A DNA stretch of 64,000 nt from Sulfolobales archaeon (GTDB lineage Archaea > Thermoproteota > Thermoprotei_A > Sulfolobales > NBVN01). The stretch lies in NCBI GenBank assembly GCA_038841535.1, contig JAWBTQ010000004.1, forward strand, positions 38,271 to 102,270, written 5' to 3'. Below the pieces are notes generated by a model that was given only the letters and a program-made list of their open reading frames with translations, made no database searches and was not told the origin of the DNA. The translations under genes and the position numbers were made by a program. This document shows positions 1 to 64,000 of the stretch, piece by piece; positions within the stretch are counted from its first letter, which is position 1; the number at the start of each line of letters is the position of its first letter.

Positions 1-1
1 G

Positions 2-754
2 TTTGTCGAAATAGAGTCATTCGACGGTCTGAAGATACCGACGTACGTTCTCGAGTCGAGAGCCTCACAAAAGCCTGGACCTAGCGTAGTATATCCGCAC
101 GGAGGTCCGTGGTCCGAAGTAGCTAACTCCTGGACACCTATAGTAGCTGCTTTAGCTGCCTTAGGGTACCACGTAGTTGCTCCTAACTTTAGGGGCTCAA
201 CAGGATACGGCGAGAGGTTTAGATTGATGGATATAGGTGATCCAGGTGGTGCTGACATGGAGGATGTTGCAGCAGCTAGGAGATGGGCCGTAGAAAGCGG
301 GCTTAGTAAAGATGGTGATGTCTCGATAGTGGGCTACAGCTACGGCGGATATACTACACTCATGCAGTTAACTACTAGACCTAAGCTTTGGAAATGTGGT
401 GTTGCTGGTGCTCCAGTAGCTGACTGGGAGATGATGTATGAGCTGGCTGACAGGTACTTTAAGACTTTTCAGGAGGTTCTCTTCGCAGGTAGGAAGGAGT
501 TGTTCAAAGAGAGGTCCCCAACAACTTATGTAGAGAGCCTAGAATCCCCTCTATGCATAGTACAACCTCAAAACGACTCTAGAACACCGATACAGCCTGT
601 ATTAAACTTCGTTAACAAGCTTGTAACTCGTGGTAAGACCTTTGAGCTCCACGTCTTACCAGATATAGGACACACAGTATCATTAAGTAACGAAGCTCTA
701 GCTAAATTCCTAACATATGCGGCTATGTTCCTTACTCGATGCTATCCGAGCTAA
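2..754 (+). CDS. S9-family serine peptidase (prolyl oligopeptidase / acylaminoacyl-peptidase type), C-terminal catalytic domain; 5' end lies outside the window
   Basis: Frame 2 is open from the window edge (FVEIESFDGLKIPTYVLES...YPHGGPW...APNFRGSTGYG) into tracked ORF 224-754. Alpha/beta-hydrolase triad motifs are present: GYSYGG (Ser), QNDSRTP (Asp), DIGHT (His). Confidence 0.85.
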   Translation, partial: FVEIESFDGLKIPTYVLESRASQKPGPSVVYPHGGPWSEVANSWTPIVAALAALGYHVVAPNFRGSTGYGERFRLMDIGDPGGADMEDVAAARRWAVESGLSKDGDVSIVGYSYGGYTTLMQLTTRPKLWKCGVAGAPVADWEMMYELADRYFKTFQEVLFAGRKELFKERSPTTYVESLESPLCIVQPQNDSRTPIQPVLNFVNKLVTRGKTFELHVLPDIGHTVSLSNEALAKFLTYAAMFLTRCYPS

Positions 755-1032
755 CCTCTATACAAGAAAAGCTCTCGAACACTCATTAAGAAAACAACCT
801 CTACAGTCGCTCGCAAACTGTGGTTCTATTTTGACTTTACAGGTAAGCTAGCCTAAACGCTTTCTTGTTCTAGACTGGCTACCACTCCCACGTAAGCAGG
901 TGTTTTATTGTGAGGCAAGGGATTCATGCTCCGTGGGGGCGCGATTCAGCACTAAACATACTCTATGAAGAGAAAGAGAGTCAGAGCGAGGGGTGTTTTT
1001 ATTAGTAAGACTCGATTAGTATGGGTTATTAA

Positions 1033-1902
1033 ATGACCAGCTCAGACTCTCTCCAGGTAGTAGGTGTTGAAGTTGCTGTTCTGGTCGACGATTACTCTGG
1101 GTTTACGAAGTTCTTAGCAGAGCATGGATTTAGTGTGCTGGTTTCTGTACTGTATGGTGGCGAAAGAGTGTTTAGAGTTCTCGTGGATACTGGTAGCTCC
1201 GGAGGTGTTCTCCTCAAGAACGCTTCATCACTAGGGGTAAGCCTTGAGTCTGTAGACATAATTGTGTTATCTCACAGACACTATGACCACAGCGGAGGAT
1301 TGGCTAAGCTAGTAAAGGCTGTAGGCAGTAAACCTGTAGTGGCTCACCCCGACGTACTCAAGCCTTGCTATAGCAAGTCTCACGGGTTCACTAGGTTTGA
1401 TGTAGGTCTACCTCCTGCGGTCAGAAGATCTCTTCAAAGGCTTGAGTTAGTGCTAGCTAAAGAGCCTCTAGAACTAGCGCCGGGTGTTTGGTTTTTGGGT
1501 GAAGTAGATAGGTATTACGACAATAAGTACGCTATAAAAAACTTTAAAACCATATCTGGTGGTGTTATAGTGGATGAGCCGCTTCTAGACGACACAGCTG
1601 TAGTAGTCAGCTTAGGTGAGAGAGTTATAGTAGTCGCAGGTTGCTCCCATTCTGGAGTAGCTAATATTGTTAAGCAAGCAAGAAGGTTAACAGGTGCTAA
1701 GGAGGTAGTAGTCCTAGGAGGCTTCCACTTAGCGAATGCTGACCCCGAGACCATAGCTAAAGTTGTAGAAGAGCTAGTTTACGAGGGTGTTGTCAACGTG
1801 TACGCAGGGCACTGTACTGGATTGAGAGGAGAGGCAAAGCTCTTGGAGAGATTTGGCGATAAAATGACTAAGATACACGCAGGCTATAGGTTAAGAGTCT
1901 AG
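1033..1902 (+). CDS. MBL-fold metallo-hydrolase (COG1237-like beta-lactamase superfamily II)
   Basis: HxHxDH metal motif SHRHYDHSGG, later GCSHSG and GHCTG; ATG start; 289 aa. Confidence 0.8.
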   Translation: MTSSDSLQVVGVEVAVLVDDYSGFTKFLAEHGFSVLVSVLYGGERVFRVLVDTGSSGGVLLKNASSLGVSLESVDIIVLSHRHYDHSGGLAKLVKAVGSKPVVAHPDVLKPCYSKSHGFTRFDVGLPPAVRRSLQRLELVLAKEPLELAPGVWFLGEVDRYYDNKYAIKNFKTISGGVIVDEPLLDDTAVVVSLGERVIVVAGCSHSGVANIVKQARRLTGAKEVVVLGGFHLANADPETIAKVVEELVYEGVVNVYAGHCTGLRGEAKLLERFGDKMTKIHAGYRLRV

Positions 1903-1936
1903 TTGTGCCTGGAAGCTCCAGCTTTACTAGGATGAG

Positions 1937-2497
1937 CTAGTCTAAGAGTATCAAGGGGTCTCCAACATTTACGAAGTCTCCAGGTCTTACTCTCACTTCT
2001 TTTACTTTACCGCTCTTATCGCTAAAGATTTCTACCTCCATCTTCATCGACTCTAATGTAGCGACGAGCTTTCCGGGATTTACGGGATCCCCCGGATTAA
2101 CCAAGACTTTCAGAACCTTACCCGGAATCGGGGAAGCTATAGCAGCACCGCCCGTAGCAGCTACTGGAGCCGTAGGTGCAGCTGTTGGAACTGCTGCCTT
2201 CAGCGTTATTCCAGCATCGGCTTCAGGCTTCTTGCTGCCTTCACCAGATGGAGGCTTGGTCTCAGTAGAGGAGGTCTTAAGTTCTGTAGGGCTAGTGGCA
2301 CTCGTATTATGTTGAGGTCTTGCGGCAACCTGCCCGCTCTCTACGAACACGTCGAGCTCTGTGTCCTCTACTAGTACTCTAAATCTACCCTCTCCAATAG
2401 GTTTAACGAGCACGTTGTAGGTTCTGTCTTTAACCCTCACTACATAGCCGTACGGATACTCGCTCATTAGCTTCCGCCGTAAGTAACTATCAATCAT
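1937..2497 (-). CDS. Biotin carboxyl carrier protein-like (biotinyl/lipoyl attachment domain protein)
   Basis: C-terminal biotinyl domain with LESMKMEVEI (MKM biotinylation motif), preceded by the Pro/Ala-rich linker PTAAPTAPVAATGG. An alternative start at the internal Met (MSEYPYG, about 2467) is possible. Confidence 0.8.
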   Translation of the reverse strand: MIDSYLRRKLMSEYPYGYVVRVKDRTYNVLVKPIGEGRFRVLVEDTELDVFVESGQVAARPQHNTSATSPTELKTSSTETKPPSGEGSKKPEADAGITLKAAVPTAAPTAPVAATGGAAIASPIPGKVLKVLVNPGDPVNPGKLVATLESMKMEVEIFSDKSGKVKEVRVRPGDFVNVGDPLILLD

Positions 2498-2646
2498 AGC
2501 TTTTAAGTTTTGAAGAGAGCAAAGGAGCGGCTATTTGGTTGCTGGTTGAACCAGGATAGGTGTAATAAAGTTTTCGTGAAGTATTCAGTTTCGGTTACTA
2601 GATCTGAAACTCCACAGTACTCTTAATACACAAATCAATAACTCGT

Positions 2647-4242
2647 TTGGGAATGAAGTTGAGGATAGCTGTAGTAGATTGTCTTGCTACTAGTCCAACT
2701 GGTAAAAGAGTTTCTAGTGTTGACGTAATAGGGGCTGGTCCAAGGCTTGTAGTCGGTATTTTAAAGAAGCTCGGCGTAGATGTCTACCTATTCGAGTGTA
2801 ATACTGCTTTAAAAGGTCCTATAGGTAGTCGGCAGGACTTTGACGCATTAATGGTTTCCGGAATGTCGGCAGATGTGGCCACTATGGGGATGGTCTTAAA
2901 GAAGTGGAAACACGTAGAATGGTCTATCGCTGGAGGTCCAGCTTGCGTTGATTACGAAGACCTTTTGAGGTTGGGGTTTAATGCCGTCGTCTGGGGTGAG
3001 GCAGAGATATCGCTTCCAAGCTTAGTTAAGGCCTTGAGAGCTGGTGACCTACGCGATGTTCCAAATCTGATATTTAGTGAAGAAGGCGGTAATATAGTTT
3101 CCAAAATAGTTGAGGATTACGCTCGGGAACCTCTTCTCTGGTCTTTTACTCCCGACGTAGAGTCTGTAAAGAACTATAAGTACTATTGGGCGTGTAGAGT
3201 CTATGTAGAGACAGTTAGAGGCTGCAGTAACTTCTACAGAACGACTTTACCAGTATTGTTACAAAACAAGACGGTTAAGTGTGAACACTGTGACATTTGT
3301 AGAACCAGCAACTTAGAGGAAAGATTGTCATGCCCTCTAGGGATCCCACCAGGCTGCGGCTACTGCCTAGTTCCGAGACTACACGGTCCGGCAAGGTCTA
3401 GACCTGTAAACCAGATCGTGAAGGAGATCGAGGACCTTGTTGAACTCGGCGTCGTAAGGGTAGTGTTGAGTGCTCCCGACATATTAGACTACGGTCGGGA
3501 CTGGCTTGTGAGACCTAAGCCGCTCACGGACCCTAGGTACCCTCCTGCCAACATAGACGCCCTCGAACAGCTCTTGAGCGCTATATCCTCTATACCCGAA
3601 ATAGAAAAAGGGAGGGCATACTTGATGGCTGAGAATGTGAAGCCGAACTTAGTTACAGAAGAAGTAGCAAAAGTGTTAGGAAGATACTTGCGGGGAAGTA
3701 CCATAAACATAGGCTTAGAGACGGGAGACTGGGAGCACCACAAACAACTGGGGAGACCGTCTACTATTGAAGAAGTCTTAAGGGCTGTTAAGCTATTGAG
3801 AGATTCAGGCCTCGTACCCTACGTGTACGCTATTTACGGGCTGCCCGGGGAGAGTTGGAGAACAATCAGGAAAACTATAAAGGTTTTGAAGAAGGCTACT
3901 AAGCTTGGTGCTGAGAGAGTAATTCTATACAGGTTCAGACCCCTTAAGGCCTCAGCTTTAGGAGGCTATCCTCCTCCACGCACTGATCCCAAGGGAAGGG
4001 CCCTCAAAAACTTCGTGAACACACTAGAGATCTCGGCTAAGAAGAAACTCTTGGGGAAGAGCCTCAAAGTCGCAGTCGTAGATATCAGCGGAAAAGATGC
4101 CTACATTGGCTACACCTTACCCCACGGCCCTGTTGCTATAGTCAAAAGCCGTGAAGACCTGCGCGGCAAGGTTGTCGAAGTGTTAGTTCAAAAAGTTAGA
4201 AGAAGAGAGGTGGAGTGCGTTCCTAAAACAGTTGGTGTTTAG
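2647..4242 (+). CDS. Radical SAM protein with flavodoxin/B12-binding-like N-domain and TRAM-like C-terminal domain
   Basis: The context VETVRGC...GCGYCLVPRLHGPARSRPVNQIVKEIEDL is typical of COG1032/MiaB-like radical SAM cores, followed by GLETGD. The C-terminal beta-rich segment (LKVAVVDISGKDAYIGYTLPHGPVAIV..VEVLVQKV) resembles TRAM. The Cys motif is interrupted (see findings). Confidence 0.7.
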   Translation: MGMKLRIAVVDCLATSPTGKRVSSVDVIGAGPRLVVGILKKLGVDVYLFECNTALKGPIGSRQDFDALMVSGMSADVATMGMVLKKWKHVEWSIAGGPACVDYEDLLRLGFNAVVWGEAEISLPSLVKALRAGDLRDVPNLIFSEEGGNIVSKIVEDYAREPLLWSFTPDVESVKNYKYYWACRVYVETVRGCSNFYRTTLPVLLQNKTVKCEHCDICRTSNLEERLSCPLGIPPGCGYCLVPRLHGPARSRPVNQIVKEIEDLVELGVVRVVLSAPDILDYGRDWLVRPKPLTDPRYPPANIDALEQLLSAISSIPEIEKGRAYLMAENVKPNLVTEEVAKVLGRYLRGSTINIGLETGDWEHHKQLGRPSTIEEVLRAVKLLRDSGLVPYVYAIYGLPGESWRTIRKTIKVLKKATKLGAERVILYRFRPLKASALGGYPPPRTDPKGRALKNFVNTLEISAKKKLLGKSLKVAVVDISGKDAYIGYTLPHGPVAIVKSREDLRGKVVEVLVQKVRRREVECVPKTVGV

Positions 4243-4682
4243 CTGACTATGCACTACAACTATATAAACTAACTGGAGCTAGGACTTAAGTATAACAACT
4301 GGGAGTCTATGAGGGTATCCGACAGCCTGTTTAGTGCCATAGGTCGCTGTAGGTTGGCTTATGTGAGTCACGCATTGGCTCTGGGGTTCACAGTAGAGTA
4401 CTAGCTATATCATAGTGGAGTAGTGGCACCAATCGAGCTCAGCAACTATGGGCAGCTCTAAAGTGAGAAAAGGGTTCCTGGGTGTCCCAGGAATACCGCT
4501 ATACATAAAGCTCTTGAATAAGCCACCTTCCAGGCGAAAGGAAAAGAGTCTTCAGAGCAGAAGGATAGTGTCTTAACGCATATCTGCCTCCTTAAATGCG
4601 ATATTTCGACAGTAGCTTACTCTCTTAAGCGAGTGATAACTAAGTTTTAACATATTAACTCACTTGCGAACTACCTAAGTGA

Positions 4683-4733
4683 GTGATGAAGCCGCTCCAA
4701 GAGCAGATCTGTGACGACCTCGCGACGATCTGA
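4683..4733 (+). ncRNA. Candidate C/D box sRNA
   Basis: GTGATGA (C box) - 14 nt - CAGA (D'-like) - TCT - GTGACGA (C'-like) - 12 nt - CTGA (D box), 51 nt in total. It lies in a 1-kb convergent intergenic region. No target was checked. Confidence 0.35.
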
Positions 4734-5136
4734 AAATAACTAACCGGTAACTTCCCGCTGTTTTATTACCCATATCTATTTTAGCCGATTTTTGTTTTCC
4801 TTTATCGTCCTAGGTAGTTCGAGAACAGTTTCGAGTCCAGGACAACGAGTTCTACTTAAGAAATTGTGACCGGTAGAGATAAGTAAGTGGCGTGTACTGG
4901 TAGGACAAAGTCGAACAATTCCGGAAGCAACGCCTTCGTCATACATTCAATATACACGAAAGCCTTGTAGAATTGTTTCTGGTTTGTAGTGATTGATGCT
5001 ACTCTCGGTAATGCGTTAGAGGCACCTATAAACGTCTCTCTATAAAATGAAGCCTCTTGATGAGCGTGCAAGAGCTCGTAGGGGAGCTGAGAATCGGGCT
5101 CCCCCGAGAGCAGCCACTGAAGTCGGTCACACAAAA

Positions 5137-5255
5137 TGTGGGGTGCTAGGGGTCGCCCCGAACGCTCCCGAGCCCGATGAGAACCCGAGCGGGATGCGGG
5201 GGAAGAGGATGAGGAGATGAAACAACAAATACGAACCTATATCAGAGCTGAACCC
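5137..5255 (+). repeat. Intergenic repeat element, copy A (~118 nt)
   Basis: By-eye alignment suggests roughly two-thirds identity to 24524-24645, e.g. GAACGCTCCCGAGCCCGATGAG vs AAACGTTCCCGAGTTCGATGAA and GATGAAACAAC vs GATGAAATCAAC, with AGCTGAACC shared at the 3' end. The termini GGGGT/ACCCC are complementary. Confidence 0.65.
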
Positions 5256-6350
5256 CTATAAAACTACCTCTCCCTCATTCCAAACGCTTTCACTTATCTC
5301 TTTATATGGTAAGATATAATTGCGCTTGTTTATGAACACCTCATCGGCTATGCTCACTTGATCTCCTATTATCGTTCCACTCTCTATTCTAACCCAATTA
5401 CCTATTGAGCAGCTTTCTCCGACTACGGAGTTCTTTATATACGTAGAAAAGCCTATTTTACTACCCTTCATTACGACAGAGCCCCTAACCATAGAAAAGT
5501 CGCCAACTGATACTTGGTCAAGCAAAACGGTGTTTGGTCCTATGATGCTACCTTTACCTACAATAACCTCGTTACCTATGTATGCTGGCCCCACAACTTC
5601 CCCTCGAATATCCGAAGCTCTCGATATGAACCCGCTTGGATAGAGAGTATTGAGTGCGACAATGTTAGCTTTAAGGTAGTCTTCAGGGATGCCTATGTCA
5701 AACCATATTCCCTCGTGAATATACGCATAGACTCTCCCGACCTTCAGCACTTTAGGCATGAGGTCTACGGAGATCTTCTGCTTTTTACCATCATCGACGT
5801 ACTTAAGAATCTCGGGTTCAAATACGTACACACCAGCATTAGCGAGGTTTGACTGAGGTCTATATGTAGGCTTCTCAACGAAGTTTACTACTCTACCTTC
5901 TCCATTGACACTAAGAATTCCGTATCTCTCCGGGCTATCTACTCGCACAGCAGTTAAGGTCATTAAGGCATTCTTGATTTTGTGAAGCTCTACCACCATG
6001 CGCACGTCGACATCCGAAAACACGTCTCCGTAGAGTACGAGAAAGGTCTCACTCAACCCTATCTTTTTGTCTACGAGCTTCAGGGGCCCAGCGTCACCGA
6101 GCGGGTGCTCTTCCTCTACGTACTCTATAGCCACACCTAACTCACCCCCATCTCCCAGGAGGTCAACTATCTGGTTAGACATGTACTTAACGGATATTAT
6201 TAGCTCACGCACACCAGCTTTCTTAAGGCTGTCGATAAGCCAGAGGATTAGAGGTCGTCCGAGGATGGGTAGGAGAGGTTTAGGTCTAGTAAGGGTTAGT
6301 GGCCTCAATCTGGTAGCATAACCACCTGCGAGTAATACGGCCTTCATCAC
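5256..6350 (-). CDS. Sugar-1-phosphate nucleotidyltransferase with C-terminal left-handed beta-helix (hexapeptide repeat) domain
   Basis: N-terminal LLAGGYATRLRPLTLTRPKPLLPI (GGxGTRL-type NTP-transferase signature). The C-terminal part has I/V-G-x repeats (IGNEVIVGKGSIIGPNTVLLD...). Confidence 0.85.
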   Translation of the reverse strand: MMKAVLLAGGYATRLRPLTLTRPKPLLPILGRPLILWLIDSLKKAGVRELIISVKYMSNQIVDLLGDGGELGVAIEYVEEEHPLGDAGPLKLVDKKIGLSETFLVLYGDVFSDVDVRMVVELHKIKNALMTLTAVRVDSPERYGILSVNGEGRVVNFVEKPTYRPQSNLANAGVYVFEPEILKYVDDGKKQKISVDLMPKVLKVGRVYAYIHEGIWFDIGIPEDYLKANIVALNTLYPSGFISRASDIRGEVVGPAYIGNEVIVGKGSIIGPNTVLLDQVSVGDFSMVRGSVVMKGSKIGFSTYIKNSVVGESCSIGNWVRIESGTIIGDQVSIADEVFINKRNYILPYKEISESVWNEGEVVL

Positions 6351-6513
6351 ACCCCCATCTCCAGTACTAGAATATTGTAAATAAGTTTACTCTCCCTATT
6401 TAAGTATACATGCTACTACGAACACTATTGGTAGATTAGTAATACTTTAAGACAAACTTAAGTAGTTAATATTTAAATACTGGTAAAACTCAATAGTATG
6501 TAGGTGTCTCTAA

Positions 6514-6756
6514 GTGAAACCTAAAGAGACACTTGGAGTTATTATTAGTGTGATAGCCATCATCTTAATTCTATACGAGTTGCTGTACGTTAACCTAATG
6601 GCAGGCTCTATAGGCGTAAAGGGGGCTATAACGAATGACGCTATTCTCATATCGTTAGGCTTTCTACTTATCCTAATAGGTCCCTGGCTGTGGCTCGGAG
6701 AAGTACCAGTTGCTGTGAAAAAGCTTATTGAGGCAAAAACCGGTAGAAAGCTCTGA
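6514..6756 (+). CDS. Small membrane protein (two predicted TM helices), hypothetical
   Basis: 80-aa hydrophobic ORF directly upstream of the cstA frame and overlapping it by 29 nt; no recognisable family. Confidence 0.4.
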   Translation: MKPKETLGVIISVIAIILILYELLYVNLMAGSIGVKGAITNDAILISLGFLLILIGPWLWLGEVPVAVKKLIEAKTGRKL

Positions 6757-8575
6757 GGTGGGATGCGTGTACCCCATTCTAATACTATTAGTCGTCTTAT
6801 TGATATATGGAGTAGCCTACGTGCTTTACGGAAAGAACCTCCTTGAGAGAAGGATCGTTAAGGCCGACCCAAGCAGACTGACACCGGCGTATGAGAAATT
6901 CGATGGAGTAGATTACGTTCCAGCAAATAAGTACGTGCTCTACGGTCACCACTTTGCTTCCATCGCTGGAGCTGGACCTATAGTAGGACCCGCAACCGCG
7001 CTTGCCTGGGGCTGGTTCCTCCCGCTGCTATGGGTTCTCTTCGGAAACATCTTCATTGGGGCAGTTCACGACTACACGGCACTAATGGCTAGCGTTAGAC
7101 ACGGCGGTATATCCATAATGACCATCTCGGAAAACGTTATGGGTAGGAAAGCTAGGTACATCTTCCTAGCATACGTGTGGTTTGCTCTAATACTGGTTCT
7201 CGCAGCATTCCTTAGTGTGGCATCAGCTACCTATGTTGATGTGCCTACAGCAGCTACTTTGGCGATAATATACATGCCCATAGCCCTACTCTTCGGCATA
7301 CTAGTGTATAAAGTAGGTATCAACGTAAAATACGCCACGGTAATAGCTCTTGCTTTAGTTGTAGCTGGTATAGCTTACTCCTTTTACGCACCTACACACT
7401 TAACATACGAAGGTTGGGTTGTCGTACTAGCCCTCTATTCCATAATCGCCGCGGCTTTACCTGTATGGTACTTGCTCCAACCTAGAGACTACTTAAACGC
7501 TTACTTGCTCTGGTCTTTCGTAATACTAGCTATTATAGCTCCTCTGCTACTTCCAGTTATTAGGTTTACCGGTCCTCCAATAGTGAGCTTCGTAGCTAAG
7601 GGAGGAGTTATAGGGGCGCCAACAGGAACACCACCATCTGGAGCATATATAGCGTGGTTCTGGCCTACAGTACCGCTAACCATAGCATGCGGCGCTCTAT
7701 CGGGGTTCCACTCAGTTGTTGGCTCTGGAACCACATCAAAGCAGCTTTCCAACGAGCTCGATGCGTTGCTAGTAGGATACGGTGGCATGCTAACCGAGGG
7801 AGCTGTCTCATCACTAGCAGTAATACTCCCAGCTGCCTTAGTGTGGGATTTCGCTGCTGTAGCACAAAGTGCCGGCTTATCGGCAAACTTACTGCTTAAG
7901 GCAGGTTTAAACCTAACCGCTACACCTAACATACTAAGTTTTACTGGAGCAGCTAGGTTCTACACAGCTTACGGGTTCGCTCAAGCTCTCGCCTGGTCGA
8001 GACTCATGGGTGTGGAGCTATTCCCACAGCTATTCATAGGGTTTAGAACGTTCGCGGCGTGGGCACTAACGTCGTTTGTTCTAACGACGCTAGATACATC
8101 AAATAGGTTAGCTAGGTTTGCGTGGGTAGAGATGTTCGACTGGCTTAAGGTGAGCAGTCCAACTACCTACCGGATCCTGGCGAACAGGTGGGTTGCAGCG
8201 ATCATTCCAGTCATCCTCGGAGCCGTAATGGCCTACCCGACGATCCCGGGTATTGGTAGAGCGTACCTAGTCTTGTGGCCTGCGTTCGCCGGAACTAACC
8301 AGTTACTGGCAGCACTAGCTCTACTCACATCCACGTTATGGGTCTACGCAGTACTAAAGGTGAGGGGAGCGCCAAGCCTCTTGATGCTACTGCCCGCAAT
8401 GTTCCTGTGGGTCACAGTTACGCTAGCCCTCATAATCTGGCTCGTCCTCATAGTGCCGTACCTACCGTTACTATACATACTCGGTACTGGAGTAATCGTA
8501 GCTGTATCTGTAGGACTAGACTTTCTCTTAATAGCCCTCTTTGTTAGAGGACTGATGGCCGCGAGGAGCATGTAA
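6728..8575 (+). CDS. cstA: Carbon starvation protein A family transporter (peptide/pyruvate uptake)
   Basis: Polytopic 615-aa protein with CstA hallmarks (YGHHFASIAGAGPIVGP, GAVHDY, GFHSVVGSGTTSKQL). The start is uncertain: TTG at 6728 or GTG near 6758. Confidence 0.9.
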   Translation: MRQKPVESSEVGCVYPILILLVVLLIYGVAYVLYGKNLLERRIVKADPSRLTPAYEKFDGVDYVPANKYVLYGHHFASIAGAGPIVGPATALAWGWFLPLLWVLFGNIFIGAVHDYTALMASVRHGGISIMTISENVMGRKARYIFLAYVWFALILVLAAFLSVASATYVDVPTAATLAIIYMPIALLFGILVYKVGINVKYATVIALALVVAGIAYSFYAPTHLTYEGWVVVLALYSIIAAALPVWYLLQPRDYLNAYLLWSFVILAIIAPLLLPVIRFTGPPIVSFVAKGGVIGAPTGTPPSGAYIAWFWPTVPLTIACGALSGFHSVVGSGTTSKQLSNELDALLVGYGGMLTEGAVSSLAVILPAALVWDFAAVAQSAGLSANLLLKAGLNLTATPNILSFTGAARFYTAYGFAQALAWSRLMGVELFPQLFIGFRTFAAWALTSFVLTTLDTSNRLARFAWVEMFDWLKVSSPTTYRILANRWVAAIIPVILGAVMAYPTIPGIGRAYLVLWPAFAGTNQLLAALALLTSTLWVYAVLKVRGAPSLLMLLPAMFLWVTVTLALIIWLVLIVPYLPLLYILGTGVIVAVSVGLDFLLIALFVRGLMAARSM

Positions 8576-8656
8576 TCTTAAACCTTTTTGCTTTCTTAGT
8601 AATTCACAAATTCTTTTAAGCTTTCGTTCAGCAATATTTTAGGAGATGTCTTAATA

Positions 8657-8950
8657 ATGTCGGACACTGTGAGAAAAGCAGTTACCGAGTTAGTGAAGTT
8701 CATTAAGGGCGTTAGACAGGCTCTAGTAGAAGGGAGTGTGAGTGCTCTTGAAGAAGAGTTCATTGAGCTAGAGAGTGCCTACCTCTTACTAGTTTTAGGG
8801 CCTCTCGTCGGTGTAAAGACTATTACCCCACTACTTAGTCTAGAGCTACTTGAGCCACTATCTGCGGAGTTAAGAATACTAGAGAGTAGGGCGTTTAAAG
8901 GCGAAGACGTCTTAGCTGATTTAATGGCAGCACTTGGAGGAGAGTGGTGA
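8657..8950 (+). CDS. Hypothetical acidic, Leu-rich helical protein (first gene of the ArsA-like operon)
   Basis: 97-aa ORF; its stop overlaps the start of the next gene (8944). No known motif. Confidence 0.45.
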   Translation: MSDTVRKAVTELVKFIKGVRQALVEGSVSALEEEFIELESAYLLLVLGPLVGVKTITPLLSLELLEPLSAELRILESRAFKGEDVLADLMAALGGEW

Positions 8951-9897
8951 TGAGTTTAGCCGAAGCACTTGAGCCACTCAATTGCTGTCCTCACTTAGTT
9001 GTAGTAATAGGTAAGGGAGGTGTGGGTAAGACTACGTTGTCTATATTGATTGCGATGGAGCTAAATCGCCGAGGTAAAACTCTGTTGCTGAGTCTAGACC
9101 CGGCGAAACACTTAACTAAGTACCTAGGCCTCTCAGGAGAAGGTGTCGAGGAGGTTAAGAATTGCTTCCACGCTATGCAGATCTCTGTAGAGAAGGAAGT
9201 GAGTAAGTTAACATCCAAGTATGCAGGGCTTCTTCGGGAGCTTATGCCGTCTCTCGTGGTACTGAATCTAGATAACGTAGTCAGCGCCATAAAGTACACT
9301 CCAGGTGTTGAGGAGGAGATCTTACTCAGAAAGTTAGAGGAGGTGTTAAGGAGTGAGTACCACTACATCGTGGTAGATACTCCCCCTACTGGCGTCACAC
9401 TCCGAACTCTTATCTTACCCAGGCTCTACCTCACTTGGTTGAGTAAACTAATCGAGATTAGAGAGAGGATAGTCTCTCTACGTTACGTGATATCTAGGAC
9501 CTTGGGAAGAAGCGTAGATGTTCGGGATAGAGCGCTACTCAAGCTATACGATATGCGTGAAGAGTTTAAGCTTCTCGACTCGGCACTCCGCTCGGACGCT
9601 AGAACGTCATACGTTATAGTGTCTACGCCGGAACCCCTACCAATGTACGAACTCAAGGAGACCTACGAATTCCTCAGGAACAACCTAGGGGTAAGGCCTA
9701 AGCTTCTTGTGCTTAACAAAGTACTGTCAGATGACTTAGCTTCCGAGCTGGGTCAGCTGAAGATGCAACAGGACTTCCTTAACGAACTCAAGAGTTTCGG
9801 TATTAACTATGCTGTAATAGAGCACCTAAAGAAGCCTACCGAGAGCGTATCTGACCTCGAATTGCTAAAGAGAAAGATAAGGGTGTTCAAGCAGTGA
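8944..9897 (+). CDS. ArsA/Get3-family P-loop ATPase
   Basis: Deviant Walker A GKGGVGKTT, switch I LSLDPAKHL, PGVEEE motif, switch II VVDTPPTGVTLRTL; 317 aa. Confidence 0.85.
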   Translation: MVMSLAEALEPLNCCPHLVVVIGKGGVGKTTLSILIAMELNRRGKTLLLSLDPAKHLTKYLGLSGEGVEEVKNCFHAMQISVEKEVSKLTSKYAGLLRELMPSLVVLNLDNVVSAIKYTPGVEEEILLRKLEEVLRSEYHYIVVDTPPTGVTLRTLILPRLYLTWLSKLIEIRERIVSLRYVISRTLGRSVDVRDRALLKLYDMREEFKLLDSALRSDARTSYVIVSTPEPLPMYELKETYEFLRNNLGVRPKLLVLNKVLSDDLASELGQLKMQQDFLNELKSFGINYAVIEHLKKPTESVSDLELLKRKIRVFKQ

Positions 9898-10556
9898 CGG
9901 TATTGGCCGACCTTATAATCATAGCTTTTCTGTCCTTCCTCGCAGTAGCTTCAGTAACTTGGTATTTTAGGATGAGGCGGAAAACTCTGGTGCTAACCAA
10001 GAGAGTAACGGAGGAGCTAGAAAAGGTGTTTAAACCCGTAGATAAAACGTACGTTCTATTGGGCTATCTTGTTGGCTACAGAGCTAAGTACGAGCTAGAG
10101 AATGGCGATAGAGTGTACATACTATTTACTACAGCCCCTAGGCACTCGATCCTCTACTACCCTATAGCGAAAGCTCTCAAGAGAACAGATAGAATAGAGA
10201 TAGCTATAGAGAACTCTAAACGTTATGTAGCGAGAGACCTTCATGCAGTTGCTTTGAGCGACAGCAGGCTGCTTAATATTTTGCTTAGAGATCTCGGTTC
10301 GAAAAAAGAGGTGATATCTAAGCGAGCTATTGAGACGTCCAGGGGTGAGTACATGGTCTATTACGAGGACTCGGGTGACATAGAGCTTGTGAAGAGGTTT
10401 ATCGATTCGGTGGAGTTGAATATATACAGATTATCAGCTTTTACTAGAAATAACTTAGTTGAACTAGTTGCTGAGATACGGGAAGACTCTGTCCAGAGTT
10501 TGGTTAGAGCACTAAGAGAGCTGAATAGATACGTAACTAAGAGTAGCAGTCAGTAA
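9894..10556 (+). CDS. Hypothetical membrane-anchored protein (single N-terminal TM helix)
   Basis: Start overlaps the ArsA-like stop (ATGA-type junction). N-terminus LADLIIIAFLSFLAVASVTWYF followed by RMRRK; the remainder is soluble. Confidence 0.5.
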   Translation: MTVLADLIIIAFLSFLAVASVTWYFRMRRKTLVLTKRVTEELEKVFKPVDKTYVLLGYLVGYRAKYELENGDRVYILFTTAPRHSILYYPIAKALKRTDRIEIAIENSKRYVARDLHAVALSDSRLLNILLRDLGSKKEVISKRAIETSRGEYMVYYEDSGDIELVKRFIDSVELNIYRLSAFTRNNLVELVAEIREDSVQSLVRALRELNRYVTKSSSQ

Positions 10557-10580
10557 GAGCAGGTAGATCCAGCTTCTCAA

Positions 10581-10910
10581 CTAAAACGGTGCCCCTATCC
10601 CAAGAGAGTTTGTGACCTCCCGAATACCCATCTTAAGAGCTACTACATCTAGCTCTAGCTTCATAAAGTAGCATCTTTGCTCTAAGACTTCTCTACCGTC
10701 TATATACACCACGATCACTACCTCTTCTAAATCCCTACTAACTCTATATGACCCGTATGCTATAGCCTCCTTTGAGGTATCTTCTAAAGCTCTAAGAACT
10801 CTGATTACGTAGTCGTTTAACTTCTCATTATTACCTAAATAGGCAACGACAGCTATTCTACTGCTGTAAACGAGCTTTCTCACGTCCTCTACGTCACTTA
10901 GTAGTCTCAT
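10581..10910 (-). CDS. Hypothetical protein, thioredoxin-fold-like without a CxxC motif
   Basis: 109-aa ORF that overlaps the upstream 283-aa gene by 17 nt. The fold assignment is only an impression from the beta-alpha-beta pattern. Confidence 0.45.
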   Translation of the reverse strand: MRLLSDVEDVRKLVYSSRIAVVAYLGNNEKLNDYVIRVLRALEDTSKEAIAYGSYRVSRDLEEVVIVVYIDGREVLEQRCYFMKLELDVVALKMGIREVTNSLGIGAPF

Positions 10911-11745
10911 TTGAGCACCTCGACTGATATATTTTCTTTACCATCTCTTTCTCGGATTTATTCAAGAATACTTCTATGTCTACTGGGAGGCGGTTACCCG
11001 ACGGAAGCTTTATCTCTAGGTCGTTCATTAAGACGTAATCGTACTTTAACATTTTCCCGAGCTCCGAGCAGTCCAACGAGAGCAGTACCTCCATGAGCCT
11101 GTTGCAAAAGTTTGTAGATACCTTAACTTCCTTTTCTGACACTGTGGCACCACAGATTAAACACACTAAGTCGGGCATCAATGAGTTAAAACCGCACCTA
11201 GGGCAAGCAACTGGAAGCACCGGGGTTCTGGTTTTAGACCAGGCAACTCCCCATTTGTACCTCAGTGAGTCCAATAAGTCGCTTCTACCCAACCTAACGA
11301 TCCAGTGGTAGATTTTAGGAGCTAGCTCGAGTATAGGATCTCCAACATATGCGACAATAAACTCTAGCTGATCTGCCGACGGATTCTCGAGGAGATTTGT
11401 AAGTCTAGCTACTATAACTGGAAAAACTTTGTCTGAGTTTCTAGTCAGTCTTTTTGCTATGTCTTCAGCAGACTTATAGCTACTAGTCGATCCGTAGAGC
11501 TCTACTAGTATGTCTTTCAGTACCTCGACCCATAATTCTCTATTGATGCCAAGGTAATCTAAGCCAGCTCTAGACACAACTTCATCGATGTTTTTCTCAA
11601 TCCATGACTCGAGATCCACTTCTCTTTTACTTGAAGGCTTCTTACGGAGCTCCTCTTTCTTTTCTTCGACCTGCTTCTTTGGTTTCTCTCGGCTCTGCTT
11701 AGCCGGCTCTTCCTCGTCAGCAGACCTCTTGCTTTTCCTCGCCAC
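10894..11745 (-). CDS. Hypothetical protein with Lys/Glu-rich disordered N-terminus and a zinc ribbon
   Basis: N-terminal KSKRSADEEEPAKQSREKPKKQVEEKKEELRKK; four-Cys ribbon CPRCGFNSLMPDLVCLICG. Confidence 0.55.
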   Translation of the reverse strand: MARKSKRSADEEEPAKQSREKPKKQVEEKKEELRKKPSSKREVDLESWIEKNIDEVVSRAGLDYLGINRELWVEVLKDILVELYGSTSSYKSAEDIAKRLTRNSDKVFPVIVARLTNLLENPSADQLEFIVAYVGDPILELAPKIYHWIVRLGRSDLLDSLRYKWGVAWSKTRTPVLPVACPRCGFNSLMPDLVCLICGATVSEKEVKVSTNFCNRLMEVLLSLDCSELGKMLKYDYVLMNDLEIKLPSGNRLPVDIEVFLNKSEKEMVKKIYQSRCSNETTK

Positions 11746-12144
11746 AATCCTCCCATAAGCTTATTGCTCCGGGGAATAATAAACTACGTCAAATCACGCG
11801 CAGTATACACCTTTCAAATGCATCACGATTTCCTCACATAGAAGTTGAGTTATGGATTGCTCAGAGGAGGTTCATTCACTCATCAATCGTCTCGGCAACG
11901 CTCATCATCAAGCGTCAAGACTTATACGTTTTAGTAAATAAAAATAGGCACTTCACGTTAAAACTAAACCTTCTTCAAGAGCGTAGTTTAACGCATAGAT
12001 TCCGGTACGGGTCTTCTATCGTCTTTTAAGGTACGATATTCAATCATTCACTGACGTAGAGCAAGTCCGACTACACGAATATGAACGATAGCAGGAGCTC
12101 TGGGGAACCATCCGTGTGTAAAATCGGTAAGAGCGCTAGAAAAT

Positions 12145-13995
12145 CTACTTCGGGAGGTAGTTTAGTGTAGGCCTCTTACTTAAATACAGGGGAGTTGCTT
12201 GAGGTATCTGGGGATAAGAGCCGACATCTTTCTTGATGACTTCGACTAGTTCTTCTAACTTCATAGCTTTCTGCGTCCCTCCCTCTCTGATTCTCACATT
12301 AACTGTTTTTGTACTGTATTCTCTCTCACCAACTACTACACAGTATGGAATCCACTCTACTCCAGCTTCTCTTATTTTCTTTGCGAGACTGAGATCTCTA
12401 TCGTCTAGGTCTGCTCTTATTCCGCAACCTACAAGGTAGTTTAATACATCCCTTGCGTAATCCAAGTACTTCTGGGATACAGGGATTATTCTCGCTTGGA
12501 TGGGAGCTAACCAGGTAGGAATTATTGGGACTTGCCCACGCTTCTTTCTGAATATAGCCGTATCTATAACGGCGTAGATGTATCTCTCAATAGAGCCTAT
12601 AATAGCCGTGTGAATTATTATTGGGTAGCTCTCCTCTCCGTTTTCGTTAACGTACTTAATGCCGAACCTCTTGGCGTTACCTACGTCGATCTGGAAAGTA
12701 GCGATCTCGGCGGGCTTACCCAAAGTGTCTATGATGATGTACTCAACATTTACAACCCAATAATACATGCCTGAGGGTAGTATGGCTACTAGGGCAGCTC
12801 TACCATCACCCCTAACGAGCTTAACTAAGTCATCAAAGTGTTCTCTATAGAAATCCTCCGTCACGTTATAGAGAGCGACATACCTACGTCCGAGCCTCCC
12901 CATCTCTTCGTGTATCTTTCTTTGAACTAGCTCACTAAGTTCTAAGGCTTCCTGAATATCTTTCGCGAATATGTGGAGATCAGGCATTGAGAATTTTCTC
13001 AACCTAAAGCATATCTGTAGTTCACCTGGTTGTTCGTATCTATAGCTATCAGCTACTTCGAAGACGCCGAAAGGCATATCTCTATAGCTGATTATCCAGT
13101 CCTTAACCATTGCGAACTGTTGGTGGCAGGCAGCATATCTGAGTACGTGAGTACCTCTGTCAGTTTCAACTTCGTACAGCCTATCTCCAAAGAGCTCGGC
13201 GTGTTCCTTTATCGGCTTGAACCTAGTGTTGAACATGTTAGTGCCTCTAACCCTCATCAAGGGTATGCCGAGAGACTTCGCAACTTCCCAAGCATAATTC
13301 GAAACAGCTTCTACCATGACCGTAGCGTGCGGCCCATACCTCATGTGACCGGCATCGGACATAGGTTCCCACTCGAATCCAAACCTATTGCAGGCCTCAG
13401 AAACCTCAGGCTCACCCCCGGGAAGCTCCTTCTTGAAGACCTCCTTCGATATGAGGATCTTAAGTTCCTGATCTTCTCCATTACTTAGGTAACTCCCAGG
13501 ATCGACTACTTCACCGGTAGGCAGTAAAACAACGTACCTTTTCTCGACAGTCTTAGCCTTTCTAACTTCTTCAGCTTTAAACTCTCGTGAGAGCTCTGAC
13601 AGTGGATGTCCAAAGCACTCGAGTTTAAATTCTTTGTACCAGCCGAAAGGAGCTCTATAAACTTTAATACCTCTGCTCCCTAACTCCGCCTCCAGCTCGG
13701 AGAGCAGCAGTAGGGATTCCTCAGGATCTGCCAGATTCTTGGATAGGTGGGCGTACGGATAGAGAACGACTGTGTCAGCCCTAACGCTAGTGAAGACCTT
13801 AACTACATCATCAGCCGCACTTCTTACTAGAGCGTGAAGAGCAGAGCCATCACCTCTCTCAACTGTAATAAAAACTACTAAGGCATTAGAGAACTTTCCA
13901 GAAGAGTTCTCAGTTGTTAGGGGTTCCGCAGTATCTATAGCTTTCTCTAAGGCATTGTACTCAAAGTTCCTAGCGTGTATGAGTAGAGTTCTCAT
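12145..13995 (-). CDS. thrS: Threonyl-tRNA synthetase, archaeal type with N-terminal editing domain
   Basis: 616 aa. The N-terminus MRTLLIHARNFEYN is typical of the archaeal DTD-like editing domain, followed by a class II core and a C-terminal anticodon-binding domain (PIQARIIPV...DDRDLSLAKKIREA). Confidence 0.95.
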   Translation of the reverse strand: MRTLLIHARNFEYNALEKAIDTAEPLTTENSSGKFSNALVVFITVERGDGSALHALVRSAADDVVKVFTSVRADTVVLYPYAHLSKNLADPEESLLLLSELEAELGSRGIKVYRAPFGWYKEFKLECFGHPLSELSREFKAEEVRKAKTVEKRYVVLLPTGEVVDPGSYLSNGEDQELKILISKEVFKKELPGGEPEVSEACNRFGFEWEPMSDAGHMRYGPHATVMVEAVSNYAWEVAKSLGIPLMRVRGTNMFNTRFKPIKEHAELFGDRLYEVETDRGTHVLRYAACHQQFAMVKDWIISYRDMPFGVFEVADSYRYEQPGELQICFRLRKFSMPDLHIFAKDIQEALELSELVQRKIHEEMGRLGRRYVALYNVTEDFYREHFDDLVKLVRGDGRAALVAILPSGMYYWVVNVEYIIIDTLGKPAEIATFQIDVGNAKRFGIKYVNENGEESYPIIIHTAIIGSIERYIYAVIDTAIFRKKRGQVPIIPTWLAPIQARIIPVSQKYLDYARDVLNYLVGCGIRADLDDRDLSLAKKIREAGVEWIPYCVVVGEREYSTKTVNVRIREGGTQKAMKLEELVEVIKKDVGSYPQIPQATPLYLSKRPTLNYLPK

Positions 13996-14305
13996 GCTTG
14001 CCCGTAGAGAAAACTAAAACGATAAAATAAGGCTCTAATATAGCTCAAACCCCAGTTTATACTCTGGGTTGTTCCAAGTCAGCCTAGAGGTGCTTATCAC
14101 TCCTTCAGGTAGTTCTCCTATGGGAACTATAAGTCCCTGAAACCTAGGTTTGCTAATGGGTCACTAAACTGAATATTAAGATAGCTCGAAGGGGTTAATT
14201 TCATCGAGCTAGTAGGTAGCACCTCAGATTAAAGTACTTTAGAGTCGTTGAGAACTAAAGAAATCTCTAAACCGAAATACGCGGGCAACTTATAGTCCGC
14301 ACTAA

Positions 14306-15541
14306 CTAAGTTCTTGAAATCACCATTTTCTCTGGGTCCAGCAGCTTAGTACTCAATAGGATTAGTACTATAGAGAACGCTAAAGAATAAGTTAAATACG
14401 CAACTGCTCTTAAAAGCTCTCCGAGCGATGTCCTGATGACCGCAGACGCTAGTGAGGCGTAAGGTATGGCTAGTAATATAGACATCGGCACTCTGAACTC
14501 GTCTAGGTTAACAAATAAAGAGGCTAGATATGTTACTGAAGCTATCCCTATTACTGATGCGGATGAGATGCTTGCTGCCCTTATGGATGGAGACCTGAGG
14601 ACTATAGGGAGGGATATAGAGAGAGACACAAGTATCGAGGTGTAGGAGGAACAGAAGAGCACTACTAGAACCTCTGGAGAGATATATTTAGCTACATTGG
14701 TTGAGTATACTACAGTTGGTGCTAAGTAAAGTAGTACAGCACCTACTACACTACTAACACCTCCGACTAAGCCGACTAAACTAGCAGCGAGAGACTTTCC
14801 TAGGATGAAAGATCTTCTGCTAATGGGTGTCGAGAGAAGCTTCTCAAGAGTTTTTCTCTCTTTTTCTCCAACTAGCGAGTCAGCTATATAGGACGCCGCT
14901 GGTGTTGTTACAAACGCTAGACTAACCGCCAGCATTCTACTCAAATAGAGGCGGAGCTCCTCCCCAGCTTCGGCAGGTCTTCCGGCAGGTGTTAGCACAA
15001 CAGTCCTTAGAGCTATAGGGTTAAGAACGGCTTCTGTTTTTACAACTAAATTAGCTAGCCTCCCAAGGTTATAAATCTTAGCTTCCGAAACCGCTCTTGA
15101 GATGTGATTAAGCAACAGCTCTACGTAGGTAACAGCTTGATCGACCCTGGGCGAGCCAAGTCTTTTAACTAAAATTACGGATGCTTGGTGTTCGTAGCTA
15201 GTTAAGTTTGCTACAAAGCCCACCGGAATCTTGAGGATTACTTGGGCTACCTCGGTTTCCTCACTTGTAGTAAGAAAACCAAAGTGCGTTAGATAATCTC
15301 GCAAGAAGAGCGCTATGGATTGTGAGCTTACACTAAAGTTACCTATAGACGCCTCAGATAGGTCTTCGTCTATTACGGCTATGACTACTTCCTGAACTGC
15401 TGGTAGATAAACGAGTACAACACCCATAAACGGGAGGGTCACGATAGGTGTTAAAATGACCATTAGCAAGGTCTTTTTATCCCTAAGCATCTCCTTAACT
15501 TCTTTCCAGAGGACTATGCTGAGGTCACGCATTTTCGCCAC
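14306..15541 (-). CDS. ABC-2 type transporter permease (NatB-like, large extracytoplasmic loop)
   Basis: An N-terminal TM helix, a soluble loop of about 170 aa, then 5 TM helices. It overlaps the upstream ATPase gene by 17 nt. Confidence 0.8.
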   Translation of the reverse strand: MAKMRDLSIVLWKEVKEMLRDKKTLLMVILTPIVTLPFMGVVLVYLPAVQEVVIAVIDEDLSEASIGNFSVSSQSIALFLRDYLTHFGFLTTSEETEVAQVILKIPVGFVANLTSYEHQASVILVKRLGSPRVDQAVTYVELLLNHISRAVSEAKIYNLGRLANLVVKTEAVLNPIALRTVVLTPAGRPAEAGEELRLYLSRMLAVSLAFVTTPAASYIADSLVGEKERKTLEKLLSTPISRRSFILGKSLAASLVGLVGGVSSVVGAVLLYLAPTVVYSTNVAKYISPEVLVVLFCSSYTSILVSLSISLPIVLRSPSIRAASISSASVIGIASVTYLASLFVNLDEFRVPMSILLAIPYASLASAVIRTSLGELLRAVAYLTYSLAFSIVLILLSTKLLDPEKMVISRT

Positions 15542-16286
15542 CGGCTAATTTAACGAATGCTTCTTCAAGATCTCCCGCTCCCGCATCGGCTAATATCTGC
15601 TCTATACTACCAACAGCAACGATTCTTCCGGAATGAATTAAGGCTACTCTATCACATAGCTTACTTACTTCAAACATGTTATGAGAAGAGAAGATTATGG
15701 TAGTACCAAACTCTTTGGCAAACTGCTTTATTATCTCTCTAACGTATCTTGCCGAAACCACATCTAAGCCTACCGTTGGTTCGTCAAGTATAGCTAGGCG
15801 CGGTTTAACCATTAAGGTTGATGCTACAGCAACTCTTCTAGACATTCCCTTGCTATAGGTCTCAGCTTTTCTCTTTAAGTCTTGTTCGGAGATGCCGGCA
15901 ATGGACACACCTAATCTCACGATTTCATCGATGTTTTTCGAGCCGAAGTATGTCATCGCGAATAGCTTCATGTTCTCAGATCCAGTAAGCCTTCCGTAGA
16001 GATTTGCCTCCTCCGGAAGGTAACTTACGAACCTTCTGATTTTATCCACATCCTTTGGTACTCTAAATCCAAAGACTTCGACCTCTCCAGCAGAAGGTTT
16101 TAACAGTCCTGCCACGATCCTGAGAAGGGTGGTCTTACCGGCACCGTTTGGACCAACGATGCCGAAGACCTCTCCTTCAGTTACCTCGAGGTTTATTCCA
16201 CGTAAGACCTCTCTTTTCCCAAATGACTTACGTAAGTTTAAAACTCTAACTACCACCGAGTTACTGAGTCTCAACAAGCTTCTCAC
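15525..16286 (-). CDS. ABC transporter ATP-binding protein
   Basis: Walker A GPNGAGKTT, signature YSKGMSRRV (LSGGQ-like), Walker B LAILDEPTVGLD, H-loop SSHNM. Confidence 0.9.
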   Translation of the reverse strand: MRSLLRLSNSVVVRVLNLRKSFGKREVLRGINLEVTEGEVFGIVGPNGAGKTTLLRIVAGLLKPSAGEVEVFGFRVPKDVDKIRRFVSYLPEEANLYGRLTGSENMKLFAMTYFGSKNIDEIVRLGVSIAGISEQDLKRKAETYSKGMSRRVAVASTLMVKPRLAILDEPTVGLDVVSARYVREIIKQFAKEFGTTIIFSSHNMFEVSKLCDRVALIHSGRIVAVGSIEQILADAGAGDLEEAFVKLAGGENA

Positions 16287-16518
16287 CCACTTTAATGACT
16301 TCTAGCGATAGGTAGGCTAACCTAATCAGGGAATTAAGTGTTGCCCTAAGTGCGGATTCATCTTCAGCGTCGATGATGATGGTGAGACAGCTTCCGAGCA
16401 GTTTTAGATAAACCTTAACATTCCTAAGAGTAATCTTGCTCTCAGGAATTAAAGCCCTCCAAATAGCTGTCGCCACATCCTCGGAACCAAGCTCGAGGTT
16501 TATCTCTGCTCTATGCAC
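16261..16518 (-). CDS. pcc1: KEOPS complex subunit Pcc1
   Basis: 85 aa. The pattern SEDVA...L.I.I.A.DESALRATLNSLIRL matches archaeal Pcc1 as I remember it from Pyrococcus (SEDVAK...ATDSSALRGTVNSYLRW). Confidence 0.75.
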   Translation of the reverse strand: MHRAEINLELGSEDVATAIWRALIPESKITLRNVKVYLKLLGSCLTIIIDAEDESALRATLNSLIRLAYLSLEVIKVGEKLVETQ

Positions 16519-16652
16519 TCACCACACACCAGAGAATAATTAGCGGAGAACTTATCAAGGCACGCTTTTGGTTTCTTCCGAGAAAGGCTTAAACGCAAAA
16601 GCCTAAAGCAACTGTTTTGGGTTTTGTGTTATTTTATGTTGCTTGGTAGTTG

Positions 16653-16770
16653 CGTGGAGGTTACTCGATGGGAGATGAGAGCCTCGTAGATGGGGTAAGG
16701 ATTCTCCCCGCGGGTAAACCGAGATTTGGAGGTCTCGGGCATCCCGAGCGCATATCAAAGTTGAACCTCC
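16653..16770 (+). repeat. Intergenic repeat element, copy C (diverged / internally rearranged)
   Basis: Same length class (about 118 nt) and same termini (GTGGAGGT...TGAACCTCC) as copy B. It shares internal blocks (TTGGAGGTCTCGGGCATCCCGAG, GGAGATGAGAGCC), but in a different order. Confidence 0.5.
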
Positions 16771-16805
16771 TACTGAGAGCGGGCAGCGCATCGCTCAAGA
16801 GCGAG

Positions 16806-17264
16806 CTACTTAGTTTCGCTTAATATTTTTTTAACGGCTCTCAGGATGTTTATATATCCTGTACACCTACATATATTCCCGATTAAAGCTCTCTTAACAT
16901 CCTCTATGTTTCTTATCCCTTTGGTGATAGCGGCATATATTGTAGTGAGAAAGCCGGGAGTACAATAACCGCACTGAATAGCTCCTTCCTCAAGCATGGC
17001 GTCTATGATTATCTTGCCTACATGTGTTTGAGCTATATAGTCTGGTGTGACGACCTCGTAACCGTCAACTTTGGCAGCTAATACCAAGCAGGAAGTTACT
17101 GGTTTACCGTTCAAGAGTACGGTACATGAACCGCACTCACCAACGCCACAACCATACTTTACGCTCTTTACCTTCAGCTTGTCCCTTAAGACATTTAAAA
17201 GAGTCTCGTGAGGCTCTACTTCTACTTCAGTGACTACCCCGTTTAGTCTAAACTTGATCTTCAT
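16806..17264 (-). CDS. Molybdenum hydroxylase small subunit, 2x[2Fe-2S] (CoxS/XdhC-small type)
   Basis: GCGVGECGSCTV (plant-type 2Fe-2S) and QCGYCTPG...CRCTGY (second 2Fe-2S). Confidence 0.9.
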   Translation of the reverse strand: MKIKFRLNGVVTEVEVEPHETLLNVLRDKLKVKSVKYGCGVGECGSCTVLLNGKPVTSCLVLAAKVDGYEVVTPDYIAQTHVGKIIIDAMLEEGAIQCGYCTPGFLTTIYAAITKGIRNIEDVKRALIGNICRCTGYINILRAVKKILSETK

Positions 17265-18166
17265 TATTTGTCACCTGCTTGGAGGAATCTCTCATAGGCT
17301 TTCCATATAGCGTCTCTAACAAGGATTTTCGCTACACGGGACCTGTACCAAGCAGTTGACCTAACGTCGTCTATCGGAGCTATCTCGCTTACTACGAGCT
17401 CAGAGGCTCGGACGGTAGCTTTCTCCAAGCTCAAACCGGTAATAGACTTCTCCGTATTCCTCGCCCTTACTGGTGTGGGAGCTACAGAACCAAGAGCTAT
17501 CCTTACTTCAGATACGATGCCGTCCTCAGCTCTAAGGAGGACGGCGACACTAACTTTAGCTAAATCGAAAGATGTTCTTCCAATTTTGGCATAACTCCAG
17601 CCAAACTTTTGCTGACTTAGAGGTACTTTTATCGAGCGAAGTATTTCTCTGCGTTCGAGAACAGTCTTTTTTGGTCCAGTAAAGAACTTCTCTATTGAAA
17701 CCATTCTGGGACCGTTGAGTGATGCTAACTCAAGTTCAGCATCGTATGTAAGTAGAGGAGGTACCGAGTCAGCAGCAGGGGATGCGTTGCATATGTTTCC
17801 ACCTATGGTAGCGAGGTTTCTAATCTGCCAGGACCCGATCGATTCTACTGCTTCAACTAGTAGAGGCAGAGATTTCTTAACGATCTCGCTCTCCACTAAT
17901 TCCTGCATAGTTACCGCACTACCAATCTCGATGTAGTTACTGTCTGTTCTAATAAACCTCAGCTCACTAAGCTCCGATACATCAATCAATGCCTTTGGCA
18001 CTACTCTTCTATACTTTAAGTCTACTACGAGGTCCGTACCACCAGCCACTATCTTAGCGTCCTCGATACTGTTGAGAAGCTCGAGGGCTTCACGAAGATC
18101 TCTGGGCTTGTAGTATTCAAACTTTTGTGGAATCCTATAAGTGTTCACTGAGTTTATTGCGAGCAT
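17264..18166 (-). CDS. Molybdenum hydroxylase medium subunit, FAD-binding (CoxM/XdhB type)
   Basis: The FAD-binding PCMH-type pattern (AGGTDL, ATIGGN) and the CO-dehydrogenase flavoprotein C-terminal domain. Abuts both neighbours. Confidence 0.9.
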   Translation of the reverse strand: MLAINSVNTYRIPQKFEYYKPRDLREALELLNSIEDAKIVAGGTDLVVDLKYRRVVPKALIDVSELSELRFIRTDSNYIEIGSAVTMQELVESEIVKKSLPLLVEAVESIGSWQIRNLATIGGNICNASPAADSVPPLLTYDAELELASLNGPRMVSIEKFFTGPKKTVLERREILRSIKVPLSQQKFGWSYAKIGRTSFDLAKVSVAVLLRAEDGIVSEVRIALGSVAPTPVRARNTEKSITGLSLEKATVRASELVVSEIAPIDDVRSTAWYRSRVAKILVRDAIWKAYERFLQAGDK

Positions 18167-20512
18167 CTAGTCACCTCCCTTGAGGGATTTAAGCACTTTT
18201 TCGGGAGTTATCGGAATCTCGTAGAACCTAATGCCGATAGCATTATAGATGGCATTAGCAACAGCAGCGATTACCGGGTTCGACGCCGCCTCTCCAAGAC
18301 CTTTAGCACCGAAAGGTCCGTAGGGCTCGTAGGTAGACGCAAAGACTACTTTAAAGCTCTCATCGCCCGGAAGGTCCATAATTGTGGGTAACTTGTAGTC
18401 GGATAGACTTAGCCTGTGTGCGGGCTCACCATCTTCTAAGTAAACTACTTCGTCTCCTACGGCCCAGCTCCACCCTATAGCAAAGCCCCCGTGGATTTGA
18501 CCAGCCGCTAACTCAGGGCTAATAACTGTACCGATGTCGGCCCCAGCCGCAACTCTAACGGGTTTAATAATTCCGGTTTCAGTATCTACTTCCACTTCAA
18601 CGAAATACACTGTAAAGCTGGGTGGAGCGACAGTCGCTCTGTAGCTCACCGAAGCTGATATAGAGCCCCAATTCCTTTGCCAAGCGATTCTAGCTACCTC
18701 ACTCAAGGAAATTCTCTTCTCTGGAGCCCCTTCGACAAATATAACGGCGTCGTTTAATTCCTTATCGTACTGGATCCTCAAGGCTTCTGGGCTAACAGCA
18801 TCTAGTATTCTGGCAGCATATTCCAGAATCTTCTTTTTTACCTCTGAAGCCGCTCTCCTGGCAGCCTCACCACCAGCAAAAACTCCTCTAGAGGCGTGTG
18901 TGCACACGTCGTAAACGGTTGTCGAGCTGCCGGACCACACTATTCTTATCTTACTTGGTGGAATCTTCAGTTCCTCAGCAATGATCTTGGCGTGGGCATC
19001 TAGAGTACCACCACCATGATCCTGGAGAGCGGTTATGTAGTCGATCGTCCCGTCCTCGTTTACCTTAACTATCGCGCCTGTGTAATCTATAACGGCACCC
19101 GAGAGAGGGCCTCCGGCTCCTGAAGTATGAAAACCCCTTCCAACGCCGATGCCTCTTCTATACCTACCGGTCTTTTCTTTTGGGTTTCCCCTATTTTTCC
19201 AGCCTATGAGCTCTGAGCATTTACTTAATAGCTCTGGGACTCCGTCGCTTCTAATGATAGACCTAACTGTAGGACCTTGACCCCAGAAGATCTCGCCCTT
19301 CCCTCTATAGTTTACCAACCTGAAATCAAGAGGGTCGATTCTCAGTTCTTCAGCTATCTCATCTATTACCGTCTCGACCGCCCAAGTGATTTCTGGGGCA
19401 CCATAGCCACGTATGGCACAGGAAGGTACCTTATTTGTGTAAACTGCCTTACCGTGATACCTCAATGCCTTCCACTTATACAGTGAGACGAACCAGCCCA
19501 AGCTAGCACCGAGGAGTGGATAAGCTTGTATTTGATGAGCACCTATATCAACGATATTCTCTAGCTCTCCAAATGTGATAATACCCTCGCGAGTAGCTCC
19601 AGCTCTAACCTTCATATAGAACTCGTAGCTTGTGTGGTCGTGAACCATGTCTTCTTCTCGGGTTAGTACTAACTTCACCGGCTTTCGGGATTTAAGGCAT
19701 AAGCTAACAGCTATCAAAGTAACTAGGTTTGTGTGTATGCTAGACCCGAAACCTCCCCCTATAGGAATCTTTCTTACCTCTAACTTATTCATGGGTATTC
19801 CATAGACTTGCGAGATCAGTATCTTAGTGTTGTGAATAGTTTGTGTCGTAGTCCACACAGTTAGAGACCCGTCTGCCTCTATCTTACAGACAGCTCCCTT
19901 GGGCTCCAGCTGCGCGTGATATCTCCTGGATGCGTGGAACTTTCTCTCTATAACGACGTTGGATTTTCCTTCTTCCGTTTCTAGGTCACCCTCGGAGTAC
20001 TTAATTTCAGCAGCAACGTTGTTTCTTACTTCTATCCACTGCCTTCCTCTCTGAATTCTGTCGTGAATAAGCCTAGTGCCCGGGGACATAGCCCCAAACG
20101 GGTCTAGCATGGGTTCGCAGACTTCTTCGAACTCCACTCTTAAAGCCTCGAGAGCTTTCTGAGCTGAGTCTTCTGTAGCAGCAGCTACAGCGGCTATTGG
20201 TTCGCCGACGTACCGGGGTTCTCTTGTCAGGATTCTCCAGTCTTTAAATGTGTCCTCTTCCACGCTAACAAGCCTGGGATTAAACAGCACGTCAGGAACG
20301 TCTTCCGGGGTTAAAACTACAGCACCCATGGCCTCTGCTAGAGAGCTATCAATTCTTCTAACTCTAGCGAATGCGTGAGGACTCTTGAGTATTCTCCCGT
20401 AGAGCATGCCAGGGATCTCTATGTCGAAGGTGTACTCAACAAGCCCAGACGCCTTAGCGAAGCCGTCATGGCGTGGTAGACTTTTTCCTATAAATTCATA
20501 CACTAACTCCAC
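18167..20512 (-). CDS. Molybdenum hydroxylase large subunit, molybdopterin-binding (xanthine dehydrogenase / aldehyde oxidase family)
   Basis: 781 aa with IGGGFGSS, AIRGYGAPE and GLGEA motifs. Substrate not assignable. Confidence 0.9.
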   Translation of the reverse strand: MELVYEFIGKSLPRHDGFAKASGLVEYTFDIEIPGMLYGRILKSPHAFARVRRIDSSLAEAMGAVVLTPEDVPDVLFNPRLVSVEEDTFKDWRILTREPRYVGEPIAAVAAATEDSAQKALEALRVEFEEVCEPMLDPFGAMSPGTRLIHDRIQRGRQWIEVRNNVAAEIKYSEGDLETEEGKSNVVIERKFHASRRYHAQLEPKGAVCKIEADGSLTVWTTTQTIHNTKILISQVYGIPMNKLEVRKIPIGGGFGSSIHTNLVTLIAVSLCLKSRKPVKLVLTREEDMVHDHTSYEFYMKVRAGATREGIITFGELENIVDIGAHQIQAYPLLGASLGWFVSLYKWKALRYHGKAVYTNKVPSCAIRGYGAPEITWAVETVIDEIAEELRIDPLDFRLVNYRGKGEIFWGQGPTVRSIIRSDGVPELLSKCSELIGWKNRGNPKEKTGRYRRGIGVGRGFHTSGAGGPLSGAVIDYTGAIVKVNEDGTIDYITALQDHGGGTLDAHAKIIAEELKIPPSKIRIVWSGSSTTVYDVCTHASRGVFAGGEAARRAASEVKKKILEYAARILDAVSPEALRIQYDKELNDAVIFVEGAPEKRISLSEVARIAWQRNWGSISASVSYRATVAPPSFTVYFVEVEVDTETGIIKPVRVAAGADIGTVISPELAAGQIHGGFAIGWSWAVGDEVVYLEDGEPAHRLSLSDYKLPTIMDLPGDESFKVVFASTYEPYGPFGAKGLGEAASNPVIAAVANAIYNAIGIRFYEIPITPEKVLKSLKGGD

Positions 20513-20592
20513 CTGCAGGTTACTAGTACCTTTAGATAAAAGCTGAAGCTAATATTTGGTATGTACCTATTAAGTTTCGGAGATGATGGGAT

Positions 20593-21939
20593 ATGGGGGT
20601 TTTACTTAGAGGCGGTGCTTTAGTATTTAGAGACGCTCTCATCGAGGCGGATATCCTAATAGAAGACGGTAAGATATCAAGAGTTGGAAGATCTGTTGAC
20701 TCAGGTTACTCTAAAACCGTAGATTTGCGGGGTAAGCTCATAATGCCTGGAGCCGTCGACCCTCACGTACATGGTAGAGAGCCCGGATTAGAGTACAAAG
20801 ACGATTTTCTTCATACCTCCAAAGCGGCTCTTCTTGGAGGAGTAACTACAGTACTCGAAATGCCCAACACCATTCCTCCGGTAGACAGTCCCATTAAGCT
20901 TTTTGAAAAGAAGTCTGTCTTATCAAACAGGTCTTACGTAGATTTCGGTCTTTACGCAGTACTATACGACTACGCTGACGACATAGATCGCCTAGGCTCG
21001 AGGATGGTGGAGTTAGTTGAGAGTGGTGCCATAGCATTCAAAGCGTTTATGGCTCAAACTACTGGGAACCTTCCCCCACCTAGCTTCATGACCGTTCATA
21101 CAGCACTAGAGCTCTCCAAGAAGCTAGGCTACACTGTGGTCTTTCATGCTGAAGACCGAGGCTGTGTCGAGTTCTTCACGTCTAAGGTAAGGAAGGAGGG
21201 AAAAGGGGGTCTTCGAGCATACAGTGAAGCCAGGCCCCCGCTATGCGAGGAGTTAAGTATAGGGTACATAGCGTCTATAGCTGAAGCAACCGGTGGAAGA
21301 GCCTACATAGCTCATCTTAGTACCGCCTCAGCCTTAGGAATTATAGACAAGTATAGGAAGGCTTTGACCAGCATCAACGTTGAAGTAACACCAACATATC
21401 TGTTCTTCGACTACGAAGAGCACGAAAGTCTTGGTACACTGGTTAAAGTGAATCCACCAATAAGAAGCCATAAGAATAGAGCGAAACTTTGGGCAGCCCT
21501 AGCTAGAGGACTAATTGACGTTATAGCATCGGATCACGCACCACACGCTGAGCACGAAAAGAAGACCGACTTCTGGGAAGCAGCAGCTGGGGTGGCATCA
21601 GTACAACACCTAGTTCCCCTCATGTTGGCATCAGCTCTAGACGGGCTCATACCTCTAGGTAAAGTAGTTGAGCTATGTTCGGAAAACCCAGCTAAAATAT
21701 TCGGTCTCTATCCTATGAAGGGCTCGCTACTACCCGGAGCGGACGCAGACATGGTCGTAATAGACCCATCAGTTGAGTACGCAATTGCGAGGGAGTCTCT
21801 AGCCTATAAAAACAAGCTTACTCCCTACATAGGGAGGAGGCTCAGGGGGCGTATAGATAAAGTATTTCTAAGAGGAGAGCTTGTAGTAGACGGAGGCAGC
21901 GTTTTAGTAGAAAAACCTACTGGTAGGGCTCTAAAGTAA
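20593..21939 (+). CDS. Cyclic amidohydrolase (dihydroorotase / allantoinase / dihydropyrimidinase family)
   Basis: DPHVHGREPGLEYKDDF, a carbamylatable-Lys region (AFKAFM), and ASDHAPH. The motifs are closest to class I dihydroorotase, but the isofunction is unresolved. Confidence 0.8.
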   Translation: MGVLLRGGALVFRDALIEADILIEDGKISRVGRSVDSGYSKTVDLRGKLIMPGAVDPHVHGREPGLEYKDDFLHTSKAALLGGVTTVLEMPNTIPPVDSPIKLFEKKSVLSNRSYVDFGLYAVLYDYADDIDRLGSRMVELVESGAIAFKAFMAQTTGNLPPPSFMTVHTALELSKKLGYTVVFHAEDRGCVEFFTSKVRKEGKGGLRAYSEARPPLCEELSIGYIASIAEATGGRAYIAHLSTASALGIIDKYRKALTSINVEVTPTYLFFDYEEHESLGTLVKVNPPIRSHKNRAKLWAALARGLIDVIASDHAPHAEHEKKTDFWEAAAGVASVQHLVPLMLASALDGLIPLGKVVELCSENPAKIFGLYPMKGSLLPGADADMVVIDPSVEYAIARESLAYKNKLTPYIGRRLRGRIDKVFLRGELVVDGGSVLVEKPTGRALK

Positions 21940-22146
21940 TAGCTAGCTCGGCAAGTAAAATCAACGAATCGTATAAGTCATTACCATCCTTAAATCCCTG
22001 GAGTACTCGTTGTTATATGTTTCGTACAATTTGTCGGATCCTCCATACTCTTTATCGATAGGATCATCTACGCGTACAGACACCTAGTTTAAGACCTAAG
22101 AAAGCCCTGTTTTACTTAATCTTATTTTCTTAGCAATAATTAATTA

Positions 22147-23019
22147 ATGGGTTCGGTAGATTTGGAGGATGTTGTACTTGTATCAACAATAATGGAGTAC
22201 CTAAAGAAAGGGATGAAGGTTGCTCTTTGTGAGGTAGTATATAAAGAGGGTTCGGCTCCTAGAGATGTAGGAGCTAAGATAGTCGTCGGTGAAGATGGGC
22301 TTAAAGTAGGGACGATTGGTGGTGGTTTATTTGAATCTGAGCTTGTATCAGACGCTCTCAAAGCTATTGCGGAGGGTAGGTCGAGGTTGGTGAAGTACTC
22401 GTTTACTGGTAAAGCTGTTGAAGGAGCGAAAGACACCGGTCTATTGTGTGGTGGGGTTCTCTGGGTCTTTATAGATGTTTTTGCGCCACCTCAGAGAGCT
22501 CTAGTTATTGGCCTAGGAAATGTTGGTAGACCCCTATCCCACATCTTGAAGCTAATGGGTTTCGAAGTTCACGCTTTAGATACAGATAAAGAAACAGAGA
22601 GAATAGCCGGGGATTTGGGTTTGTCGTCCGTCTTCGTGGGAACTATAGAGGGAATAGCTAGTAGGATACGCGAGATCACTAAAAGAGGAGATCAGGTATT
22701 CGTAGTGTATGGAGACGTACACGCAGACTACGTGTTTGTCAAAGAATCACTTAAAACAGAGGCAAGTACCATCTGGCTACTAGGTAGCAGAAGGAAGGTA
22801 GCCGAATTCGTTAAGAAACTAATTTCGGAGGGGTTTAGTTCCGAGGACTTAATCAGGAGATTAAGAGCTCCAATAGGTATAGATATAGGAGCTGATACTC
22901 CAGAAGAAGTAGCTATAAGCGTAGCAGCCGAGCTCGTGGCCCTGAGGCGAGGTGCTAACGCTAGGAGCCTAAACGCAGTGCCTCAGCTAGTAGCAGAACT
23001 CACGAGAAGTAGCACTTAG
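22147..23019 (+). CDS. XdhC/CoxI-family molybdenum cofactor insertion accessory protein
   Basis: N-terminal XdhC_CoxI pattern (LCEVVYKEGSAPRDVGAKIVVGEDG...GTIGGG) plus a Rossmann-like C-domain (VIGLGNVG). Confidence 0.8.
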   Translation: MGSVDLEDVVLVSTIMEYLKKGMKVALCEVVYKEGSAPRDVGAKIVVGEDGLKVGTIGGGLFESELVSDALKAIAEGRSRLVKYSFTGKAVEGAKDTGLLCGGVLWVFIDVFAPPQRALVIGLGNVGRPLSHILKLMGFEVHALDTDKETERIAGDLGLSSVFVGTIEGIASRIREITKRGDQVFVVYGDVHADYVFVKESLKTEASTIWLLGSRRKVAEFVKKLISEGFSSEDLIRRLRAPIGIDIGADTPEEVAISVAAELVALRRGANARSLNAVPQLVAELTRSST

Positions 23020-23095
23020 CTCGTACTTTTATCGTTTGAGTAAACCTCAACTTAATTAGGCACTTTACTAAGTATATTAATGGATAGAGAACATA

Positions 23096-24166
23096 ATGAT
23101 TAGCACTAAGTTGATTAAAGCTAGGCTGTCGTCCCTATCATGGCTTCTAATACTTCTAGCACTGATAACTAGCTCTCTCATTGCTTCAGCTAGTTCGAGT
23201 CTTGATAGGCACAGTCCTGATTTTCAGTACCGCTTAACTAGCTATGGTGATGTCTGGACTCAAAACGAGGTCTTGGCTCTTACAGAGGTTTTAAATAGCT
23301 TAAAGCAGTATGGGGTAGCGCATGTCTCTACTGCTGTCCGAGACTCTGGGGAAGTTTTAAACAAGTTGATCAGCAAGTTGCAACTCGTTGACGAGAGGAT
23401 TTCACTAGCTCTAAGAAGCTTGCTAGGTTTATCTAAAGACCTACCCGAGGACCTATCTTCGAGAATAAGTAATGTCTCTATTAGTAGTAAAAACGCAAGT
23501 CGATTGATTAAGGTAATAAACCACCTTTATTCTAATGGAGAGCTAAGCGGTGTTGACTATTTAGTGCTTATAGGACATGTAGCTAACGAGCTCAAAGAAG
23601 GTTACGTTGAAGATTCTGAAACTATTACCAACTTGCGGAGGGCTATTGATGAGATTTCCTCTATTATCACGAAGTCAACAATCCCACCGCTACCGGAGCC
23701 GGATATATCTTCTAGGTATAATGGGGCGGTACTCTTAATTAAACCCATCGAAGTCCCCAAACCTGTCTTGATAGCAATTTTACTTGTCGTGCTCGTCCCT
23801 CCCGCTACACACGCTTCTCTCAGCTTCCGCACGCGTACTTACTACTCTAAGCTTTTACGTAAAGCCCAGCTAACTTCAGACTTAATCGTTTCAAGTCTCA
23901 GTTTCCCTGAGGATACCGTTTCCGCTTACTGGGTAGCAGTAGGCATACTATCTAAAGTAATAACGGTCAATCCATGGGAAACTCATAGAGAGTTTTTAGC
24001 TAGATTAGGAAAAGAACTTAAGAATCAGCAAGTACTGTCCGTCTTTAAAACCCTTACAGAGGAATATGAGAAAGTCCGATTTGCCGGTGAAGTGGGTTCC
24101 CTAAGCCGGAAACAGTTGGTCGATATTGTGGTGTATATAGCAAACGAAGTTCGATATATAGATTGA
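23096..24166 (+). CDS. Membrane protein with DUF4129-like C-terminal domain
   Basis: N-terminal signal/TM (LSWLLILLALITSSLIASA), an internal TM (PVLIAILLVVLVPP), and a C-terminal ETHREFLARLG...LTEEYEKVRFAGE pattern. Confidence 0.55.
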   Translation: MISTKLIKARLSSLSWLLILLALITSSLIASASSSLDRHSPDFQYRLTSYGDVWTQNEVLALTEVLNSLKQYGVAHVSTAVRDSGEVLNKLISKLQLVDERISLALRSLLGLSKDLPEDLSSRISNVSISSKNASRLIKVINHLYSNGELSGVDYLVLIGHVANELKEGYVEDSETITNLRRAIDEISSIITKSTIPPLPEPDISSRYNGAVLLIKPIEVPKPVLIAILLVVLVPPATHASLSFRTRTYYSKLLRKAQLTSDLIVSSLSFPEDTVSAYWVAVGILSKVITVNPWETHREFLARLGKELKNQQVLSVFKTLTEEYEKVRFAGEVGSLSRKQLVDIVVYIANEVRYID

Positions 24167-24315
24167 AGTCCAAAGATTTAAAGAAATTAAACATATTCAA
24201 AGATTGGTGTATTTATTCAATACAACTTTTTCCATATCGTAGGTGATACCATGGCTCCTCTGAAGGCTCAAGAGTAGCGTTCGAGCTAGCGCTGAGGCCC
24301 GGTGGGAGACCACTC

Positions 24316-24489
24316 ATGATGTTAGCTGCTACACTTCTCGGAATAATTGCTGGACTGGTTATCGGTGAGCCGATCACCTCCACTAAGTTCCTAGGAGATA
24401 TATTTCTCTACCTACTTCAATTTGTAGTCGGCCCATTAGTCTTTGTCTCAATAGCGTGGCTATTCAATAAAGGGAAGAGTGTTGCGTAG
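24316..24489 (+). pseudogene. Truncated N-terminal fragment of a dicarboxylate/amino acid:cation symporter (GltP/GltPh family)
   Basis: The 57-codon ORF is MMLAATLLGIIAGLVIGEPITSTKFLGDIFLYLLQFVVGPLVFVSIAWLFNKGKSVA*. It resembles TM1-TM2 of GltPh-type transporters ([21 protein letters not shown]). The rest of the gene is absent. Confidence 0.6.
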
Positions 24490-24523
24490 GTGAGTTGTGG
24501 CTCTCCATGTGAGTGAACCGAGT

Positions 24524-24645
24524 TGTGGAGGTCTCAAGGTGGCCCTAAACGTTCCCGAGTTCGATGAATTTCCGGTCGGAAGGTGGGGGGAGAGATGAGT
24601 CGATGAAATCAACCCATATAGACCAATGCGAAGCTGAACCTCCCT
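24524..24645 (+). repeat. Intergenic repeat element, copy B (~118 nt)
   Basis: See copy A. The termini GGAGGT (24527-24532) and ACCTCC (24637-24642) are complementary. It lies immediately 3' of the gltP-like fragment. Confidence 0.65.
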
Positions 24646-24769
24646 CAGGAGCTTCGCTTATCTACGTGCAATTGTTGCGTCTATATCACTTAGCGTATTC
24701 ACATGAAGCACTCGGGTCAATAAACGTAAAGTTAGGTAGTGGTATCTGGGGCTAGATGGGGATATCAAG

Positions 24770-26044
24770 CTAAGGCTGTGTGTTGGATAAGTGCAGTAGG
24801 TGTACTGAGCATGATATGCACGGGTCATAGCTTCTAACGATCCTCTTAGCGATGTCGATGGCTCTAGTATCAGCACTTGCACCAAAGAGCTTGCTCATTA
24901 TCACATTTTCCATCGAAGCCAGATTTTGAGCTGTTGGAGTCACTATGTTGCTATTTCGAACTCTCAGTTCTCTATCTAAGTTATACCTATGGTATAGGAT
25001 CCCCCTAGGTGCTTCTGTAGCCGCTACGCAAGCACCTCTTGGTGCCGTCCTAGGTTCGGTTCTAGTAACCGACCTCTCTCGATATTCGTCGAAAAACTCC
25101 TTGAGTTCTAAGAGAGTATGGTATGTTTCAGCTATTCGAGCTACTACACTCTGGTAGATGTTCTTGAGGCTCTCTCCGTAGCCATATTCGCTAATTAGCT
25201 CTTTAGCTTCCTCCCTTAAGTACTTGTAGTAGAGATTGTACCTTGCCAGAGGTCCAACAGCGTAGGGCTCTCCAGTTATCAATCTATACCTAAGCGCATT
25301 AGAGTACCCTACCTGCTCAGTGAGTACGAAGTTCTCAAAAGCTTCTACTTTAGCAGAAGAGCCGTCATCAGCAACTACACCACTCCCAACCCACGGGTAC
25401 CGGGTTCCGTTTTCTACAGCCATATACCTTAGCCTATGGACTTCAACCGGTATGCTGCCGAGGTCTAGCACGAACTTAGCTATGTCTATAAAGTCTCTTA
25501 TTACTTTAGGTAGGTCATGCTTAAGTTTTTCGACTTTACTAGCACTCGGGAAACTATATACCCCACCAACACGTATGTTAAGCACGTTATGAAATCTTCC
25601 TCCTAGGGTTTCCATAACCTTTCTAGACCAGAGAACTATTTCTGTACTCTTGCTAAAGATATGTGAATAGCTTTCCGAAAGCTCTTTCAGAGAGCCGATC
25701 TCGAGAAAGTCCGGTAAGTGGAGAAGAGCTACGTGAATAACGTGGCTCTTAACTCTTTCTGCTGCTAATACTGCTAGCCTCAGCCTTTCTTCATCTTCCG
25801 GCACCTCTATAGATAGGCAGTTCTCGAAGGCTTTAGAAGCGGTGAGAGCGTACGAAACACCGCACAGTCCGCATATTCTACTAGTTAGGTCCGGGACCTC
25901 AAAGCACCTCCTTCCCCTAACTATGTACTCGAAGAATCTCGGTGCTTCAGTTATCTTAATTTCGACGCTAGTTACTCTACCGTCAGAAGACTTAAGCACT
26001 ACCTGACCTTCTCCTTCAACTCGAGTTAGAAGTCCGGACAGCAT
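24770..26044 (-). CDS. [NiFe] hydrogenase large (alpha) subunit, group 3b sulfhydrogenase-like
   Basis: N-terminal RICGLCG and C-terminal DPCISCSVH metal-binding motifs, with a 9-aa C-terminal extension. The operon order and sizes match the Pyrococcus-type beta-gamma-delta-alpha arrangement. Confidence 0.9.
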   Translation of the reverse strand: MLSGLLTRVEGEGQVVLKSSDGRVTSVEIKITEAPRFFEYIVRGRRCFEVPDLTSRICGLCGVSYALTASKAFENCLSIEVPEDEERLRLAVLAAERVKSHVIHVALLHLPDFLEIGSLKELSESYSHIFSKSTEIVLWSRKVMETLGGRFHNVLNIRVGGVYSFPSASKVEKLKHDLPKVIRDFIDIAKFVLDLGSIPVEVHRLRYMAVENGTRYPWVGSGVVADDGSSAKVEAFENFVLTEQVGYSNALRYRLITGEPYAVGPLARYNLYYKYLREEAKELISEYGYGESLKNIYQSVVARIAETYHTLLELKEFFDEYRERSVTRTEPRTAPRGACVAATEAPRGILYHRYNLDRELRVRNSNIVTPTAQNLASMENVIMSKLFGASADTRAIDIAKRIVRSYDPCISCSVHLLHLSNTQP

Positions 26045-26051
26045 TGTTGGC

Positions 26052-26822
26052 TCACCTACTAGAAGAAGACTTAGTGAGAGACGAGTAGCTAAACGCTTTA
26101 AGCATGGCCATAAAGTCTTCTCTACTCATCCCAAGTCTCTCCACCACCTTCGAGAACTCCTCTAGCTTCTCTCTATCTACTATAAGTGCGTTAAGACCGT
26201 AGCACCCATAGCAACCACGCCTAAAGCTTGGGCAGAGCGCTCCACAGCCGGATAGAGTTATTGGACCGAGGCACGGTTTTCCATCAAATACTGTTACACA
26301 TAGTATCCCCTTTCTCTTGCACTCCGAGCATAAGCTCTCAACTATCGGGGACTCGCTTCCCCCCATCACTAGCTTAACTAGAAACCTAGCTAAAGCCTCT
26401 CCGTTAGCCGGACAGCCAGAGAATCTGTAATCTACGTTTACTACGCTATCTACGCTCTTAACTTCTGGTAGCACCTTGATATGGTCGGGGTTTGGGTAGG
26501 AGGCTAAAACAACAGTTCTAAGATCCTCTCCTGCTCTCAGAGACTGTACTCCACCGAAGACAGCGCAGGTACCTAGAGCTATTAGTACTCTAGATTTCTC
26601 TCTAACCTGCTTAACTAGCTCTTCCTGCTCGCTGTTCGCTATAGAACCCTCAACTATGGCTACATCTACATCTTCAATAGCGTTTGAGTCCTGTAGTTCA
26701 GTAAAGTAGGATATGTTGAGGTACCTCAGTAGCTCAGCGCGTGCTACTAGTGAGTAAAGCACCTCGTTTAAGCATCCAGAGCACGAGGTCAGCTTCAAAA
26801 CTGAGACACTAAGTTTCCTCAT
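26052..26822 (-). CDS. [NiFe] hydrogenase small (delta) subunit, group 3b-like
   Basis: Proximal cluster motifs CSGC, GTCAVFGG, GCP. The medial/distal cluster block is CSECKRKGILCVTVFDGKPCLGPITLSGCGALCPSFRRGCYGC. Confidence 0.9.
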   Translation of the reverse strand: MRKLSVSVLKLTSCSGCLNEVLYSLVARAELLRYLNISYFTELQDSNAIEDVDVAIVEGSIANSEQEELVKQVREKSRVLIALGTCAVFGGVQSLRAGEDLRTVVLASYPNPDHIKVLPEVKSVDSVVNVDYRFSGCPANGEALARFLVKLVMGGSESPIVESLCSECKRKGILCVTVFDGKPCLGPITLSGCGALCPSFRRGCYGCYGLNALIVDREKLEEFSKVVERLGMSREDFMAMLKAFSYSSLTKSSSSR

Positions 26823-27646
26823 AGTCCTCTCACCGTCACATACTGTTTTACGTCTTGGTAACTAAACACCGGTCCATCTTTGCATATAAAGTAATGACCC
26901 AGTTGACACGTGCCGCAGATCCCTATACCGCATCTACACCTCCTCTCCAGTGATAGGAACACCCTATCCTCTTTTACGCCCTTCTTTACGAGCTTGTCTG
27001 CAGCTACCTTCATCATTACCTCTGGACCACAAACGAACGCAACTGTGTTCTGCAGGTTAAATTTAACTCTGTCTATAAGGTCTGTTACAAAGCCTACATG
27101 ACCCTTCCAACCGGAATGCGGTATGTCTATAGAGAACAGAATTGTGGAGTTCGGTATTTTACTGTACTCCTCGTATTCGTACTTAAATAGCATATCTACA
27201 GGTCTTCTAGCTCCATAAAGGAGTATGAAGTGCCCGTAGAGACTCCTATTCTCGGCTACGTGCTTTATTAGCGCTCTCAGTGGAGCTAACCCTATTCCAC
27301 CGCCTATAACAAGGACGTCATGGCCCTCAAATTCGCGGATAGGCCAACCCCTACCGTAGGGCCCGCGAATCCCCAGGTAGCTACCCACACCAACGTTAGT
27401 GTAGATGTAATTAGTTACTGCTCCTACAGCTCTAACGGTGTGCTCCACTAAGCTCCTATCTCCTGCTGCATAGTTTGATATAGAAATGACTACTTCACCC
27501 ATACCCTTTACATAGAGAACATCAAACTGACCTGGTAGTGGTGTCGGAAAGCCGTCGACCACTATATGGTATGTTCTAACTAGTGGGGCCTCATCTACTA
27601 CTTTAGTTACCCTCCCTTTCATCGGAATGAGTTTATCTACCGGCAT
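26819..27646 (-). CDS. Sulfhydrogenase gamma-like subunit (FAD/NAD(P)-binding oxidoreductase with C-terminal 2Fe-2S, PyrK-like)
   Basis: Ferredoxin-reductase-type fold (GGGIGLAPL) and a C-terminal CRCGIGICGTCQ cluster. Confidence 0.85.
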   Translation of the reverse strand: MPVDKLIPMKGRVTKVVDEAPLVRTYHIVVDGFPTPLPGQFDVLYVKGMGEVVISISNYAAGDRSLVEHTVRAVGAVTNYIYTNVGVGSYLGIRGPYGRGWPIREFEGHDVLVIGGGIGLAPLRALIKHVAENRSLYGHFILLYGARRPVDMLFKYEYEEYSKIPNSTILFSIDIPHSGWKGHVGFVTDLIDRVKFNLQNTVAFVCGPEVMMKVAADKLVKKGVKEDRVFLSLERRCRCGIGICGTCQLGHYFICKDGPVFSYQDVKQYVTVRGL

Positions 27647-28721
27647 ATCCTACAGCCCTCGAGACAACCTCCTTTAAGTCTATGCCCATAGGACACCAGG
27701 TAATACACCTTCCACACCCAACACAACCTGGAAGGCCAACTTGTTTTTGATAAAAGAGAAACTTGTGTAGCACGAAGTGTCTGTACCTCATAAAAAGCTC
27801 TGGTCTGAAGTGCTGACCAGCAACTTGACCATACGTAAACGAAAGACAGCCGAACCAGTGTCTATCACGCCAGGCTTTGCCTGATAGATCAGCATAGTCG
27901 TTAAACTCCGTGCAGAAGCATGTTGGACATACCATGTTGCAGTTAGTGCAGCCAACGCACCTCGCTGAAGCCTCTCTCCAGAATCCCTCTGCGGCAGCTA
28001 CATCTTCAAGAGCTCTGACTACGACATTAAATGGTGGAATTCGAGAAGCCTCTTTCCTAGCTTCATTTAAAGCTTCATCATACATTCTTAACGTCTCTTC
28101 TGAAGCAGGAGTGATACCTACTCTCTCAACTAGCTTAAGCCCTTTCTCGGAGCCTACCTTAAACAGCACTTGATCACCTAACCTAGCGTACGCTATATCG
28201 TACCCCTTCGATACGGCAGGTCCTGTCCCGATCGAGCCACAGAAACACGTACCTCCAGGTTCAACACACTCTTCTACCACTATATACTCTATGCGTGCCC
28301 TTCTAGCCTGGTATACGTCATCGCGTTCTAGAACTTTATCAAGCACTTCGATAGCGGCAAGATCGCAAGGTTTTATTCCAAAAAGTACTGATGGAGGGAA
28401 GTCGTCCTTAGTTCGCACTATCTCGAAGTCATCGGAGATCTCGTAAACAACCTGAGTTGGGTAGTGCAGGAGATGCTTAGGGGAGTACTGAGTGTGCCTA
28501 AAGACTCCCTTTACTTCTTTAGCAAGCCTGTAACTCCCGGGGCTCTGTATGTCTGTGTAGTCGATTAGTAGGTCGCTTAGTCTGCTCACTTCTCCAATCA
28601 CAGGTAAGTCTCCTTCAAGTTTGTAAGATAACACTCTCAGTCCTAGCTCCTTTAGAGCAAGTATGAGGTTCTCTAATAAGAGTACACTGCCCTCGAAGTA
28701 TTCTCCAAGCATTCTTGACAT
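27633..28721 (-). CDS. Sulfhydrogenase beta-like subunit (4Fe-4S, AsrA-like)
   Basis: CVGCTNCNMVCPTCFC and CVGCGRCITWCP cluster motifs; first gene of the operon. Confidence 0.85.
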   Translation of the reverse strand: MSRMLGEYFEGSVLLLENLILALKELGLRVLSYKLEGDLPVIGEVSRLSDLLIDYTDIQSPGSYRLAKEVKGVFRHTQYSPKHLLHYPTQVVYEISDDFEIVRTKDDFPPSVLFGIKPCDLAAIEVLDKVLERDDVYQARRARIEYIVVEECVEPGGTCFCGSIGTGPAVSKGYDIAYARLGDQVLFKVGSEKGLKLVERVGITPASEETLRMYDEALNEARKEASRIPPFNVVVRALEDVAAAEGFWREASARCVGCTNCNMVCPTCFCTEFNDYADLSGKAWRDRHWFGCLSFTYGQVAGQHFRPELFMRYRHFVLHKFLFYQKQVGLPGCVGCGRCITWCPMGIDLKEVVSRAVGYAGR

Positions 28722-28744
28722 CTATACCCTGTTCTTAGTACTTC

Positions 28745-28753
28745 AATAAATAT
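28745..28753 (-). promoter_or_regulatory. Putative TATA box of the sulfhydrogenase-like operon
   Basis: The minus strand reads ATATTTATT about 25-32 nt upstream of the ATG at 28721, suggesting a leaderless or short leader. Confidence 0.4.
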
Positions 28754-28757
28754 GTAA

Positions 28758-28778
28758 GTTAATTAAACTTAATTAAAT
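28758..28778. promoter_or_regulatory. Tandem TTAATTAAA boxes upstream of the TATA box
   Basis: GTTAATTAAACTTAATTAAAT: two palindromic TTAATTAA cores with a 10-nt period. Related GTTAATT/AATTAAC arms lie upstream of the second hydrogenase operon. Confidence 0.35.
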
Positions 28779-28834
28779 ATAAGTATAACGGCTTCGAATT
28801 GAAGTATAAGCTATTTCATCGTGAATTTCGGCAC

Positions 28835-30133
28835 TTAGCAGACTTTAAACATCCTCCTAATGTCGCTTAACTTAGTTACTCTCTCTTGGAATATCGCGCT
28901 AAATCTCTTTTTGTTACTTAATGGCTGTCCTCCACCCATTAAGCAGCCACCAGGACATACTTCAAACACTGGTAGACTCTTTTCATTTCGAAAGCTCGTG
29001 AGGTTGGCAGGAGGGTATACCTTAGTAACCTCTCTCTGCCTAAGGACTACGTAATCGGGGTATTCATCAGTTAGCGTATCGTAGTTAAGTTTCTTGAGAG
29101 CTATCTGCGCTTCCCGCGCAGTCAGCACTCTTGGGAGTACTCTTTTCCAAGATAGGCACTGAGTGATATAGACTACTCCAGGTGGTATGTTTAGCTTGGG
29201 CTCGATAGCTTTAACTCCAGGTGCTAAAGTTTGAAGTATCTTTTTCTCGGCTAGCGACCTAGCTACTATCACTTCCTCAGTTCTTAAATCGACTTCAGCA
29301 AGTGGGTCGTATACCGTGACCCTTTCGAATCCGATAGCCTTGAGTCCGCAAATGACCTTAAGCGGGTCTAGTCCCTCAGCTTCCGATAAAGAAGCTATGA
29401 CCTCGGGCTCTACGTACGCCTCAGATACGTGTCCTCTTCTAATTTCAGCGAGTACTTTATCTACATCTAAGCTGTACGTAATGGATCCAGCAGGACAGTA
29501 TGCAGCACAGAGTCCGCAGTAAACGCAGCCGGACTTTCTGAAGGGTTCTCCATAAGGTGTTGAGACTAAAGTCTCTATACCTCGGTTAACGTAGTTAAGT
29601 ACCTTAGCCCCGATCTTCGAGCATATTTCAACGCACCGTCCGCACACAAAGCACTTAAGCTGGTCGAACTTCATTAACTCGTCCTCTATCACTTGACCTC
29701 CTCGCTCGATATAACTAAATCTTTTCTCACTAACTATCCACTTAAGCCCTGCCGCTATCTTCTTAATTAATTCAATAACTTCTGATGGCTGAGCCGGACA
29801 GCCTCTTACGTAGCAATCTACCTTAACATGGCTACTCACAGGTTTTGACAGACCTAGAGCTCCTTGTACGCCTCCTAGACATGCGCAACTACCTAGGGCT
29901 ACCAAGACCTTTGCTTTGCTTCTAACTCTGTGGAGTAGCTCGAGGTCTCTCCCGCTCAGTACCGACCCCTCGACTAAGGCTACATCAACGTCATCGACTT
30001 CTTTACCTATTCCAGCTAGCGGCCAGTAAGTTAGTGAGATGTCGTCTCTCTCTAAAAGGTCGGCAAACTCTTTGCTCACCAAGTTGTACTGACAGCCATC
30101 GCAGCCAGATAGGGCCACGATCGCAACCTTCAT
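28835..30133 (-). CDS. Fusion protein: [NiFe] small-subunit N-terminal (proximal-cluster) domain + 2x[4Fe-4S] ferredoxin + degenerate [FeFe]-hydrogenase H-domain
   Basis: Residues 1-135 carry CDGC, GSCACLGG, GCPAQP. Then come CFVCGRCVEICS and CVYCGLCAAYCP. Then Fe_hyd_lg_C-like blocks follow: YVEPEVIASL, LKAIGFERV, ITQCLSWK, VLTAREA, FEVCPGGCLMGGGQP. Confidence 0.85.
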   Translation of the reverse strand: MKVAIVALSGCDGCQYNLVSKEFADLLERDDISLTYWPLAGIGKEVDDVDVALVEGSVLSGRDLELLHRVRSKAKVLVALGSCACLGGVQGALGLSKPVSSHVKVDCYVRGCPAQPSEVIELIKKIAAGLKWIVSEKRFSYIERGGQVIEDELMKFDQLKCFVCGRCVEICSKIGAKVLNYVNRGIETLVSTPYGEPFRKSGCVYCGLCAAYCPAGSITYSLDVDKVLAEIRRGHVSEAYVEPEVIASLSEAEGLDPLKVICGLKAIGFERVTVYDPLAEVDLRTEEVIVARSLAEKKILQTLAPGVKAIEPKLNIPPGVVYITQCLSWKRVLPRVLTAREAQIALKKLNYDTLTDEYPDYVVLRQREVTKVYPPANLTSFRNEKSLPVFEVCPGGCLMGGGQPLSNKKRFSAIFQERVTKLSDIRRMFKVC

Positions 30134-30140
30134 TAATCTA

Positions 30141-31412
30141 TCACCTCACTTTAACGACGTGAACGGCACACGGGATACACGGGTCGTAAGCTCTAACGAG
30201 CGCCTCTATGTACTTCTGTATAGTTGAATCACTAGCGCCTTCAGCGAGAAGTTCTTTGGCTATAGAGGTTGCGGACAGCTCTACGTGCTCTGTATTCATG
30301 ACTGTCGGAGTAGCTATATCAGCCCTAACGACTTTTAGGTCTTTATCTACCTCGTAGTAGTGTATCAGTAACCCTCTCGGAGCTTCCACAACACCTAGAC
30401 CAGCTGACGCACATCTCGTAGTAGCCGGCTGTAGCTCTAGGTCTCTAGATGAAAGCTCACTGACGTCTTGAACTATGGAGTCGAACATCAGCTTCGATTC
30501 TATTGCTTTAGCGTAGATGTTGGAGTAGGGGTTTTCTTTAAGCTTTTTCTCAAAGCTAGCCACAACACCTCTAGTCTCACCGTCGAGTTCGTTGTACTCT
30601 AGTGCACTTAAGAGTCTAGCTCTAGCTCCAACGTAAAACGGGTAGCCTAAGAATAAGCACTTTTTGCTACTAGAGTACTCAACGTGTAGTTCGTTAAAGA
30701 GCTCTCTATAGTTCTCTAAGGTAGTAGCGAACCTTCCAGTAGGTGTATTTAAGCTGTAGGGCTGGCCTCTTGGGACAGTGGACCTAGTAGACCCCGATAG
30801 AGCAACGTACCTAGGTGATGGGTCTCTAGAGTTCGGAAGCTCGATGTCTAGCACTCTCTCTGTGAAGCCCTCGAGGTGGGGCCGCACGGATTTTAGTAGC
30901 TCAAGTGCTGACATGAATACTCTACGGCTGACGTCGGATAGGAACCTCCCCATAGAGTAGTTATTGGGTGACGTAAGTCTGCCGCATACGAGCTTAATGA
31001 CCTTGTTTAAGTAGGTGTTGATCTCTAGAGACTTCTTCGCGAGCTGCTCAGAAGCTTCCCTACTTAAGTAGTCCGGTAGCGCTAGAACCCCTAAGTGAAT
31101 TACGTGGTTCTGAATAAAGCTCAGCTTATTGCATACGTCCCTCAATCTGACAGTGTCTTCAGAGGCTTCTACCCCTGCGATTTGCTCAACAGCTAAAGAC
31201 GCTGCCCAGAAATGGGGGTGGCTACACACTCCGCAGATCCTTGAAGCTATAGCTGGTACTTCACTAACTTTCCGCCCGATGACTAAGTTTTCGAATCCTC
31301 TCAGGCTTGCTACTGAGCTATACGTGACTCTCGCAGAGCCGTCGTATATCAACACCTCTACCTTGGACTCACCGGCCACTCTAGGTATTTCCCAGCTTAG
31401 TGACTTACTCAT
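30141..31412 (-). CDS. [NiFe] hydrogenase large subunit (group 3, NAD(P)-linked type)
   Basis: RICGVCSHPH and DPCIPCAVH motifs; only a 5-aa C-terminal extension (VVKVR). Confidence 0.9.
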   Translation of the reverse strand: MSKSLSWEIPRVAGESKVEVLIYDGSARVTYSSVASLRGFENLVIGRKVSEVPAIASRICGVCSHPHFWAASLAVEQIAGVEASEDTVRLRDVCNKLSFIQNHVIHLGVLALPDYLSREASEQLAKKSLEINTYLNKVIKLVCGRLTSPNNYSMGRFLSDVSRRVFMSALELLKSVRPHLEGFTERVLDIELPNSRDPSPRYVALSGSTRSTVPRGQPYSLNTPTGRFATTLENYRELFNELHVEYSSSKKCLFLGYPFYVGARARLLSALEYNELDGETRGVVASFEKKLKENPYSNIYAKAIESKLMFDSIVQDVSELSSRDLELQPATTRCASAGLGVVEAPRGLLIHYYEVDKDLKVVRADIATPTVMNTEHVELSATSIAKELLAEGASDSTIQKYIEALVRAYDPCIPCAVHVVKVR

Positions 31413-32068
31413 GGTTTACCACCCTTCGTGACTACCTCCCTTAGTCTCTCGGGTAGATTGCTCCAGAAAAACTTCATAGTAGCCTCGATCTCCTTTACGT
31501 CTATTCTATACCTCCTGTATAGCTCCACTGTAGCGTCTTCCCAAATCCTTGAGTCACTTAAGTACCCCCGACACCCCACACACGGAGCTCCGTAGCGAGG
31601 GCATTCAGCAGAACAGCCGGCGACAGTCAGAGGTCCTAAGCACGGCTCACCCTTTGTGATGAGGCATTCATCCCCTATGAGTGGGCACTCAGAGCACACC
31701 GGTAACCCTTCGATACCTAGCTGCTTCGATACTTCGAGTAGGGTACAGTTCGACTTCCTTATGCAGCTCCAGCACTTGACTCTATGTGTCGATAGCAGTA
31801 GCTCTAGGTTGGTCCTTCTATACCTAGTGAGCTCATCACCTTCCGTCACTATTTTAGCTTCCTCAGATACCGGGAACCTACATGAGGGAACGACTCTCCC
31901 GTTAACTAGGACTACGCATATTCTACAAGTAGCTTCCTCGAAGAGTCCCTCGAGATAGCAGAGTACGGGGACTCTAAACCCAGCCTTCTCAACAGCATCT
32001 ATTACGAAAGCGTTTCGTGGTACCTCTACCCGTACGCCATTTACGTAAACTCTAACCGCGTCCACCAT
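31409..32068 (-). CDS. Fusion protein: HydA/NuoG/HoxU-type N-terminus (2Fe-2S + His-ligated 4Fe-4S) + [NiFe] small-subunit C-terminal (medial/distal cluster) domain
   Basis: CYLEGLFEEATCRIC..C (2Fe-2S) and HRVKCWSCIRKSNC (HxxxCxxCxxxxxC). Then CSECPLIGDECLITKGEPCLGPLTVAGCSAECPRYGAPCVGC follows, collinear with the delta subunit of the neighbouring operon. Confidence 0.85.
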   Translation of the reverse strand: MVDAVRVYVNGVRVEVPRNAFVIDAVEKAGFRVPVLCYLEGLFEEATCRICVVLVNGRVVPSCRFPVSEEAKIVTEGDELTRYRRTNLELLLSTHRVKCWSCIRKSNCTLLEVSKQLGIEGLPVCSECPLIGDECLITKGEPCLGPLTVAGCSAECPRYGAPCVGCRGYLSDSRIWEDATVELYRRYRIDVKEIEATMKFFWSNLPERLREVVTKGGKP

Positions 32069-32071
32069 CTC

Positions 32072-33892
32072 TCACACCTTCCTAATTGCTCCAAAGGGAC
32101 ACGCGATCAAGCATTGACCGCACTTAGCGCAAAGCTCTTCCCTTACTTTATGGACTTCTCCCGGCGAGCCAGATATCGCACCGGTAGGGCAGGTCTTAGC
32201 GCACTGCGTGCAACCCCTGCATAGGGCTGGGTCAATAACGTACTTAACTAACTTAGTGCAGACTTTAGCTGGACACCTACGATTGATTACGTGTTCTACG
32301 TACTCGTGTTTAAAGTACCACAGTGTCGACAGTATGGGGTTGGGTGCCGTTCCCCCGAGTGCGCAGAGGCTTGACTTAGCTATGCTCTCACCGAGCTCTT
32401 GAGCGAGCTCTATATCGTCTATCGTTCCAGTACCACTCGTAATCCTCTCCAGTATGTTGCTGAGCTGCTTCATGCCAACTCTACAAGGGAGGCACTTCCC
32501 GCAGGATTCAGCTAGAGTAAAGCCGGTGAAGAACTTTGCTACATCAACCATGCAGTTACCGTCGTCAATGACTACTAAACCTCCAGACCCCATTATGGCA
32601 CCGTAGCTCTGCAGGCTCTCGTAGTCCATCTCTAGGTCCATTAGCTCAGCTGGAATGCATCCCCCACTAGGACCTCCTATCTGTACAGCCTTGACTTTCC
32701 TACCCTCCGGAGGTCCTCCCGCTATATCGAAGACTAAGGTCTTTATCTTAGTCCCCACAGGCACTTCGTAAACCCCAGTCCTCTTGACGGCCCCAGTAAC
32801 ACAGAACATCTTAGTTCCTTTCGACTTGTCCGTTCCGTACTTAGTGAACTCGGCTACACCACTCTGGAATATCGTAGCAACGTGAGCAAGAGTCTCCACG
32901 TTGTTTATGACTGTTGGTTTTCCCCGCAGTCCACTAGTCGCAGGATAGGGAGGCCTCTGCCTCGGTCTAGAGCGGCCCTCTATAGCTGCTATTAGTGCTG
33001 TTTCTTCTCCACACACGAACGCACCCGCACTCCTATAGACTTCTACGTCGAAGTCGAACCCGGAGCCCAGGATGTTCTTCCCCAGGAACCCCGCTCTTCT
33101 TGCGTCGTTGACTGCTTTCTCTAGTCTTTCAGCCATAAGGGGTTTCTCGGCTCTAACGAAAATAAACCCTTTAGTCGCCCCAATAGCGTAGCCGGCGATT
33201 ATGAGCCCCTCTAGAACTCTATGGGGGTCTGATTCAGCGAGGAGCCTGTTCATGAAGGCACCAGGGTCTCCTTCGTCACCGTTGCATATTACGTACTTAA
33301 CGTCGCTCTTTTGTTCGTACGCTACCTTCCACTTAAACCAGGTCGGAAAGCCAGCTCCTCCTCTTCCTCTAAGACCGGAAGCCTTAACTTCCTCTATTAC
33401 TTTCTCTCTACTCATACTCAAAGCTCTCTTAAGTCCCGAGTACCCACCGGTCTCTACATAGTCTTCGATGGACTCAGGGTTTATTAAGCCGCAGTTTCTG
33501 GAAACGTACCTCGTCTGAAGTCTCCAGTAGTCTAGTTCGTCTAGCGACGGCGGGTCTCTAGAGTCTGTTTTGAATCTTACCGCAGTAGCTCCAGAGAGGT
33601 CTCCCTCTAAATACCTCTTCAAGATCTGTGGGACTTGGTCGGGCTTTACGTTTCCGTATAGTGCCGGAGGCTGTCCTTCTTTAGCTACCTCGATCCAGGG
33701 ATCCATAAAGCAGAGACCGGTACACCCTACTGTATACACTTCGGCGTCTAGCTTTAGCTCTTCGACAGCTCTGCGAACTCTTCTATATACTTCTTCAGCA
33801 CCTGCAGCAAGAGTACAGCTAGCTATCGGCACCCGTATTCTAAAGCCTTTACTACCGTACAGTATCTTCCTCAGAGTAGCCTGCGGCAGCAA
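32072..33892 (-). CDS. NuoF/HydB-like NAD(P)H-binding flavoprotein subunit with extra N-terminal Fe-S domain and C-terminal 2x[4Fe-4S] domain
   Basis: GGAGFPT (FMN), GDEGDPGAF, ESCGKCLPCRVG (N3 cluster), C-terminal CRGCTQCAKTCP and CAKCGQCLIACP; 606 aa. Confidence 0.9.
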   Translation of the reverse strand: MLPQATLRKILYGSKGFRIRVPIASCTLAAGAEEVYRRVRRAVEELKLDAEVYTVGCTGLCFMDPWIEVAKEGQPPALYGNVKPDQVPQILKRYLEGDLSGATAVRFKTDSRDPPSLDELDYWRLQTRYVSRNCGLINPESIEDYVETGGYSGLKRALSMSREKVIEEVKASGLRGRGGAGFPTWFKWKVAYEQKSDVKYVICNGDEGDPGAFMNRLLAESDPHRVLEGLIIAGYAIGATKGFIFVRAEKPLMAERLEKAVNDARRAGFLGKNILGSGFDFDVEVYRSAGAFVCGEETALIAAIEGRSRPRQRPPYPATSGLRGKPTVINNVETLAHVATIFQSGVAEFTKYGTDKSKGTKMFCVTGAVKRTGVYEVPVGTKIKTLVFDIAGGPPEGRKVKAVQIGGPSGGCIPAELMDLEMDYESLQSYGAIMGSGGLVVIDDGNCMVDVAKFFTGFTLAESCGKCLPCRVGMKQLSNILERITSGTGTIDDIELAQELGESIAKSSLCALGGTAPNPILSTLWYFKHEYVEHVINRRCPAKVCTKLVKYVIDPALCRGCTQCAKTCPTGAISGSPGEVHKVREELCAKCGQCLIACPFGAIRKV

Positions 33893-34400
33893 TACTGCCG
33901 AACCCCGCGGTACTAGCCGCTCTAGACTTGTAGCTTAAGATAAGCCTCCTACTCTCAGTCGGTGTGAGCTTACCGTGAACGTATCTCTCGGAGCCATCTG
34001 AAGAGACAACCATGGCAACCGGGGCTAGGCTACAGCAACCGAAGCACCTCGCCTTTTCGATAGTGAGAGAGCCGTCCTCCGTCGTAGTTCCTCCGTCATT
34101 AAGTCCGACTGCTCTCCTCATCGCTTCGTAAACCTCTGAAGAACCCCTCAAGTAGCACGCTGTACCAAAGCATACGTATGCTACGTACTTACCCACCGGT
34201 TCGAGCCTGAACTGGTGGTAGAAAGTAGCTACGTTGAGGACTTCAGCGAGAGACACTCCTAAGCGCCTAGATACCTCTTCGAGGCTTTCTCTAGGTAAGT
34301 ACCCAAACGTTCTTTGAACTTCTTGAAGAATATTGATCAGCTTACTTCTATCCGTACCGATCCTCGAAACTACGCTCTCAACGAATCCTCTAGGATCCAC
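33852..34400 (-). CDS. NuoE/HydC-like 2Fe-2S thioredoxin-like subunit
   Basis: VCFGTAC and RCFGCCSLAP motifs; GTG start; overlaps the next gene by 41 nt. Confidence 0.85.
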   Translation of the reverse strand: MDPRGFVESVVSRIGTDRSKLINILQEVQRTFGYLPRESLEEVSRRLGVSLAEVLNVATFYHQFRLEPVGKYVAYVCFGTACYLRGSSEVYEAMRRAVGLNDGGTTTEDGSLTIEKARCFGCCSLAPVAMVVSSDGSERYVHGKLTPTESRRLILSYKSRAASTAGFGSIAAAGYSEEDTVR

Positions 34401-34431
34401 TCGCCCCCTTCAACTAGATCTTCGACCGTTG

Positions 34432-34437
34432 TTTAAA
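34432..34437 (-). promoter_or_regulatory. Putative TATA box of the second hydrogenase operon
   Basis: The minus strand reads CTTTAAAC about 32-37 nt upstream of the GTG at 34400. A G-rich SD-like GAAGGGGG lies between them. Confidence 0.35.
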
Positions 34438-34443
34438 GCGAGG

Positions 34444-34463
34444 GTTAATTTATGGTAATTAAC
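34444..34463. promoter_or_regulatory. Inverted repeat GTTAATT-N6-AATTAAC just upstream of the TATA box
   Basis: Perfect 7-bp arms at 34444-34450 and 34457-34463; position typical of an archaeal operator or activator site. Confidence 0.4.
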
Positions 34464-34488
34464 GAGTAAGTATTGTAAGTAAGTATAA

Positions 34489-35385
34489 CTATACCTTGGG
34501 GAAGAAGTACTTGCACCTACACGCCTTATTTCTAACACACCTTCCTAAGACTACCTCCGATATCCTAGAGGTTAAGTACTTGATGTTTCTACAGATTTCG
34601 TTTCGACACTCTGTTTCTCCCAACAAGCTGAGGACCTTGATCACGCTGTTGACAGCTGTTTCAACGTCTTGAACTAGGGTAGCACTTATAGCCGCTCTCG
34701 ACAGCTCTAGGACTCTCGACAGCTCTACGTCTTCGCTTAGCTTAGGTTGCTCGACTCCTACTAAGATGTCGAAGAGCTCCTTGATGTACTCAATTGATAC
34801 GGCTAGGTCTAGAGCTTCGTAGGGGTCTATAGAGCCGTCGGCAACACCCTGCTTTATGGTTCTAAGGAAGTACAGGTACTTTCTGTAGAACTCTCTGTAT
34901 GTAGCGGGAGTAGAGGGGTTTCTCTCTTCAACGCAGTCTATGAGCTTGCTAGAGGTAGCTTCGATGGTTTTTAAGAGCGAGAGGAGGTCTGTCTTTACGT
35001 CAGAAAAAACTAGTTCGTGGATATTCGAACCCGGGTTAGCCATGAGGACGAAGCTCGTTACATAGTCCTTAAGGCTCTCAGAGAGCTCTAGAGACTGCTC
35101 ATAGCTCGACTTTATCTTAACTCTCGTTACTCCCTCTACGTAGGAGGCAACTAGCTTCCTAATTGCTAGGTCGCTAGACTCGTACTCTATTAAGACGTTG
35201 ACTTCCTCGCTTTGCTCACTACTCGAAGATGGAACTACAGTTATCTTAGAGCCATCGAAGTAGAGGCTAACTCTATCTCCAGGTTTAATACCTAGAGCGT
35301 CAGCCCACCTCTTCGGCACTATTATAGATAGAGAACCCTTACCAACCACGTTCACTTTCTTGACTAAGCGCTCAGACATCTGCAC
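34489..35385 (-). CDS. AbrB/SpoVT-domain + PhoU-like domain transcriptional regulator
   Basis: N-terminal swapped-hairpin pattern VGKGSLSIIVPKRWADALGIKPGDRVSLYFDGSKITVVP, followed by a helical PhoU-like repeat region. The likely start is ATG at 35379 or GTG at 35385. Confidence 0.75.
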   Translation of the reverse strand: MQMSERLVKKVNVVGKGSLSIIVPKRWADALGIKPGDRVSLYFDGSKITVVPSSSSEQSEEVNVLIEYESSDLAIRKLVASYVEGVTRVKIKSSYEQSLELSESLKDYVTSFVLMANPGSNIHELVFSDVKTDLLSLLKTIEATSSKLIDCVEERNPSTPATYREFYRKYLYFLRTIKQGVADGSIDPYEALDLAVSIEYIKELFDILVGVEQPKLSEDVELSRVLELSRAAISATLVQDVETAVNSVIKVLSLLGETECRNEICRNIKYLTSRISEVVLGRCVRNKACRCKYFFPKV

Positions 35386-36075
35386 TCCGAGATTACGTGT
35401 CTTAATTACTTATAAGTAACACTAGCTACCTCAAAGCTAGCTAAGCCTTCGAGTACCACACTCATAGCACGCTCCAGCGACCAATCGATAGTTCAACTAG
35501 TAGCCTAACCCGTTTAGGAACACGAACTACATAAGCTACTATACCGATGACCTAGCTCAAAACAAGCCTTCACCAACTAGTCAGAGCATACCGAGACATC
35601 AACTAACCGAGAAACTACCTAAATAACGCACTGAGTTCGATACTCAAACCTAATGAAGCTTCAGCGAACTCATTTAACTAAGAGCAGTGAGAACTGAATT
35701 AGTCTGAGTGCACGAGTAGATAGAGTAGGATACCGCGAATTAAGCCGAGCAATCAGTTAAGCAGTATGCTGACGACCCTATACAGCAATAACTGAAAGAA
35801 ACGAATACGTTAGAGAAGCAAACAACTTTAGAAAACAGAGCCTCTAGCTAGATACAGCAACAACAGTACTTCTTCAAGCTGATGCGAGTTAATCAGCTAA
35901 CAGGTTTGAGGGCATCACTATCTGAGTTCATGGAGTTAGGGAGAGACCGTGAGCTTGGGTTAACTTTACCAAAGTGTAGTTAAGCTCGGGTTAACTACGC
36001 CATTGGACTCTAGGGACCTAGCAGCGGTCTTGACCACCGCGAGTGGGCTAGGCAACTCCATCAGTTAATTAAACT

Positions 36076-36091
36076 TCCATCAGCTGATGGA
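36076..36091. repeat. 16-bp perfect palindrome TCCATCAGCTGATGGA
   Basis: Read directly from the sequence. An extra upstream half-site CTCCATCAG (36056-36064) can pair with CTGATGGAG (36084-92). Confidence 0.8.
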
Positions 36092-36417
36092 GTACTGCTA
36101 TTCTCAAGGATTTCTAGTGATGACCTGATTCTAGTAGTAAGATAGTATCGCAACTTGGGGTGTAGTTCAGCTACTCAATAAGTCGCTGAGTTAGTCGCCC
36201 GCTCAAATTCGGGAGCGGCGTGGGCGTTCAGGAGTCCGTGGATTGCTTAGTGCTCTAGTTCTATACTCATAGAGTACTAGAGTATTGAGAGCTTCACGCA
36301 GTGATCTCTGCCGTAGTCTAAGCTAAAGCTCTTAGCGCTCTCCACGTCTGTGCTCACCCGGAGAAGTCTCCAGCACCTTCGGCTCTCCTCAATAATCTAG
36401 AGCTTTTTCACTCTACT

Positions 36418-36936
36418 TCACGCTTCTTCGCGAGGTTCCTTTAGCAGGCTCTTCGCAGGGTAGATGACTGGGCCGAAGCAGAGTAAAAAACCGAAGGCTT
36501 CGAGAGACAGGGTGCCTGGGCAATCACTCCTCGCATACTTACTGAGCTCAGCCCTCACTCTGCTGAGTATTTCCCCACCTATAGACCCAGCTCTCGGGAT
36601 CCTAACCCTGCTAAAGCAAGCTTGCTCGACAGTACTACCTACTACGTAGTCTACTACGTAATCTAGTGAAGCGTTGTAGCAACTGATGCAGGACAGTACG
36701 TAGGTTACGTACTCGACTGCCGAGAAGTAGTGCCTGGTGAGGAGGTCCCTCATGAACTCTGGAGACTGAGAGCTCTTGATTACAGCAACTCCCCCGATGT
36801 CCGGGAGAAAGACCTCTACGGAGTTGTCGTAGGGGTAAATAGTGTCACCTAGCTCTAGAGAGGCTCTCTCTTCTTTGGAGTAGCGGCTAGTAGCTACATA
36901 GGTATACTTACGCATAGAACAAGGACAGCACACCAT
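36418..36936 (-). CDS. Hypothetical protein (possibly a THUMP-like RNA-binding fold)
   Basis: 172-aa ORF with good coding appearance. The THUMP suggestion rests only on a loose pattern (VEVFLPDIGGVAVIK...SRVRIPRAGSIGGE). Confidence 0.4.
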   Translation of the reverse strand: MVCCPCSMRKYTYVATSRYSKEERASLELGDTIYPYDNSVEVFLPDIGGVAVIKSSQSPEFMRDLLTRHYFSAVEYVTYVLSCISCYNASLDYVVDYVVGSTVEQACFSRVRIPRAGSIGGEILSRVRAELSKYARSDCPGTLSLEAFGFLLCFGPVIYPAKSLLKEPREEA

Positions 36937-36960
36937 AGCTTTGCGTACATAGGGGAAGGC

Positions 36961-37233
36961 TTAGCTACTAGAGCAGAGCTTCTTTAAGACTACCCTCTCG
37001 TAGTAAGTAGGCTGAATCCACATGATCCACGCCGGCACCTTCTTAACGAACTCGTAGGCTTCCCCCCAGTCCTCAACACCTATATCAGCAGCAAGCCTCT
37101 CTAAGCTATACTCTGAGTGTACATACCTATTCAGTAAAGCCACTACATCCTTAGTTAAAGCGATTTCTTTACCACTACTGAGCCTAATTACGGGAACGCA
37201 GTCCTCCATAGTCCCTCCTCTAGTTTGAAGCAC
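36961..37233 (-). CDS. Hypothetical small protein
   Basis: 90-aa ORF upstream of and co-directional with 36418-36936. The likely start is at the internal MEDCVPV. Confidence 0.45.
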   Translation of the reverse strand: MLQTRGGTMEDCVPVIRLSSGKEIALTKDVVALLNRYVHSEYSLERLAADIGVEDWGEAYEFVKKVPAWIMWIQPTYYERVVLKKLCSSS

Positions 37234-37340
37234 TCGCTCACTTAAATATTTTCATTTCCGTAAGCAATACAGCCCCAGCTCCCGCAGGAGAGATAGAGTC
37301 CCCCAGCGATAACGCTTATAATATCATAAAAAGTAGAAGT

Positions 37341-38369
37341 TTGGTGGATGTTTTGAAGCCAAAGGTCTTCGTAACTAGGGAGCTTTTCGACGACATAATA
37401 GCTAGGATGTCGGAGCTCTACGAAGTAGAGGTTTGGGACAAATACCACCACCCACCGTACGACGTACTCCTGAGTAAAGCAAGAGAAGTAGATGCTTTAG
37501 TAACGCTTTTAACGGATAAAGTAGACTGCAATCTTCTTCAGAGTGCGCCAAAACTAAGGATAGTTGCTCAGTACGCTGTAGGATTCGATAACGTTGACCT
37601 CGAGTGTGCAACAAAGCTGGGAATATACGTAACTAACACACCGGACGTCATAAGCGACACTGTCGCAGAACTTACGTGGGCTCTCATACTAGCAGTAGCT
37701 AAGAGAGTCTTGGAGTCCGACTCATTCGTTAGACGGGGAGAATGGCATAGAACCGGCACTCCGTGGCACCCCAAGATGATGCTGGGTACAGAGCTTAAAG
37801 GCAAGGTGCTAGGGATAGTTGGTCTCGGTAGAATAGGGACACGAGTAGCTAAGATAGGCTCTCTAGGCTTCGGAATGAGGGTGATATACTACGATATCAT
37901 TAGATACAAAGAGAAAGAAGGGATCTTGGGAGTTGAGTATAAGAGTAGCCTAGAAGACCTTCTTAAGGAGGCAGACGTAGTGAGTCTCCACGTACCCCTA
38001 ACTAAAGACACTTACCACATGATGAACGAGGAGAGGCTCAAGCTCATGAAGAAAACAGCTATCTTAGTCAATACTGCTAGAGGTGCTGTAATAGATACTC
38101 AAGCATTAGTTAGAGCACTAAAAGAAGGTTGGATAGCTGGCGCAGGAATCGACGTGTTCGAAGGAGAGCCAATACCCGGAGACCACCCACTAACTCAGTT
38201 CAAAAACGTAGTACTCGTCCCCCACATAGGCAGTGCGACACTTGAAGGAAGATATAGGATGGCCCAAGTAGTTCTCGAAAACCTCACAGCGTTTTACGAA
38301 GGAAGAAAGCCACCTACGCTAGTAAACGAAAGCGTATTAAACGTCCGCCCCCCAGGCTTTAAGAAATAA
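37341..38369 (+). CDS. gyaR: Glyoxylate/hydroxypyruvate reductase (D-isomer-specific 2-hydroxyacid dehydrogenase)
   Basis: Near-collinear with Pyrococcus-type GRHPR as I remember it: KVFVTRE, PKLRIVAQYAVGFDNVD, GIYVTNTPDV, GLGRIG, INTARG..D, PHIGSAT, PPTLVN. Confidence 0.9.
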   Translation: MVDVLKPKVFVTRELFDDIIARMSELYEVEVWDKYHHPPYDVLLSKAREVDALVTLLTDKVDCNLLQSAPKLRIVAQYAVGFDNVDLECATKLGIYVTNTPDVISDTVAELTWALILAVAKRVLESDSFVRRGEWHRTGTPWHPKMMLGTELKGKVLGIVGLGRIGTRVAKIGSLGFGMRVIYYDIIRYKEKEGILGVEYKSSLEDLLKEADVVSLHVPLTKDTYHMMNEERLKLMKKTAILVNTARGAVIDTQALVRALKEGWIAGAGIDVFEGEPIPGDHPLTQFKNVVLVPHIGSATLEGRYRMAQVVLENLTAFYEGRKPPTLVNESVLNVRPPGFKK

Positions 38370-38593
38370 GGTTTTCTTAACATACTTAACTCCCCCACGG
38401 AGTGGTCTAGCTTATAAAACAGAGTTTGAGGTAGTGTACCTAGGCAGCACATCGCAGTCTCAGAATACTCGCGCTAGGACACGCTGTTGCTGCGGCTCTT
38501 GGCGTAAGTTTTGACTTAATCCTTTAACCTAAGTTGAAAAGTGCCGAGGCAATTCAGTATTTCAACCTTTACGTACCCTAATATACTTCAAAA

Positions 38594-38601
38594 GCTTTTA
38601 A
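38594..38601 (+). promoter_or_regulatory. Putative TATA box for tRNA-Glu
   Basis: GCTTTTAA about 30-35 nt upstream of the tRNA 5' end. Confidence 0.4.
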
Positions 38602-38629
38602 GTACTCCTACTCCTTATCTAATAACGGT

Positions 38630-38721
38630 GCCGCGGTAGTATAGCCCGGTCAAGTATGCGGGCCTCTCGTGCTCGTCGGGGTGAGCCCGTGACCCGGGTT
38701 CAAATCCCGGCCGCGGCACCA
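38630..38721 (+). tRNA. tRNA-Glu (anticodon CUC) with a 14-nt intron at the canonical 37/38 position; CCA encoded
   Basis: Acceptor GCCGCGG/CCGCGGC, T-arm CCGGGTTCAAATCCCGG, anticodon stem CGGGC/GCCCG, loop CU-CUC-G[intron 38670-38683 TGCTCGTCGGGGTG]A. Confidence 0.85.
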
Positions 38722-39387
38722 CTAAGGTTGGATAGCGAGACACCTCTCTCTGTACTCTCTTGCTAGATCTAGCTCTACAACGGAGCCTCTAGGAGAAGTC
38801 TCTTTGAAGACTCTTGCCGTAAACTTCTTTATTCTCACCTTCTCGCTCAACCAGCAATCTGGAGACATCCCAGCTTTAACGCAGGTTTCAGATAGAAACG
38901 TCTCCTCGTCCCAGCAGTACTCGATAGGCACCTCTGGAAGGAGAACGCCTTTGTATACCCTATACTCTGCCACGAGTCCATCCCGACCTATGACTACCTC
39001 GCGAGCTCTCTCTCTTCCGGTAGACTCCATGTCTCTGGGTACGGATAGAACGCTAACTTCAAAAACTAACTGATCTAGCTCGTCAGCTGATACAGGCTCA
39101 AACCTCGGGTCCTCTAAGGCGGCAGCGAGAGCAGTAGTTATTACGTTCTTTATTAACGGCTCTACCGGTGAAAGATACCCGATGCACCCCCTTAACCTGT
39201 ACTCACCTTCAGATATCCTTCTAATCGTAGTAAAACTCATTCCTCTAGCCTGCAATACCCCGCCAACATCTGGTGGCTCGATGACTCTTCCCGATTGAAG
39301 GTACTCTTCAACAGCTCTCCTAGCTGTTCTCACGAGAAGTATTCCATCGTCAAGACTTAGTAAGGAAGGATCCGCGTAGGCGAACAT
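38722..39387 (-). CDS. AMMECR1-domain protein
   Basis: LRGCIGY signature and the family's typical length of about 200-220 aa. The stop codon abuts the tRNA 3' end. Confidence 0.85.
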   Translation of the reverse strand: MFAYADPSLLSLDDGILLVRTARRAVEEYLQSGRVIEPPDVGGVLQARGMSFTTIRRISEGEYRLRGCIGYLSPVEPLIKNVITTALAAALEDPRFEPVSADELDQLVFEVSVLSVPRDMESTGRERAREVVIGRDGLVAEYRVYKGVLLPEVPIEYCWDEETFLSETCVKAGMSPDCWLSEKVRIKKFTARVFKETSPRGSVVELDLAREYRERCLAIQP

Positions 39388-39720
39388 CTGCCCACAGATA
39401 ACTTCGGATCGTTCACATAAATCCTTTTATATGTGGAGACTATTTACCCTAATACACAACGACCTCGAAACAGCGGTTTCTGCCCTGCGACCTCCGCTGC
39501 CACACCTTAACACTACGTCGTGGAACAAGTCCCGGAGTGTTCTCAGAAAATCCGAGCATTGAGAGTTAACGAGGTTTTGCACGCCACTCTACGTAAAGCT
39601 GTTGGGTAGAGGTCGCTACACGAGAGCATGCCACAGATTCCCACTACGTAATGTAGCTCGGTTGGTTAAGGGTTATAGCTTATCAACTCTAGCGATGCCA
39701 GGTTTGTTGCGGTGTAGGCG

Positions 39721-40032
39721 TTGAGAACTATTACTCTAGTTGTTCGAGTACCGGCTACAGAAAGCAGGAGCTATATAGCTAAAGTCAGGCAGGTCACCAA
39801 CAGCCTCGAGGAGCTCGACTTTAGAGTTCACTTACTAGTAGAGGGTGGTAGGAATCCAGAGCTGATAGTTCAAGGAGAGGTCATAGACCTCAGGAAAACA
39901 GGTGTCCGAGACATAGTTAGACGCATCTTAAGTTACGCAAGTGCTGAAGTATCGGACCCGGACATGCTGGAGAAGCTCGGTGGTGCCGGACTAAATGAGT
40001 CTGGAGAGCTTATAGACTCTGACACGCTATAG
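39721..40032 (+). CDS. Hypothetical protein
   Basis: 103-aa ORF with a TTG start; no recognisable motif; weak support. Confidence 0.3.
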   Translation: MRTITLVVRVPATESRSYIAKVRQVTNSLEELDFRVHLLVEGGRNPELIVQGEVIDLRKTGVRDIVRRILSYASAEVSDPDMLEKLGGAGLNESGELIDSDTL

Positions 40033-40058
40033 GTAGGAGCAAACATTACGATTCCTAA

Positions 40059-40442
40059 CTACTGCTGTTCGTTGTTACTGTTGTTGATACTACTAGAACT
40101 CCTCTTACTGACCACTGTCCTGTTTATCCAACCACACATTAAGCACTTTTTGACTATTGTTAGGTGAGATCTAGCCCCTCTGATTCTCACCCTAGCTGTT
40201 ACCCCGGGAACTAGGGGAACACAGCATTTCTTGCATACCCACCTCCTGTATGAGGTGGGCTTTCTCGCTCTAGCTTTAAGTAATATCTTCAGTCCCCTCA
40301 TGATGTATTTGCGAGCTCTATCAAACCTACTCTCTCTAACGCTACGAATGGCTAGCGAATAAAGAATTAAGCTCCTCTGCCTAGCGATGTCCCTAACTAA
40401 GCTCTTTTTATGAGCCAAAGGCTCTGTCCCCTGCGTCACCAA
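40059..40442 (-). CDS. rnp4: RNase P protein component 4 (Rpp21/Rpr2 family)
   Basis: Helical N-terminal part (ARQRSLILYSLAIRSV..ARKYI) and a zinc ribbon CKKCCVPLVPG...CLMCG. Confidence 0.8.
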   Translation of the reverse strand: MVTQGTEPLAHKKSLVRDIARQRSLILYSLAIRSVRESRFDRARKYIMRGLKILLKARARKPTSYRRWVCKKCCVPLVPGVTARVRIRGARSHLTIVKKCLMCGWINRTVVSKRSSSSINNSNNEQQ

Positions 40443-41208
40443 GCCCCGGAACTATATACCCCCTATCGTTTATTTCTGGGTCTATAGCAACAGAGTATAC
40501 CATTAAATTTATTCCGAGTTCATCACTTGTTTTACTCAATCTAGCAAGCGCTATAGGCGTTACAATAACTGAGGCGAGAAGATACTTCTTGGCCCTACCA
40601 TGTGTCATGATCTCTCGAAGTGCTCTATCTACCGTAGAGCCAGTAGCTACCATTACGTCACTCAGTATCACTATGCTTTCTGGGGCTATAGTAGGTATCT
40701 TCACATAAGCTACATCAATCTCGAATTCGTAGTTCTTCATACCTCTTTCTTCAACTCTCCTCGCTACGATAACCCCCTGTTTTGCGTTAAAGAAGATCTT
40801 AACTAAGCCCTCCGTAAGAGGCCACGCAGCTCTTAGCACTGTGATTATGACAACTTGGTCTAAGTCTTTTACTCTTATACCGCGAGCCTTTATACCTAGA
40901 GGGGTCTCGACTTCACACTCCTCAATTTCGAGCTCCTTCACCATCTCCAGTCCAAGAACTCTGCCAAGCCTTACCAACCCTTTTCTGAAATCTATTTGCG
41001 ACGTCTTTCTGTCCCTCAGAACTGTGAGTATGGCTTGAGCATACGGATGATCTACCACCTTCACTTTAAGCAAGCCTCCTAACACCTCAAGTTGGGATAG
41101 GTAGATAGTGTTAATAAGTTCAGGCAGTTGAGTAAAGACTTTGACTCTCAAAACTGGAGCTTCGGGGTTGTGCTTACAGCACGTAGTAACTCTTGATAGT
41201 GGGCTCAA
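40408..41208 (-). CDS. upp: Uracil phosphoribosyltransferase
   Basis: PRPP-binding loop ILSDVMVATGST and C-terminal YIVPGLGDAGDRAFG. The true start is probably GTG at 41064 (218 aa), preceded by GGAGG. The ORF-track N-terminal 48 aa look non-homologous. Confidence 0.9.
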   Translation of the reverse strand: MSPLSRVTTCCKHNPEAPVLRVKVFTQLPELINTIYLSQLEVLGGLLKVKVVDHPYAQAILTVLRDRKTSQIDFRKGLVRLGRVLGLEMVKELEIEECEVETPLGIKARGIRVKDLDQVVIITVLRAAWPLTEGLVKIFFNAKQGVIVARRVEERGMKNYEFEIDVAYVKIPTIAPESIVILSDVMVATGSTVDRALREIMTHGRAKKYLLASVIVTPIALARLSKTSDELGINLMVYSVAIDPEINDRGYIVPGLGDAGDRAFGS

Positions 41209-41217
41209 TCCCTGTGG

Positions 41218-41742
41218 CTAGCGCAGACCAACTATCTCAACTGGGACTTCAACGAACTCCCCGTTGGTTTTATCCCTGTGGACGTAAAAAGCTCGATAAA
41301 TAGGACGACCTTCGTCGTCAAGCCACAAATTAATGTTAAACCCCCCACTACCGCCTGGGAAATCCACACCCATCCAATATGCGTAATGCAGACTCATCGA
41401 TAGATCTGGTTTTACCAGCAGGGTCCCAGAGTACCTGTCAGGGCCCTTCTTGGGATAGTATTCTCTATACCTGTCCCTAGGGTAGTTCCATCTGAAAATC
41501 ATGCCCGAAGGAGAGCTCTCCTTAATTATCCGTACTGGAACTTCTTTAGCTCTCACTACTAGGAGAGGATCACCCCGCTTAGAGTAAAGAAAGAACGCCC
41601 TTATTTTCTCGCCCCTCTCCTTAGCTTCCCTAGCAACACTGATTACCTCGTTCCACACCTCTCGGCTAATCCTAATTCGTAGACCTATCAAATTGCGTCT
41701 CCATATGAAGGGTACTCTAATACAGCACATAAACACGACCAC
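41218..41742 (-). CDS. Hypothetical protein
   Basis: 174-aa ORF co-directional with and 10 nt upstream of upp; no recognised motif. Confidence 0.5.
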   Translation of the reverse strand: MVVFMCCIRVPFIWRRNLIGLRIRISREVWNEVISVAREAKERGEKIRAFFLYSKRGDPLLVVRAKEVPVRIIKESSPSGMIFRWNYPRDRYREYYPKKGPDRYSGTLLVKPDLSMSLHYAYWMGVDFPGGSGGFNINLWLDDEGRPIYRAFYVHRDKTNGEFVEVPVEIVGLR

Positions 41743-42086
41743 CCTTCCACACCTTGACGTAGTAACTCCCTAACGCTATCTTTCTCTAGAACTATGTCGC
41801 ACTCATTCGTAAATCTTCCTATCATCATAATTCTACGGCATCCCTAGTCTGGAAGTTTTCAGTGACTTACAAGCATTCTATACCCCTAGTAACCAGATTG
41901 CTTTTGGGGATGTGGACGTTCTTTGCCTTAACCGGCAACAAACTCAGTATTGCACTATTTGGAACCCGACGTAGTAGACTCGCTACTGAGTCAAAGAACT
42001 GCTTCTGCTGTGTAGGTGACTAAGAGAAGAGCATCTTAGGCTTTAAAATAGCGCGCGCACAACATAGCATGAGGTGTTAGGTTAAG

Positions 42087-43223
42087 TTGACCAGGTTCCT
42101 GCTCATGATTCCGGGCCCTTCTATAACTGACCCAGAAACAATGCTTGACATGGCTAAGCCCACTTTTAGTCATGTCTCAGCAGAGTTTGACACAATACAT
42201 AGGGAGTCTGTCGAGACCCTAAAGAAGGTATTTGGAACGGAGGGAAGTGTTGTAGTTATCCCCGGGAGTGGTACGGCCGCAATAGAGCTCGCTGTAAGGA
42301 CCTCGCTGAGAGCGGGTGAGAGGGCAGTAGTCCTCAAGGCGGGCTTCTTTGCCGACTACCTTGCTGATGCTGCTAAGAGGGTCGGAGCAGATGTTACGGT
42401 AGTGCAGTCGCCTACGGGCAGGGGGTTCAGCGAGGATGAAGTCGAGAGAGTATTGAGGGAGGGTGGTTACAGCGCAGTGCTACTCCAGCACGTAGAAACC
42501 TCAGTGGCTGTAGCTAACCCGGTTGAGAGGATAGCTAAAAAGGCCAAGGAGTACGGGGCCAGGGTCATAGTAGATGGCATAGCGTCTATAGGTGGAATGG
42601 ATATGAAGCTGGACGAGTGGGGCGTCGATGTATGCTTGACGGGTTCCCAGAAAGCTCTGGCGGTACCTCCAGGGCTAGCTATAGTTGCGTATAGAAAAGG
42701 CTTCACCCCTCTAATTGAGAATGAGACAACGTATTTCAATATAACTAGGCTACTGAAGGAAATGGAGTCTACTAGGAACTACTATATTACGCCGGCTGTA
42801 AACCTAGTTTACGCTCTCCACTCTTCCCTGAAGAGGATAATCGCGGAGGGGCTTGAGGTAAGGTATAGGAGGCATGAGGCACTAGCTAGGGCCGTGCAGA
42901 AGGGGCTTGAGGCTTTGGGTCTCAAGCTTGTCGCAGAGGAGGGCTTTAGGGCGAACACGGTCACGGCTGCCTACATCCCGGAGGGTGTAGAGTGGGCAAA
43001 ACTCTATGCGGAGATGCGCGCAAGGGGTGTAGAGATAGCAGGAGGCCTCGGGGAACTACGGGGTAGGATATTCAGGATAGGACACATGGGTGAGGCTACA
43101 GCGAACGATGTAATCGCTACTTTAGCAGCACTCGAAAGGTCTCTAGTGAAACTAGGGTATAGAATAGAGCTGGGAGCATCGGTAAGAGCTGCTCAAGAAG
43201 TACTCCACTCCTACGGTGTGTAG
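42087..43223 (+). CDS. Class V aminotransferase (serine-pyruvate / alanine-glyoxylate aminotransferase type)
   Basis: PGP...GSGT...D.I.S....TGSQKALAVPPGLA (PLP-Lys context); 378 aa. Confidence 0.9.
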   Translation: MTRFLLMIPGPSITDPETMLDMAKPTFSHVSAEFDTIHRESVETLKKVFGTEGSVVVIPGSGTAAIELAVRTSLRAGERAVVLKAGFFADYLADAAKRVGADVTVVQSPTGRGFSEDEVERVLREGGYSAVLLQHVETSVAVANPVERIAKKAKEYGARVIVDGIASIGGMDMKLDEWGVDVCLTGSQKALAVPPGLAIVAYRKGFTPLIENETTYFNITRLLKEMESTRNYYITPAVNLVYALHSSLKRIIAEGLEVRYRRHEALARAVQKGLEALGLKLVAEEGFRANTVTAAYIPEGVEWAKLYAEMRARGVEIAGGLGELRGRIFRIGHMGEATANDVIATLAALERSLVKLGYRIELGASVRAAQEVLHSYGV

Positions 43224-43227
43224 TGTA

Positions 43228-44814
43228 ATGTACGACTTAGTCATCAAGAAGGGCATAATAGTAGACGGTAGCGGCTCACCACCTTTTAGGGCCGATATAG
43301 GTATCTCGGGCGACAGGATCGAGTCTATAGGCGACCTCAGTGGGGAGAAAGCTAATTTAGTTGTAGACTCTTCTGGAATGGTGGTCTCACCCGGGTTTAT
43401 TGACATTCATAACCACAGCGACATAACGATCTTCGAAGTACCAACAGCAGATAACTACATACTCCAGGGAGTCACTACAATTGTGGTAGGAAATTGTGGT
43501 TCTTCACCAGCTCCCTTAACTGATGTGAACTTTGAGGAGGAAGTAAAGTGGATCAAAAAGGAGCACCCGGATGTAGAGGTTAGGTGGAGAAGTTTTAGCG
43601 AGTACGTCAAGGCCCTCGAAGAGCTTAAGCCGTCGGTCAACATAGCTCCGCTAGTTGGGCACGGAACGATCAGGTCCGCAGTACTAGGGTTCGGTCCAGA
43701 AAAGCCTTCAGAAAGAGACATCGAGTTAATGAAGGAGCTAGCTAGAGAAGCTATGGAGGCAGGAGCCTTTGGTGTGAGTACGGGGCTCATATATATTCCA
43801 GGAACTTTTGCTACAACAGAGGAGATAGTCGAGATAGCTAAGGTAACTGCTTTGTACAGTGGTATATACTCGACGCACATGAGGAACGAGGGCGTTAGGT
43901 TACTTGACTCCATCTATGAGACTATAACCATAGGTCTTAAAGCCGGAATAGGTGTCGAGATCTCTCACCTAAAGGCCGGCGGTAAACCTAGCTGGGGGAA
44001 GGTAGTAGCAGCCTTAAAGGTGATCGAAGATTACGCATCTAGAGGGTACGACATATCGGCAGATGCTTATCCTTATCCTGCTGCATCTACATCTCTTTCA
44101 ACACTGTTGCCGAGAGACATAAGGGGGGCTAGTTCGGAGGAAATACTGAAGAAGCTGAAGGATCCCAGAGTAGTGAGAGAGATTAGGGAAAAACTAGGGG
44201 AAGCGGTTTTTGAGGAGAGATACATTTCTTGGTCTGACATAATGATATCCTATTCTCCGAGACATAAAGAATTTGAAGGTATGAGACTAGATAAGATAGC
44301 GGAGTCCCTGGGTATAGACCCTATCGAGGCAGTTGTAAAGATACTCTTAGACGACGAACTTGCTACAGGGATGGTAACATTTACCATGAGAGAGGATGAC
44401 GTCAGAACCGTGATATCCCACCCACTAGTTGCTATCGGGAGTGACGGTTCAGTCGGTAAGTTTGGAGTCGGAAAACCTCATCCAAGAAGATATGGGACTT
44501 TTCCGAGAGTTATAGCTAAGTATGTTCGAGAAGAAAAGGTGTTAACACTACAAGAAGCTATAAGAAAGATGACATCGTTGCCAGCAAGAAAGCTAAGACT
44601 CTGGGATCGAGGGCTGATAAGACCTGGTTTTAAGGCAGACTTAGTGGTATTTAACTACTACAGCATTGAGGATACAGCTACGTACGAAAATCCACACTCT
44701 TACCCAAGGGGGATAAGATACGTGATCGTTAACGGCAAGATCGCTGTTGAAGGCGGTAAGTTGGTTCCGGCAGTCAGAGCTGGAAAAGTGCTTAAGAGAG
44801 GAGCATTAAGCTAG
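43228..44814 (+). CDS. N-acyl-D-amino-acid deacylase (D-aminoacylase) family amidohydrolase
   Basis: MYDLVIKKGIIVDGSG...PGFIDIHNHSD; 528 aa counted from ATG 43228. The ORF track starts at GTG 43216, overlapping the upstream stop. Confidence 0.85.
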   Translation: MYDLVIKKGIIVDGSGSPPFRADIGISGDRIESIGDLSGEKANLVVDSSGMVVSPGFIDIHNHSDITIFEVPTADNYILQGVTTIVVGNCGSSPAPLTDVNFEEEVKWIKKEHPDVEVRWRSFSEYVKALEELKPSVNIAPLVGHGTIRSAVLGFGPEKPSERDIELMKELAREAMEAGAFGVSTGLIYIPGTFATTEEIVEIAKVTALYSGIYSTHMRNEGVRLLDSIYETITIGLKAGIGVEISHLKAGGKPSWGKVVAALKVIEDYASRGYDISADAYPYPAASTSLSTLLPRDIRGASSEEILKKLKDPRVVREIREKLGEAVFEERYISWSDIMISYSPRHKEFEGMRLDKIAESLGIDPIEAVVKILLDDELATGMVTFTMREDDVRTVISHPLVAIGSDGSVGKFGVGKPHPRRYGTFPRVIAKYVREEKVLTLQEAIRKMTSLPARKLRLWDRGLIRPGFKADLVVFNYYSIEDTATYENPHSYPRGIRYVIVNGKIAVEGGKLVPAVRAGKVLKRGALS

Positions 44815-44934
44815 AAGTACCTTATTTTTCTCTCGATATTCATCCTTTACATTGCTTCAGGGATTTCAGGTTAGACAGGCAATACGTATTTTACACTTAT
44901 AAGTTCCGCAATAAAGTCATTAAGGGCGTTAAAG

Positions 44935-45315
44935 GTGGTCGATAAGAATGCTGTTATCGAAAGGCTGAAAGAAGCTCTTAAGAACGTATACGACCCAGAG
45001 ATTCCCATAAACATATGGGATCTAGGGCTGATCTATGGTATCGACGTAGATGATTCCGGTAACGTGAGGATCAAGATGACTCTGACAGCTCCAGGATGCC
45101 CTATAGTATCATTCCTGCTTCACCAAGTTCAGGAGTCTATATATGGAGCTCTAGCCGATATTAAAGACATTAACGAAGTTAATATCGACCTAGTCTTTGA
45201 TCCCCCGTGGGACCCAACTAAGATGACCGAGGAAGGAAGAAGGAGGTTTAAGGAGTTATTTGGTTACGATATTCTAGAGTCTTACTCTAAGAGAGGGCTT
45301 TTAAAGCAAACTTGA
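44935..45315 (+). CDS. DUF59/MIP18-family Fe-S cluster assembly protein (SufT/PaaD-like)
   Basis: YDPEIPINIWDLGLIY...MTLTAPGCP signature. Confidence 0.85.
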   Translation: MVDKNAVIERLKEALKNVYDPEIPINIWDLGLIYGIDVDDSGNVRIKMTLTAPGCPIVSFLLHQVQESIYGALADIKDINEVNIDLVFDPPWDPTKMTEEGRRRFKELFGYDILESYSKRGLLKQT

Positions 45316-45328
45316 ACTGGGGGATAAG

Positions 45329-45844
45329 TTGCCTATAGAGCAGCACAGACGGGATGCTGCCGAAATTCCTGTCTCAGTGTGTGTTGTAGTTACTAGTGAT
45401 AAAGTACTTCGTGGTGTTTACTCAGATGAGGTTACTGGTTTAGTTGCGAGATTAGTCGCTAAGTATGGGTGTGAACTGAAGAACCACACCTTAGTTCCGA
45501 ATAACAGAGAGTCTATAGCTTCAGCAGTAGCAGAAAGCCTTAGGAGATGCGATGTCGTTGTGGTATCGGGTGGGACGGGCCTCGGTCCTAGGGACCTATC
45601 GGTTGATGTAGTAAGAGAAATATGCTCTAAAGACATTCCCGGATTCGGTGAACTGTTTCGGTATATAACCTTCCAAACGTATGGTACAGCAGCTCTTGCG
45701 ACAAGGGCCATGGCCTGTGCTGCCGGAGATAGATTAGTGTTCGTTACTCCAGGCTCACCCAGCGCAGTCGAACTCGCATTAGACAAGCTAGTACTTCCAG
45801 AAGTAAAGCACCTTGTAGCTGAATTACGGGAACTGAGACATTAA
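45329..45844 (+). CDS. moaB: Molybdenum cofactor biosynthesis protein B (MoaB/MogA family)
   Basis: VVVSGGTGLGPRDLSVD and the PGSP motif. Confidence 0.85.
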   Translation: MPIEQHRRDAAEIPVSVCVVVTSDKVLRGVYSDEVTGLVARLVAKYGCELKNHTLVPNNRESIASAVAESLRRCDVVVVSGGTGLGPRDLSVDVVREICSKDIPGFGELFRYITFQTYGTAALATRAMACAAGDRLVFVTPGSPSAVELALDKLVLPEVKHLVAELRELRH

Positions 45845-45878
45845 GCTCCAGCTAGTAACGAATTAGCGCAATCTTCGC

Positions 45879-47405
45879 TTACGGTGATAGTTTGTTAACT
45901 ACATGATCTAGAGGGAATACTACTCTCTGCCAAGGTCTTTCGCTTTGAGATCTACGTCTAAGCGGAAACCCTGTGTCAACTCCGAGAGTGCTAGATAGTT
46001 CCGCTATGCTTCGCCTCGATAGTCCTTTGAGGGCTAGAGATGTAGCCAGCTTTCCAACGTTTCTATTCCCAAGAGCTATGAGGGACTGGATGAAAGCATA
46101 AAGCCAGCGGAGGTAAGCAATAGAGCCCCCTCCAAGCTCCTTCTTGAAGAGCCCAACTTTTTTGAGGTACTCATCTTCGGTAATTAGTGGATAATCTTGC
46201 AGAGGTGTGTGCGGCTTAGGCACTAATGGGTTTATGTTTATTGTCATATTTCTACGCAGCTTACGCGAGTGAGACATTAGATACTTCACGTTCTTTATAG
46301 TCTCGAGAACATGCTCTTCTCGCTCCAGTGGAAGACCGACCATTATGTAAAGCTTGACGTTGAACCCTTTCTTAAGGGCTGATATCGCAAGTTCACTAAA
46401 AGTGCTGAAATTGAAGCACTTGCCGATATAGCAGCTTAACTCGAGGTTCATTGATTCAGGCGCGAGAGTAAGAGTTCTCTGGCTCGATAGCGATATGAGG
46501 TCTAGGTCGTCAAGTCTCAAGGTGTCCCACCTGATCGACGGTATCGAGAAGTCAATTTTGTTGTCAGCCATGTAGATTAAGAAGTCTCTAAAGCTGGGGT
46601 GGTCAAACGGTGAAAGTGAGTAAATTACCACTCTCCTTCGTCGAGTGAACTTCAAACCCTCACTCACTAAGCTCTTTACGGTCTCAAGGCTTCTGCACCT
46701 AAATGGATGCATAGTGTAGGCTTCAAGGCAGAACTTACACAACCATCTGCAACCTCTAGATATCTCGATGTAGAAACCTTCACCGTAGACTGGCTCTACG
46801 CTTCTCGATCTGATCTCGGCTACTGGGTGAGGAGTGTTGTTTAAGTCTTCTACATAGACCTTCCTAGTGCTAGCCTCACCAGTGTATAGACCGTCACCTA
46901 TAGATTCCAAGAAGCCAGTCGGTTTATCAGGTAGTAGGCTAAGTGAGCGAGCGAGTTTTTCTAAGAGGATCTCACCATCACCCACAAAGCACGCGTCAGC
47001 AACTTCTAGAAAAGGTTCTGGATTAGCCATCGCAGCAAGTCCACCTACCAGTATCACTGGTTTTTTCTTTCTTTTCTCAGCATTGAGCTCGATTCCAGAT
47101 TCATTGAGCAATTTTGATAAATATAGTAGGTCTAACTCGTAGTTAGCACTAACGAGAAGTAGGTCGAATTCGCGGAGCTTACGCGATGTGATAGCGCCTT
47201 CGTTCGGGTTATCCAGCGTAAACCTATCGACTAGGGCATCGCTTTTCTCGATTAAGAAATAGTAGGCTATGTGAGTAAATAGATTAGTAATCGAGGCTTG
47301 GTACGTGCTTGGGTATACAAGTGCTACCCTAGGATAGCCAGAGGCTCTTAGGTAAACGTTATACTCTCTAAACTTACCAGAGTGTAATGCTAATTTCCAC
47401 ACCAA
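45879..47405 (-). CDS. Radical SAM protein with B12-binding-like N-terminal domain
   Basis: Canonical ISRGCRWLCKFC (CxxxCxxC) after a Rossmann-like N-domain. Confidence 0.8.
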   Translation of the reverse strand: MVWKLALHSGKFREYNVYLRASGYPRVALVYPSTYQASITNLFTHIAYYFLIEKSDALVDRFTLDNPNEGAITSRKLREFDLLLVSANYELDLLYLSKLLNESGIELNAEKRKKKPVILVGGLAAMANPEPFLEVADACFVGDGEILLEKLARSLSLLPDKPTGFLESIGDGLYTGEASTRKVYVEDLNNTPHPVAEIRSRSVEPVYGEGFYIEISRGCRWLCKFCLEAYTMHPFRCRSLETVKSLVSEGLKFTRRRRVVIYSLSPFDHPSFRDFLIYMADNKIDFSIPSIRWDTLRLDDLDLISLSSQRTLTLAPESMNLELSCYIGKCFNFSTFSELAISALKKGFNVKLYIMVGLPLEREEHVLETIKNVKYLMSHSRKLRRNMTININPLVPKPHTPLQDYPLITEDEYLKKVGLFKKELGGGSIAYLRWLYAFIQSLIALGNRNVGKLATSLALKGLSRRSIAELSSTLGVDTGFPLRRRSQSERPWQRVVFPLDHVVNKLSP

Positions 47406-47455
47406 CGGTAATGAGTTTAGAGAGTAAAAAGGAGCTAGTATCTCCTTATACCGAA

Positions 47456-48784
47456 CTACCCTAACCCGGTTCGAGCTAAGAACTCACTCACTAAGTCAGC
47501 GATAGATGGTCCATCAACTACTCTAAGCTCCCAGGTAACTTTAACTATAGGAACATTTACATCTAATAGGCTCGATATGTCGGCTGGAGTTCCAAGGATT
47601 ACGCAGTCTGCTTTCATTCTTCTTAGTGTCTCGTTGAGGTCTTTTAACTGCTCTGGGGTGTAACCCGTGGAAGGTACTACGGGACCCATTTGGGGGTACT
47701 CCTCAAGCATCACCTTGATTATACCGACAGCATAAGGTCTCGGGTTCACTATTTCAGCCGCTCCGTACTTCTCTGCAGCAACATATCCCGCACCGTATGG
47801 CAGACCTCCGTGAGTAACGGATGGCGAGTCCTCTATTACGGCGACTCTCCTACCTTTAACGAGCTCGGGTTTGTCTACAGCTACTTCCATATCTGCTAGA
47901 ACTATTTTCGCCTTGGGATTAACACTCTTTACATTTGATACCACTCTTTCGACGTTTTCTTTACGAGCTCTCGAGACCTTGTTGATCACTACTGCGTCTG
48001 CCAGTCTTGTGTTAATCTCGCCAGGGTAAGCGGATACCTCTTGTCCTGGTCTCATAGCGTCTGCTACGGTGATCATATAGTCAAACTTTATGAAAGGCGT
48101 GTCGTTGTTACCTCCGTCCCACAGTATGGCATCCCCAAGCTTCTCAGCCTCAAGAAGTATTCTTCCGTAGTCCACACCTGCGAGTACTGGGAGGCTTAGT
48201 CTTATGTACTGCTCGTACTCCTCCCTCTCTTCTACAGTGATCCCGTACTTGGCGAAGTCCTCCTCGGATCTGAACACCTGTATAGAAGACTTAACTAAAT
48301 CTCCATATGCCATTGGATGTCTAATCGGGACAACTCTAATACCCCTCTTGATCAGCTCCCGAACTACTGCTCTCGATACAGTGGACTTGCCGGCACCTGT
48401 TCTTACAGCAGTAACTGCGATAACAGGCTTATAGGACCTCAGAAAAGTCTCGTGCGGAGATAGCAGCTTGAACGATGCTCCAGACGAGAGCGCTATTGAA
48501 GCAAACCTTCCAACGTCCTGATACGTTAAGTCACTATAGGATAGCACTACTTCGTCTACCTTAAGCTCTTTAATGAGCCTGGGAAGCTCGCTCTCGGGGT
48601 ATATGGGAATCCCCTGAGGATATCTTGGCCCGGCAAGCTCTGGAGGAAACCTCCTTCTCTCAATGCCAGGTATTTGAGTAGCAGTAAAGGCTACTACCTC
48701 GTAGTCTTGCCTGTCTTTGAAGTAGGTAAGGAAGTTATGGAAGTCTCTTCCACCAGCACCAGCAATAATTACTCTCCTAACCAT
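47456..48784 (-). CDS. COG2403-family predicted P-loop GTPase (cyclic 2,3-diphosphoglycerate synthetase-like)
   Basis: RVIIAGAGGRDFHNF...YEVVAFTATQIPGI, P-loop RTGAGKST, WDGGNND; function not assignable. Confidence 0.7.
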   Translation of the reverse strand: MVRRVIIAGAGGRDFHNFLTYFKDRQDYEVVAFTATQIPGIERRRFPPELAGPRYPQGIPIYPESELPRLIKELKVDEVVLSYSDLTYQDVGRFASIALSSGASFKLLSPHETFLRSYKPVIAVTAVRTGAGKSTVSRAVVRELIKRGIRVVPIRHPMAYGDLVKSSIQVFRSEEDFAKYGITVEEREEYEQYIRLSLPVLAGVDYGRILLEAEKLGDAILWDGGNNDTPFIKFDYMITVADAMRPGQEVSAYPGEINTRLADAVVINKVSRARKENVERVVSNVKSVNPKAKIVLADMEVAVDKPELVKGRRVAVIEDSPSVTHGGLPYGAGYVAAEKYGAAEIVNPRPYAVGIIKVMLEEYPQMGPVVPSTGYTPEQLKDLNETLRRMKADCVILGTPADISSLLDVNVPIVKVTWELRVVDGPSIADLVSEFLARTGLG

Positions 48785-48861
48785 GCTATCCCCACAAGTT
48801 TTAGTTTACTCTAATAAATATTTTTTGTAGGCAGTAGAATTTTTATCTATCTCTAGATGTC

Positions 48862-49944
48862 TTACATTTTAATAGCTATTTTAGTAAGCTCATCTATTAC
48901 TCTGAGAGTCGCTACGGCGTCTCGCAGATCAGGAGCTTTAACGTCCTTACCACGGCATCTCTCTACAAATACTCTAAGCTCTTCTTTTAGAGGTTCCCCA
49001 TTGCTAGCCTCGACCCGCATGCTACCAGACTCTGTTATTACGGTTAGTACTCTCGAGATCAGGTCGGTTCTTATAATACCTCGATCTGTTAGAGCATCTA
49101 TTTCTCTGATTTTTACGGGAAGCACCCCATCGGCCTCGAATACAACGTCTACTCTGTCGTAGATAGCTTCAGCTACCGCTCTCTGCGGTACTCCGCCGTC
49201 AACAGCAAATGAAGAGAACAGAGGTCTTACCTCACGTGAATTAAGCAAGTAGAAAGCTAGGTCAATATCATGGGACATGAGGTCGAGAGTCACTGGGTAG
49301 TTTCGCATGTGAGGAGGTCTTCTTGATAGTCTCCTGAAGCGTAAAGCATAAATGTGTTTATCGCTAATCTGACGCACAAGTTCTACAACAGCTGGGTCAA
49401 ACCTAGAGAGATAGCCGACTTGGTGCACTATTCCCCTAGCATCAGCAAGAGTCAAGAGATTGCTAGCCTCCTCATAGGTTTCAGCAGCAGGTTTCTCTAT
49501 GAACACACACGAAGCAGTATCCATGGCTTCGACAGCGTTTTGGTAGAGCGTGCTTATGGGAGTAGCTATAATGAAGGCCTCCCCCGAGACTTCACTGACG
49601 CGGCTGGCCAAAGCCCGAAAGCCGTACTTCCTAGAAAGCTCTAGGGCTCGGGATACGTCTACATCCACCACGTAGCTTAGATCGACTAAACCCTCAATCT
49701 CTAGCTCCTTTAGAGACCTAGCGATGTTGGTTCCCCATTTACCAGCTCCAACGAGCGTTATTCTTACTGGGCTCAAGCAGATCCCAGCGTAGAGCAAGCT
49801 AAGCAAAAAATTCTTACACAACTCATAGCTTAAGTCACTATAAACACGTAGAAGTGGATCCCTGGCTGTCCTAAGTTTATACAGACTTACGTTAAATTGC
49901 CTTAGCTTCTCTACGTGCTTACTGGGGACTACCTGAGACCCCAC
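48862..49944 (-). CDS. Gfo/Idh/MocA-family NAD(P)-dependent oxidoreductase
   Basis: Rossmann ITLVGAGKWG. The ORF-track N-terminal 55 aa or so may be spurious; an in-frame TTG at 49776 would give MSPVRITLVGAG. Confidence 0.7.
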   Translation of the reverse strand: MGSQVVPSKHVEKLRQFNVSLYKLRTARDPLLRVYSDLSYELCKNFLLSLLYAGICLSPVRITLVGAGKWGTNIARSLKELEIEGLVDLSYVVDVDVSRALELSRKYGFRALASRVSEVSGEAFIIATPISTLYQNAVEAMDTASCVFIEKPAAETYEEASNLLTLADARGIVHQVGYLSRFDPAVVELVRQISDKHIYALRFRRLSRRPPHMRNYPVTLDLMSHDIDLAFYLLNSREVRPLFSSFAVDGGVPQRAVAEAIYDRVDVVFEADGVLPVKIREIDALTDRGIIRTDLISRVLTVITESGSMRVEASNGEPLKEELRVFVERCRGKDVKAPDLRDAVATLRVIDELTKIAIKM

Positions 49945-50030
49945 GCAGTCTGTATCAAGGTAATGGTCGTGCTTTAGGATTAAAATCAGGGGCTGATTTG
50001 AAGAATATGTATGGGGTATAGGAGCAGACT

Positions 50031-50075
50031 CTACTTCTTCTGTTCTTTCTCCTCCTTCTGTTCTTTCTTCTTTCT
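50031..50075. repeat. Polypyrimidine (plus strand) tract with direct repeat CTTCTGTTCTTTCT x2
   Basis: The repeats at 50037-50050 and 50055-50068 are identical. The tract contains only 3 purines in 45 nt. Confidence 0.85.
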
Positions 50076-50180
50076 GGCTTTACAGGGCATAGCATCACCA
50101 ATTCTATATACAATCGAGAAACTTAATAAGATCGAAGTAAGAGAGGACTTTATGCGACTTCTTTTACTCTTAGGGGTTCA

Positions 50181-51119
50181 TCATCTCTGCGGGGTAGTCG
50201 TTAGATTAGCTCTTTTCAACTTGTTAAGTAAGTAGTTGTATAATCCAGTTATGACCCTATACGTGGACCCTCTAAAAGCAGGCATAGAGTTTTCTAGCTG
50301 CCTAGCATACGCGAGCTCTATATCGCTACTTAAAACACTATGGTATACTTCCTCAGTACTCGTAACACCCTCATTAATCATGTTGCTAATGCGATAAGTC
50401 CACGAAATTAACTTATCTTTAGCTCTTTGTACGAAGATCTCCGGGTTTTCGCTAATCATTCCATAGTGTGCCACTGCTATTATCCTTGGCTGAAGCTTCA
50501 GTGTCAGATCTAAGCTACTCAAGTACTCGTCTCCATCGAATGGGTGGACAGTAACCGGGTATATCCTTCCATTAAAGTAGTTAGCTATAGAATCACCGGC
50601 AAAGAGTATGTCAACAGGGTCAAGCATATAGGATACGTGGTGCGCAGCATGTCCTGGAGTGTAAACAGGCACTAACACAAAGTCTCCTAAGTTAACTCCA
50701 ACTCTATTCTCTACAGCTAAAATTCGGCTTTGTGGAACCGGTCTGGGCTCTCCAAGCAGCCTTGCTATATCTCCTAGGACATCAAGTGATGAGCTCCAGA
50801 GTTTCGAAGGATCGGTTAAGTGCCTGACTCCACGAGGATGAACGAGCACCCTGGCACTCGGTAAGTACTCAAGTAGGTCACCAACAACTCCAGAGTGATC
50901 TATGTGAACGTGTGTTAACGCTATGTATACTTCTTTAAGGCGGTCTAAATTCATCGCATCAATGAACTCCTTAAAGCTCTCTAGAGAGGCTTTTGGACCA
51001 GGGTCAACGATAGCTATAGACTTACTTCCTACTATGACATAGGTCGCTAGCCACCCAGCCGTACCCGACGGCTCTAAGTCAGCTATCAATACCCCTTCTG
51101 AAACCTTCTCCACCCTCAC
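50181..51119 (-). CDS. MBL-fold metallo-hydrolase
   Basis: THVHIDHSG (HxHxDH) and TPGHAAHH. Confidence 0.8.
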   Translation of the reverse strand: MRVEKVSEGVLIADLEPSGTAGWLATYVIVGSKSIAIVDPGPKASLESFKEFIDAMNLDRLKEVYIALTHVHIDHSGVVGDLLEYLPSARVLVHPRGVRHLTDPSKLWSSSLDVLGDIARLLGEPRPVPQSRILAVENRVGVNLGDFVLVPVYTPGHAAHHVSYMLDPVDILFAGDSIANYFNGRIYPVTVHPFDGDEYLSSLDLTLKLQPRIIAVAHYGMISENPEIFVQRAKDKLISWTYRISNMINEGVTSTEEVYHSVLSSDIELAYARQLENSMPAFRGSTYRVITGLYNYLLNKLKRANLTTTPQR

Positions 51120-51236
51120 GTTATCACACCACCACTTGAACCGAAAGATAGAAACTTAAGCATAGACCAGACACGCTGAAGACGAGCACTAAGCCTAGGA
51201 CTACTTAAAGCTTTGAAAGGTACGGCAGTTCTTTCT

Positions 51237-51968
51237 CTAGGCAGTTCTTCTAAGACTGTTTAAGAAGTTTACACCTCCTCTAAAGTCTAACGGGGAAGAC
51301 ACTAAGAATCCGTCAACTAAGTGAGAGTTATTTAAAGCAACTTCAAGTGCCTTCTCTGCTAGCAATACCCTCTCTCTACCTAGTAAATTAGCTAAAGCTC
51401 CATAGCTGTTCTCAGTGGCCACGATAAGGTAAGGATATATTTTAACGTTAGCACTCCTTGCCACCCTGGAGACTCTCTCCAGCTTCTCGAAGGTTTTCTC
51501 ACTAAGGTTTAGTATAAGGTAAAAGTCTGCGCTAGAGCCCATTCTCTTAAGGATCTCGGTTAGGTCTTTCCTCAAGCTTATAGTAAGACCTGGGCTTATG
51601 TTAAGGCTTAGCTGCTTGACTAAACTTACTGCGTTCTCCGGCTCTAAGTCTCTAACAACACTAGAGTTCTGCACTACATCACCTCTAACGTAGACTACAC
51701 GCTCAACTCCACAAAGCTCTAGGCTTTTCGTCGCTGACGTTAGGGCCACGCGGCTTAAGTCTATAGTTCTGATATGGGCGATGACCCTAACTTCCTCTAC
51801 CGACTTAACAAGGCAACTAACTAGAGGAGAAAATTGAGAAGTAGAACCCATAGGAGAGTCTGGGACATCTATCCAATCGACTATCTCCTTAAGAACATTC
51901 AGTCTAGCACGTAGCTCCTCCCTCTTTTTAACGGGCGCGAGCTCATAGAGTAGCTCCAAGTAAGTCAC
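51237..51968 (-). CDS. Methylenetetrahydrofolate reductase-like (MetF-like) protein, short archaeal form
   Basis: Loose collinearity with MTHFR: LYELAPV, DVPDSPMGSTS, HIRTIDLSR...LCGVERVVYVRGD. It lies next to split metE. Confidence 0.5.
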   Translation of the reverse strand: MTYLELLYELAPVKKREELRARLNVLKEIVDWIDVPDSPMGSTSQFSPLVSCLVKSVEEVRVIAHIRTIDLSRVALTSATKSLELCGVERVVYVRGDVVQNSSVVRDLEPENAVSLVKQLSLNISPGLTISLRKDLTEILKRMGSSADFYLILNLSEKTFEKLERVSRVARSANVKIYPYLIVATENSYGALANLLGRERVLLAEKALEVALNNSHLVDGFLVSSPLDFRGGVNFLNSLRRTA

Positions 51969-52055
51969 CTGAGGCTATTGATCTTGGTTTATTAAACATT
52001 TTATAAGGTAACGGTGGTCAGTTTACACAACTCTCTCTGAGCTTTCCTACGTTAA

Positions 52056-53060
52056 CTACCATTCTTCTCTAGCCAATCGAGCCGCTTCTGCTATATTTTT
52101 GAGTTTAGCTTTAGCGATTTCCCTGGGCAACCTCTTAAGACCGCAGTCTGGGTCGAGATATACTTTTTCCGGTCCTATGAAGCCCTCCTTCATTAGCTTA
52201 TCGATCGCTTCCTTAATCTCTTTAACACTCTCTACTTGAAAGCTGTGCACATCAACGACACCGTAGCCTAGCTCCTTGCTGTAGCCTAGTTCTTTAAGAT
52301 GCGGTAGCAACCTAAAGTTGCTGTTCTTCATTTCTAGGTCGAACTGATCAACAGAGTAATCTAAGATAAATGGAAGGATTTTCTCTAACCTTCCGTAGCA
52401 TACGTGAATAATTCTCTTAGCGTTAACGCCCCTAAATACCGCATCAATAGCTTCTTTGAGCATGTCAGCTTCTTCCTTGAAGGGTTTTGTAGATAGAGCT
52501 GGTTCATCTAACTGTACGTAAACTACTCCTCTTTTGACTAGTTCTTCAACTTCCCTCCTAATAGCTTTAGCTATGTCCATCACAAGCTCTTTTCGATCTC
52601 TGTAGTGTAGATCAAAGCTCCACTCAAGCATCGTGTACGGACCTGTTAGCGTCGCCTTCACAGGTCTTCCATCACTCACACTAGAGGCGTAGCTCCATAG
52701 GTCTACGGTTACAGGCCCCACCCACTCCACTTTCCCTATCACGATAGGCTTCTTAAAGTACTCATTATCGAACACTCTAACCCACCCACCGGAGCTAAAG
52801 CCCTTAAACCTCTCCGCAAAGTACACGACCATGTCGTCTCGAGCTTGCTCACCGTCACTCACGATATCGATGCCTGCCCACAAATGGTCTGCCACTACTT
52901 CCCTTATCGGCGGCTTCACCATCTCTTTGAACTCCTCCTCTGTTATCCGCCCAGACTTCCTCATCTTGATAGCGTTTTCTGCTTGCTCTGTCTTTGGGTA
53001 GCTACCTACGACTGTTGTAGGAAACTTTTTTGGTACTTCGTACCGAGTCACGAACCCCAC
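52056..53060 (-). CDS. metE: Cobalamin-independent methionine synthase, catalytic (MetE C-terminal-like) protein
   Basis: Zinc/homocysteine-site motifs HVCYG and DPDCGLK. Confidence 0.85.
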
Positions 53061-54070
53061 CCCGAAGTCTCTGTGTACCCCAGCTTCGATAAAAGCTTGT
53101 TCGCTAAGATCCTCAAGTTCCTTAGTTTAGAGATACTATACTCGTAAGGTATGAGGTCTAGCCACGTAGTCGTTGTGATACCTACTTCGCTACCGTCGTA
53201 ATTCCTTAGGATTTCGGTAGCTATCTCCACCAGGGTGTCGAGAGGGTCATCGTAGATCGTTCTAGCGTTTACTAGTCCGAGAACGGCGCAGTGAGAGCCA
53301 AAGCCTTTAGCCTTTACGAGTTTTAGTGAGCTACTTGGTGAGTCTCCTATATCAACGGAAACACACGTAACTTTAGATTCTAAGACTTTATCGTATACTC
53401 TTGGTTGAGGTGTGCCGTAGTATAGAGCGAGGACCGTTTTAGACGAGCCAGCTGACCTAGCTATTCTACTCACTAACTCGGCTGCTAATACCCCGGCATC
53501 GGGAGAAATATCGGGGTCGCTGAGGAGTGGTTCATCCACCTGAACCATGGACGCTCCTGCCTCTACGGCTAGCCTAACTTCGCTAACTAAGAGGTCAGCT
53601 ATACTGGAAGCAAGTTCTTCTTGGTTAATACCGGCACTATTTTTCGACATATATGCGAACGTTACTGGTCCAGGTATTACCACCTTAATTTCCGCAGGCT
53701 CCGTGAAAGCTATATACCTTCGGACCCGGGGAGCCCAAACGTAAGAAGAAGCTTCAGGTTTTCCGGTAAAGAGCGGAATTCTATAGAAGAAGTTATTATC
53801 GAAATACCTCAGGAGGTTTGTGGGAGTAACATTACGCCAAGCGGAAACGAACGGCCTAAAGAGATCGTGCCAGTCTAATAGCCCATCAGTTACATACCTC
53901 ATGCCAGCCGAGATCTGAACTCCGAGTACAACTAGGGATGAACTAACCAAGACTTTCTCTAATTCCTCGTAGCTGATTAGACCCTTCTCGTAGTCTCTGA
54001 GGGTCTTCCTTAAAACCTTATTTCTAGGGAAGCCGCCTAGAGGTGAGCACCACACCTCTATAGTAACCAC
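53048..54070 (-). CDS. MetE N-terminal-domain-like protein (non-catalytic paralogue of the methionine synthase barrel)
   Basis: Same barrel pattern ([26 protein letters not shown]) but without the HxC / DCGLK zinc ligands. Overlaps the downstream gene by 13 nt. Confidence 0.7.
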
Positions 54071-54243
54071 CCCGATCTTACCTGGTTAATTAAGCGCGTT
54101 TAGACGCTAAAAGCTTTATGGTTTACGACTGAAGGTTTCATCCCTAAAAGCAGAGAAAGCTGTTAATGCATGTTATCGTTAGATGAGTGCTAAGCTTTAA
54201 GAAGTTTTTGAAAATAATTCTCTAGGTTAAAGGAGATATCGCT

Positions 54244-54816
54244 TTACCAGAATCCTACGAACCCGAGGATGAGGCCTATGACAGCGAATAACCCCACCAC
54301 AACGAGAGGCTCTACTCGGAATACTTCAATGAGGATTAGCGAGGTAGATGTCAATAAGATAGTAACTATTGTTTGAGTATGTGATAGTCCTCTAAAGGTT
54401 CCTCTTGCTAGAGTAAGTACCGCAACTAAAATAAGGCTGAGCGCAGCAATTCTAACTCCTTTAAGCAGATTTTTAACTAGAGGATGCTGATAATAGTGAT
54501 GTAGTACTGTAATAACTGTGAGTGCGATTAAGAAAGTTGGAATGACTACAGCTATTATCGCTACTAGAGACCCAATTAACCCAGCAACTCTATATCCAAC
54601 GAAAGTTGCCATCTTGACAGTTATGGGACCTGGGATGCCTTCTGTTAGTGCTACTAAGTCTATGAACTCTGCTTCCACAAGCAGTTTTCTGTTCTCCACA
54701 AGCTCGTATTTCAAGGTTGGAATAACTACGTGACCACCTCCGAACATGATAAGCCCAGCTTTAAGGAAGGCGATAAAAAGGTCTAGTATGTCTTTAGGTA
54801 GGTGTTCCACTGTCAC
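54244..54816 (-). CDS. Chromate transporter (CHR family), short single-domain form
   Basis: GLIMFGGGHVVIPTL...EFIDLVALTEGIPGP pattern; 190 aa with about 5 TM helices. Confidence 0.8.
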   Translation of the reverse strand: MTVEHLPKDILDLFIAFLKAGLIMFGGGHVVIPTLKYELVENRKLLVEAEFIDLVALTEGIPGPITVKMATFVGYRVAGLIGSLVAIIAVVIPTFLIALTVITVLHHYYQHPLVKNLLKGVRIAALSLILVAVLTLARGTFRGLSHTQTIVTILLTSTSLILIEVFRVEPLVVVGLFAVIGLILGFVGFW

Positions 54817-55098
54817 ACCGACACCTTAATGAGATCTCGTTTATTAAAGTTAGTGATTCTAGGTGGGATTTCCAATAAGCTTATCTAAGCAAGCAGATAA
54901 CGGGAAGTTCCGCAGACACCCACACCTAAACCGTATAAGGCTCAGGTTTCCAAGGTTTTAACGCCTTCATTGCGGTTATGATCTCATTTCACGTAATTGC
55001 TTTACTCTAGTTCTCTTGCTGTTTCAGTAAGTTATGTCGATATCCTGATGGGACTGTGTACTTACGGTGGTTTCAAACTCAAGAGACTTGAAGCTAGC

Positions 55099-55157
55099 TG
55101 TGAGGAGGATTCGGGTAAACCGCGGAGAACATCCATATGGTGACATTGATTAACCTA
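55099..55157 (+). repeat. Possible short or degenerate copy of the intergenic repeat family
   Basis: TGTGAGGAGGATTCGGGTAAACCGCGG resembles blocks in copy C (AAGGATTCTCCCCGCGGGTAAACCG) and the family 5' end TGTGGAGG. Weak. Confidence 0.3.
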
Positions 55158-55302
55158 TGACGTAGACAGTTTCAGTATTCAGCTAGGTCGCTGTGTTGTG
55201 GTGTCAGTAGAGCAAGGCGGGAACAAGTGCTTTAACTGAATAGACTGCACGAGCGACTAATTCGGGTTATTACTTAAAAGTACTCACTTCCTTAGGTCTT
55301 CA

Positions 55303-55794
55303 ATGGTGCCAGTACTGATAGGTAGAAGTAGGCTGACGAGGATTTTGTACGACATGAAGATGTTGAGGCGTAGACTAGAGCTACTAGAAGTAAGGTTAGA
55401 GAGAAGTTTAGAAAACATGAAGAGTAAAGCGGCTGAAAACGGTATAATTAGGTCGTATAGTAACGCCATAAGACAAATCAGGTTTGTTGTATACGCCTTA
55501 GAGGTCCTCGAGGTTAAACTAGAGAGCATTCTCGCATTAAACGCTATGACTCAGGACCTAGTAGTAGTCAGGGAGGTTCTCAAAGAGTTAAGTAAAAGGG
55601 TTAGAAGCTTACCGGAAGTGTCAGCTATCTTAGATGACATAGGTGATGGCATAGGTGACGTCATGGCTGAAATACCAGTATACATAGATCAGCAGGCAAT
55701 AACAGTACGTCGAGAAGCCGCTAAGAAGATCCTCGAGGAGGCAGAGAGATTTATTGAGGCAGATAATAGTAAAGCCTCCCAAATCGCTAGCTAG
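55303..55794 (+). CDS. ESCRT-III/Snf7-like protein (CdvB paralogue candidate)
   Basis: 163 aa, all-helical, with a basic N-terminal half and an acidic C-terminal half (ILDDIGDGIGDVMAEIP...EEAERFIEADN). Assignment is by pattern only. Confidence 0.45.
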   Translation: MVPVLIGRSRLTRILYDMKMLRRRLELLEVRLERSLENMKSKAAENGIIRSYSNAIRQIRFVVYALEVLEVKLESILALNAMTQDLVVVREVLKELSKRVRSLPEVSAILDDIGDGIGDVMAEIPVYIDQQAITVRREAAKKILEEAERFIEADNSKASQIAS

Positions 55795-55988
55795 CCCCTT
55801 TCCCACGCAACAAGCATAGTCAGCCTCCAAGCCCCAGAAAGGATTTCTTGAAGAGCGTTATGACCCGATCTATTACGGTATACAGTATTAAGTGGGAATC
55901 TCTCTAGTACGTGATTAATTCTGTATAGGAGTCAAAAGAGCTTTATAAAAGCATTACCCTAGAGGAGAAACACTTATACCTTATTGTT

Positions 55989-56663
55989 CTACGTCGTCTT
56001 GATGACGAATACGTCGTTCTTTTTCTCCAGTATTCCTAACTCTACGAGTGTGTTTAGCGCTAACTTAAAGTACGCATCACCTACAAATATACCGTAGCTT
56101 TCTTCGAACTCTGTCTTGATCTCGTTGTAGGACCACTCCTTCTTTATCTCCTTTTTCTCTAGTAGGATTCTTTTAATGAACTGCGTGGTGTCTTCATGTC
56201 TAGTCCATGGGTATTGGAACCAGATCCACTCCTTCACTTCAATGTAGTAGAAGTCTGGCTTAATTTTAGCTACTGGGGATATCCACTGAAGAGCCGCTAT
56301 CTTCAGATCTCTAGGGTTCCACTCGGAAGCTATAAAGTCTTTTGCGAGTATCAGAGTATCTCCCGTATCAACTATGTCGTCAACTAGAAGAGCTCTTAGA
56401 CCACTCAGGTCCACTTTGTAAGGAAACTTTATTAGAGCTTTTTCAGCTACTTTAGCGGCTTCAGTCCAGTGCTGGCTTTGTAACGATATCAGGTTATCTA
56501 CTAACAGAAAGTCGCAAATCAGGCGAGCGGGAACGTAGCCTCCTCTAGATACGGCAACTACTACATCAGGTTTAAACCCGCTCCTCTTTATGGTTTCTGC
56601 AAGCCCCATGCTCCACTCGACTATCTCGTCCCAGGTAACTAGTTTCGTTGGTACTCTTACCAC
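55989..56663 (-). CDS. Purine phosphoribosyltransferase-family protein with C-terminal extension
   Basis: PRPP loop ALLVDDIVDTGDTL, plus a helical tail of about 70 aa (possibly winged-helix). Confidence 0.8.
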   Translation of the reverse strand: MVRVPTKLVTWDEIVEWSMGLAETIKRSGFKPDVVVAVSRGGYVPARLICDFLLVDNLISLQSQHWTEAAKVAEKALIKFPYKVDLSGLRALLVDDIVDTGDTLILAKDFIASEWNPRDLKIAALQWISPVAKIKPDFYYIEVKEWIWFQYPWTRHEDTTQFIKRILLEKKEIKKEWSYNEIKTEFEESYGIFVGDAYFKLALNTLVELGILEKKNDVFVIKTT

Positions 56664-56868
56664 AGATAACCACCAAAATAGTGAATAGAGTCGTAAACAT
56701 ATTTAAAGATAGCTACTAGTGTGATTAGACGTCTAAATGAGTTATGATACGTGAATCAAGTCGCTAATGCGTGAATAAGGGTTCTTCACAGCATATATCT
56801 TTTTGGTAGGCTACAGAGTTTGGGGATGAATTATCAGCGGAAGCGAAGTAGAGTTACGAGTAGAGAGC

Positions 56869-59016
56869 GTGGGACCTCGCGACGTAGGCAGAAAGATCGC
56901 TAGAGTCCCTAGGAAGTATATGGAAGTTTTGGGAGTCGGCTATGGGGATTTCGTCGAAGTCGAGGGTCCTAGGTCTTCAGTAATACTTCAAGTAAGACCT
57001 GCGTATCCGGAGGATGAAGGATCGAATGTCGTTAGGATAGATGGTTATACTCGAGAGGCTATAGGTGTGTCTATAGGGGATTACGTTACTGTCAGGAGAG
57101 TTAGGGTAGTCAAAGGGCAGAGAGTCATAATAGCCCCAATAGACTTTAGGTTAGAAGCTCCGGAGCAGTTTGCTAGCTTCGTTAAAGAGAGGCTCTTAAA
57201 CAAAGCAGTTAAAAAAGGTGAGATAATATTCGTAAGTCTTCCCTACTATGCTGAACCCTTTAGGTTCGTTGTTAAATCATGCGACCCGGCACAGGTAGTA
57301 TTCATAGACTACGACACGAGGCTGGATGTCAGCCCAGAACCAGTAACGATCGAGGCTCTTGAGAGGTTGAGAGGTGTTCCAAGAGTAACTTGGGAGGATA
57401 TCGGGGATCTAGAGGAAGTAAAGGAGAGAATTCGCGAGATGGTAGAACTCCCATTAAAACACCCGGAGTTCTTCAAGCACCTGGGCATAGAGCCTCCCAA
57501 AGGTGTGCTGCTGTACGGTCCCCCTGGCGTTGGGAAGACTCTCCTCGCTAAAGCCTTAGCTAACGAAATAGGTGCTTACTTTATAGCGATAAACGGCCCC
57601 GAGATTATGAGTAAGTACTATGGAGAGTCCGAGGCGAGACTCAGGGAGATATTTGATGAGGCTCAAAAGAACGCACCTGCGATAATATTTATAGACGAGA
57701 TCGATGCGATAGCACCTAAGCGAGAGGAGGTTGTTGGTGAAGTAGAGAAAAGGGTAGTATCTCAATTACTTACACTAATGGACGGACTTAAGGAGAGAGG
57801 TAAGGTTATCGTCATTGGAGCTACAAATAGAGTTGATGCTGTTGATCCCGCACTAAGAAGACCTGGCAGATTTGATAGAGAGATCGAAATTCCCCCACCC
57901 GATAAACATGCTCGAAGGTCAATTCTTGAAGTACACACAAGAAACATACCTCTACTAGATGACGTCAACTTAGATGGACTAGCTAATATCACGCACGGCT
58001 TTACTGGAGCAGACTTAGCGGCTCTAGTTAAGGAGGCAGCTATGAATGCTCTCAGAAGGTTTCTTAAAAACGAGAGAGTGGACTTAAGTAAGCCAGTACC
58101 TCCAGAGCTACTAGAGAAGTTGAAGGTAACTCAGCAAGATTTCTTAGAGGCACTAAAGGTAGTGCATCCAACGCTTATGCGTGAGGTACTAGTTGAGGTA
58201 CCAGAAGTCCACTGGGATGATATTGGAGGTCTAGACTCGGTGAAACAGGCTTTAAAGGAAGCTGTAGAGTGGCCTTTAAAGCACCCAGAAGTATTCGAGA
58301 AGATGGGTATAAGACCTCCGAGGGGGATTCTTCTTTATGGACCTCCAGGCTGTGGTAAGACCCTACTAGCTAAAGCTGTAGCTACGGAAGCCAACGCGAA
58401 CTTTATTGCCATAAAGGGTCCAGAGATCCTCAGCAAGTGGGTGGGAGAGTCTGAGAAAGCTATAAGAGAGATCTTTAGGAGGGCTAGGCAGGTTGCACCG
58501 ACAGTAGTATTCTTTGATGAGATCGATGCCATAGTCCCGGTCAGGGGGATGAGGCACGATACTGAGGTAACGGATAGAATAGTTAACCAACTTCTAGCTG
58601 AGCTAGATGGTATTCAAAACTTAAAGAATGTCGTAGTACTAGGTGCAACAAATAGAGTAGATCTCATAGATCCAGCCCTACTTAGGCCTGGAAGATTCGA
58701 TAGGGTGATCTATGTGCCACCACCCGATAAAAGAGCTAGGTACGAAATACTTAAGATCCATACGAGAAACGTGCCGCTGGGTATGGACATAGATCTCGAA
58801 AGGATCGCTGAGTTGACTGAGGGATATAGTGGAGCTGACCTCGAGGCGCTTGTAAGAGAGGCCGTCATGATGGCGCTTAGGGAGAGTTTCTCAGTGAGAC
58901 CAGTCGAGAACAAGTACTTCCTAGAGGCTATGAAGATCGTAAAGCCGTCTCTAACTAATGAGATAATTAACAAGTACGAGAGGCTCTACAGTGACTTAAA
59001 GAAGTTCATAATATAA
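56869..59016 (+). CDS. cdc48: CDC48/VCP-type AAA+ ATPase (N-domain + D1 + D2)
   Basis: Two Walker A sites ([16 protein letters not shown]), two Walker B sites ([16 protein letters not shown]), and a double-psi N-domain. The homologous N-terminus extends upstream of the GTG at 56869 (see finding). Confidence 0.95.
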
Positions 59017-59022
59017 GAGTCC

Positions 59023-59466
59023 ATGGACCTGGTGCTGTCGTTGGACGTTATAACCCTTTATAGAAACCTGGAGAGCAACATCCTCAGGAGAGATACTATA
59101 GGCAAGAAGTTAAAGAGGAGTTGCAGTAAGCCGCTGAAAAATGAAGAGCTATTGAAGGTCTTAGAACAAGTCAAACTCCTCAGGTCGTCGAGAAAAGCTC
59201 TCACGAAAATCTTGAGTAAGCTCAGAGAGCATGAAAACTTTGAAGGCTTCGAAGAGCCTTTGACCACGATCATAGAGTACATGTACGCTGTTGGAGTTCA
59301 CGTAGAGAGAGAAGTATTGCTCAGTGTTGCTGAAATGCTCAAAAGACATCAAAGCACTAAGGACTACGCTGAGGAAATCTTGAATGTAGATATGGCAGAG
59401 ATAGATAAGCTTTCAGAGGACTTAAAGGCTACTTACGCAACAATTAGATCGAGGCTAAGGACTTGA
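59023..59466 (+). CDS. Hypothetical helical protein co-transcribed with cdc48
   Basis: 147-aa ORF 7 nt after the cdc48 stop, with a basic N-half and an acidic C-half. Its stop overlaps the next start. Confidence 0.5.
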   Translation: MDLVLSLDVITLYRNLESNILRRDTIGKKLKRSCSKPLKNEELLKVLEQVKLLRSSRKALTKILSKLREHENFEGFEEPLTTIIEYMYAVGVHVEREVLLSVAEMLKRHQSTKDYAEEILNVDMAEIDKLSEDLKATYATIRSRLRT

Positions 59467-59846
59467 GTGCCTGTCCATGGTATAAGGAAGGTCGCTGTAC
59501 GTCCCCGCTATTAGATGAGTCCTCGGCAGACGTGGTTAACAAAGTTCAGTGCCTTGGCGGTCACGAGGTTTATACTCAGTGTAGGTACTATCGCGAGACT
59601 CAGGGTGTCTCGGAAGGAAGTTACGACATATTTGGTAAACCGTTCCTCATGGTACACGGAATTGATAAACCACCAGAGGTATTGTGCGAGTTCACTAAGG
59701 TTTTTAAGCATGAGCAGGGGAAGTATCTTGTTGGGTGCCTCGTTCTTAAAAGATTCCTAGGGATACATGAATTAAGTCAGTGCAGTACCCACTGGAAGAA
59801 CTGTCCTTACAGGAGAATAGGTCTCAAACTAGGTGTAAGGCTTTAG
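59463..59846 (+). CDS. Hypothetical Cys-rich protein
   Basis: 127 aa with paired motifs CPWYKEGRC (Cx7C) and CSTHWKNCPY (Cx6C), plus CLGGHEVYTQC. Confidence 0.5.
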   Translation: MSACPWYKEGRCTSPLLDESSADVVNKVQCLGGHEVYTQCRYYRETQGVSEGSYDIFGKPFLMVHGIDKPPEVLCEFTKVFKHEQGKYLVGCLVLKRFLGIHELSQCSTHWKNCPYRRIGLKLGVRL

Positions 59847-59874
59847 TGCTTGAGCGTCAAAGCGACGGATCAGG

Positions 59875-60816
59875 CTAGTTCGTATATCCGAGGAAGTTGT
59901 CCCAGCCTCCTTTAAGCTCGTGACTCTCGAGGTAGATCCTACCTACACCCTTAACCGTTCGTCCCACTCTAGTTGCAGGCAAGTCAAGATCTCCAGCTAC
60001 CGATATAACGGTATACTCTTCACCCATAAGGCTCAGTAAGCGGTTTAACTCCACTCTCTCCTCTCTTGAAAACTCTATAACTTCAGAACATATGGCTTCG
60101 TACGATAAAACGAGGTCGGAACCACTCTTTTCGAGTACTCTGCGTACTGAACTAAGTCCATCGCTTATATCTGTCGACGCTTCCACGAGATCTGAGTACG
60201 TGAGGAACTTTAGTGGGGGCTCTGGTTTGGCAACAGCTTTGAGTACGTCCTTCCATGGGCTGAAGTCTTTTTTAAGGTAGTAGAGTGCTGCCGGTATAGA
60301 CGATAAACCTAGGCACTTTACTGAGTAAACCGTAAGATCCGCTCTAAATGGTGTACTTGGCTTAGGTCTGTGGCTAACCCCGATGGATGCGACATCTACT
60401 ACTACATCACTATGACTGAGCCTATTTATGTCGCCGCCAACGTATAATGACCCTGTCGATTCAGCAAGCTCCCTCATACCTGCCACTATGTTTAAGACTA
60501 TTTCTAATTGCGAGCTACCGCTTATAGTTATGGAGGATGCGAGCAGTAATGGTTTAGAGTTTTTAGCTACTAAGTCTGTAATTGCTGAAAGAGCCACTCT
60601 ATAGCCAAATTCACTAAATGTTAGCCATGGATACATGGATGAGCCAGCGGTTGTTCCATCGATCTTTAGAAACACCCATAACCCATCCACAAGGACTGCT
60701 TGCGCATCATCACCGACCCCAAAGACTTCGGGCTTCTTTTCCTTAAGGTGGTCTCTCACTAATTTCGAGATGTATTCTACGACCTTAAGCTCTCCAAGTT
60801 CCTCTAGCTTCTCCAT
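59875..60816 (-). CDS. thiL: Thiamine-monophosphate kinase (AIR synthase-related PurM-like fold)
   Basis: GVGDDAQAV...KIDGT...SAITDLVA...YVGGDIN pattern; overlaps the cysS stop by 13 nt. Confidence 0.65.
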   Translation of the reverse strand: MEKLEELGELKVVEYISKLVRDHLKEKKPEVFGVGDDAQAVLVDGLWVFLKIDGTTAGSSMYPWLTFSEFGYRVALSAITDLVAKNSKPLLLASSITISGSSQLEIVLNIVAGMRELAESTGSLYVGGDINRLSHSDVVVDVASIGVSHRPKPSTPFRADLTVYSVKCLGLSSIPAALYYLKKDFSPWKDVLKAVAKPEPPLKFLTYSDLVEASTDISDGLSSVRRVLEKSGSDLVLSYEAICSEVIEFSREERVELNRLLSLMGEEYTVISVAGDLDLPATRVGRTVKGVGRIYLESHELKGGWDNFLGYTN

Positions 60817-62285
60817 CTTTCGGGAGACCTCAAGCGCTTTTCAATAAACCACAGCGTTCCATCCTTAGTGTCAGCTAATCTTATACCCAGCTTCCCAAGC
60901 TCTGACCTAATCCAGTCGGACTCCTCAAACATTCTCTTTGCTCTCAGTCTCGATCTAACTTCAACTACTAGCTTGATTAACTCCTCTAACTCGTCCGACG
61001 CTTGAATTATCCCCTCTCTAGGAGGTAGGACACCCATGATCCTGTCCATATTTTCCAAGGTCGACAAGGCCTTAAAGGCTAGGGAGTTGTTGTCTGAAGT
61101 CATTACCTCTGCGTTAGCAATACTGAGGAGTTTGTGAAGAGCAGCAAGTGCTCTAGGCGAGTTTAGGTCATTATCTAGCGACTCTACGAACTCCCTCCAC
61201 GTTCGTGATATGGAGATCCACGTCTTGAGCTCTTTCTCATCTAGCTTGTGTTCTATAGGTCTTTCCTTCACCATCTTCACGAGCACGTGATGCGTGTTTA
61301 AGACCTTCTTGAAGACGGTGCGGGCCTGCTCCAGTGCTTCCTCCTTGTAGTCTAGCGGCTTTCTGTAGTGTGCTGAAAAAATCCAAAGTCTTAATACTTC
61401 AGGACCCCAGGCTTTCACCGCATCAGTAAGCCTAATGATATTGCCGAGACTCTTACTCATTTTTTCACCTACAATAGTTAAAGGTCCTACGTGGACCCAG
61501 TACCTAACCCAGGGGGACTTACCAAAGTACGACTCACTCTGTGCTCTCTCGTTCTCGTGATGTGGAAATATTAGGTCTTGCCCTCCACCATGTATATCTA
61601 GCGTATCTCCCAAGTACTTTGAGCTCATAACGCTGCACTCTATATGCCAGCCCGGCCTTCCCGGACCCCAAGGTGAGTACCAGAAGGGTTCTCCAGGTTT
61701 CGCCGCCTTCCAAAGAGCGAAATCAAACGGATTTTTCTTCTCAGACAAGAACTCATCCTCCTGCCTCCACTCTTCCGTATTCACTCTTCCGCTCAATCTT
61801 CCATAATCTCTATAAGAAGTTATATCGAAGTATACTGACCCACTGGGAGCTACATACGCGTGACCTCTATCTATCAGCACTTTGATGAACTCGATTATAT
61901 CCTCTATGTGCTCGGTAACTTTCGGGTGGATATCTACCTCGATTCTCAATTCCCTTAATAGACTAAGGTACTCATCTATGTATATCTTGGCAACCTCGTG
62001 CCACTCTACTCCAAGCTCCTTAGCTCTCTTAATGATCTTATCATCTATGTCGGTAATGTTCTGCACGTAAAAGACGTTGTATCCATTCAGCATCAAGTAC
62101 CTTCTCATAAAGTCAAACGAGACGAAAGCTCTGGCATGTCCTAGGTGTAAGTGGTCATAGGGGGTAGGTCCACAGAAATAGGCTTTAACCACACCCACTT
62201 CACTCGGCTTGAACTCCTCCAGTTCCTTTGTGAGAGTATTGTAAATCCTTAGCACAAATTTCGACCACCAAACACTTTTAGGCAA
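60804..62285 (-). CDS. cysS: Cysteinyl-tRNA synthetase
   Basis: HLGHAR (HIGH) and KMSKSLGN (KMSKS), plus zinc/Cys-binding residues. The probable true start is GTG at 62255 (MLRIYNTLTK). Confidence 0.95.
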   Translation of the reverse strand: MPKSVWWSKFVLRIYNTLTKELEEFKPSEVGVVKAYFCGPTPYDHLHLGHARAFVSFDFMRRYLMLNGYNVFYVQNITDIDDKIIKRAKELGVEWHEVAKIYIDEYLSLLRELRIEVDIHPKVTEHIEDIIEFIKVLIDRGHAYVAPSGSVYFDITSYRDYGRLSGRVNTEEWRQEDEFLSEKKNPFDFALWKAAKPGEPFWYSPWGPGRPGWHIECSVMSSKYLGDTLDIHGGGQDLIFPHHENERAQSESYFGKSPWVRYWVHVGPLTIVGEKMSKSLGNIIRLTDAVKAWGPEVLRLWIFSAHYRKPLDYKEEALEQARTVFKKVLNTHHVLVKMVKERPIEHKLDEKELKTWISISRTWREFVESLDNDLNSPRALAALHKLLSIANAEVMTSDNNSLAFKALSTLENMDRIMGVLPPREGIIQASDELEELIKLVVEVRSRLRAKRMFEESDWIRSELGKLGIRLADTKDGTLWFIEKRLRSPERWRS

Positions 62286-62310
62286 GTAGAGTAAAAAGCT
62301 TCACACTAAA

Positions 62311-62394
62311 TCCCGCCGGGGGGATTCGAACCCCCGACCACCCGGTATCGGCCCCACACTACAGCCGGGCGCTCTGCCGCTGAGCTACGGCGGG
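62311..62394 (-). tRNA. tRNA-Tyr (anticodon GUA) with a 12-nt intron at 37/38; no encoded CCA
   Basis: The reverse complement is CCCGCCG-TA-GCTCAGCGGCAGAGC-G-CCCGG-CTGTAG[TGTGGGGCCGAT]A-CCGGG-TGGTC-GGGGGTTCGAATCCCCC-CGGCGGG-A. The C1:G72 pair is typical of archaeal tRNA-Tyr. Confidence 0.9.
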
Positions 62395-62420
62395 TCCAAA
62401 TCAAAATTCCTGTTTCAACT

Positions 62421-62428
62421 TATAAAGA
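62421..62428 (-). promoter_or_regulatory. Putative TATA box for tRNA-Tyr
   Basis: The minus strand reads CTTTATAAG about 27-34 nt upstream of the tRNA 5' end. Confidence 0.4.
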
Positions 62429-62704
62429 TTTGCACGTGATAACTCGTTCACGAGCTCTAGTCTCTAGTAACTATACCTATAGTCACACTCAGAGACAATG
62501 TTATGTTAAGCTACTGTTTTCTCTGCTGAGTGATTATTGCTACCGACTGTAGTAGCTCTCTAAAGATATAGCGAAAAGCTTTTTAACCAACTCATTAATA
62601 GTCAATATACTTTCGCACGCAAATTTAAAATGATTGATGCTAGAACTTATAAGCTATAATGAACTTAAAAATCTTCAGAGTGCATAATATATGGGGTGGT
62701 GTAA

Positions 62705-63124
62705 GTGGTAAAAAATTCCTCAGTTGTTTATGAGGACAGCGATATCATCGTTGTACGGGCACCAAGTGATGAGGAGCTTGAAAGGATAGTTAAGGACATT
62801 ATGTATAGGCGTGGAAGACCTGTATCGTGGAGAGAGTTGCGGAGAGAGTTAAGCGGTGTTGTTGGTGAAGACAGGTTAAGGAAAGTCTTAATACGATTAA
62901 TAGAGCGAGACGAGATTGTGGAGATGATAGACGGCACTTTCGGTCTTAAGGGCATGGAGGAGACGTACATACCTGTTAAGACTAAGAAGAGGGTTAGACC
63001 TCTAGTCCCCTCGAAGTTTAGGAGAAGGTGGGGTCACTTAGTGGAAGCTACTGGAAGTATCTCGGCAGCTATCCAGTACCTAATAGACATGAAGCTTAAA
63101 GAGAGAAAGGCTAAACCGAGATAG
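62705..63124 (+). CDS. Hypothetical protein, possible winged-helix DNA-binding domain
   Basis: 139 aa. VSWRELRRELSGVVGEDRLRKVLIRLIERDEIVE resembles a wHTH recognition region, and the C-tail is basic. Confidence 0.45.
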   Translation: MVKNSSVVYEDSDIIVVRAPSDEELERIVKDIMYRRGRPVSWRELRRELSGVVGEDRLRKVLIRLIERDEIVEMIDGTFGLKGMEETYIPVKTKKRVRPLVPSKFRRRWGHLVEATGSISAAIQYLIDMKLKERKAKPR

Positions 63125-63127
63125 GCC

Positions 63128-63277
63128 ATGTGCGAGAAAGCTACTATAAAGATCAAGGAAAAAGTCGCTCTTATTACAACAGAGAAAAACTCTCAAGCCA
63201 TAGTTCCGCTGGATAAGCTGTGTAAGTTCATAGAGAGACTGCAAATATGTCTAGATGACCCGAGGATCAAGTGCTGA
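63128..63277 (+). CDS. Possible 49-aa small Cys-containing protein
   Basis: An ATG lies 3 nt after the upstream stop. Sequence MCEKATIKIKEKVALITTEKNSQAIVPLDKLCKFIERLQICLDDPRIKC, with four Cys. It is below the ORF-track cutoff, so support is weak. Confidence 0.25.
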   Translation: MCEKATIKIKEKVALITTEKNSQAIVPLDKLCKFIERLQICLDDPRIKC

Positions 63278-63302
63278 TACTATTTTGATAGGGAGCTATA
63301 CG

Positions 63303-64000
63303 CTACATCTTAAAGTATTCGTAGAGAGCTCTTAGAAATCTTAAGTTATTTTCCCTAGATGAAATACTTACCCTAATGTAATTTCTTATTAGTTCGTCGT
63401 CATATGATCTCACCTTAATGCCTTTCTCGACTAAGTACTTAGCCAAAGACCTTCCAGTAGTAGGTAGCTTGACAAATAGGAAGTTGGTTCTCGAATCTAG
63501 AGCATTAAGACCGAGTTCTACTAAACTCTCTCTTAACTCTTCCCGCAGCTCAATAACTCTGCTAACTATTTCCTCCATATACTTTATGTCTTCGAGAGCC
63601 CCTAAAGCTGCGGCAAGAGAGGTAATAGCGACTGAGAACAGAGCAGTGCGCCTTTTAAGTTCTCTCAGTAATTCTGGGTTAGCTATCGCGTAGCCCACTC
63701 TAGCACCTGCTAGTGAAAATGCTTTGGAGAAAGTTCTAACTACTACGAGATTGTCGTAGTTCGTAACTTTATCTGCGACAGTAAACTTCGAGAACTCAAA
63801 GTAGGCCTCATCTACTACTACAAGTCCGAATCTATTGACAAGAAAATCCAAGGTCTCTTCTTCTTGAAATAGCATGTTTGACGTCGGGTTATTGGGGTTA
63901 GCTAAGTAAAGAGCTTTATTTGAGCTACCTTCTCTAGCGATCTTAACTAAATCTAGCTCAAACGATCCAGGGATTAAGTTAATTAGGTCGACATCAACAT
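63303..64000 (-). CDS. hisC: Histidinol-phosphate aminotransferase-like class I/II aminotransferase; N-terminus outside the window
   Basis: The frame stays open upstream of the tracked Met to the window edge (..LANPNNPTSNMLF..). Motifs: DEAYFEF, and PLP-Lys context RTFSKAFSLAGARVGY. Confidence 0.8.
   Translation of the reverse strand, partial: VDVDLINLIPGSFELDLVKIAREGSSNKALYLANPNNPTSNMLFQEEETLDFLVNRFGLVVVDEAYFEFSKFTVADKVTNYDNLVVVRTFSKAFSLAGARVGYAIANPELLRELKRRTALFSVAITSLAAALGALEDIKYMEEIVSRVIELREELRESLVELGLNALDSRTNFLFVKLPTTGRSLAKYLVEKGIKVRSYDDELIRNYIRVSISSRENNLRFLRALYEYFKM

Follow-up and report, generated by a model that had tools for sequence, protein, structure and literature searches.

Positions 5137-5255 of a 64,000-nt stretch of DNA from a Sulfolobales archaeon (GCA_038841535.1, JAWBTQ010000004.1:38271-102270; hereafter the window) contain a sequence of ~118 nt that recurs between genes, and the question raised by this locus was whether the repeat is an RNA gene or a piece of mobile DNA. 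The window is part of a hot-spring archaeal MAG, and identical sequence was found in several assemblies named "Sulfolobales archaeon" and in the Jinze spring metagenomes. A first-pass annotation had described three related copies, termed A, B and C, and had read them either as structured small RNAs closed by a terminal helix or as MITE-like elements with short terminal inverted repeats (TIRs). Both readings were partly right, as the copies are gene-less, dispersed transposon derivatives that carry an omega-RNA scaffold as judged by homology, but the terminal helix was not supported and neither TIRs nor target-site duplications were found. We conclude with high confidence that all three copies derive by internal deletion from a tnpB-only transposon of the IS200/IS605 family (IS1341-like) and are non-autonomous. 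The ~118-base repeat represents the right end of a TnpB-type, guide-RNA-carrying archaeal transposon that stands without its nuclease gene. In TnpB systems this region encodes the omega-RNA (reRNA) scaffold, to which the 118 nt are assigned here by homology. The copies belong to a known type of mobile DNA, omega-RNA-bearing PATE-like elements having been described already, and are not a new class of structured RNA. New here are the archaeal family, which is abundant in hot-spring Thermoproteota (including Sulfolobales- and Desulfurococcaceae-type MAGs), its absence from Rfam and its candidate GCC target.

Copies of the element in the window

Copies A and B were homologous over 119 nt (70% identity, E = 3.6e-12, blastn), as had been claimed, and nhmmer gave the same result. 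Copy C was related to both, but its internal blocks were not permuted as had been thought: only 16714-16739 and 16751-16771 matched the A/B core in nhmmer. A further ~60 nt of C matched the stretch upstream of B, with 70% identity to B 24474-24535 (blastn). The GGAGGT at 16656-16661, taken earlier for the 5' terminus of C, belongs to what remains of the tnpB start region and is not homologous to the 5' end of A and B; the true homologue of that end is the GGAGGT at 16728-16733. The length of 118 nt was an underestimate, since the unit extends over 4965-5256 in A and 16604-16770 in C, while B ends at 24643 rather than at 24645 and is truncated on its 5' side at ~24474. Five supposed fragments of the element (908-940, 55099-55157, 55193-55230, 36190-36240 and 39480-39530) went undetected, none being significant (E above 0.1) in searches with blastn, the A/B nhmmer profile and a profile of the full-length element. 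No other remnant of the element and no intact tnpB was found within the 64-kb window.

The window-type copies keep three pieces of the parent, namely ~45 nt of the left end (LE), the tnpB promoter with ~17-20 codons, and the last ~126-132 nt (Table 1). In copy A, the alignment of the left end with other units begins at AAGCCT. The second piece of A contains the TATA-like sequences CCTATAAACG and CTATAAAATG and also matched L178 292-356, a stretch that spans the tnpB start of L178 (blastn); its position and the TATA-like sequences suggest a promoter role. The right end (RE) of A, which includes 5137-5255, shared 85-89% identity with full-length elements at their 3' ends (blastn), and the ancestral tnpB stop codon TGA lies at 5249-5251. 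The right end of B was diverged (70-74% identity to full-length elements), and that of C retained only its first ~20 nt and last ~20 nt. Copy C was fixed in ten assemblies of the species, and the same site lacked the copy in a relative with 74% protein identity. Copy B, which lacks a left end, and copy C, whose core is mostly gone, are probably dead relics.

Table 1. Positions of the element remnants and neighbouring features in the window
Feature	Position	Strand	Evidence
A, target trinucleotide GCC directly 5' of the left end (candidate TAM)	4962..4964	+	Full-length profile match; family left flanks
A, left-end (LE) remnant	4965..5010	+	Full-length profile 4954-5005, weak alone (E = 0.97)
A, remnant of the putative tnpB promoter region and first ~20 tnpB codons	5019..5116	+	nhmmer, full-length profile positions 262-376, E = 0.047
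A, right end: last ~43 tnpB codons (frameshifted) and terminal ACCCC	5127..5256	+	Full-length profile, E = 1.5e-34
A, local hairpin GGGGTGC-UAGGGGU-CGCCCC	5140..5159	+	Only helix with covariation support
A, flanking 20 nt, would-be guide if an omega-RNA is made	5257..5276	+	Predicted from TnpB/omega-RNA architecture
C, target GCC	16601..16603	+	Full-length profile; family left flanks
C, left-end remnant	16604..16652	+	Full-length profile 16590-16644 (E = 0.048); blastn to LE of full-length elements
C, remnant of tnpB start and first codons	16653..16721	+	Aligned with L127a, L126a and A
C, right end, core mostly deleted, ending AAGTTGAACCTCC	16722..16770	+	nhmmer 16714-16739 and 16751-16771
B, context: SDF transporter gene, N-terminal 57 codons only	24316..24489	+	Pfam SDF match on the 57-aa product; blastn
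B, partial remnant of tnpB 5' codons, left-truncated, no LE	24474..24523	+	Homologous to C from 24474 onward
B, right end and omega-RNA scaffold region (by homology), ending AAGCTGAACCTCC	24524..24643	+	Full-length profile, E = 5.8e-17

The last C of copy A (5256) is the first + strand base of the TAG stop (5256-5258) of a convergent NTP-transferase gene (5256-6350), so that the insertion abuts, or supplies, the stop codon of that gene. Any read-through guide from A would run antisense to the 3' end of this gene. Two stretches of the window, 4243-4960 (~0.7 kb) and 35385-36418 (~1 kb), held no ORF of at least 80 aa except a doubtful one of 92 aa (4856-5134), which extends across the end of the first stretch. 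Neither stretch had an Rfam match at the gathering threshold, and the full-length profile gave in them only the weak match at 4954-5005 that marks the left end of A and touches just the last few bases of the first stretch.

The parent gene and the full-length element

A family pattern was fitted to all long copies, had no other local match, and was then run on a metagenome collection. It fixes 25 core positions, so that the resulting sample is biased, with conservation inflated and covariation tests limited. Matches were found in at least 120 hot-spring metagenome contigs, with 120 distinct cores and ~100 distinct 3' flanks among the matches listed. Another pattern, GATGAAAN{18,28}AGYTGAACCYCC, proved too loose when run over genome contigs and was discarded, since it gave chance matches only, in unrelated bacteria.

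In at least 19 contigs, the ~122-nt core formed the 3' end (the last ~43 codons, with 6 nt beyond them) of an ORF of 407-465 aa on the same strand. This ORF stopped 6-13 nt before the end of the element (19 loci), and its start lay 1107-1143 nt upstream of the core in most of the 19 contigs and 1224 nt upstream in a subfamily with products of 444-465 aa. The ORF was identified as TnpB by its match to NCBIfam NF040570 (RNA-guided endonuclease TnpB, 106.1 bits against a cut-off of 100) and to Pfam PF07282 (Cas12f1-like_TNB, 1.6e-16), and its best PDB matches were Cas12f and TnpB. There were 542 homologues at E <= 1e-40. Many of the 120 listed were named "RNA-guided endonuclease TnpB family protein" or "IS200/IS605 family accessory protein TnpB-related protein" by NCBI, and others just "zinc ribbon domain-containing protein"; the listed homologues came from MAGs labelled Sulfolobales, Desulfurococcaceae, Ignisphaera, Zestosphaera, Thermofilaceae, Nezhaarchaeales and Bathyarchaeia. 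The TnpB C-terminal sequence ...RCGVPGVALNAPKPNENPSGMRG... agreed with the reading frame through A and B, and the frame of the C-terminal ...RCGVPGVALNAPKPNENPSGMRGNKDE...* runs through A as KCGVLGVAPNAPEPDENPSGMRG, and likewise through B.

The full element measured ~1.5 kb and was arranged in the order target GCC, left end, small ORF on the opposite strand, divergent promoter, tnpB and right end. The tnpB gene encoded ~400-417 aa (up to 465 by the ORF finder in one subfamily), and the right end finished with ...GAGCTGAACCCC, the tnpB stop lying 6 nt before this end. No tnpA was found inside the full-length element. The small ORF of 47-55 aa opposite tnpB, which is placed after the left end and ahead of the tnpB promoter (e.g., MAKFIYARCSVIKFRGGTVVLYPLAKYQPEVKPLYGKRVHVVIIAEE), was conserved; it was located at 394-537 in both L253 and L252 and was present in the full-length elements of L141-L248. 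It had no Pfam match, and the short copies do not carry it. An intact tnpB was also sought for the genome of the window itself, and the one demonstrated was in a sister MAG (GCA_038831605.1), where an intact element lay on the same contig as short copies.

Short derivatives of the element

Alignment of units from relatives defined a common short element of ~170-295 nt, which starts with GCC followed by YY..CTGTTT.., has a ~60-nt module as well as a TATA-like box in its interior, and finishes with the same GAGCTGAACCCC; the 118 nt noticed originally are only the right-hand part of it. The short copies mapped onto the left end, the promoter with the 5' codons, and the last ~126-132 nt of the full-length elements. 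By the spacing between left end and core, the copies fell into four classes, of 78-82 nt (~37 copies), 93-129 nt (6 copies), 136-164 nt (~27 copies) and 1338-1391 nt (16 copies), the last being full length, which gave 70 short against 16 full-length copies. Deletion derivatives occurred in at least two subfamilies with differing junctions, and every one of them retained at least 126 nt of the right end. The TnpA of IS608 should need less than 126 nt of right end. The differing deletion junctions, the retained right end and the ratio of 70 to 16 are hints that the short copies may be selected "guide-only" mini-elements, with a promoter and a complete omega-RNA scaffold, and not mere decaying relics, a reading that is possible but that we hold to be unlikely on balance. 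If it were true, TnpB from a full-length element elsewhere would protect or re-copy the short copies, and these would be hyper-parasites of a TnpB homing system.

Insertion 3' of GCC without target duplication

The hydrogenase locus was retrieved for relatives with protein identities of 96%, 84% and 74%, and the 96% relatives were found to bear new copies where the window has an empty site. The window and L127 were tried as a filled/empty pair and rejected, since they are too diverged (78% identity, with indels) for the junction to be placed, and near-identical genomes were used instead. Five exact pairs were obtained in this way: L127b vs L128, L136 vs L177, L173 vs L143, L177 vs L202 and L136, and a reverse-oriented relative in L127/L128 vs L126. 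In all five the empty site had the form [..GCC][right flank], with the insertion precisely 3' of GCC and no duplication, so that the target-site duplications expected of a MITE-like element were absent. The reverse-oriented relative (~280 nt; L127 and L128 11269-11599), missing from the otherwise identical L126 site, belongs to another subfamily, with the left end CCTTGCGCAACTGTTTCAGTTTTCATATAAG... and the right end ...GAAATCCGAACCCC.

Analysis of 67 independent left flanks showed that G, C and C were invariant at -3 to -1 and that -4 was never G, and GCC was still present in the empty sites. GCC is therefore a candidate TAM; it has 3 nt, compared with 4-5 nt in characterised TnpBs. The ends of the element, GCC followed by YYNNCGYAGCTGTTT... 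and ...GAGCTGAACCCC, were not complementary and formed no terminal inverted repeats. On the right side, conservation fell from ~0.9 to ~0.3 directly after ACCCC, beyond which ~100 different flanks followed among the matches listed. Precise insertion 3' of GCC, without duplication and without TIRs, is the signature of the IS200/IS605 family, as described for "peel-and-paste" transposition (10.1101/2023.03.14.532601). Presence/absence polymorphism between close genomes showed that the elements are mobile, although data of this kind do not name the mobilising enzyme. The elements could be moved by peel-and-paste with a Y1 TnpA supplied in trans.

Both ends carried AT-rich subterminal palindromes (left, ATATA-GGTT-TATAT; right, ATATA-AACC-TATAT), which were weak in the window-type copies. 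In the consensus ends of the family, these two palindromes are reverse complements of one another. IS608-type elements usually have hairpins in the same orientation, and the palindromes of this family differ in this respect. For the left end, RNAalifold gave no prediction, and the palindromes showed no covariation.

Constraint and structure in the right end

Conservation at third codon positions in the parent gene was 0.80 in the last 43 codons and 0.54 in the body, and the value for the tail was still 0.77 when the positions fixed by the pattern were masked. This excess points to constraint at the nucleic-acid level on the tail of tnpB, as expected for an omega-RNA scaffold and a transposon end. 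The structure was analysed in an alignment of 119 copies, whose mean column identity of 80% is that of a pattern-collected sample. A single helix showed compensatory change, a hairpin of the form GGGGNN-loop-NNCCCY in columns 17-24 with 29-38 (Table 1). Pair 21/34 was CG in 48 copies, UG in 41, UA in 12, GC in 8 and AU in 5; pair 22/33 was CG in 78, GC in 26, UG in 11 and UA in 3; and 98% of the hairpin cells were paired overall. A second helix, columns 54-57 with 72-76, was paired in 77% of cells, with a register that varied by subfamily.

The covariance analysis of these 119 copies supported this one local hairpin and gave nothing for the terminal helix proposed earlier. The complementary letters at the two termini do exist, but the 5' GGGG is the 5' strand of the local covarying hairpin and is internal to the unit. 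The 3' CCCC was nearly invariant (column 144 was C in 116 of the 119 copies), and across the family the terminal helix comprised three invariant G-C pairs, its outer pairs being unpaired in ~90% of copies. The compensatory change noticed earlier, a paired G>A / C>U, was real in the lineage of B (two near-identical rows of the 119), but it represents a single lineage event; the change to A stood uncompensated in two other lineages, and the U occurred alone in one lineage. The short copy C, which is outside the 119-copy alignment, has the GGAGGT/ACCTCC variant of B. The terminal GGAGGT/ACCTCC helix is not supported. The candidate partners of the 3' CCCC, all of them invariant columns, were the internal GGGGG (columns 82-86), the GGGG of the hairpin loop and the 5' GGGG of the proposed helix; the 3' CCCC may pair with the internal GGGGG, with the hairpin loop as a pseudoknot, or with nothing.

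The GATGA motifs, earlier suspected to be K-turn elements, are indeed present; read in frame, however, they encode Asp-Glu in the tail of TnpB, and CTGA includes TGA, the stop codon of tnpB. Readings of GATGA and CTGA as C/D, H/ACA or K-turn motifs were dropped, the Rfam search being blank and the motifs being codons and a stop. The Rfam scan of the window at gathering thresholds found two tRNAs only, a tRNA-Glu (38630-38721, 92 nt) and a tRNA-Tyr (62311-62394, 84 nt), both of which exceed the standard length, consistent with archaeal introns. The statement that the repeat is not of a known family held for Rfam, where there was no match even at E up to 10, the lowest E values of a permissive scan being 8 on A and 4 on the full-length L162 right end; it failed for the parent, which is a gene of the TnpB family. 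RNAfold gave z-scores of 0 to +1.5 for A and B on both strands, showing no stability beyond that of shuffled sequence. In three metatranscriptomes of the same study, of which 3-5% of the reads were sampled and in which host reads were nearly lacking, 0 reads fell on B and 22 on 20 kb. Copy A may still be transcribed from its retained promoter, which would yield an omega-RNA usable by TnpB made elsewhere.

Alternative explanations

The copies might be independent genes of ~118 nt for structured small RNAs, with a GGAGGU/ACCUCC terminal helix, GAUGA K-turns and a cellular role unrelated to transposons. The complementary termini of A, B and C, with the paired variant in B and C, the high conservation of the core and the TATA-like box upstream in the short units would fit such genes. 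However, the core is the 3' end of tnpB at no fewer than 19 loci, and this linkage by itself already largely refutes the idea. The 5' arm is taken up by the covarying hairpin, the pairs of the supposed helix are either invariant (three) or mostly unpaired, with an uncompensated A.C in two lineages, and the K-turn motifs resolve into Asp-Glu codons and the tnpB stop. The absence of any unusual folding stability and the blank Rfam result, C/D and H/ACA families included, also speak against a small-RNA gene, which we regard as very unlikely. Equally short, non-coding and dispersed, and present or absent among close genomes, would be a classical MITE that moves by cut-and-paste with short TIRs and a DDE transposase and leaves flanking target-site duplications, and GGAGGT/ACCTCC can be read as inverted repeats. 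Such an element is extremely improbable here, as the true ends are not inverted repeats, the 5' arm of the presumed repeat lies inside the unit, duplications are absent from all five exact filled/empty pairs, and the parent codes for TnpB and not for a DDE transposase.

The copies might also be genes for small proteins, given that ORFs of 57 aa (5047-5220 and 16650-16823) and 33 aa (24497-24598) lie over A, B and C and keep one frame across the common block, and that genes of 58 aa and 67 aa are predicted over copies in relatives. The shared frame is, however, the ancestral tnpB frame. It is interrupted by 1-nt indels between copies (L126a vs L127a; A vs the consensus) and ends at stops in differing places, and the mismatches between A and B, counted by eye on the nhmmer alignment, are spread as 6/8/9 over the codon positions. 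The products had no Pfam match, and the ORF of B was left uncalled in six assemblies, so that we give small-protein genes next to no credence.

Comparison with known elements

The MITEs SM1-SM4 of Sulfolobus solfataricus have TIRs, target duplications and DDE transposases. The copies in the window resemble them in being short, dispersed and non-coding and in their presence/absence polymorphism, but have neither TIRs nor target duplications. SMN1 of Sulfolobus islandicus (Berkner and Lipps 2007) is reportedly a short non-autonomous element without inverted repeats and with an IS200/IS605-type parent; it is likened to the family of the window by this description and not by sequence.

The closest counterparts are PATE-like IS200/IS605 elements without genes, whose encoded omega-RNAs are acted upon in trans (10.1101/2023.03.14.532601), palindrome-associated derivatives noted in Geobacillus stearothermophilus by Meers et al. 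in the same work. Like these, the copies in the window are short, have no protein-coding gene and preserve the two ends of an IS that encodes TnpB, among them the right end with its omega-RNA region; both would need TnpA and TnpB in trans, and both families insert 3' of a short motif without duplication. The family of the window differs in being archaeal (hot-spring Thermoproteota), in its end sequences and in its target, which is GCC only. Copies of the window type also keep the tnpB promoter and first codons, and their RNA and its activity are predicted here.

In archaea, SisTnpB1 of Sulfolobus islandicus uses an omega-RNA derived from the right end and the TAM TTTAA (10.1101/2023.03.06.531077), and omega-RNAs have been reported to be expressed in archaea (PMC12558985). 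As in the omega-RNA systems of ISDra2 and SisTnpB1, the predicted scaffold of the window family overlaps the 3' end of tnpB and stops at the right end, and the guide would come from the flank. Common to TnpB omega-RNA systems and this family is also the extra nucleic-acid-level constraint on the tnpB tail, and the parent reaches the NCBIfam cut-off for TnpB. The differences from ISDra2 and SisTnpB1 are that the candidate TAM is GCC, not TTTAA or TTGAT, that the right end is unrelated to any Rfam family and has one helix of its fold supported, and that in the copies of the window the RNA region stands without a nuclease gene.

The puzzle of an unknown RNA family is thus answered by transposon debris, and a hunt for a new structured RNA is spared. 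The identification is also of value for annotation, since these elements pepper hot-spring archaeal MAGs, with 3 copies in the 64-kb window, another 3 in a sister locus of 21 kb and no fewer than 100 sites across metagenomes, and gene callers make spurious small ORFs of the copies. The parent represents a thermophilic TnpB family with a sharply bounded right end, a very short candidate TAM (GCC) and a conserved small ORF inside, which may be of interest for the mining of compact thermostable RNA-guided nucleases.

Deletions of host genes beside the copies

Two regions showed losses of host genes next to copies of the element. L126 lacks an amidohydrolase gene that is flanked by two direct copies in L127/L128 (L126 17010-17600 vs L127 17300-19540). 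The single copy in L126 is a hybrid of the left flank of one and the right flank of the other, which indicates that the host gene was deleted by recombination between the copies. Beside copy B, ~3.5 kb that relatives possess is lost, comprising the remainder of the SDF gene, a gene for 399 aa and an asparaginase gene (gene order of L126-L129). This deletion, located in the region 24166-24770 of the window, ends at the 5'-truncated B, and homology to the SDF gene of relatives ends at 24459. Host deletions beside the copies may have arisen by recombination or deletion at the copies.

Follow-up and report, generated by a model that had tools for sequence, protein, structure and literature searches.

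A five-gene archaeal operon encoding a putative bifurcation-type [NiFe] hydrogenase with reciprocal HydA and small-subunit chimeras

A compact archaeal operon in the window (the whole 64-kb stretch of DNA that was analyzed) encodes two proteins that are reciprocal chimeras of HydA and a group-3b-type [NiFe] small subunit, together with a [NiFe] large subunit and HydB and HydC proteins of the electron-bifurcating (Bfu) type. The best hypothesis for its function, judging from sequence, is a hydrogenase coupled to both NAD(H) and ferredoxin. With an [FeFe]-hydrogenase domain that has shrunk and lost a key cysteine, the enzyme would likely work by nickel-iron alone. A sequence-only reading of the same DNA had presented the architecture as new, a claim that by that reading's own standard largely fails because the gene and domain set has already been described by Greening et al. 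(PMC11216029).

Operon layout and conservation

Five minus-strand ORFs were found at exactly the coordinates given in the sequence-only reading, and its description of five co-directional, abutting or overlapping genes was upheld by the ORFs and by their Pfam domain content. The genes encode HydC/BfuC (33852..34400), a NuoE-like protein of 182 aa with one [2Fe-2S] cluster (C1); HydB/BfuB (32072..33892, 606 aa); HydD (31409..32068), a chimera of 219 aa; the [NiFe] large subunit HyhL (30141..31412, 423 aa); and a chimeric fusion protein of 432 aa (28835..30133). The HydC and HydB genes overlap by 41 nt and the HydD and HyhL genes by 4 nt, with gaps of only 3 nt between HydB and HydD and 7 nt between HyhL and the fusion gene. 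The operon is a member of a monophyletic, Thermoproteota-centred clade of 61 species-level loci, all from metagenome-assembled genomes, and the five-gene order is kept in about 45 of these, across several orders. Because the predicted metal ligands of all five proteins are 94-100% conserved over about 50 related loci, the ORFs are genuine genes under selection and not chance reading frames.

Beside the operon, a minus-strand gene (34489..35385) encodes an AbrB/SpoVT-family protein of 298 aa with a Pfam MazE_antitoxin/AbrB match at its N-terminus and a Cys-rich C-terminus. A homolog adjoins the operon in 25 related loci, making this protein, purely by association, a candidate operon regulator.

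Reciprocal chimeras of HydA and the small subunit

HydD had been described as HydA/NuoG-N-terminus-like, which is accurate for its N-terminal half but overlooks a C-terminal half taken from a [NiFe] small subunit and carrying two clusters. Pfam identified Fer2_4 and NADH-G_4Fe-4S_3 in this protein. Residues 1-121 (31706..32068, minus strand) make up the HydA/NuoG-type part, with a [2Fe-2S] cluster (A1) and a His-ligated [4Fe-4S] cluster (A2); they align with residues 6-128 of PDB 7q4v_A (E 2e-19) and positions 1-119 of the NCBIfam model FeFe_hydrog_A6, and the ligands Cys37/48/51/63 and His95/Cys99/102/108 are 98-100% conserved. Residues 122-219 (31409..31705, minus strand) correspond to the C-terminal part of a group-3b [NiFe] small subunit, with the medial and distal [4Fe-4S] clusters. 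This half matched residues 161-254 of the Pyrococcus furiosus SH1 delta subunit (9nez_A, E 5e-20) and positions 164-257 of NCBIfam sulfhyd_HydD, and its eight cysteines (125-166) are 100% conserved.

The 432-aa protein, in which Pfam found Oxidored_q6 and two Fer4 domains, contains the complementary pieces. Residues 1-135 (29729..30133, minus strand) are the N-terminal half of a group-3 [NiFe] small subunit, with the proximal cluster and invariant Cys11/14/83/112, and matched MvhG (5odc_E residues 3-168) and SH1 delta (residues 5-94). Residues 136-225 (29459..29728, minus strand) form a HydA-type 2x[4Fe-4S] ferredoxin domain equivalent to A3/A4, in which all eight cysteines (161-213) are invariant; the match to HydA1 (8a6t_A residues 123-272) gave an E of 2e-20. 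When the two small-subunit halves were rejoined in silico, the product was collinear across the junction with the delta subunit of the window's own group-3b hydrogenase (36% identity, E 7e-34), and the rejoined HydA halves were likewise collinear with Pseudothermotoga HydA (E 3e-24). On the basis of the PDB matches with complementary coordinates, the partial NCBIfam matches and these collinear rejoined halves, HydD and the 432-aa protein are reciprocal chimeras of HydA and a group-3b-type small subunit. The earlier description of the latter as a small-subunit fusion was thus right about its N-terminal half and missed that its C-terminal ~200 aa are a reduced [FeFe] H-domain.

The reduced [FeFe] H-domain

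Residues 226-432 of the fusion protein (28835..29458, minus strand; ~207 aa) are a homolog of the [FeFe]-hydrogenase H-domain, as shown by PDB sequence matches, by relatives and by the fold of an AF2 model. The phmmer alignments cover HydA residues 210-272 and 495-517, and the model (pLDDT 85.9), when searched with Foldseek, retrieved TmHydA (7p8n, E 1e-15) and CpI with a probability of 1.0. The domain keeps L2 Cys326 and L3 Cys393/Cys397 (CPGGCLMGGGQP), whereas L1 reads ARSLAE, with Ser293 at the position of CpI Cys300, leaving three of the four [4Fe-4S]H cluster cysteines. The motif spacings are 33 and 67 aa, compared with 55 and 149 in canonical enzymes, and Fe_hyd_lg_C had no Pfam match in the window protein even at E<=1. 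By its sequence the domain is therefore degenerate, and it is most likely a shrunken relic that would hold a plain FeS cluster on Cys326, Cys393, Cys397 and perhaps Ser293. By analogy with A5 in Acetomicrobium mobile HydA, this cluster would most likely be a dead end and not a catalytic H-cluster. The absence of HydE/F/G maturase genes from the 64-kb window accords with this reading.

A true dual-site hybrid, in which Ser293 or some other residue stands in for the missing cysteine so that the reduced domain retains a catalytic H-cluster, and [NiFe] and [FeFe] sites feed one bifurcating core, appears unlikely. The strict conservation of Cys326, Cys393 and Cys397 (100% in 54 sequences), the near-invariant GGGQP motif and the retention of Ser293 in at least 90% would also fit a functional, unusually ligated H-cluster, as would the L2 Lys at +4, shared with a Thermoplasmata class that keeps all four cysteines, and the modelled fold. 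The published group F/3f hybrids have the same five genes and the same kind of fusion, a related Thermoplasmata fusion produced H2, and HydEFG is missing from most archaea that have active [FeFe] hydrogenases, for which HydEFG-independent H-cluster synthesis has been argued (Greening et al., PMC11216029). Against this, all 40 clade members have lost both L1 cysteines, one the proton relay and the other the ligand of [4Fe-4S]H, the L2-to-L3 distance is 67-70 residues where canonical enzymes have 149, and the domain is far shorter than the 286 aa that the smallest active class averages for the whole protein (PMC11216029).

The HydBC core

HydC matched Pfam 2Fe-2S_thioredx (E 7e-42), and over 33 loci its C1 ligands (Cys77, Cys82, Cys119 and Cys123) show 100% conservation. 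HydB comprises an N-terminal Trx-like domain, a NuoF FMN/NAD(H) core with cluster B1, the B2 site and a C-terminal 2x[4Fe-4S] domain (B3/B4). Of the accessory domains proposed earlier, the profile search recovered the C-terminal one, as two Fer4 matches beside Complex1_51K, SLBB and NADH_4Fe-4S; the thioredoxin-like domain had no Pfam match and is seen by alignment, with aa 18 to ~110 matching, residue for residue, the N-terminal domain seen in structures of bifurcating B subunits. The annotated start is TTG, but translation may begin as many as ~17 codons further downstream.

HydB matched bifurcating B subunits of known structure over its full length (9bov_B, 1e-199; A. mobile 7t2r_B, 2e-190; also NfnB 9n5u_B and StnB 8oh5_B), while the non-bifurcating HoxF (5xf9_A) matched only aa 163-530, at 1e-72. 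The B3/B4 ligands are present, and the B2 residues Cys447, Thr485, His534, Cys540 and Cys545 align with A. mobile Cys438, Cys476, His525, Cys531 and Cys536 (PMC8880783). Given these full-length matches and ligands, HydB is by sequence of the canonical, electron-bifurcating Bfu type, neither HoxF-like nor GltD-fused, which bears out the earlier assignment.

Alternatively, the operon could encode a bidirectional [NiFe] hydrogenase that is linked to NAD(P)(H) and does not bifurcate, similar to group 3d Hox or 3b enzymes, in which the extra HydB and HydC clusters are vestigial or protective. The NuoE/NuoF/NuoG-N and NiFe gene set resembles HoxEFUYH, with partial NCBIfam matches to HoxE and HoxU; HydB of three loci (L038, L040 and L053) has no C-terminal ferredoxin domain, so that module can be dispensable; and at least one HydABC enzyme is reportedly non-bifurcating. 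We nevertheless regard this reading as quite improbable, as HydB lies far nearer to bifurcating B subunits than to HoxF and the ligands of B2, B3, B4 and C1 are 94-100% conserved. None of the C1-B2-B3-B4 clusters occurs in HoxFUYH, and although a C1 equivalent is found in FDH and complex I, only bifurcating hydrogenases have the complete branch (PMC8880783).

Large subunit and neighboring hydrogenase

HyhL matched Pfam NiFeSe_Hases and has 100% conserved Cys60/63 and Cys412/415/His418. Its nearest solved structure is the group 3b SH1 alpha subunit (5yxy_A, 6e-37), followed by MvhA and then by HoxH and A. mobile HydL (6e-28). The adjoining group-3b sulfhydrogenase noted earlier was confirmed by Pfam and PDB matches as a group-3b-type, minus-strand set of four genes (24770..28721) whose best NCBIfam matches are to Shy/Hyd B, G, D and A (beta/gamma/delta/alpha); this set is context and not part of the five-subunit complex. 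In a rough NJ tree, the large subunits of the operon formed their own clade, apart from the neighboring 3b alphas.

That HydBC-HydD and HyhL/fusion serve different enzymes, or that the fusion is a non-hydrogenase FeS scaffold, is highly improbable: six Bathyarchaeia operons (L041, L043, L046, L054, L057 and L060) have C-B-D-fusion and no large-subunit gene, so the fusion can exist without an adjacent HyhL, but the packed genes keep one order in ~45 loci, their large subunits are one clade, the separated halves of HydA and of the small subunit make sense only if assembled, and AlphaFold predicted a stable complex for a related five-subunit set (PMC11216029).

Proposed enzyme and mechanism

We judge it probable, with considerable reservation, that the operon specifies a relative of the published hybrids that activates H2 at its NiFe site, couples to NAD(H) and ferredoxin, and keeps its H-domain as an FeS-binding relic. 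The five gene products would form one cytoplasmic multi-subunit hydrogenase on a BfuBC (HydBC) flavin/FeS bifurcation core. Two ancestral proteins, a three-cluster group-3b-type small subunit and a HydA-type FeS/H-domain protein, would each have been split once and cross-fused, so that HydD acquired A1 and A2 with the medial and distal clusters and the 432-aa protein acquired the proximal cluster with A3, A4 and the H-domain. Each chimera would serve both modules, and the NiFe module would thereby be covalently stapled to the HydA conduit. Electrons are predicted to pass from the NiFe site to the proximal cluster of the fusion, the medial and distal clusters in the C-terminal half of HydD, A2/A1 in its N-terminal half and then B1 and FMN in HydB, where they would be exchanged with NAD(H), the presumed nucleotide; a second branch would lead to ferredoxin by way of C1 of HydC, B2 and B3/B4. 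Overall, the enzyme would catalyze the reaction given for A. mobile NiFe-HydABCSL, 2 H2 + NAD+ + 2 Fd(ox) <-> NADH + 2 Fd(red) + 3 H+.

A Bfu signature alone is no proof of bifurcation. Syntrophomonas wolfei Hyd1ABC is reportedly NADH-dependent and ferredoxin-independent despite its HydABC architecture.

Comparison with known systems

Among the closest systems are the archaeal hybrids of group F [FeFe] and group 3f [NiFe] hydrogenases (Greening et al., Cell 2024, PMC11216029), for which complex formation was predicted with AlphaFold. They were reported from 21 genomes, with Thermoproteia among the hosts listed, and may include the window clade. Like the window operon, they are archaeal and uncultured, join an N-terminal [NiFe] small-subunit domain to the HydA ferredoxin domain and H-domain, and have contiguous HyhL, HydB, HydC and a four-cluster NuoG-like HydD (modelled by the authors on 7T2R_A and 5ODC_E), and the genes follow one another in the same cyclic order. 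Relative to the Thermoplasmata exemplars L079 and L080, the gene order is cyclically permuted, with the fusion gene last instead of first. Those loci encode a HydB of 1050 aa that includes a GltD-like Pyr_redox_2 domain, in contrast to the 606-aa HydB with Trx-like and 2x[4Fe-4S] ends found here, and fusions of 500-590 aa that keep all four [4Fe-4S]H cysteines (L1 'SWCP'), whereas the fusions of the window clade (413-472 aa, L1 'ARSPAE' without Cys) form a separate monophyletic branch.

An archaeal NiFe-Bfu enzyme had been noted earlier in Halorhabdus (Schut et al. 2022, PMC9304861). The sequence-only reading was also right that the operon is a domain-shuffled archaeal counterpart of the A. 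mobile enzyme NiFe-HydABCSL (NiFe-Bfu, Type 3; Feng et al. 2022, PMC8880783). The two share the BfuBC core, the B2 ligand pattern, B3/B4, C1, HydA-type A1-A4 and the predicted reaction; in both, the H-domain has no canonical H-cluster site and H2 is probably handled by the NiFe module alone. A. mobile, however, has a single full-length HydA (692 aa), a separate one-cluster HydS and Hox (3d)-like HydL and HydS, whereas the window operon splits and cross-fuses both HydA and a 3b-like small subunit with three clusters, and its large subunit is nearest group 3b; the window enzyme probably originated independently.

The bifurcating [FeFe] HydABC enzymes of Thermotoga maritima, T. kivui and A. woodii share full-length homologous HydB and HydC, the HydA N-terminal clusters, the ferredoxin domain and the H-domain fold, but in the window HydA is split, the H-domain is reduced and without L1 cysteines, and a NiFe large subunit is added. 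In group 3b enzymes (P. furiosus SH1, Thermococcus kodakarensis), the alpha and delta subunits are nearest to the large subunit and both small-subunit halves, whereas the beta/gamma partners (HydB/HydG, sulfite-reductase-like/FNR-like) are replaced here by Bfu-type C, B and A modules. Relative to the published hybrids, the operon stands out by its Thermoproteota-centred clade, its ~207-aa H-domain with Ser for the L1 Cys and no Pfam Fe_hyd_lg_C match, its canonical Bfu HydB and a gene order permuted with respect to the Thermoplasmata exemplars.

Operon architecture and genomic surroundings

Five abutting or overlapping ORFs, all on the minus strand, were found at exactly the positions that a sequence-only reading of the window had assigned to them, and the operon is real and conserved. 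It comprises hydC (33852-34400; 182 amino acids, Pfam 2Fe-2S_thioredx), hydB (32072-33892; 606 amino acids, Pfam Complex1_51K, SLBB, NADH_4Fe-4S and two C-terminal Fer4 domains), hydD (31409-32068; 219 amino acids, Pfam Fer2_4 and NADH-G_4Fe-4S_3), the gene for the large subunit HyhL (30141-31412; 423 amino acids, Pfam NiFeSe_Hases) and the gene for a fusion protein (28835-30133; 432 amino acids, Pfam Oxidored_q6 and two Fer4 domains). The listed hydB ORF begins with a TTG codon and overlaps hydC by 41 nt (33852-33892); because homologs align only from residue 18, the real start probably lies further downstream. We consider it fairly probable that the product is a NiFe-based hydrogenase of the HydABC-type bifurcating (Bfu) family with a relic H-domain, using an electron path that we infer below.

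The next four genes downstream (24770-28721, minus strand) encode a group-3b-type beta/gamma/delta/alpha set according to Pfam, PDB and NCBIfam matches, as had been expected of an adjoining group-3b sulfhydrogenase. A four-gene 3b-type hydrogenase also neighbors the hybrid operon in related loci L001, L007, L010, L020, L025, L029, L037, L044 and L050, which belong to several lineages and carry it on either strand. This adjacency suggests a functional pairing of NADP-linked and NAD/ferredoxin-linked H2 enzymes. On the other side, 88 nt upstream of hydC, a 298-amino acid protein (34489-35385, minus strand) combines an AbrB/SpoVT N-terminal domain with a Cys-rich C-terminus (…GRCVRNKACRCKYFFPKV); homologs adjoin the operon in 25 of 61 related loci, making it a candidate dedicated regulator, possibly redox- or metal-sensing. 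Just upstream of the regulator gene, positions 36100-37992 are a local divergence hot spot: identity to a near-identical MAG (L001, positions 1-2035) falls from 96.8% to 83% over 36457-37992, approximately 350 nt in between have no alignment, and a 172-amino acid ORF (36418-36936) shares just 70% protein identity with its L001 counterpart.

Genes for HydE/F/G and Hyp maturases were looked for across the 64-kb window and none was found. This absence is weak evidence because HydEFG is also missing from most archaea whose [FeFe] hydrogenases are active (PMC11216029). Two radical SAM proteins (2647-4242, plus strand, and 45879-47405, minus strand; related to the TIGR04013 and TIGR03960 families) were rejected as HydE or HydG since they are B12-binding types, and an AIRS protein was rejected as a maturase since it is ThiL-like. 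Elsewhere, positions 16806-24166 hold a cluster for a xanthine-dehydrogenase-family molybdoenzyme, with a small 2Fe-2S subunit (16806-17264), an FAD subunit (17264-18166) and a 781-amino acid Mo subunit (18167-20512) alongside an amidohydrolase (20593-21939) and XdhC (22147-23019); a MoCF_biosynth gene is located at 45329-45844. Two tRNA genes were also present, one on the minus strand (62311-62394) and one on the plus strand (38630-38718) that, at 89 nt, is longer than standard and may be of the long-variable-arm type or intron-bearing.

HydD and the fusion protein are reciprocal chimeras

Over residues 5-127, HydD resembles the start of bifurcating [FeFe] HydA (7q4v_A 6-128, 2e-19), and this stretch carries the [2Fe-2S] and His-ligated [4Fe-4S] clusters; over residues 122-215 it resembles the C-terminal region of the small subunit of Pyrococcus furiosus sulfhydrogenase (9nez_A 161-254, 5e-20). 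The fusion protein has the complementary make-up. Residues 2-131 match the proximal-cluster N-terminal part of group 3 small subunits (MvhG and the delta subunit of P. furiosus sulfhydrogenase SH1), residues 138-282 match HydA 123-272, and residues 392-414 match HydA 495-517, the CPGGCxxGGGQP motif. Partial NCBIfam matches agree with this chimeric composition of both proteins, none reaching an equivalog cut-off. When the small-subunit halves were joined in silico, the product was collinear across the junction with the delta subunit of the window's own 3b enzyme (36% identity, E 7e-34), and the rejoined HydA halves were likewise collinear with Pseudothermotoga HydA (E 3e-24). A three-cluster small subunit and a HydA have therefore each been cut once and cross-fused. 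All 16 FeS ligands of HydD, and all 12 in the small-subunit N-terminal and ferredoxin parts of the fusion, are conserved at 98-100%.

A Campbell-type origin, in which a circular unit of small and large subunit genes entered hydA by a single crossover to give [A_N+S_C]-L-[S_N+A_C] (A and S being HydA and small subunit, N and C their halves, and L the large subunit), fits the gene order of the window. This topology is not universal, because the Thermoplasmata fusion gene stands at the other end of its operon and Bathyarchaeia lack L between the chimeras, so we retain this origin only as speculation.

The solved structure nearest to HyhL is that of a group 3b enzyme (5yxy_A, 6e-37), followed by MvhA (7e-32), with HoxH and the Acetomicrobium mobile HydL both near 5e-28 (6e-28 for the latter). 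In a rough tree, the large subunits of these operons form their own clade, apart from the neighboring 3b alpha subunits, Mvh-type large subunits and those of the Thermoplasmata hybrids.

The fusion protein carries a reduced H-domain

Fe_hyd_lg_C (PF02906), among the profiles that the sequence-only reading had put forward for the window's proteins, gave no match to the window fusion even at E<=1, and it matched just 11 of 31 fusion family members. The case for H-domain homology therefore comes from PDB phmmer searches, relatives and fold. An AF2 model of the fusion built on 31 homologs (mean pLDDT 85.9, with low confidence only at the 135-143 linker) found its best PDB structural matches in T. 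maritima HydA (E 1e-15), T. kivui HydA1 and CpI, all with probability 1.0, and its N-terminal part matched MvhG. These searches and the predicted fold indicate that the C-terminus is a reduced homolog of the H-domain. Screens based on HydA or on Fe_hyd_lg_C will miss or misclassify such enzymes.

The H-domain cysteine motifs were compared in an alignment of 152 sequences, including five bacterial HydA references. Where the canonical motifs are TSCCPxW (L1), MPCxxKK (L2) and CPGGCxxGGGQP (L3), a class of ~570 amino acids (Thermoplasmata; PF02906-positive) has TSWCPSA, TPCxxxK and PCxxGCxTGGGQ, and a class of ~500 amino acids has SWCK, with its Cys kept, PCtAlK and PCLxrClxGGGnY; both keep all four [4Fe-4S]H cysteines. 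The window's class (413-472 amino acids; 40 sequences) has ARSPAE (ARSLAE in the window), TQCxSWK and CPGGCLxGGGQP. Its L1-to-L2 spacing is 33 residues compared with 55 in canonical proteins, and its L2-to-L3 spacing 67-70 compared with 149. In a rough neighbor-joining tree rooted on bacterial HydA, this short class is monophyletic and sister to both longer classes.

Whether the reduced domain could still be a catalytic H-cluster site was weighed against these motifs. The remaining Cys326, Cys393 and Cys397 of the fusion are 100% conserved in 54 sequences, and H2 production has been shown for two artificially matured ([2Fe]adt) fusions from Thermoplasmata (PMC11216029). In members of the window's class, Ser replaces CpI Cys300 and Arg replaces Cys299, so that both L1 cysteines are absent in 40/40, and we regard a catalytic site here as unlikely.

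HydB and HydC resemble the bifurcating core

In a PDB sequence search, HydB matched solved bifurcating B subunits over its whole length (residues 18-606), among them 9bov_B (1e-199), C. saccharolyticus NfnB (9n5u_B), S. ovata StnB (8oh5_B) and the A. mobile NiFe-HydB 7t2r_B (2e-190), whereas the nonbifurcating HoxF (5xf9_A) matched the NuoF core alone (1e-72). The NuoF-type FMN/NAD(H) site has Pfam support, and the ligands of the B1 [4Fe-4S] cluster (Cys464/467/470/510) are 100% conserved. In A. mobile HydB the B2 site consists of Cys438, Cys476, His525, Cys531 and Cys536, with Cys or Thr at 476 (PMC8880783). Alignment to 7t2r_B gives Cys447, Thr485, His534, Cys540 and Cys545 as the counterparts in the window, and Cys447, His534, Cys540 and Cys545 are 100% conserved among 51 related loci. 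The N-terminal Trx-like domain, the putative seat of a B5 [2Fe-2S] cluster, has no Pfam match, and its alignment to the solved B subunits begins at residue 18; its Cys26 and Cys57 are conserved, Cys61 in just 78%. HydC matches 2Fe-2S_thioredx with E 7e-42, and its four C1 [2Fe-2S] cysteines are 100% conserved.

A tightly coupled reaction of NAD(P)(H), ferredoxin and a third substrate is among the features that define the Bfu family (Schut et al. 2022). An enzyme that does not bifurcate appears quite unlikely here. The C-terminal 2x[4Fe-4S] domain (B3/B4; Fer4 x2, amino acids 551-603), the proposed ferredoxin site, is missing from three loci, and its eight cysteines are 94% conserved across the 51. 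HydB and HydC are best described, on alignment and ligand conservation, as Bfu type; the full-length matches and the retained B2 and B3/B4 ligands bear out the earlier proposal that HydB is of bifurcation type rather than HoxF-like.

Distribution and variant loci

In the protein collection, homologs of the fusion protein fall into 90% clusters with 34 full-length representatives; every one belongs to an uncultured archaeon, and their names are uninformative. When one genome was scanned for each GTDB species, 61 loci at species level emerged, all from MAGs, most of them Desulfurococcales/Sulfolobales-type, Thermofilaceae, Wolframiiraptor or Bathyarchaeia. Zestosphaera, Ignisphaera and Pyrodictiaceae are also carriers, as are a single Archaeoglobales bin and a single Pyrobaculum bin. 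A near-identical counterpart, JAUQPH010000011.1 (Thermoproteota archaeon GXS.bins.2.201912), shares 96.8% DNA identity over 11.3 kb. With the exception of Bathyarchaeia variants, every locus with enough flank (~45) has the order C - B - [A_N+S_C] - L - [S_N+A_C].

In the Bathyarchaeia MAG loci L041, L043, L046, L054, L057 and L060, the order is C-B-D-fusion, without a large-subunit gene between the chimeric genes. L041, whose fusion passes Fe_hyd_lg_C at 36.8 bits, has an HdrA-MvhD fusion and MvhG/MvhA-like genes 0.4-5 kb downstream of the operon, and no L gene was found within the contig flank of L054. Either L is encoded elsewhere in these genomes or no NiFe partner is needed by the fusion. 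The MAG that carries L057 also has a second copy of the locus (L061, CAZBGY010000036.1), which is broken: HydD lies in two ORFs, and the fusion is divided into a small-subunit piece of 110 amino acids and a HydA piece of 309. This copy may be a pseudogene, reflect an assembly error or represent a naturally unfused state. In three Desulfurococcales-type loci (L038, L040 and L053), the HydB ORF gave no match to the B3/B4 query and is ~50 amino acids shorter than in its closest neighbors, possibly a naturally occurring form that lacks the proposed ferredoxin site.

Proposed electron path and meaning of the H-domain

Each chimera would supply one half to the small-subunit fold and the other half to the HydA fold, tying the NiFe module covalently to the HydA conduit. 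Electrons would pass from the NiFe site to the proximal cluster in the fusion, the medial and distal clusters in the C-terminal half of HydD, A2 and A1 in its N-terminal half, then B1 and FMN. As proposed for A. mobile, FMN would exchange electrons with NAD(H) and, via C1, B2 and B3/B4, with ferredoxin. The A3/A4 clusters and the relic H-domain would form a side arm, which by analogy with the dead-end A5 cluster most likely terminates in a plain FeS cluster whose ligands are Cys326, Cys393, Cys397 and perhaps Ser293. Such an enzyme would couple H2 to the NAD(H) and ferredoxin pools of fermentative hyperthermophiles, beside the NADP-type 3b enzyme.

It is a long shot that the clade of short, ~207-amino acid H-domains with three cysteines (plus Ser) is more than a decayed copy and represents an informative evolutionary state, either pre-catalytic or minimally active. 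A pre-catalytic, plain FeS-binding lineage would be the non-hydrogenase outgroup so far missing for rooting the tree of [FeFe] hydrogenases, and the H-domain would then have originated within a NiFe-Bfu complex; with a minimal, unusually ligated active site, no smaller H-domain that activates H2 would be known. If the relic H-domain reading is right, archaea arrived independently, through this operon, at the solution seen in the bacterial NiFe-HydABCSL.

Comparison with known hydrogenases

"Hybrid hydrogenases" were described by Greening et al. (2024, Cell; PMC11216029), and a literature search for later descriptions found nothing beyond that paper. There, a HyhS::HydA fusion (group F [FeFe]) is contiguous with HyhL (group 3f), HydB, HydC and HydD, the last being a four-cluster, NuoG-like protein modeled on both 7T2R_A and 5ODC_E, and AlphaFold predicts a five-subunit bifurcating complex. 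The window likewise has an N-terminal HyhS domain fused to a C-terminal HydA H-domain and contiguous HyhL, HydB, HydC and four-cluster HydD. The sequence-only reading had named prior description of the gene and domain architecture as something that would refute its idea; because this architecture is that of the published hybrids, the novelty claimed there largely falls away.

Comparison with the hybrid exemplars points to three differences. First, the window fusion lacks the complete H-cluster cysteine set and its H-domain is shortened; the main text of PMC11216029 makes no mention of L1 cysteine loss. Second, hybrid HydB as described there has its low-potential site in a glutamate-synthase (GltA/GltD-like) domain, and in the Thermoplasmata exemplars L079 and L080 HydB has 1050 amino acids with a GltD-like Pyr_redox_2 domain; the window HydB is a canonical 606-amino acid BfuB with the C-terminal 2x[4Fe-4S] domain and without Pyr_redox_2. 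Third, L079 and L080 have the order fusion - HydC - HydB - HydD - HyhL, of which the window is a cyclic permutation. To hybrid [FeFe]/[NiFe] hydrogenases, reported only in 2024, the window adds a large conserved hot-spring clade and a different state of the [FeFe] module, which is reduced, with one cluster cysteine lost, alongside an intact NiFe module and an intact canonical Bfu core. The ~570, 500 and 430 amino acid classes provide a natural series for how two hydrogenase types became entangled.

Among other systems, archaeal [NiFe] enzymes were assigned with HydDB in a survey of hot-spring MAGs, where only the established subgroups, 3a-3d within group 3, are reported (PMC11094006). In group 3b, as in the true set of the neighboring operon, the partners are beta (Fer4_22) and gamma (FNR-like) subunits, unlike the NuoE-, NuoF- and HydA-type partners here. 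A group 3d reading was rejected because HydB has all the additional Bfu elements and the closest relationship of the L and S parts is to 3b; in HoxEFUYH, HoxF lacks the B2-B5 extras, HoxU (~240 amino acids) bears A1-A4 and HoxY has one cluster, whereas the window's A3/A4 clusters are on the small-subunit fusion and not on a HoxU-like protein. Schut et al. (2022), who defined the Bfu family, noted archaeal NiFe-Bfu in Halorhabdus (PMC9304861). In the bacterial NiFe-HydABCSL of Feng et al. (2022), HydA is full-length and H-cluster-less, and HydS holds a single cluster (PMC8880783). The A. mobile enzyme differs from the window's in having a single HydA (A1-A5) rather than one split over two proteins, a separate HydS rather than a split three-cluster small subunit, and a Hox-like HydL rather than an L closer to 3b (6e-37 versus 6e-28). 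Judged by its sequence, the window's enzyme would resemble NiFe-HydABCSL most closely in how it works, and its construction follows that of the published hybrids.

Follow-up and report, generated by a model that had tools for sequence, protein, structure and literature searches.

Fusions of a [NiFe]-hydrogenase small-subunit domain to an [FeFe]-hydrogenase catalytic domain (HyhS-HydA) are known from the work of Greening et al. (Cell 2024; PMC11216029), where they are defined as 'hybrid hydrogenases' belonging to group F among the [FeFe] and group 3f among the [NiFe] enzymes and are credited with two H2-active sites. The described hybrid enzymes are about 570-590 aa long, possess all cysteine ligands of the H-cluster and are encoded in a contiguous gene cluster comprising HydC, HydB, HydD, HyhL and the fusion itself; they were recognized in 21 'group F' genomes (Thermoproteia, Bathyarchaeia) by a filter combining an HMM bit score of at least 15.9 with a CxxxC motif (PMC11216029). 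A full-length group F fusion was artificially matured to an active, H2-producing enzyme, and a 'non-hydrogenase homologue' for rooting the [FeFe]-hydrogenase tree was stated to be missing (PMC11216029). The second closely comparable system is NiFe-HydABCSL (NiFe-Bfu) of Acetomicrobium mobile (PDB 7T2R/7T30; Feng et al., 2022; PMC8880783), in which the H-domain of NiFe-HydA is devoid of the H-cluster motif and carries a plain [4Fe-4S] cluster, A5; the A4/A5 branch leads nowhere beyond the dimer interface, where it lies, and was judged 'most likely nonfunctional' (PMC8880783). There, HydA (692 aa) is unsplit and HydS is a separate subunit of 179 aa with one cluster. In the preliminary description of the present locus the fusion to a [NiFe] small subunit was regarded as undescribed, which has to be withdrawn, given that both the fusion and its five-gene cluster had already been reported by Greening et al. 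(Cell 2024; PMC11216029), and a dead H-domain with a plain [4Fe-4S] cluster in a NiFe bifurcating hydrogenase was likewise known from A. mobile (PMC8880783). What is new concerns a large conserved clade with serine in place of the P1 cubane cysteine and a domain shorter by a third. A search of the literature turned up no later account of a degenerate group F form, and this reduced type, with one cluster cysteine missing, seems to represent a sister clade not described before.

The analysed stretch of DNA (hereafter the window, 64 kb) harbors on its minus strand the same set of five contiguous genes as group F/3f, namely HydC, HydB, HydD and HyhL (positions 30141-34400) and the fusion gene (Table 1). 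The span 28835-29462, given in the preliminary description, corresponds to residues 225-432 and the stop codon of the 432-aa fusion protein.

Table 1. Coordinates of the five-gene hydrogenase cluster and of the domains and motifs of the fusion protein in the window.
Feature	Position	Strand	Size or residues	Basis
HydC/NuoE-like thioredoxin-like [2Fe-2S] subunit	33852..34400	-	182 aa	Pfam 2Fe-2S_thioredx, 6.7e-42
HydB/NuoF-like FMN-NAD(H) subunit	32072..33892	-	606 aa	Pfam Complex1_51K, SLBB, NADH_4Fe-4S, 2x Fer4
'HydD' conduit subunit	31409..32068	-	219 aa	Pfam Fer2_4, NADH-G_4Fe-4S_3
HyhL, group 3 [NiFe]-hydrogenase large subunit	30141..31412	-	423 aa	Pfam NiFeSe_Hases, 4.8e-29
HyhS(N)-ferredoxin-H-domain-relic fusion protein	28835..30133	-	432 aa	Sequence, AF2
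N-terminal half of [NiFe] small subunit, proximal [4Fe-4S]	29729..30133	-	Residues 1-135	Pfam Oxidored_q6, 3.5e-22
2x[4Fe-4S] ferredoxin module (HydA F-cluster domain)	29471..29686	-	Residues 150-221	Pfam Fer4 families
Reduced [FeFe]-hydrogenase H-domain remnant	28838..29470	-	Residues 222-432	PDB profile, hhalign, AF2 and Foldseek, exhaustive profile search
P1-equivalent 'VARSLAEK'	29243..29266	-	Residues 290-297	MAFFT and hhalign against 'TSWCPS', 'TSCCP'
P2-equivalent 'ITQCLSWK'	29144..29167	-	Residues 323-330	Alignments
P3-equivalent 'FEVCPGGCLMGGGQP'	28922..28966	-	Residues 390-404	Alignments

The order of the five genes is conserved in essentially all related loci with enough flanking sequence, and the HydC gene, which also matches the NCBIfam HoxE/NuoE models below their cut-offs, is syntenic in nearly all of them. 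HydB displays the full Bfu architecture, with an N-terminal [2Fe-2S]-like region, an FMN/NAD site and a C-terminal 2x[4Fe-4S] module; it matches the bifurcating B subunits 7t2r_B, 9n5u_B, 7q4v_B, 7p5h_B and 8a6t_B over nearly its full length (E 1e-181 to 1e-199; 2e-190 over residues 25-606 for 7t2r_B), while the matches to Nqo1 and HoxF, which are non-bifurcating, are limited to residues ~137-535. Both metal-binding motifs of HyhL are intact (RICGVCSHPH, residues 58-67, and DPCIPCAVH, residues 410-418), and among solved structures it is closest to the alpha subunits of group 3b sulfhydrogenases (5yxy_A, 6e-37), with a further match to 7t2r_D. HydD is a composite protein, whose residues 1-120 form the HydA/NuoG N-terminal module with a [2Fe-2S] and a His-ligated [4Fe-4S] cluster (residues 5-127 match the HydA N-terminus in the PDB), and whose residues 122-215 correspond to the C-terminal half, with two clusters, of a [NiFe] small subunit, matching residues 161-254 of Pyrococcus furiosus sulfhydrogenase delta (E 4.7e-20). 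BLASTP of HydD against the window's own ShyD gave 48% identity over 46 aa. Like NiFe-Bfu of A. mobile, the cluster thus combines a NiFe large subunit, a HydB/HydC bifurcating core and a HydA-derived Fe-S conduit, but HydA is split in the window: in HydD its N-terminal module is linked with the C-terminal half of the small subunit, and in the fusion protein its ferredoxin module and H-domain relic are linked with the N-terminal half. This reciprocal swap of HydA and small-subunit domains suggests a modular assembly of the electron-transfer chain of these complexes. No hyp genes were found in the 64-kb window, where the AIRS-domain gene is ThiL-like.

The fusion protein shares with group F/3f the arrangement of an N-terminal [NiFe] small-subunit domain, a 2x[4Fe-4S] module and a C-terminal H-domain in one polypeptide, as well as the flexible interdomain linker seen in AF2 models (here residues 135-143, of low confidence in a full-length model with pLDDT 86.7). 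In its N-terminal domain the Oxidored_q6 match spans residues 11-125, MvhG, SHI delta and FrhG are matched in the PDB, and C11, C14, C83 and C112 are invariant in an alignment of 35 sequences having 27-94% identity to the window protein. Equally invariant in this alignment are C161/164/167/171 and C203/206/209/213 of the ferredoxin module, which is collinear with the HydA F-domains 8a6t_A and 7p5h_A. As in the canonical [FeFe] enzymes (CpI, TmHydA, TkHydA; PF02906), this F-cluster module is followed by a domain with the two-lobed H-domain fold.

Residues 222-432 are homologous to the [FeFe]-hydrogenase H-domain, and this similarity extends beyond the ferredoxin part. A profile built from these residues of 24 family members, the ferredoxin module being excluded, retrieved from the PDB 43 distinct [FeFe]-hydrogenase sequences (E 3e-9 to 5.6e-5) in three collinear stretches, the next match of another kind having an E-value of 0.27. 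Profile-profile alignment with 12 bacterial HydA (hhalign) gave a probability of 98.7% (E 2.4e-16) over 138 columns, with the P3 motif lying outside them. The relic was also re-modelled alone (AF2, pLDDT 89.9, pTM 0.88) and searched with Foldseek, because in the whole protein the ferredoxin and small-subunit domains add to the score and the corresponding search was therefore not counted as proof; 57 PDB matches at E <= 1e-3 were obtained (E down to 1e-6), and the best 50 of these 57 are all [FeFe]-hydrogenases, with query-normalised TM-scores of 0.54-0.66. An exhaustive profile search through 1.84 billion representative proteins yielded 93 matches at E <= 1e-3; PF02906 is present in ten of ten sampled matches, nine of which fall outside the reduced clade, the tenth being P0193, a basal relative of that clade. 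The collinearity with clostridial enzymes over the last ~200 aa, which the preliminary description had proposed, is thereby borne out, all eight of its paired segments recurring in the computed alignments; within them, the match of 'TEE' to 'MEE' is not homologous, hhalign placing a deletion across the segment that holds the equivalents of E279/E282/R286 of CpI.

The opposite view, that the C-terminal domain merely shows generic ferredoxin or Cys-motif similarity and matches by chance outside the 2x[4Fe-4S] module, could draw on the Fe_hyd_lg_C (PF02906) search suggested in the preliminary description, which gave no match to the 432-aa protein at E <= 1, and on a phmmer search of the PDB with residues 225-432 as a single query, which was borderline (E 0.0012) and driven by the P3 motif only. 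The negative Pfam scan was not taken as a refutation, since a single-sequence test has limited sensitivity, and the borderline phmmer search was replaced by the family profile. With NCBIfam family models the outcome was similar: the fusion protein scored 90 bits with NCBIfam FeFe_hydrog_A6 (cut-off 765) and 70 bits with TIGR02512 (cut-off 406), covering in both cases only residues ~150-276, so that, unlike canonical enzymes, it lies below every curated family cut-off. Chance similarity is nevertheless refuted by the profile, Foldseek and hhalign results, the fold match being independent of the sequence profile and restricted, among the best 50 matches, to H-domains, and PF02906-bearing basal relatives and full-length fusions connect the family to the canonical enzymes; practically no likelihood is left to it. 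PF02906 matches 11 of the 35 aligned family sequences, the full-length fusion P0034 presumably among them.

The landmarks of canonical enzymes retained in the relic, namely the P2 cysteine, the P3 CxxxCxxGGGQP motif and the 'APxVR-like', 'LGFxxV' and 'LTxRE' segments, occur in unchanged order. The P1 motif TSCCPxW is absent, as had been noticed, though not because 'QTLAPGV' has taken its place: this segment aligns with a downstream 'EKYxPE' helix, and the P1 position is occupied by 'VARSLAEK', in which R292 replaces the proton-relay cysteine and S293 the cubane-ligand cysteine. These residues, together with W329, are taken here to correspond to C299, C300 and K358 of CpI, respectively. The residue at the relay position varies across the family, while S293 and E296 are kept in at least 90% of the 35 sequences and are invariant in the 24-sequence alignment of the C-terminal domain, the P1 cysteine being replaced by serine within an S-x-[A/V]-E motif (S-Y-S-E in one MAG). 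C326 of the P2-equivalent is invariant in the 35 sequences; at the position of the CN-binding lysine the window protein has W329, its closer relatives likewise have tryptophan, and the other branches have arginine, with a lysine or arginine standing one residue further on. The CxxxC-GGGQP of P3 is kept (FEVC393PGGC397LMGGGQP), C393 and C397 being present in at least 90% of the sequences, but the conserved methionine before the first cysteine is absent, as are the methionines flanking the [2Fe] site. The second P3 cysteine would be, by analogy with CpI, the one bridging to [2Fe]. Three of the four cubane cysteines (C326, C393 and C397) thus survive, in agreement with the preliminary description. 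The bacterial HydA segments with the equivalents of E279/E282/R286 and S319, which together with C299 we take to constitute the proton-transfer pathway of CpI, are aligned with gaps by hhalign. The estimate that the domain is about 150 aa shorter than usual was also accurate: it measures 211 aa, whereas that of full-length fusions has ~330-340 aa and that of bacterial HydA ~370 aa, and some 160 aa are missing relative to the canonical enzymes.

With the proton-relay cysteine, the Lys358 equivalent and the proton-path segments gone, a [2Fe] catalytic subsite is very unlikely, and, judged from its sequence, the domain is a shrunken and almost certainly non-catalytic vestige of the active-site domain of [FeFe]-hydrogenases; the earlier reading of a structural or electron-transfer relic whose catalytic apparatus is gone is therefore a sensible one. 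A true hybrid, in which the C-terminal domain forms a second active [FeFe]-type H2 site with a minimal H-cluster and an unusual ligand set and operates next to the [NiFe] site, as has been proposed for group F/3f, would be consistent with the fusion architecture and gene cluster shared with group F, with the preserved P2 cysteine and P3 motif, and with the ultraminimal active [FeFe] hydrogenases of DPANN archaea, which average 286 residues. Family membership by itself is no argument against activity of relatives, because a full-length group F fusion was artificially matured to an active enzyme and made H2. No HydE, HydF or HydG gene was found in the 64-kb window, whose two radical-SAM genes are of B12-binding types, but this is not decisive, since archaea with active [FeFe] enzymes also lack HydEFG. 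Against such a site stand the substitutions of the cubane cysteine, relay cysteine and lysine, the last two by Arg (variable in the family) and Trp, the deleted proton path, the missing methionines, a domain 110-160 aa shorter than functional ones, full-length fusions included, the negative PF02906 scan and the relaxed constraint on the relic relative to the rest of the protein (see below), which together render a second catalytic center highly improbable. From the group F/3f enzymes the window protein differs in the following features: the surveyed full-length fusions carry a P1 'SWCP' and are PF02906-positive, whereas the 432-aa window protein has Ser for the P1 cysteine, lacks the proton path and the lysine, and is PF02906-negative.

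The survey of relatives, which the preliminary description had recommended, covered 61 related loci, all from MAGs, and delineated a reduced clade of ~60 MAG species, mostly Thermoproteota, in all of which the P1 cysteine is missing. The Ser, the Glu and the P2 cysteine are held in all listed loci covering those positions, and the P3 CxxxC in all listed loci reaching P3; the GGGQ of P3 has decayed to 'GSGA/GSGI' in some Thermofilaceae members and is lost in P0194, and P0033 is without P3 altogether. Comparison with an orthologue of 94% identity gave a dN/dS of 0.42 (<1) for the relic and 0.06-0.10 for the other two domains, and the mean pairwise identities are 0.39 versus 0.49 and 0.61, respectively. 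The relic is thus conserved and not decaying, but it is the least constrained part of the fusion protein, which would also fit a purely structural role. In a neighbor-joining tree of the ferredoxin and H-domain region, constructed with a simple distance correction and rooted on bacterial HydA, all fusions group together to the exclusion of bacterial HydA (100/100) and the reduced clade is monophyletic (100/100). In this rough tree of the surveyed sequences, whose deep branching order is insecure, the reduced clade is separate from and sister to the full-length and ~500-aa fusions. The basal relatives P0198 (P1 'PCC') and P0193 (P1 'PCS') have kept a P1 cysteine and a longer domain. We infer from this distribution that the relic of the reduced clade arose from a full H-domain through reductive evolution; the forms grading from full-length and ~500-aa over 'PCC' and 'PCS' to 'xS' would then provide a record of how the H-cluster site was dismantled while the [4Fe-4S] pocket was partly kept. 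The A. mobile C-domain has no detectable sequence similarity to the relic, 7t2r_A matching only the ferredoxin part and being absent from the PDB matches of the residue 222-432 profile, which suggests that the H-domain degenerations in A. mobile and in the reduced clade were probably independent.

Taken with the Bfu-type HydB and the intact motifs of HyhL, these features make it probable that the cluster encodes a NiFe-only hydrogenase of the Bfu (bifurcating/confurcating) type, in which the non-catalytic H-domain relic holds at most a simple cluster or has a structural part. The fusion protein would be a subunit of a five-subunit cytoplasmic complex, HydC-HydB-HydD-HyhL-HyhS/HydA, representing an archaeal counterpart of NiFe-Bfu (HydABCSL) that is closely related to the 'hybrid' group F/3f hydrogenases. 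In this putative complex the [NiFe] site of HyhL would be the sole place where H2 is formed or cleaved, and electrons would pass via the proximal cluster in the N-terminal domain of the fusion and the clusters of HydD to the FMN/NAD(H) and ferredoxin sites of HydB-HydC. Presumably shortened by about a third, and without the proton pathway, the residues holding [2Fe] and one of four cubane cysteines, the H-domain would not serve as a second catalytic site; it keeps the core of the fold and the C326/C393/C397 triad, with Ser293 and Glu296 at the position of the lost ligand. This site most likely binds a simple Fe-S cluster, either a [4Fe-4S] with one O-ligand or a [3Fe-4S], which would terminate a side branch adjoining the ferredoxin module, so that the domain may act mainly as a scaffold or interface, by analogy with the dead-end A4/A5 branch of A. 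mobile NiFe-HydA. Both proteins have an H-domain without the H-cluster motif, and a plain dead-end cluster is held in A. mobile and possible in the window protein. This NiFe-only model does not explain several Bathyarchaeia loci, in which the fusion is present and an adjacent NiFe large subunit is absent.

The relic might instead bind no metal at all and be a folded spacer or interface for the ferredoxin and NiFe modules, the conserved Cys, Ser and Glu being structural. The position of the equivalent A. mobile branch within the dimer interface and its judged irrelevance to electron transfer would fit this possibility, as would the low conservation and elevated dN/dS of the relic and the loss of P3 or its GGGQ in P0033, P0194 and some Thermofilaceae; but the three cysteines occupy exact cubane-ligand positions across lineages only 27-40% identical to the window protein, the invariant Ser at the fourth ligand position and the Glu one helical turn later are likewise kept, such a Cys/Ser/Glu pattern is typical of a metal site and not of packing, and the A. 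mobile relic does carry a cluster. A metal-free spacer is on balance unlikely.

Coming back to the metal-binding reading, an acidic 'EPE' patch is nearly invariant in the reduced clade at the place where canonical enzymes hold the distal CN ligand. It is conceivable, though we regard it as rather doubtful, that the Cys3-Ser(-Glu) site and this patch form a distinct metal or redox site with a job of its own, for instance as a cluster of tuned potential for ferredoxin entry/exit or as a regulatory cluster, or that the lineage is the homologue needed for rooting the [FeFe] tree. In the latter case the reduced lineage and its CC -> CS -> xS intermediates may constitute the missing 'non-hydrogenase homologue', and, if true, this would be relevant to the question of an archaeal origin of the H-domain in attachment to a [NiFe] enzyme.

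Across ~60 species-level genomes of archaea from hot springs and sediments and of other uncultivated archaea, the operon and the fusion have been kept, with an [FeFe] half that, from its motifs, appears to be a non-catalytic stub. The filter used to define group F could have admitted sequences of the reduced form, and surveys counting such genes as [FeFe] hydrogenases, for example by a CxxxC filter with a weak HMM score, would arrive at too high an [FeFe] capacity for archaea.

Two other identities were considered for the fusion protein. Nar1/NARF proteins occur in eukaryotes, are not fused and retain the full set of four cubane cysteines, and an identity of this kind (CIA pathway) was rejected because the gene lies within a hydrogenase operon. 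A sensory role, similar to that of group C/D HydS-like proteins, was rejected as well, the fusion protein having no PAS or signalling domain. Two bacterial relatives of ~860 aa do contain response-regulator and kinase domains.

Sequence and structure comparisons showed that the similarity of the last 210 residues of the fusion protein to the H-domain of [FeFe]-hydrogenases is real and independent of the ferredoxin module that precedes them. The segment on which the preliminary description had centred (28835-29462, minus strand) encodes residues 225-432 of this protein and the stop codon. Pfam analysis identified Oxidored_q6, the [NiFe] small-subunit domain, at residues 11-125 (3.5e-22) and a 2x[4Fe-4S] module at residues ~150-220; in the last 210 residues it found no domain, and PF02906 (Fe_hyd_lg_C), the HMMER comparison suggested in that description, remained unmatched even at E<=1. 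When the whole protein was compared with PDB, the best matches were HydA subunits of [FeFe]-hydrogenases, such as 8a6t_A (2.6e-24, query 138-282 on residues 123-272, plus one more collinear segment at the P3 motif), and a single-sequence search with residues 225-432 alone was borderline (E 0.0012). For a profile, 33 homologues of the same architecture were aligned, the post-ferredoxin region was excised and 24 sequences were re-aligned. Searched against PDB, this profile matched 43 distinct [FeFe]-hydrogenase sequences in three collinear stretches (E 3e-9 to 5.6e-5), the best match of any other kind having an E of 0.27; hhalign aligned it with 12 bacterial HydA (loci L062-L078) over 138 columns, P3 not among them, with a probability of 98.7% and an E of 2.4e-16. 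The AlphaFold2 model of the domain alone was confident (pLDDT 89.9, pTM 0.88) and had 57 Foldseek matches in PDB at E<=1e-3, the top 50 of which, as listed, are all [FeFe]-hydrogenases with query-normalised TM-scores of 0.54-0.66. When 1.84 billion representative proteins were searched exhaustively with HMMER, 93 scored at E<=1e-3, and about the first 20 of these share the reduced architecture. Ten of the matches were sampled, and all carry PF02906; one (P0193) is a basal relative of the reduced clade, and the other nine do not belong to it. Despite the negative PF02906 result, significant and structural matches to the H-domain were thus obtained beyond the ferredoxin part, and the proposed H-domain likeness is confirmed by the PDB profile search, hhalign, AlphaFold2 with Foldseek and the exhaustive HMMER search.

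The domain is strongly reduced, with 211 residues versus ~330-340 in full-length fusions and ~370 in bacterial HydA. The P1 motif is occupied in the alignments by 'VARSLAEK' (residues 290-297), with R292 at the proton-relay Cys and S293 at the first cubane-ligand Cys; 'QTLAPGV', previously named as the P1 equivalent, lies one helix further on. P2 reads 'ITQC326LSW329K', with W329 where the CN-binding Lys should be, and P3 reads 'FEVC393PGGC397LMGGGQP', with both Cys present and the usual Met gone. In the clostridial enzyme CpI, the proton-relay Cys, cubane-ligand Cys and CN-binding Lys are C299, C300 and Lys358, respectively. The bacterial segments with the equivalents of E279, E282, R286 and S319 (CpI numbers as well) fall into query gaps in hhalign. 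Of the four [4Fe-4S]H ligands, three (C326, C393 and C397) are kept, with S293 at the fourth position, and the proton path and the residues holding the [2Fe] subcluster are absent from the alignments, as the preliminary description had it for both ligands and catalytic apparatus. With this loss, an active second H2 site in the C-terminal domain is highly improbable.

Among 35 aligned sequences with 27-94% identity to the fusion protein, C326 is invariant, and C393, C397, S293, E296 and the 'EPE' patch (242-244) are conserved in 90% or more. All related loci covering the Ser, Glu and P2 Cys positions keep these residues, and all loci reaching P3 keep its CxxxC. Relative to the 94%-identical orthologue in locus L001, dN/dS was lowest in the ferredoxin module (0.06), slightly higher in the small-subunit domain (0.10) and highest in the relic (0.42); constraint on the relic is therefore relaxed yet purifying. 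Because these residues are conserved and dN/dS lies below neutrality, the sequences indicate that the relic is not a product of random decay.

Features of the hydrogenase region and other genes in the window
Feature	Position	Strand	Remarks
Two B12-binding radical-SAM genes	2647-4242 and 45879-47405
Xanthine-dehydrogenase-family molybdoenzyme cluster	16806-23019	minus and plus	minus: [2Fe-2S], FAD and 781-aa MoCo subunits; plus: amidohydrolase, XdhC
Second complete [NiFe] operon, sulfhydrogenase type (group 3b-like)	24770-28721	-	four genes: beta, gamma, delta, alpha
Fusion protein ORF	28835-30133	-	432 aa; last gene of five-gene minus-strand cluster
[NiFe] large subunit (HyhL)	30141-31412	-
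[2Fe-2S]/[4Fe-4S] protein ('HydD')	31409-32068	-	219 aa
NuoF-like FMN/NAD protein (HydB)	32072-33892	-	added N- and C-terminal Fe-S modules
NuoE-like [2Fe-2S] protein (HydC)	33852-34400	-
Protein with N-terminal AbrB/MazE-type DNA-binding domain	34489-35385	-	298 aa; directly upstream of hydrogenase cluster

Both the RxCGxCxxxH and DPCxxCxxH motifs of HyhL are intact. The adjacent HydD is a chimera: residues 1-120 correspond to the N-terminal module of HydA/NuoG ([2Fe-2S] plus His-[4Fe-4S]), and residues 122-215 to the half of a [NiFe] small subunit that is C-terminal and holds two clusters (E 4.7e-20 with residues 161-254 of P. furiosus SHI delta; 48% identical to ShyD of the window). HydD and the HyhS(N)-ferredoxin-H-relic fusion are thus reciprocal partners, HydA and the small subunit having been cut and rejoined in both directions. 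In the proposed arrangement, H2 chemistry would occur at the [NiFe] site of HyhL, with electrons passing from the proximal cluster in the fusion N-domain through the HydD clusters to HydB-HydC, where FMN, by analogy with the bifurcating NiFe-Bfu enzyme, would couple NAD(H) with ferredoxin. The ferredoxin module and H-relic would form a side arm ending in a site (C326, C393 and C397 with S293 or E296) that probably retains a [4Fe-4S] or [3Fe-4S] cluster and whose main role would be to stabilise the assembly; that the relic is instead a metal-free scaffold seems unlikely.

As to the surroundings, a gap of 114 bp separates the fusion gene from the sulfhydrogenase-type operon downstream, a tandem arrangement also found in L001. 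The AbrB/MazE-type protein may be a regulator. The radical-SAM genes were rejected as candidates for HydE or HydG, both being of B12-binding types.

The preliminary description had regarded the fusion of an H-domain to a [NiFe] small subunit as undescribed, a claim superseded by Greening et al. (2024; PMC11216029), who reported HyhS-HydA fusions with contiguous genes for HyhL, HydB, HydC and the four-cluster conduit HydD in 21 genomes, some of them from Thermoproteia and Bathyarchaeia; its reading of the region as a degenerate H-domain homologue with three Cys kept and the catalytic residues lost stands. In that study the H-cluster Cys ligands are conserved in the fusions, whereas the fusion protein of the window carries Ser at the P1 Cys, and one artificially matured protein, a Thermoplasmata fusion, gave H2. 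The main text makes no mention of a P1-less form, and its filter (a minimum HMM score of 15.9 bits together with a CxxxC motif) is one that the reduced proteins (class III below) could pass. A second precedent is the bifurcating NiFe-HydABCSL of Acetomicrobium mobile, in which the A4/A5 branch is described as a dead end in the dimer interface, 'most likely nonfunctional' (PMC8880783). Its B subunit (7t2r_B) matches HydB of the window at 2e-190 over residues 25-606; the other bifurcating B subunits matched also align over nearly the full length, and non-bifurcating NuoF and HoxF align with the core only. What appears to be new is a NiFe-only form of the 'hybrid' complex, conserved and mostly thermoproteotal, in which the H-domain is vestigial. 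Such a clade, moderately interesting for hydrogenase specialists, bears on the counting of archaeal [FeFe] hydrogenases.

When one genome was scanned for each GTDB species, the fusion protein turned up in 61 loci, all from MAGs, mostly of Sulfolobales/Desulfurococcales-type lineages, Zestosphaera, Ignisphaera, Pyrodictiaceae, Thermofilaceae, Bathyarchaeia and Ca. Wolframiiraptor, with one labelled Archaeoglobales (L005). Wherever the flanks are long enough, the five-gene order is virtually always kept, and Thermoproteota MAG JAUQPH010000011 is nearly identical to the window (94-100% per protein). A search with one 571-aa relative (P0034) separated the HyhS-HydA fusions by size and motif into class I (~570-590 aa, P1 'SWCP', detected by PF02906), the intermediate class II (~495-515 aa, P0091-P0157, P1 'SWC[K/L/R]' with the P1 Cys kept, P3 'PCxxRCxxGGGN', mostly missed by PF02906) and class III (~425-475 aa, Ser in place of the P1 Cys within S-x-[A/V]-E, or S-Y-S-E in one MAG), to which the fusion protein of the window belongs. 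Two proteins of 859-869 aa, P0136 and P0140 (the latter labelled Planctomycetota), are fusions of the ~500-aa class with added response-regulator and histidine-kinase ATPase domains.

In a neighbour-joining tree of the ferredoxin and H regions, a simple distance tree rooted with bacterial HydA, all fusions formed one clade (100/100), within which class III was monophyletic (100), as were classes I and II taken together (100). The pair P0198 (487 aa, P1 'PCC') and P0193 (501 aa, 'PCS'), with longer H-domains, branched next to class III as its sister, and 66 and 88 of 100 bootstrap replicates placed them on that side; this position suggests, as far as simple distance trees go, a stepwise, derived loss of the P1 cysteines (CC to CS to xS). 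H-domain shortening has apparently also occurred independently in P0197, P0202, P0256 and P0259 (~450 aa), unfused HydA-like proteins with [2Fe-2S], His-[4Fe-4S] and ferredoxin modules, in which the short H-domain (~210-230 aa) has all four cubane Cys. In the 4122-aa protein P0188, seven separate stretches match profile positions 167-204, the P3 region (E 1.2e-26).

Loci L008 (labelled Pyrobaculum sp.) and L009 (labelled Desulfurococcaceae) share fusion length, motif strings and per-gene identities to the window, which probably reflects a binning or labelling inconsistency; the Archaeoglobales label of L005 may be another. Four Bathyarchaeia loci, L054 (5812-7197), L057, L060 and L041 (8001-9434), carry HydC-HydB-HydD and the reduced fusion with no adjoining [NiFe] large subunit; the genes downstream are tRNA synthetases in L054, and an HdrA-MvhD fusion with an MvhG/MvhA-like pair in L041.
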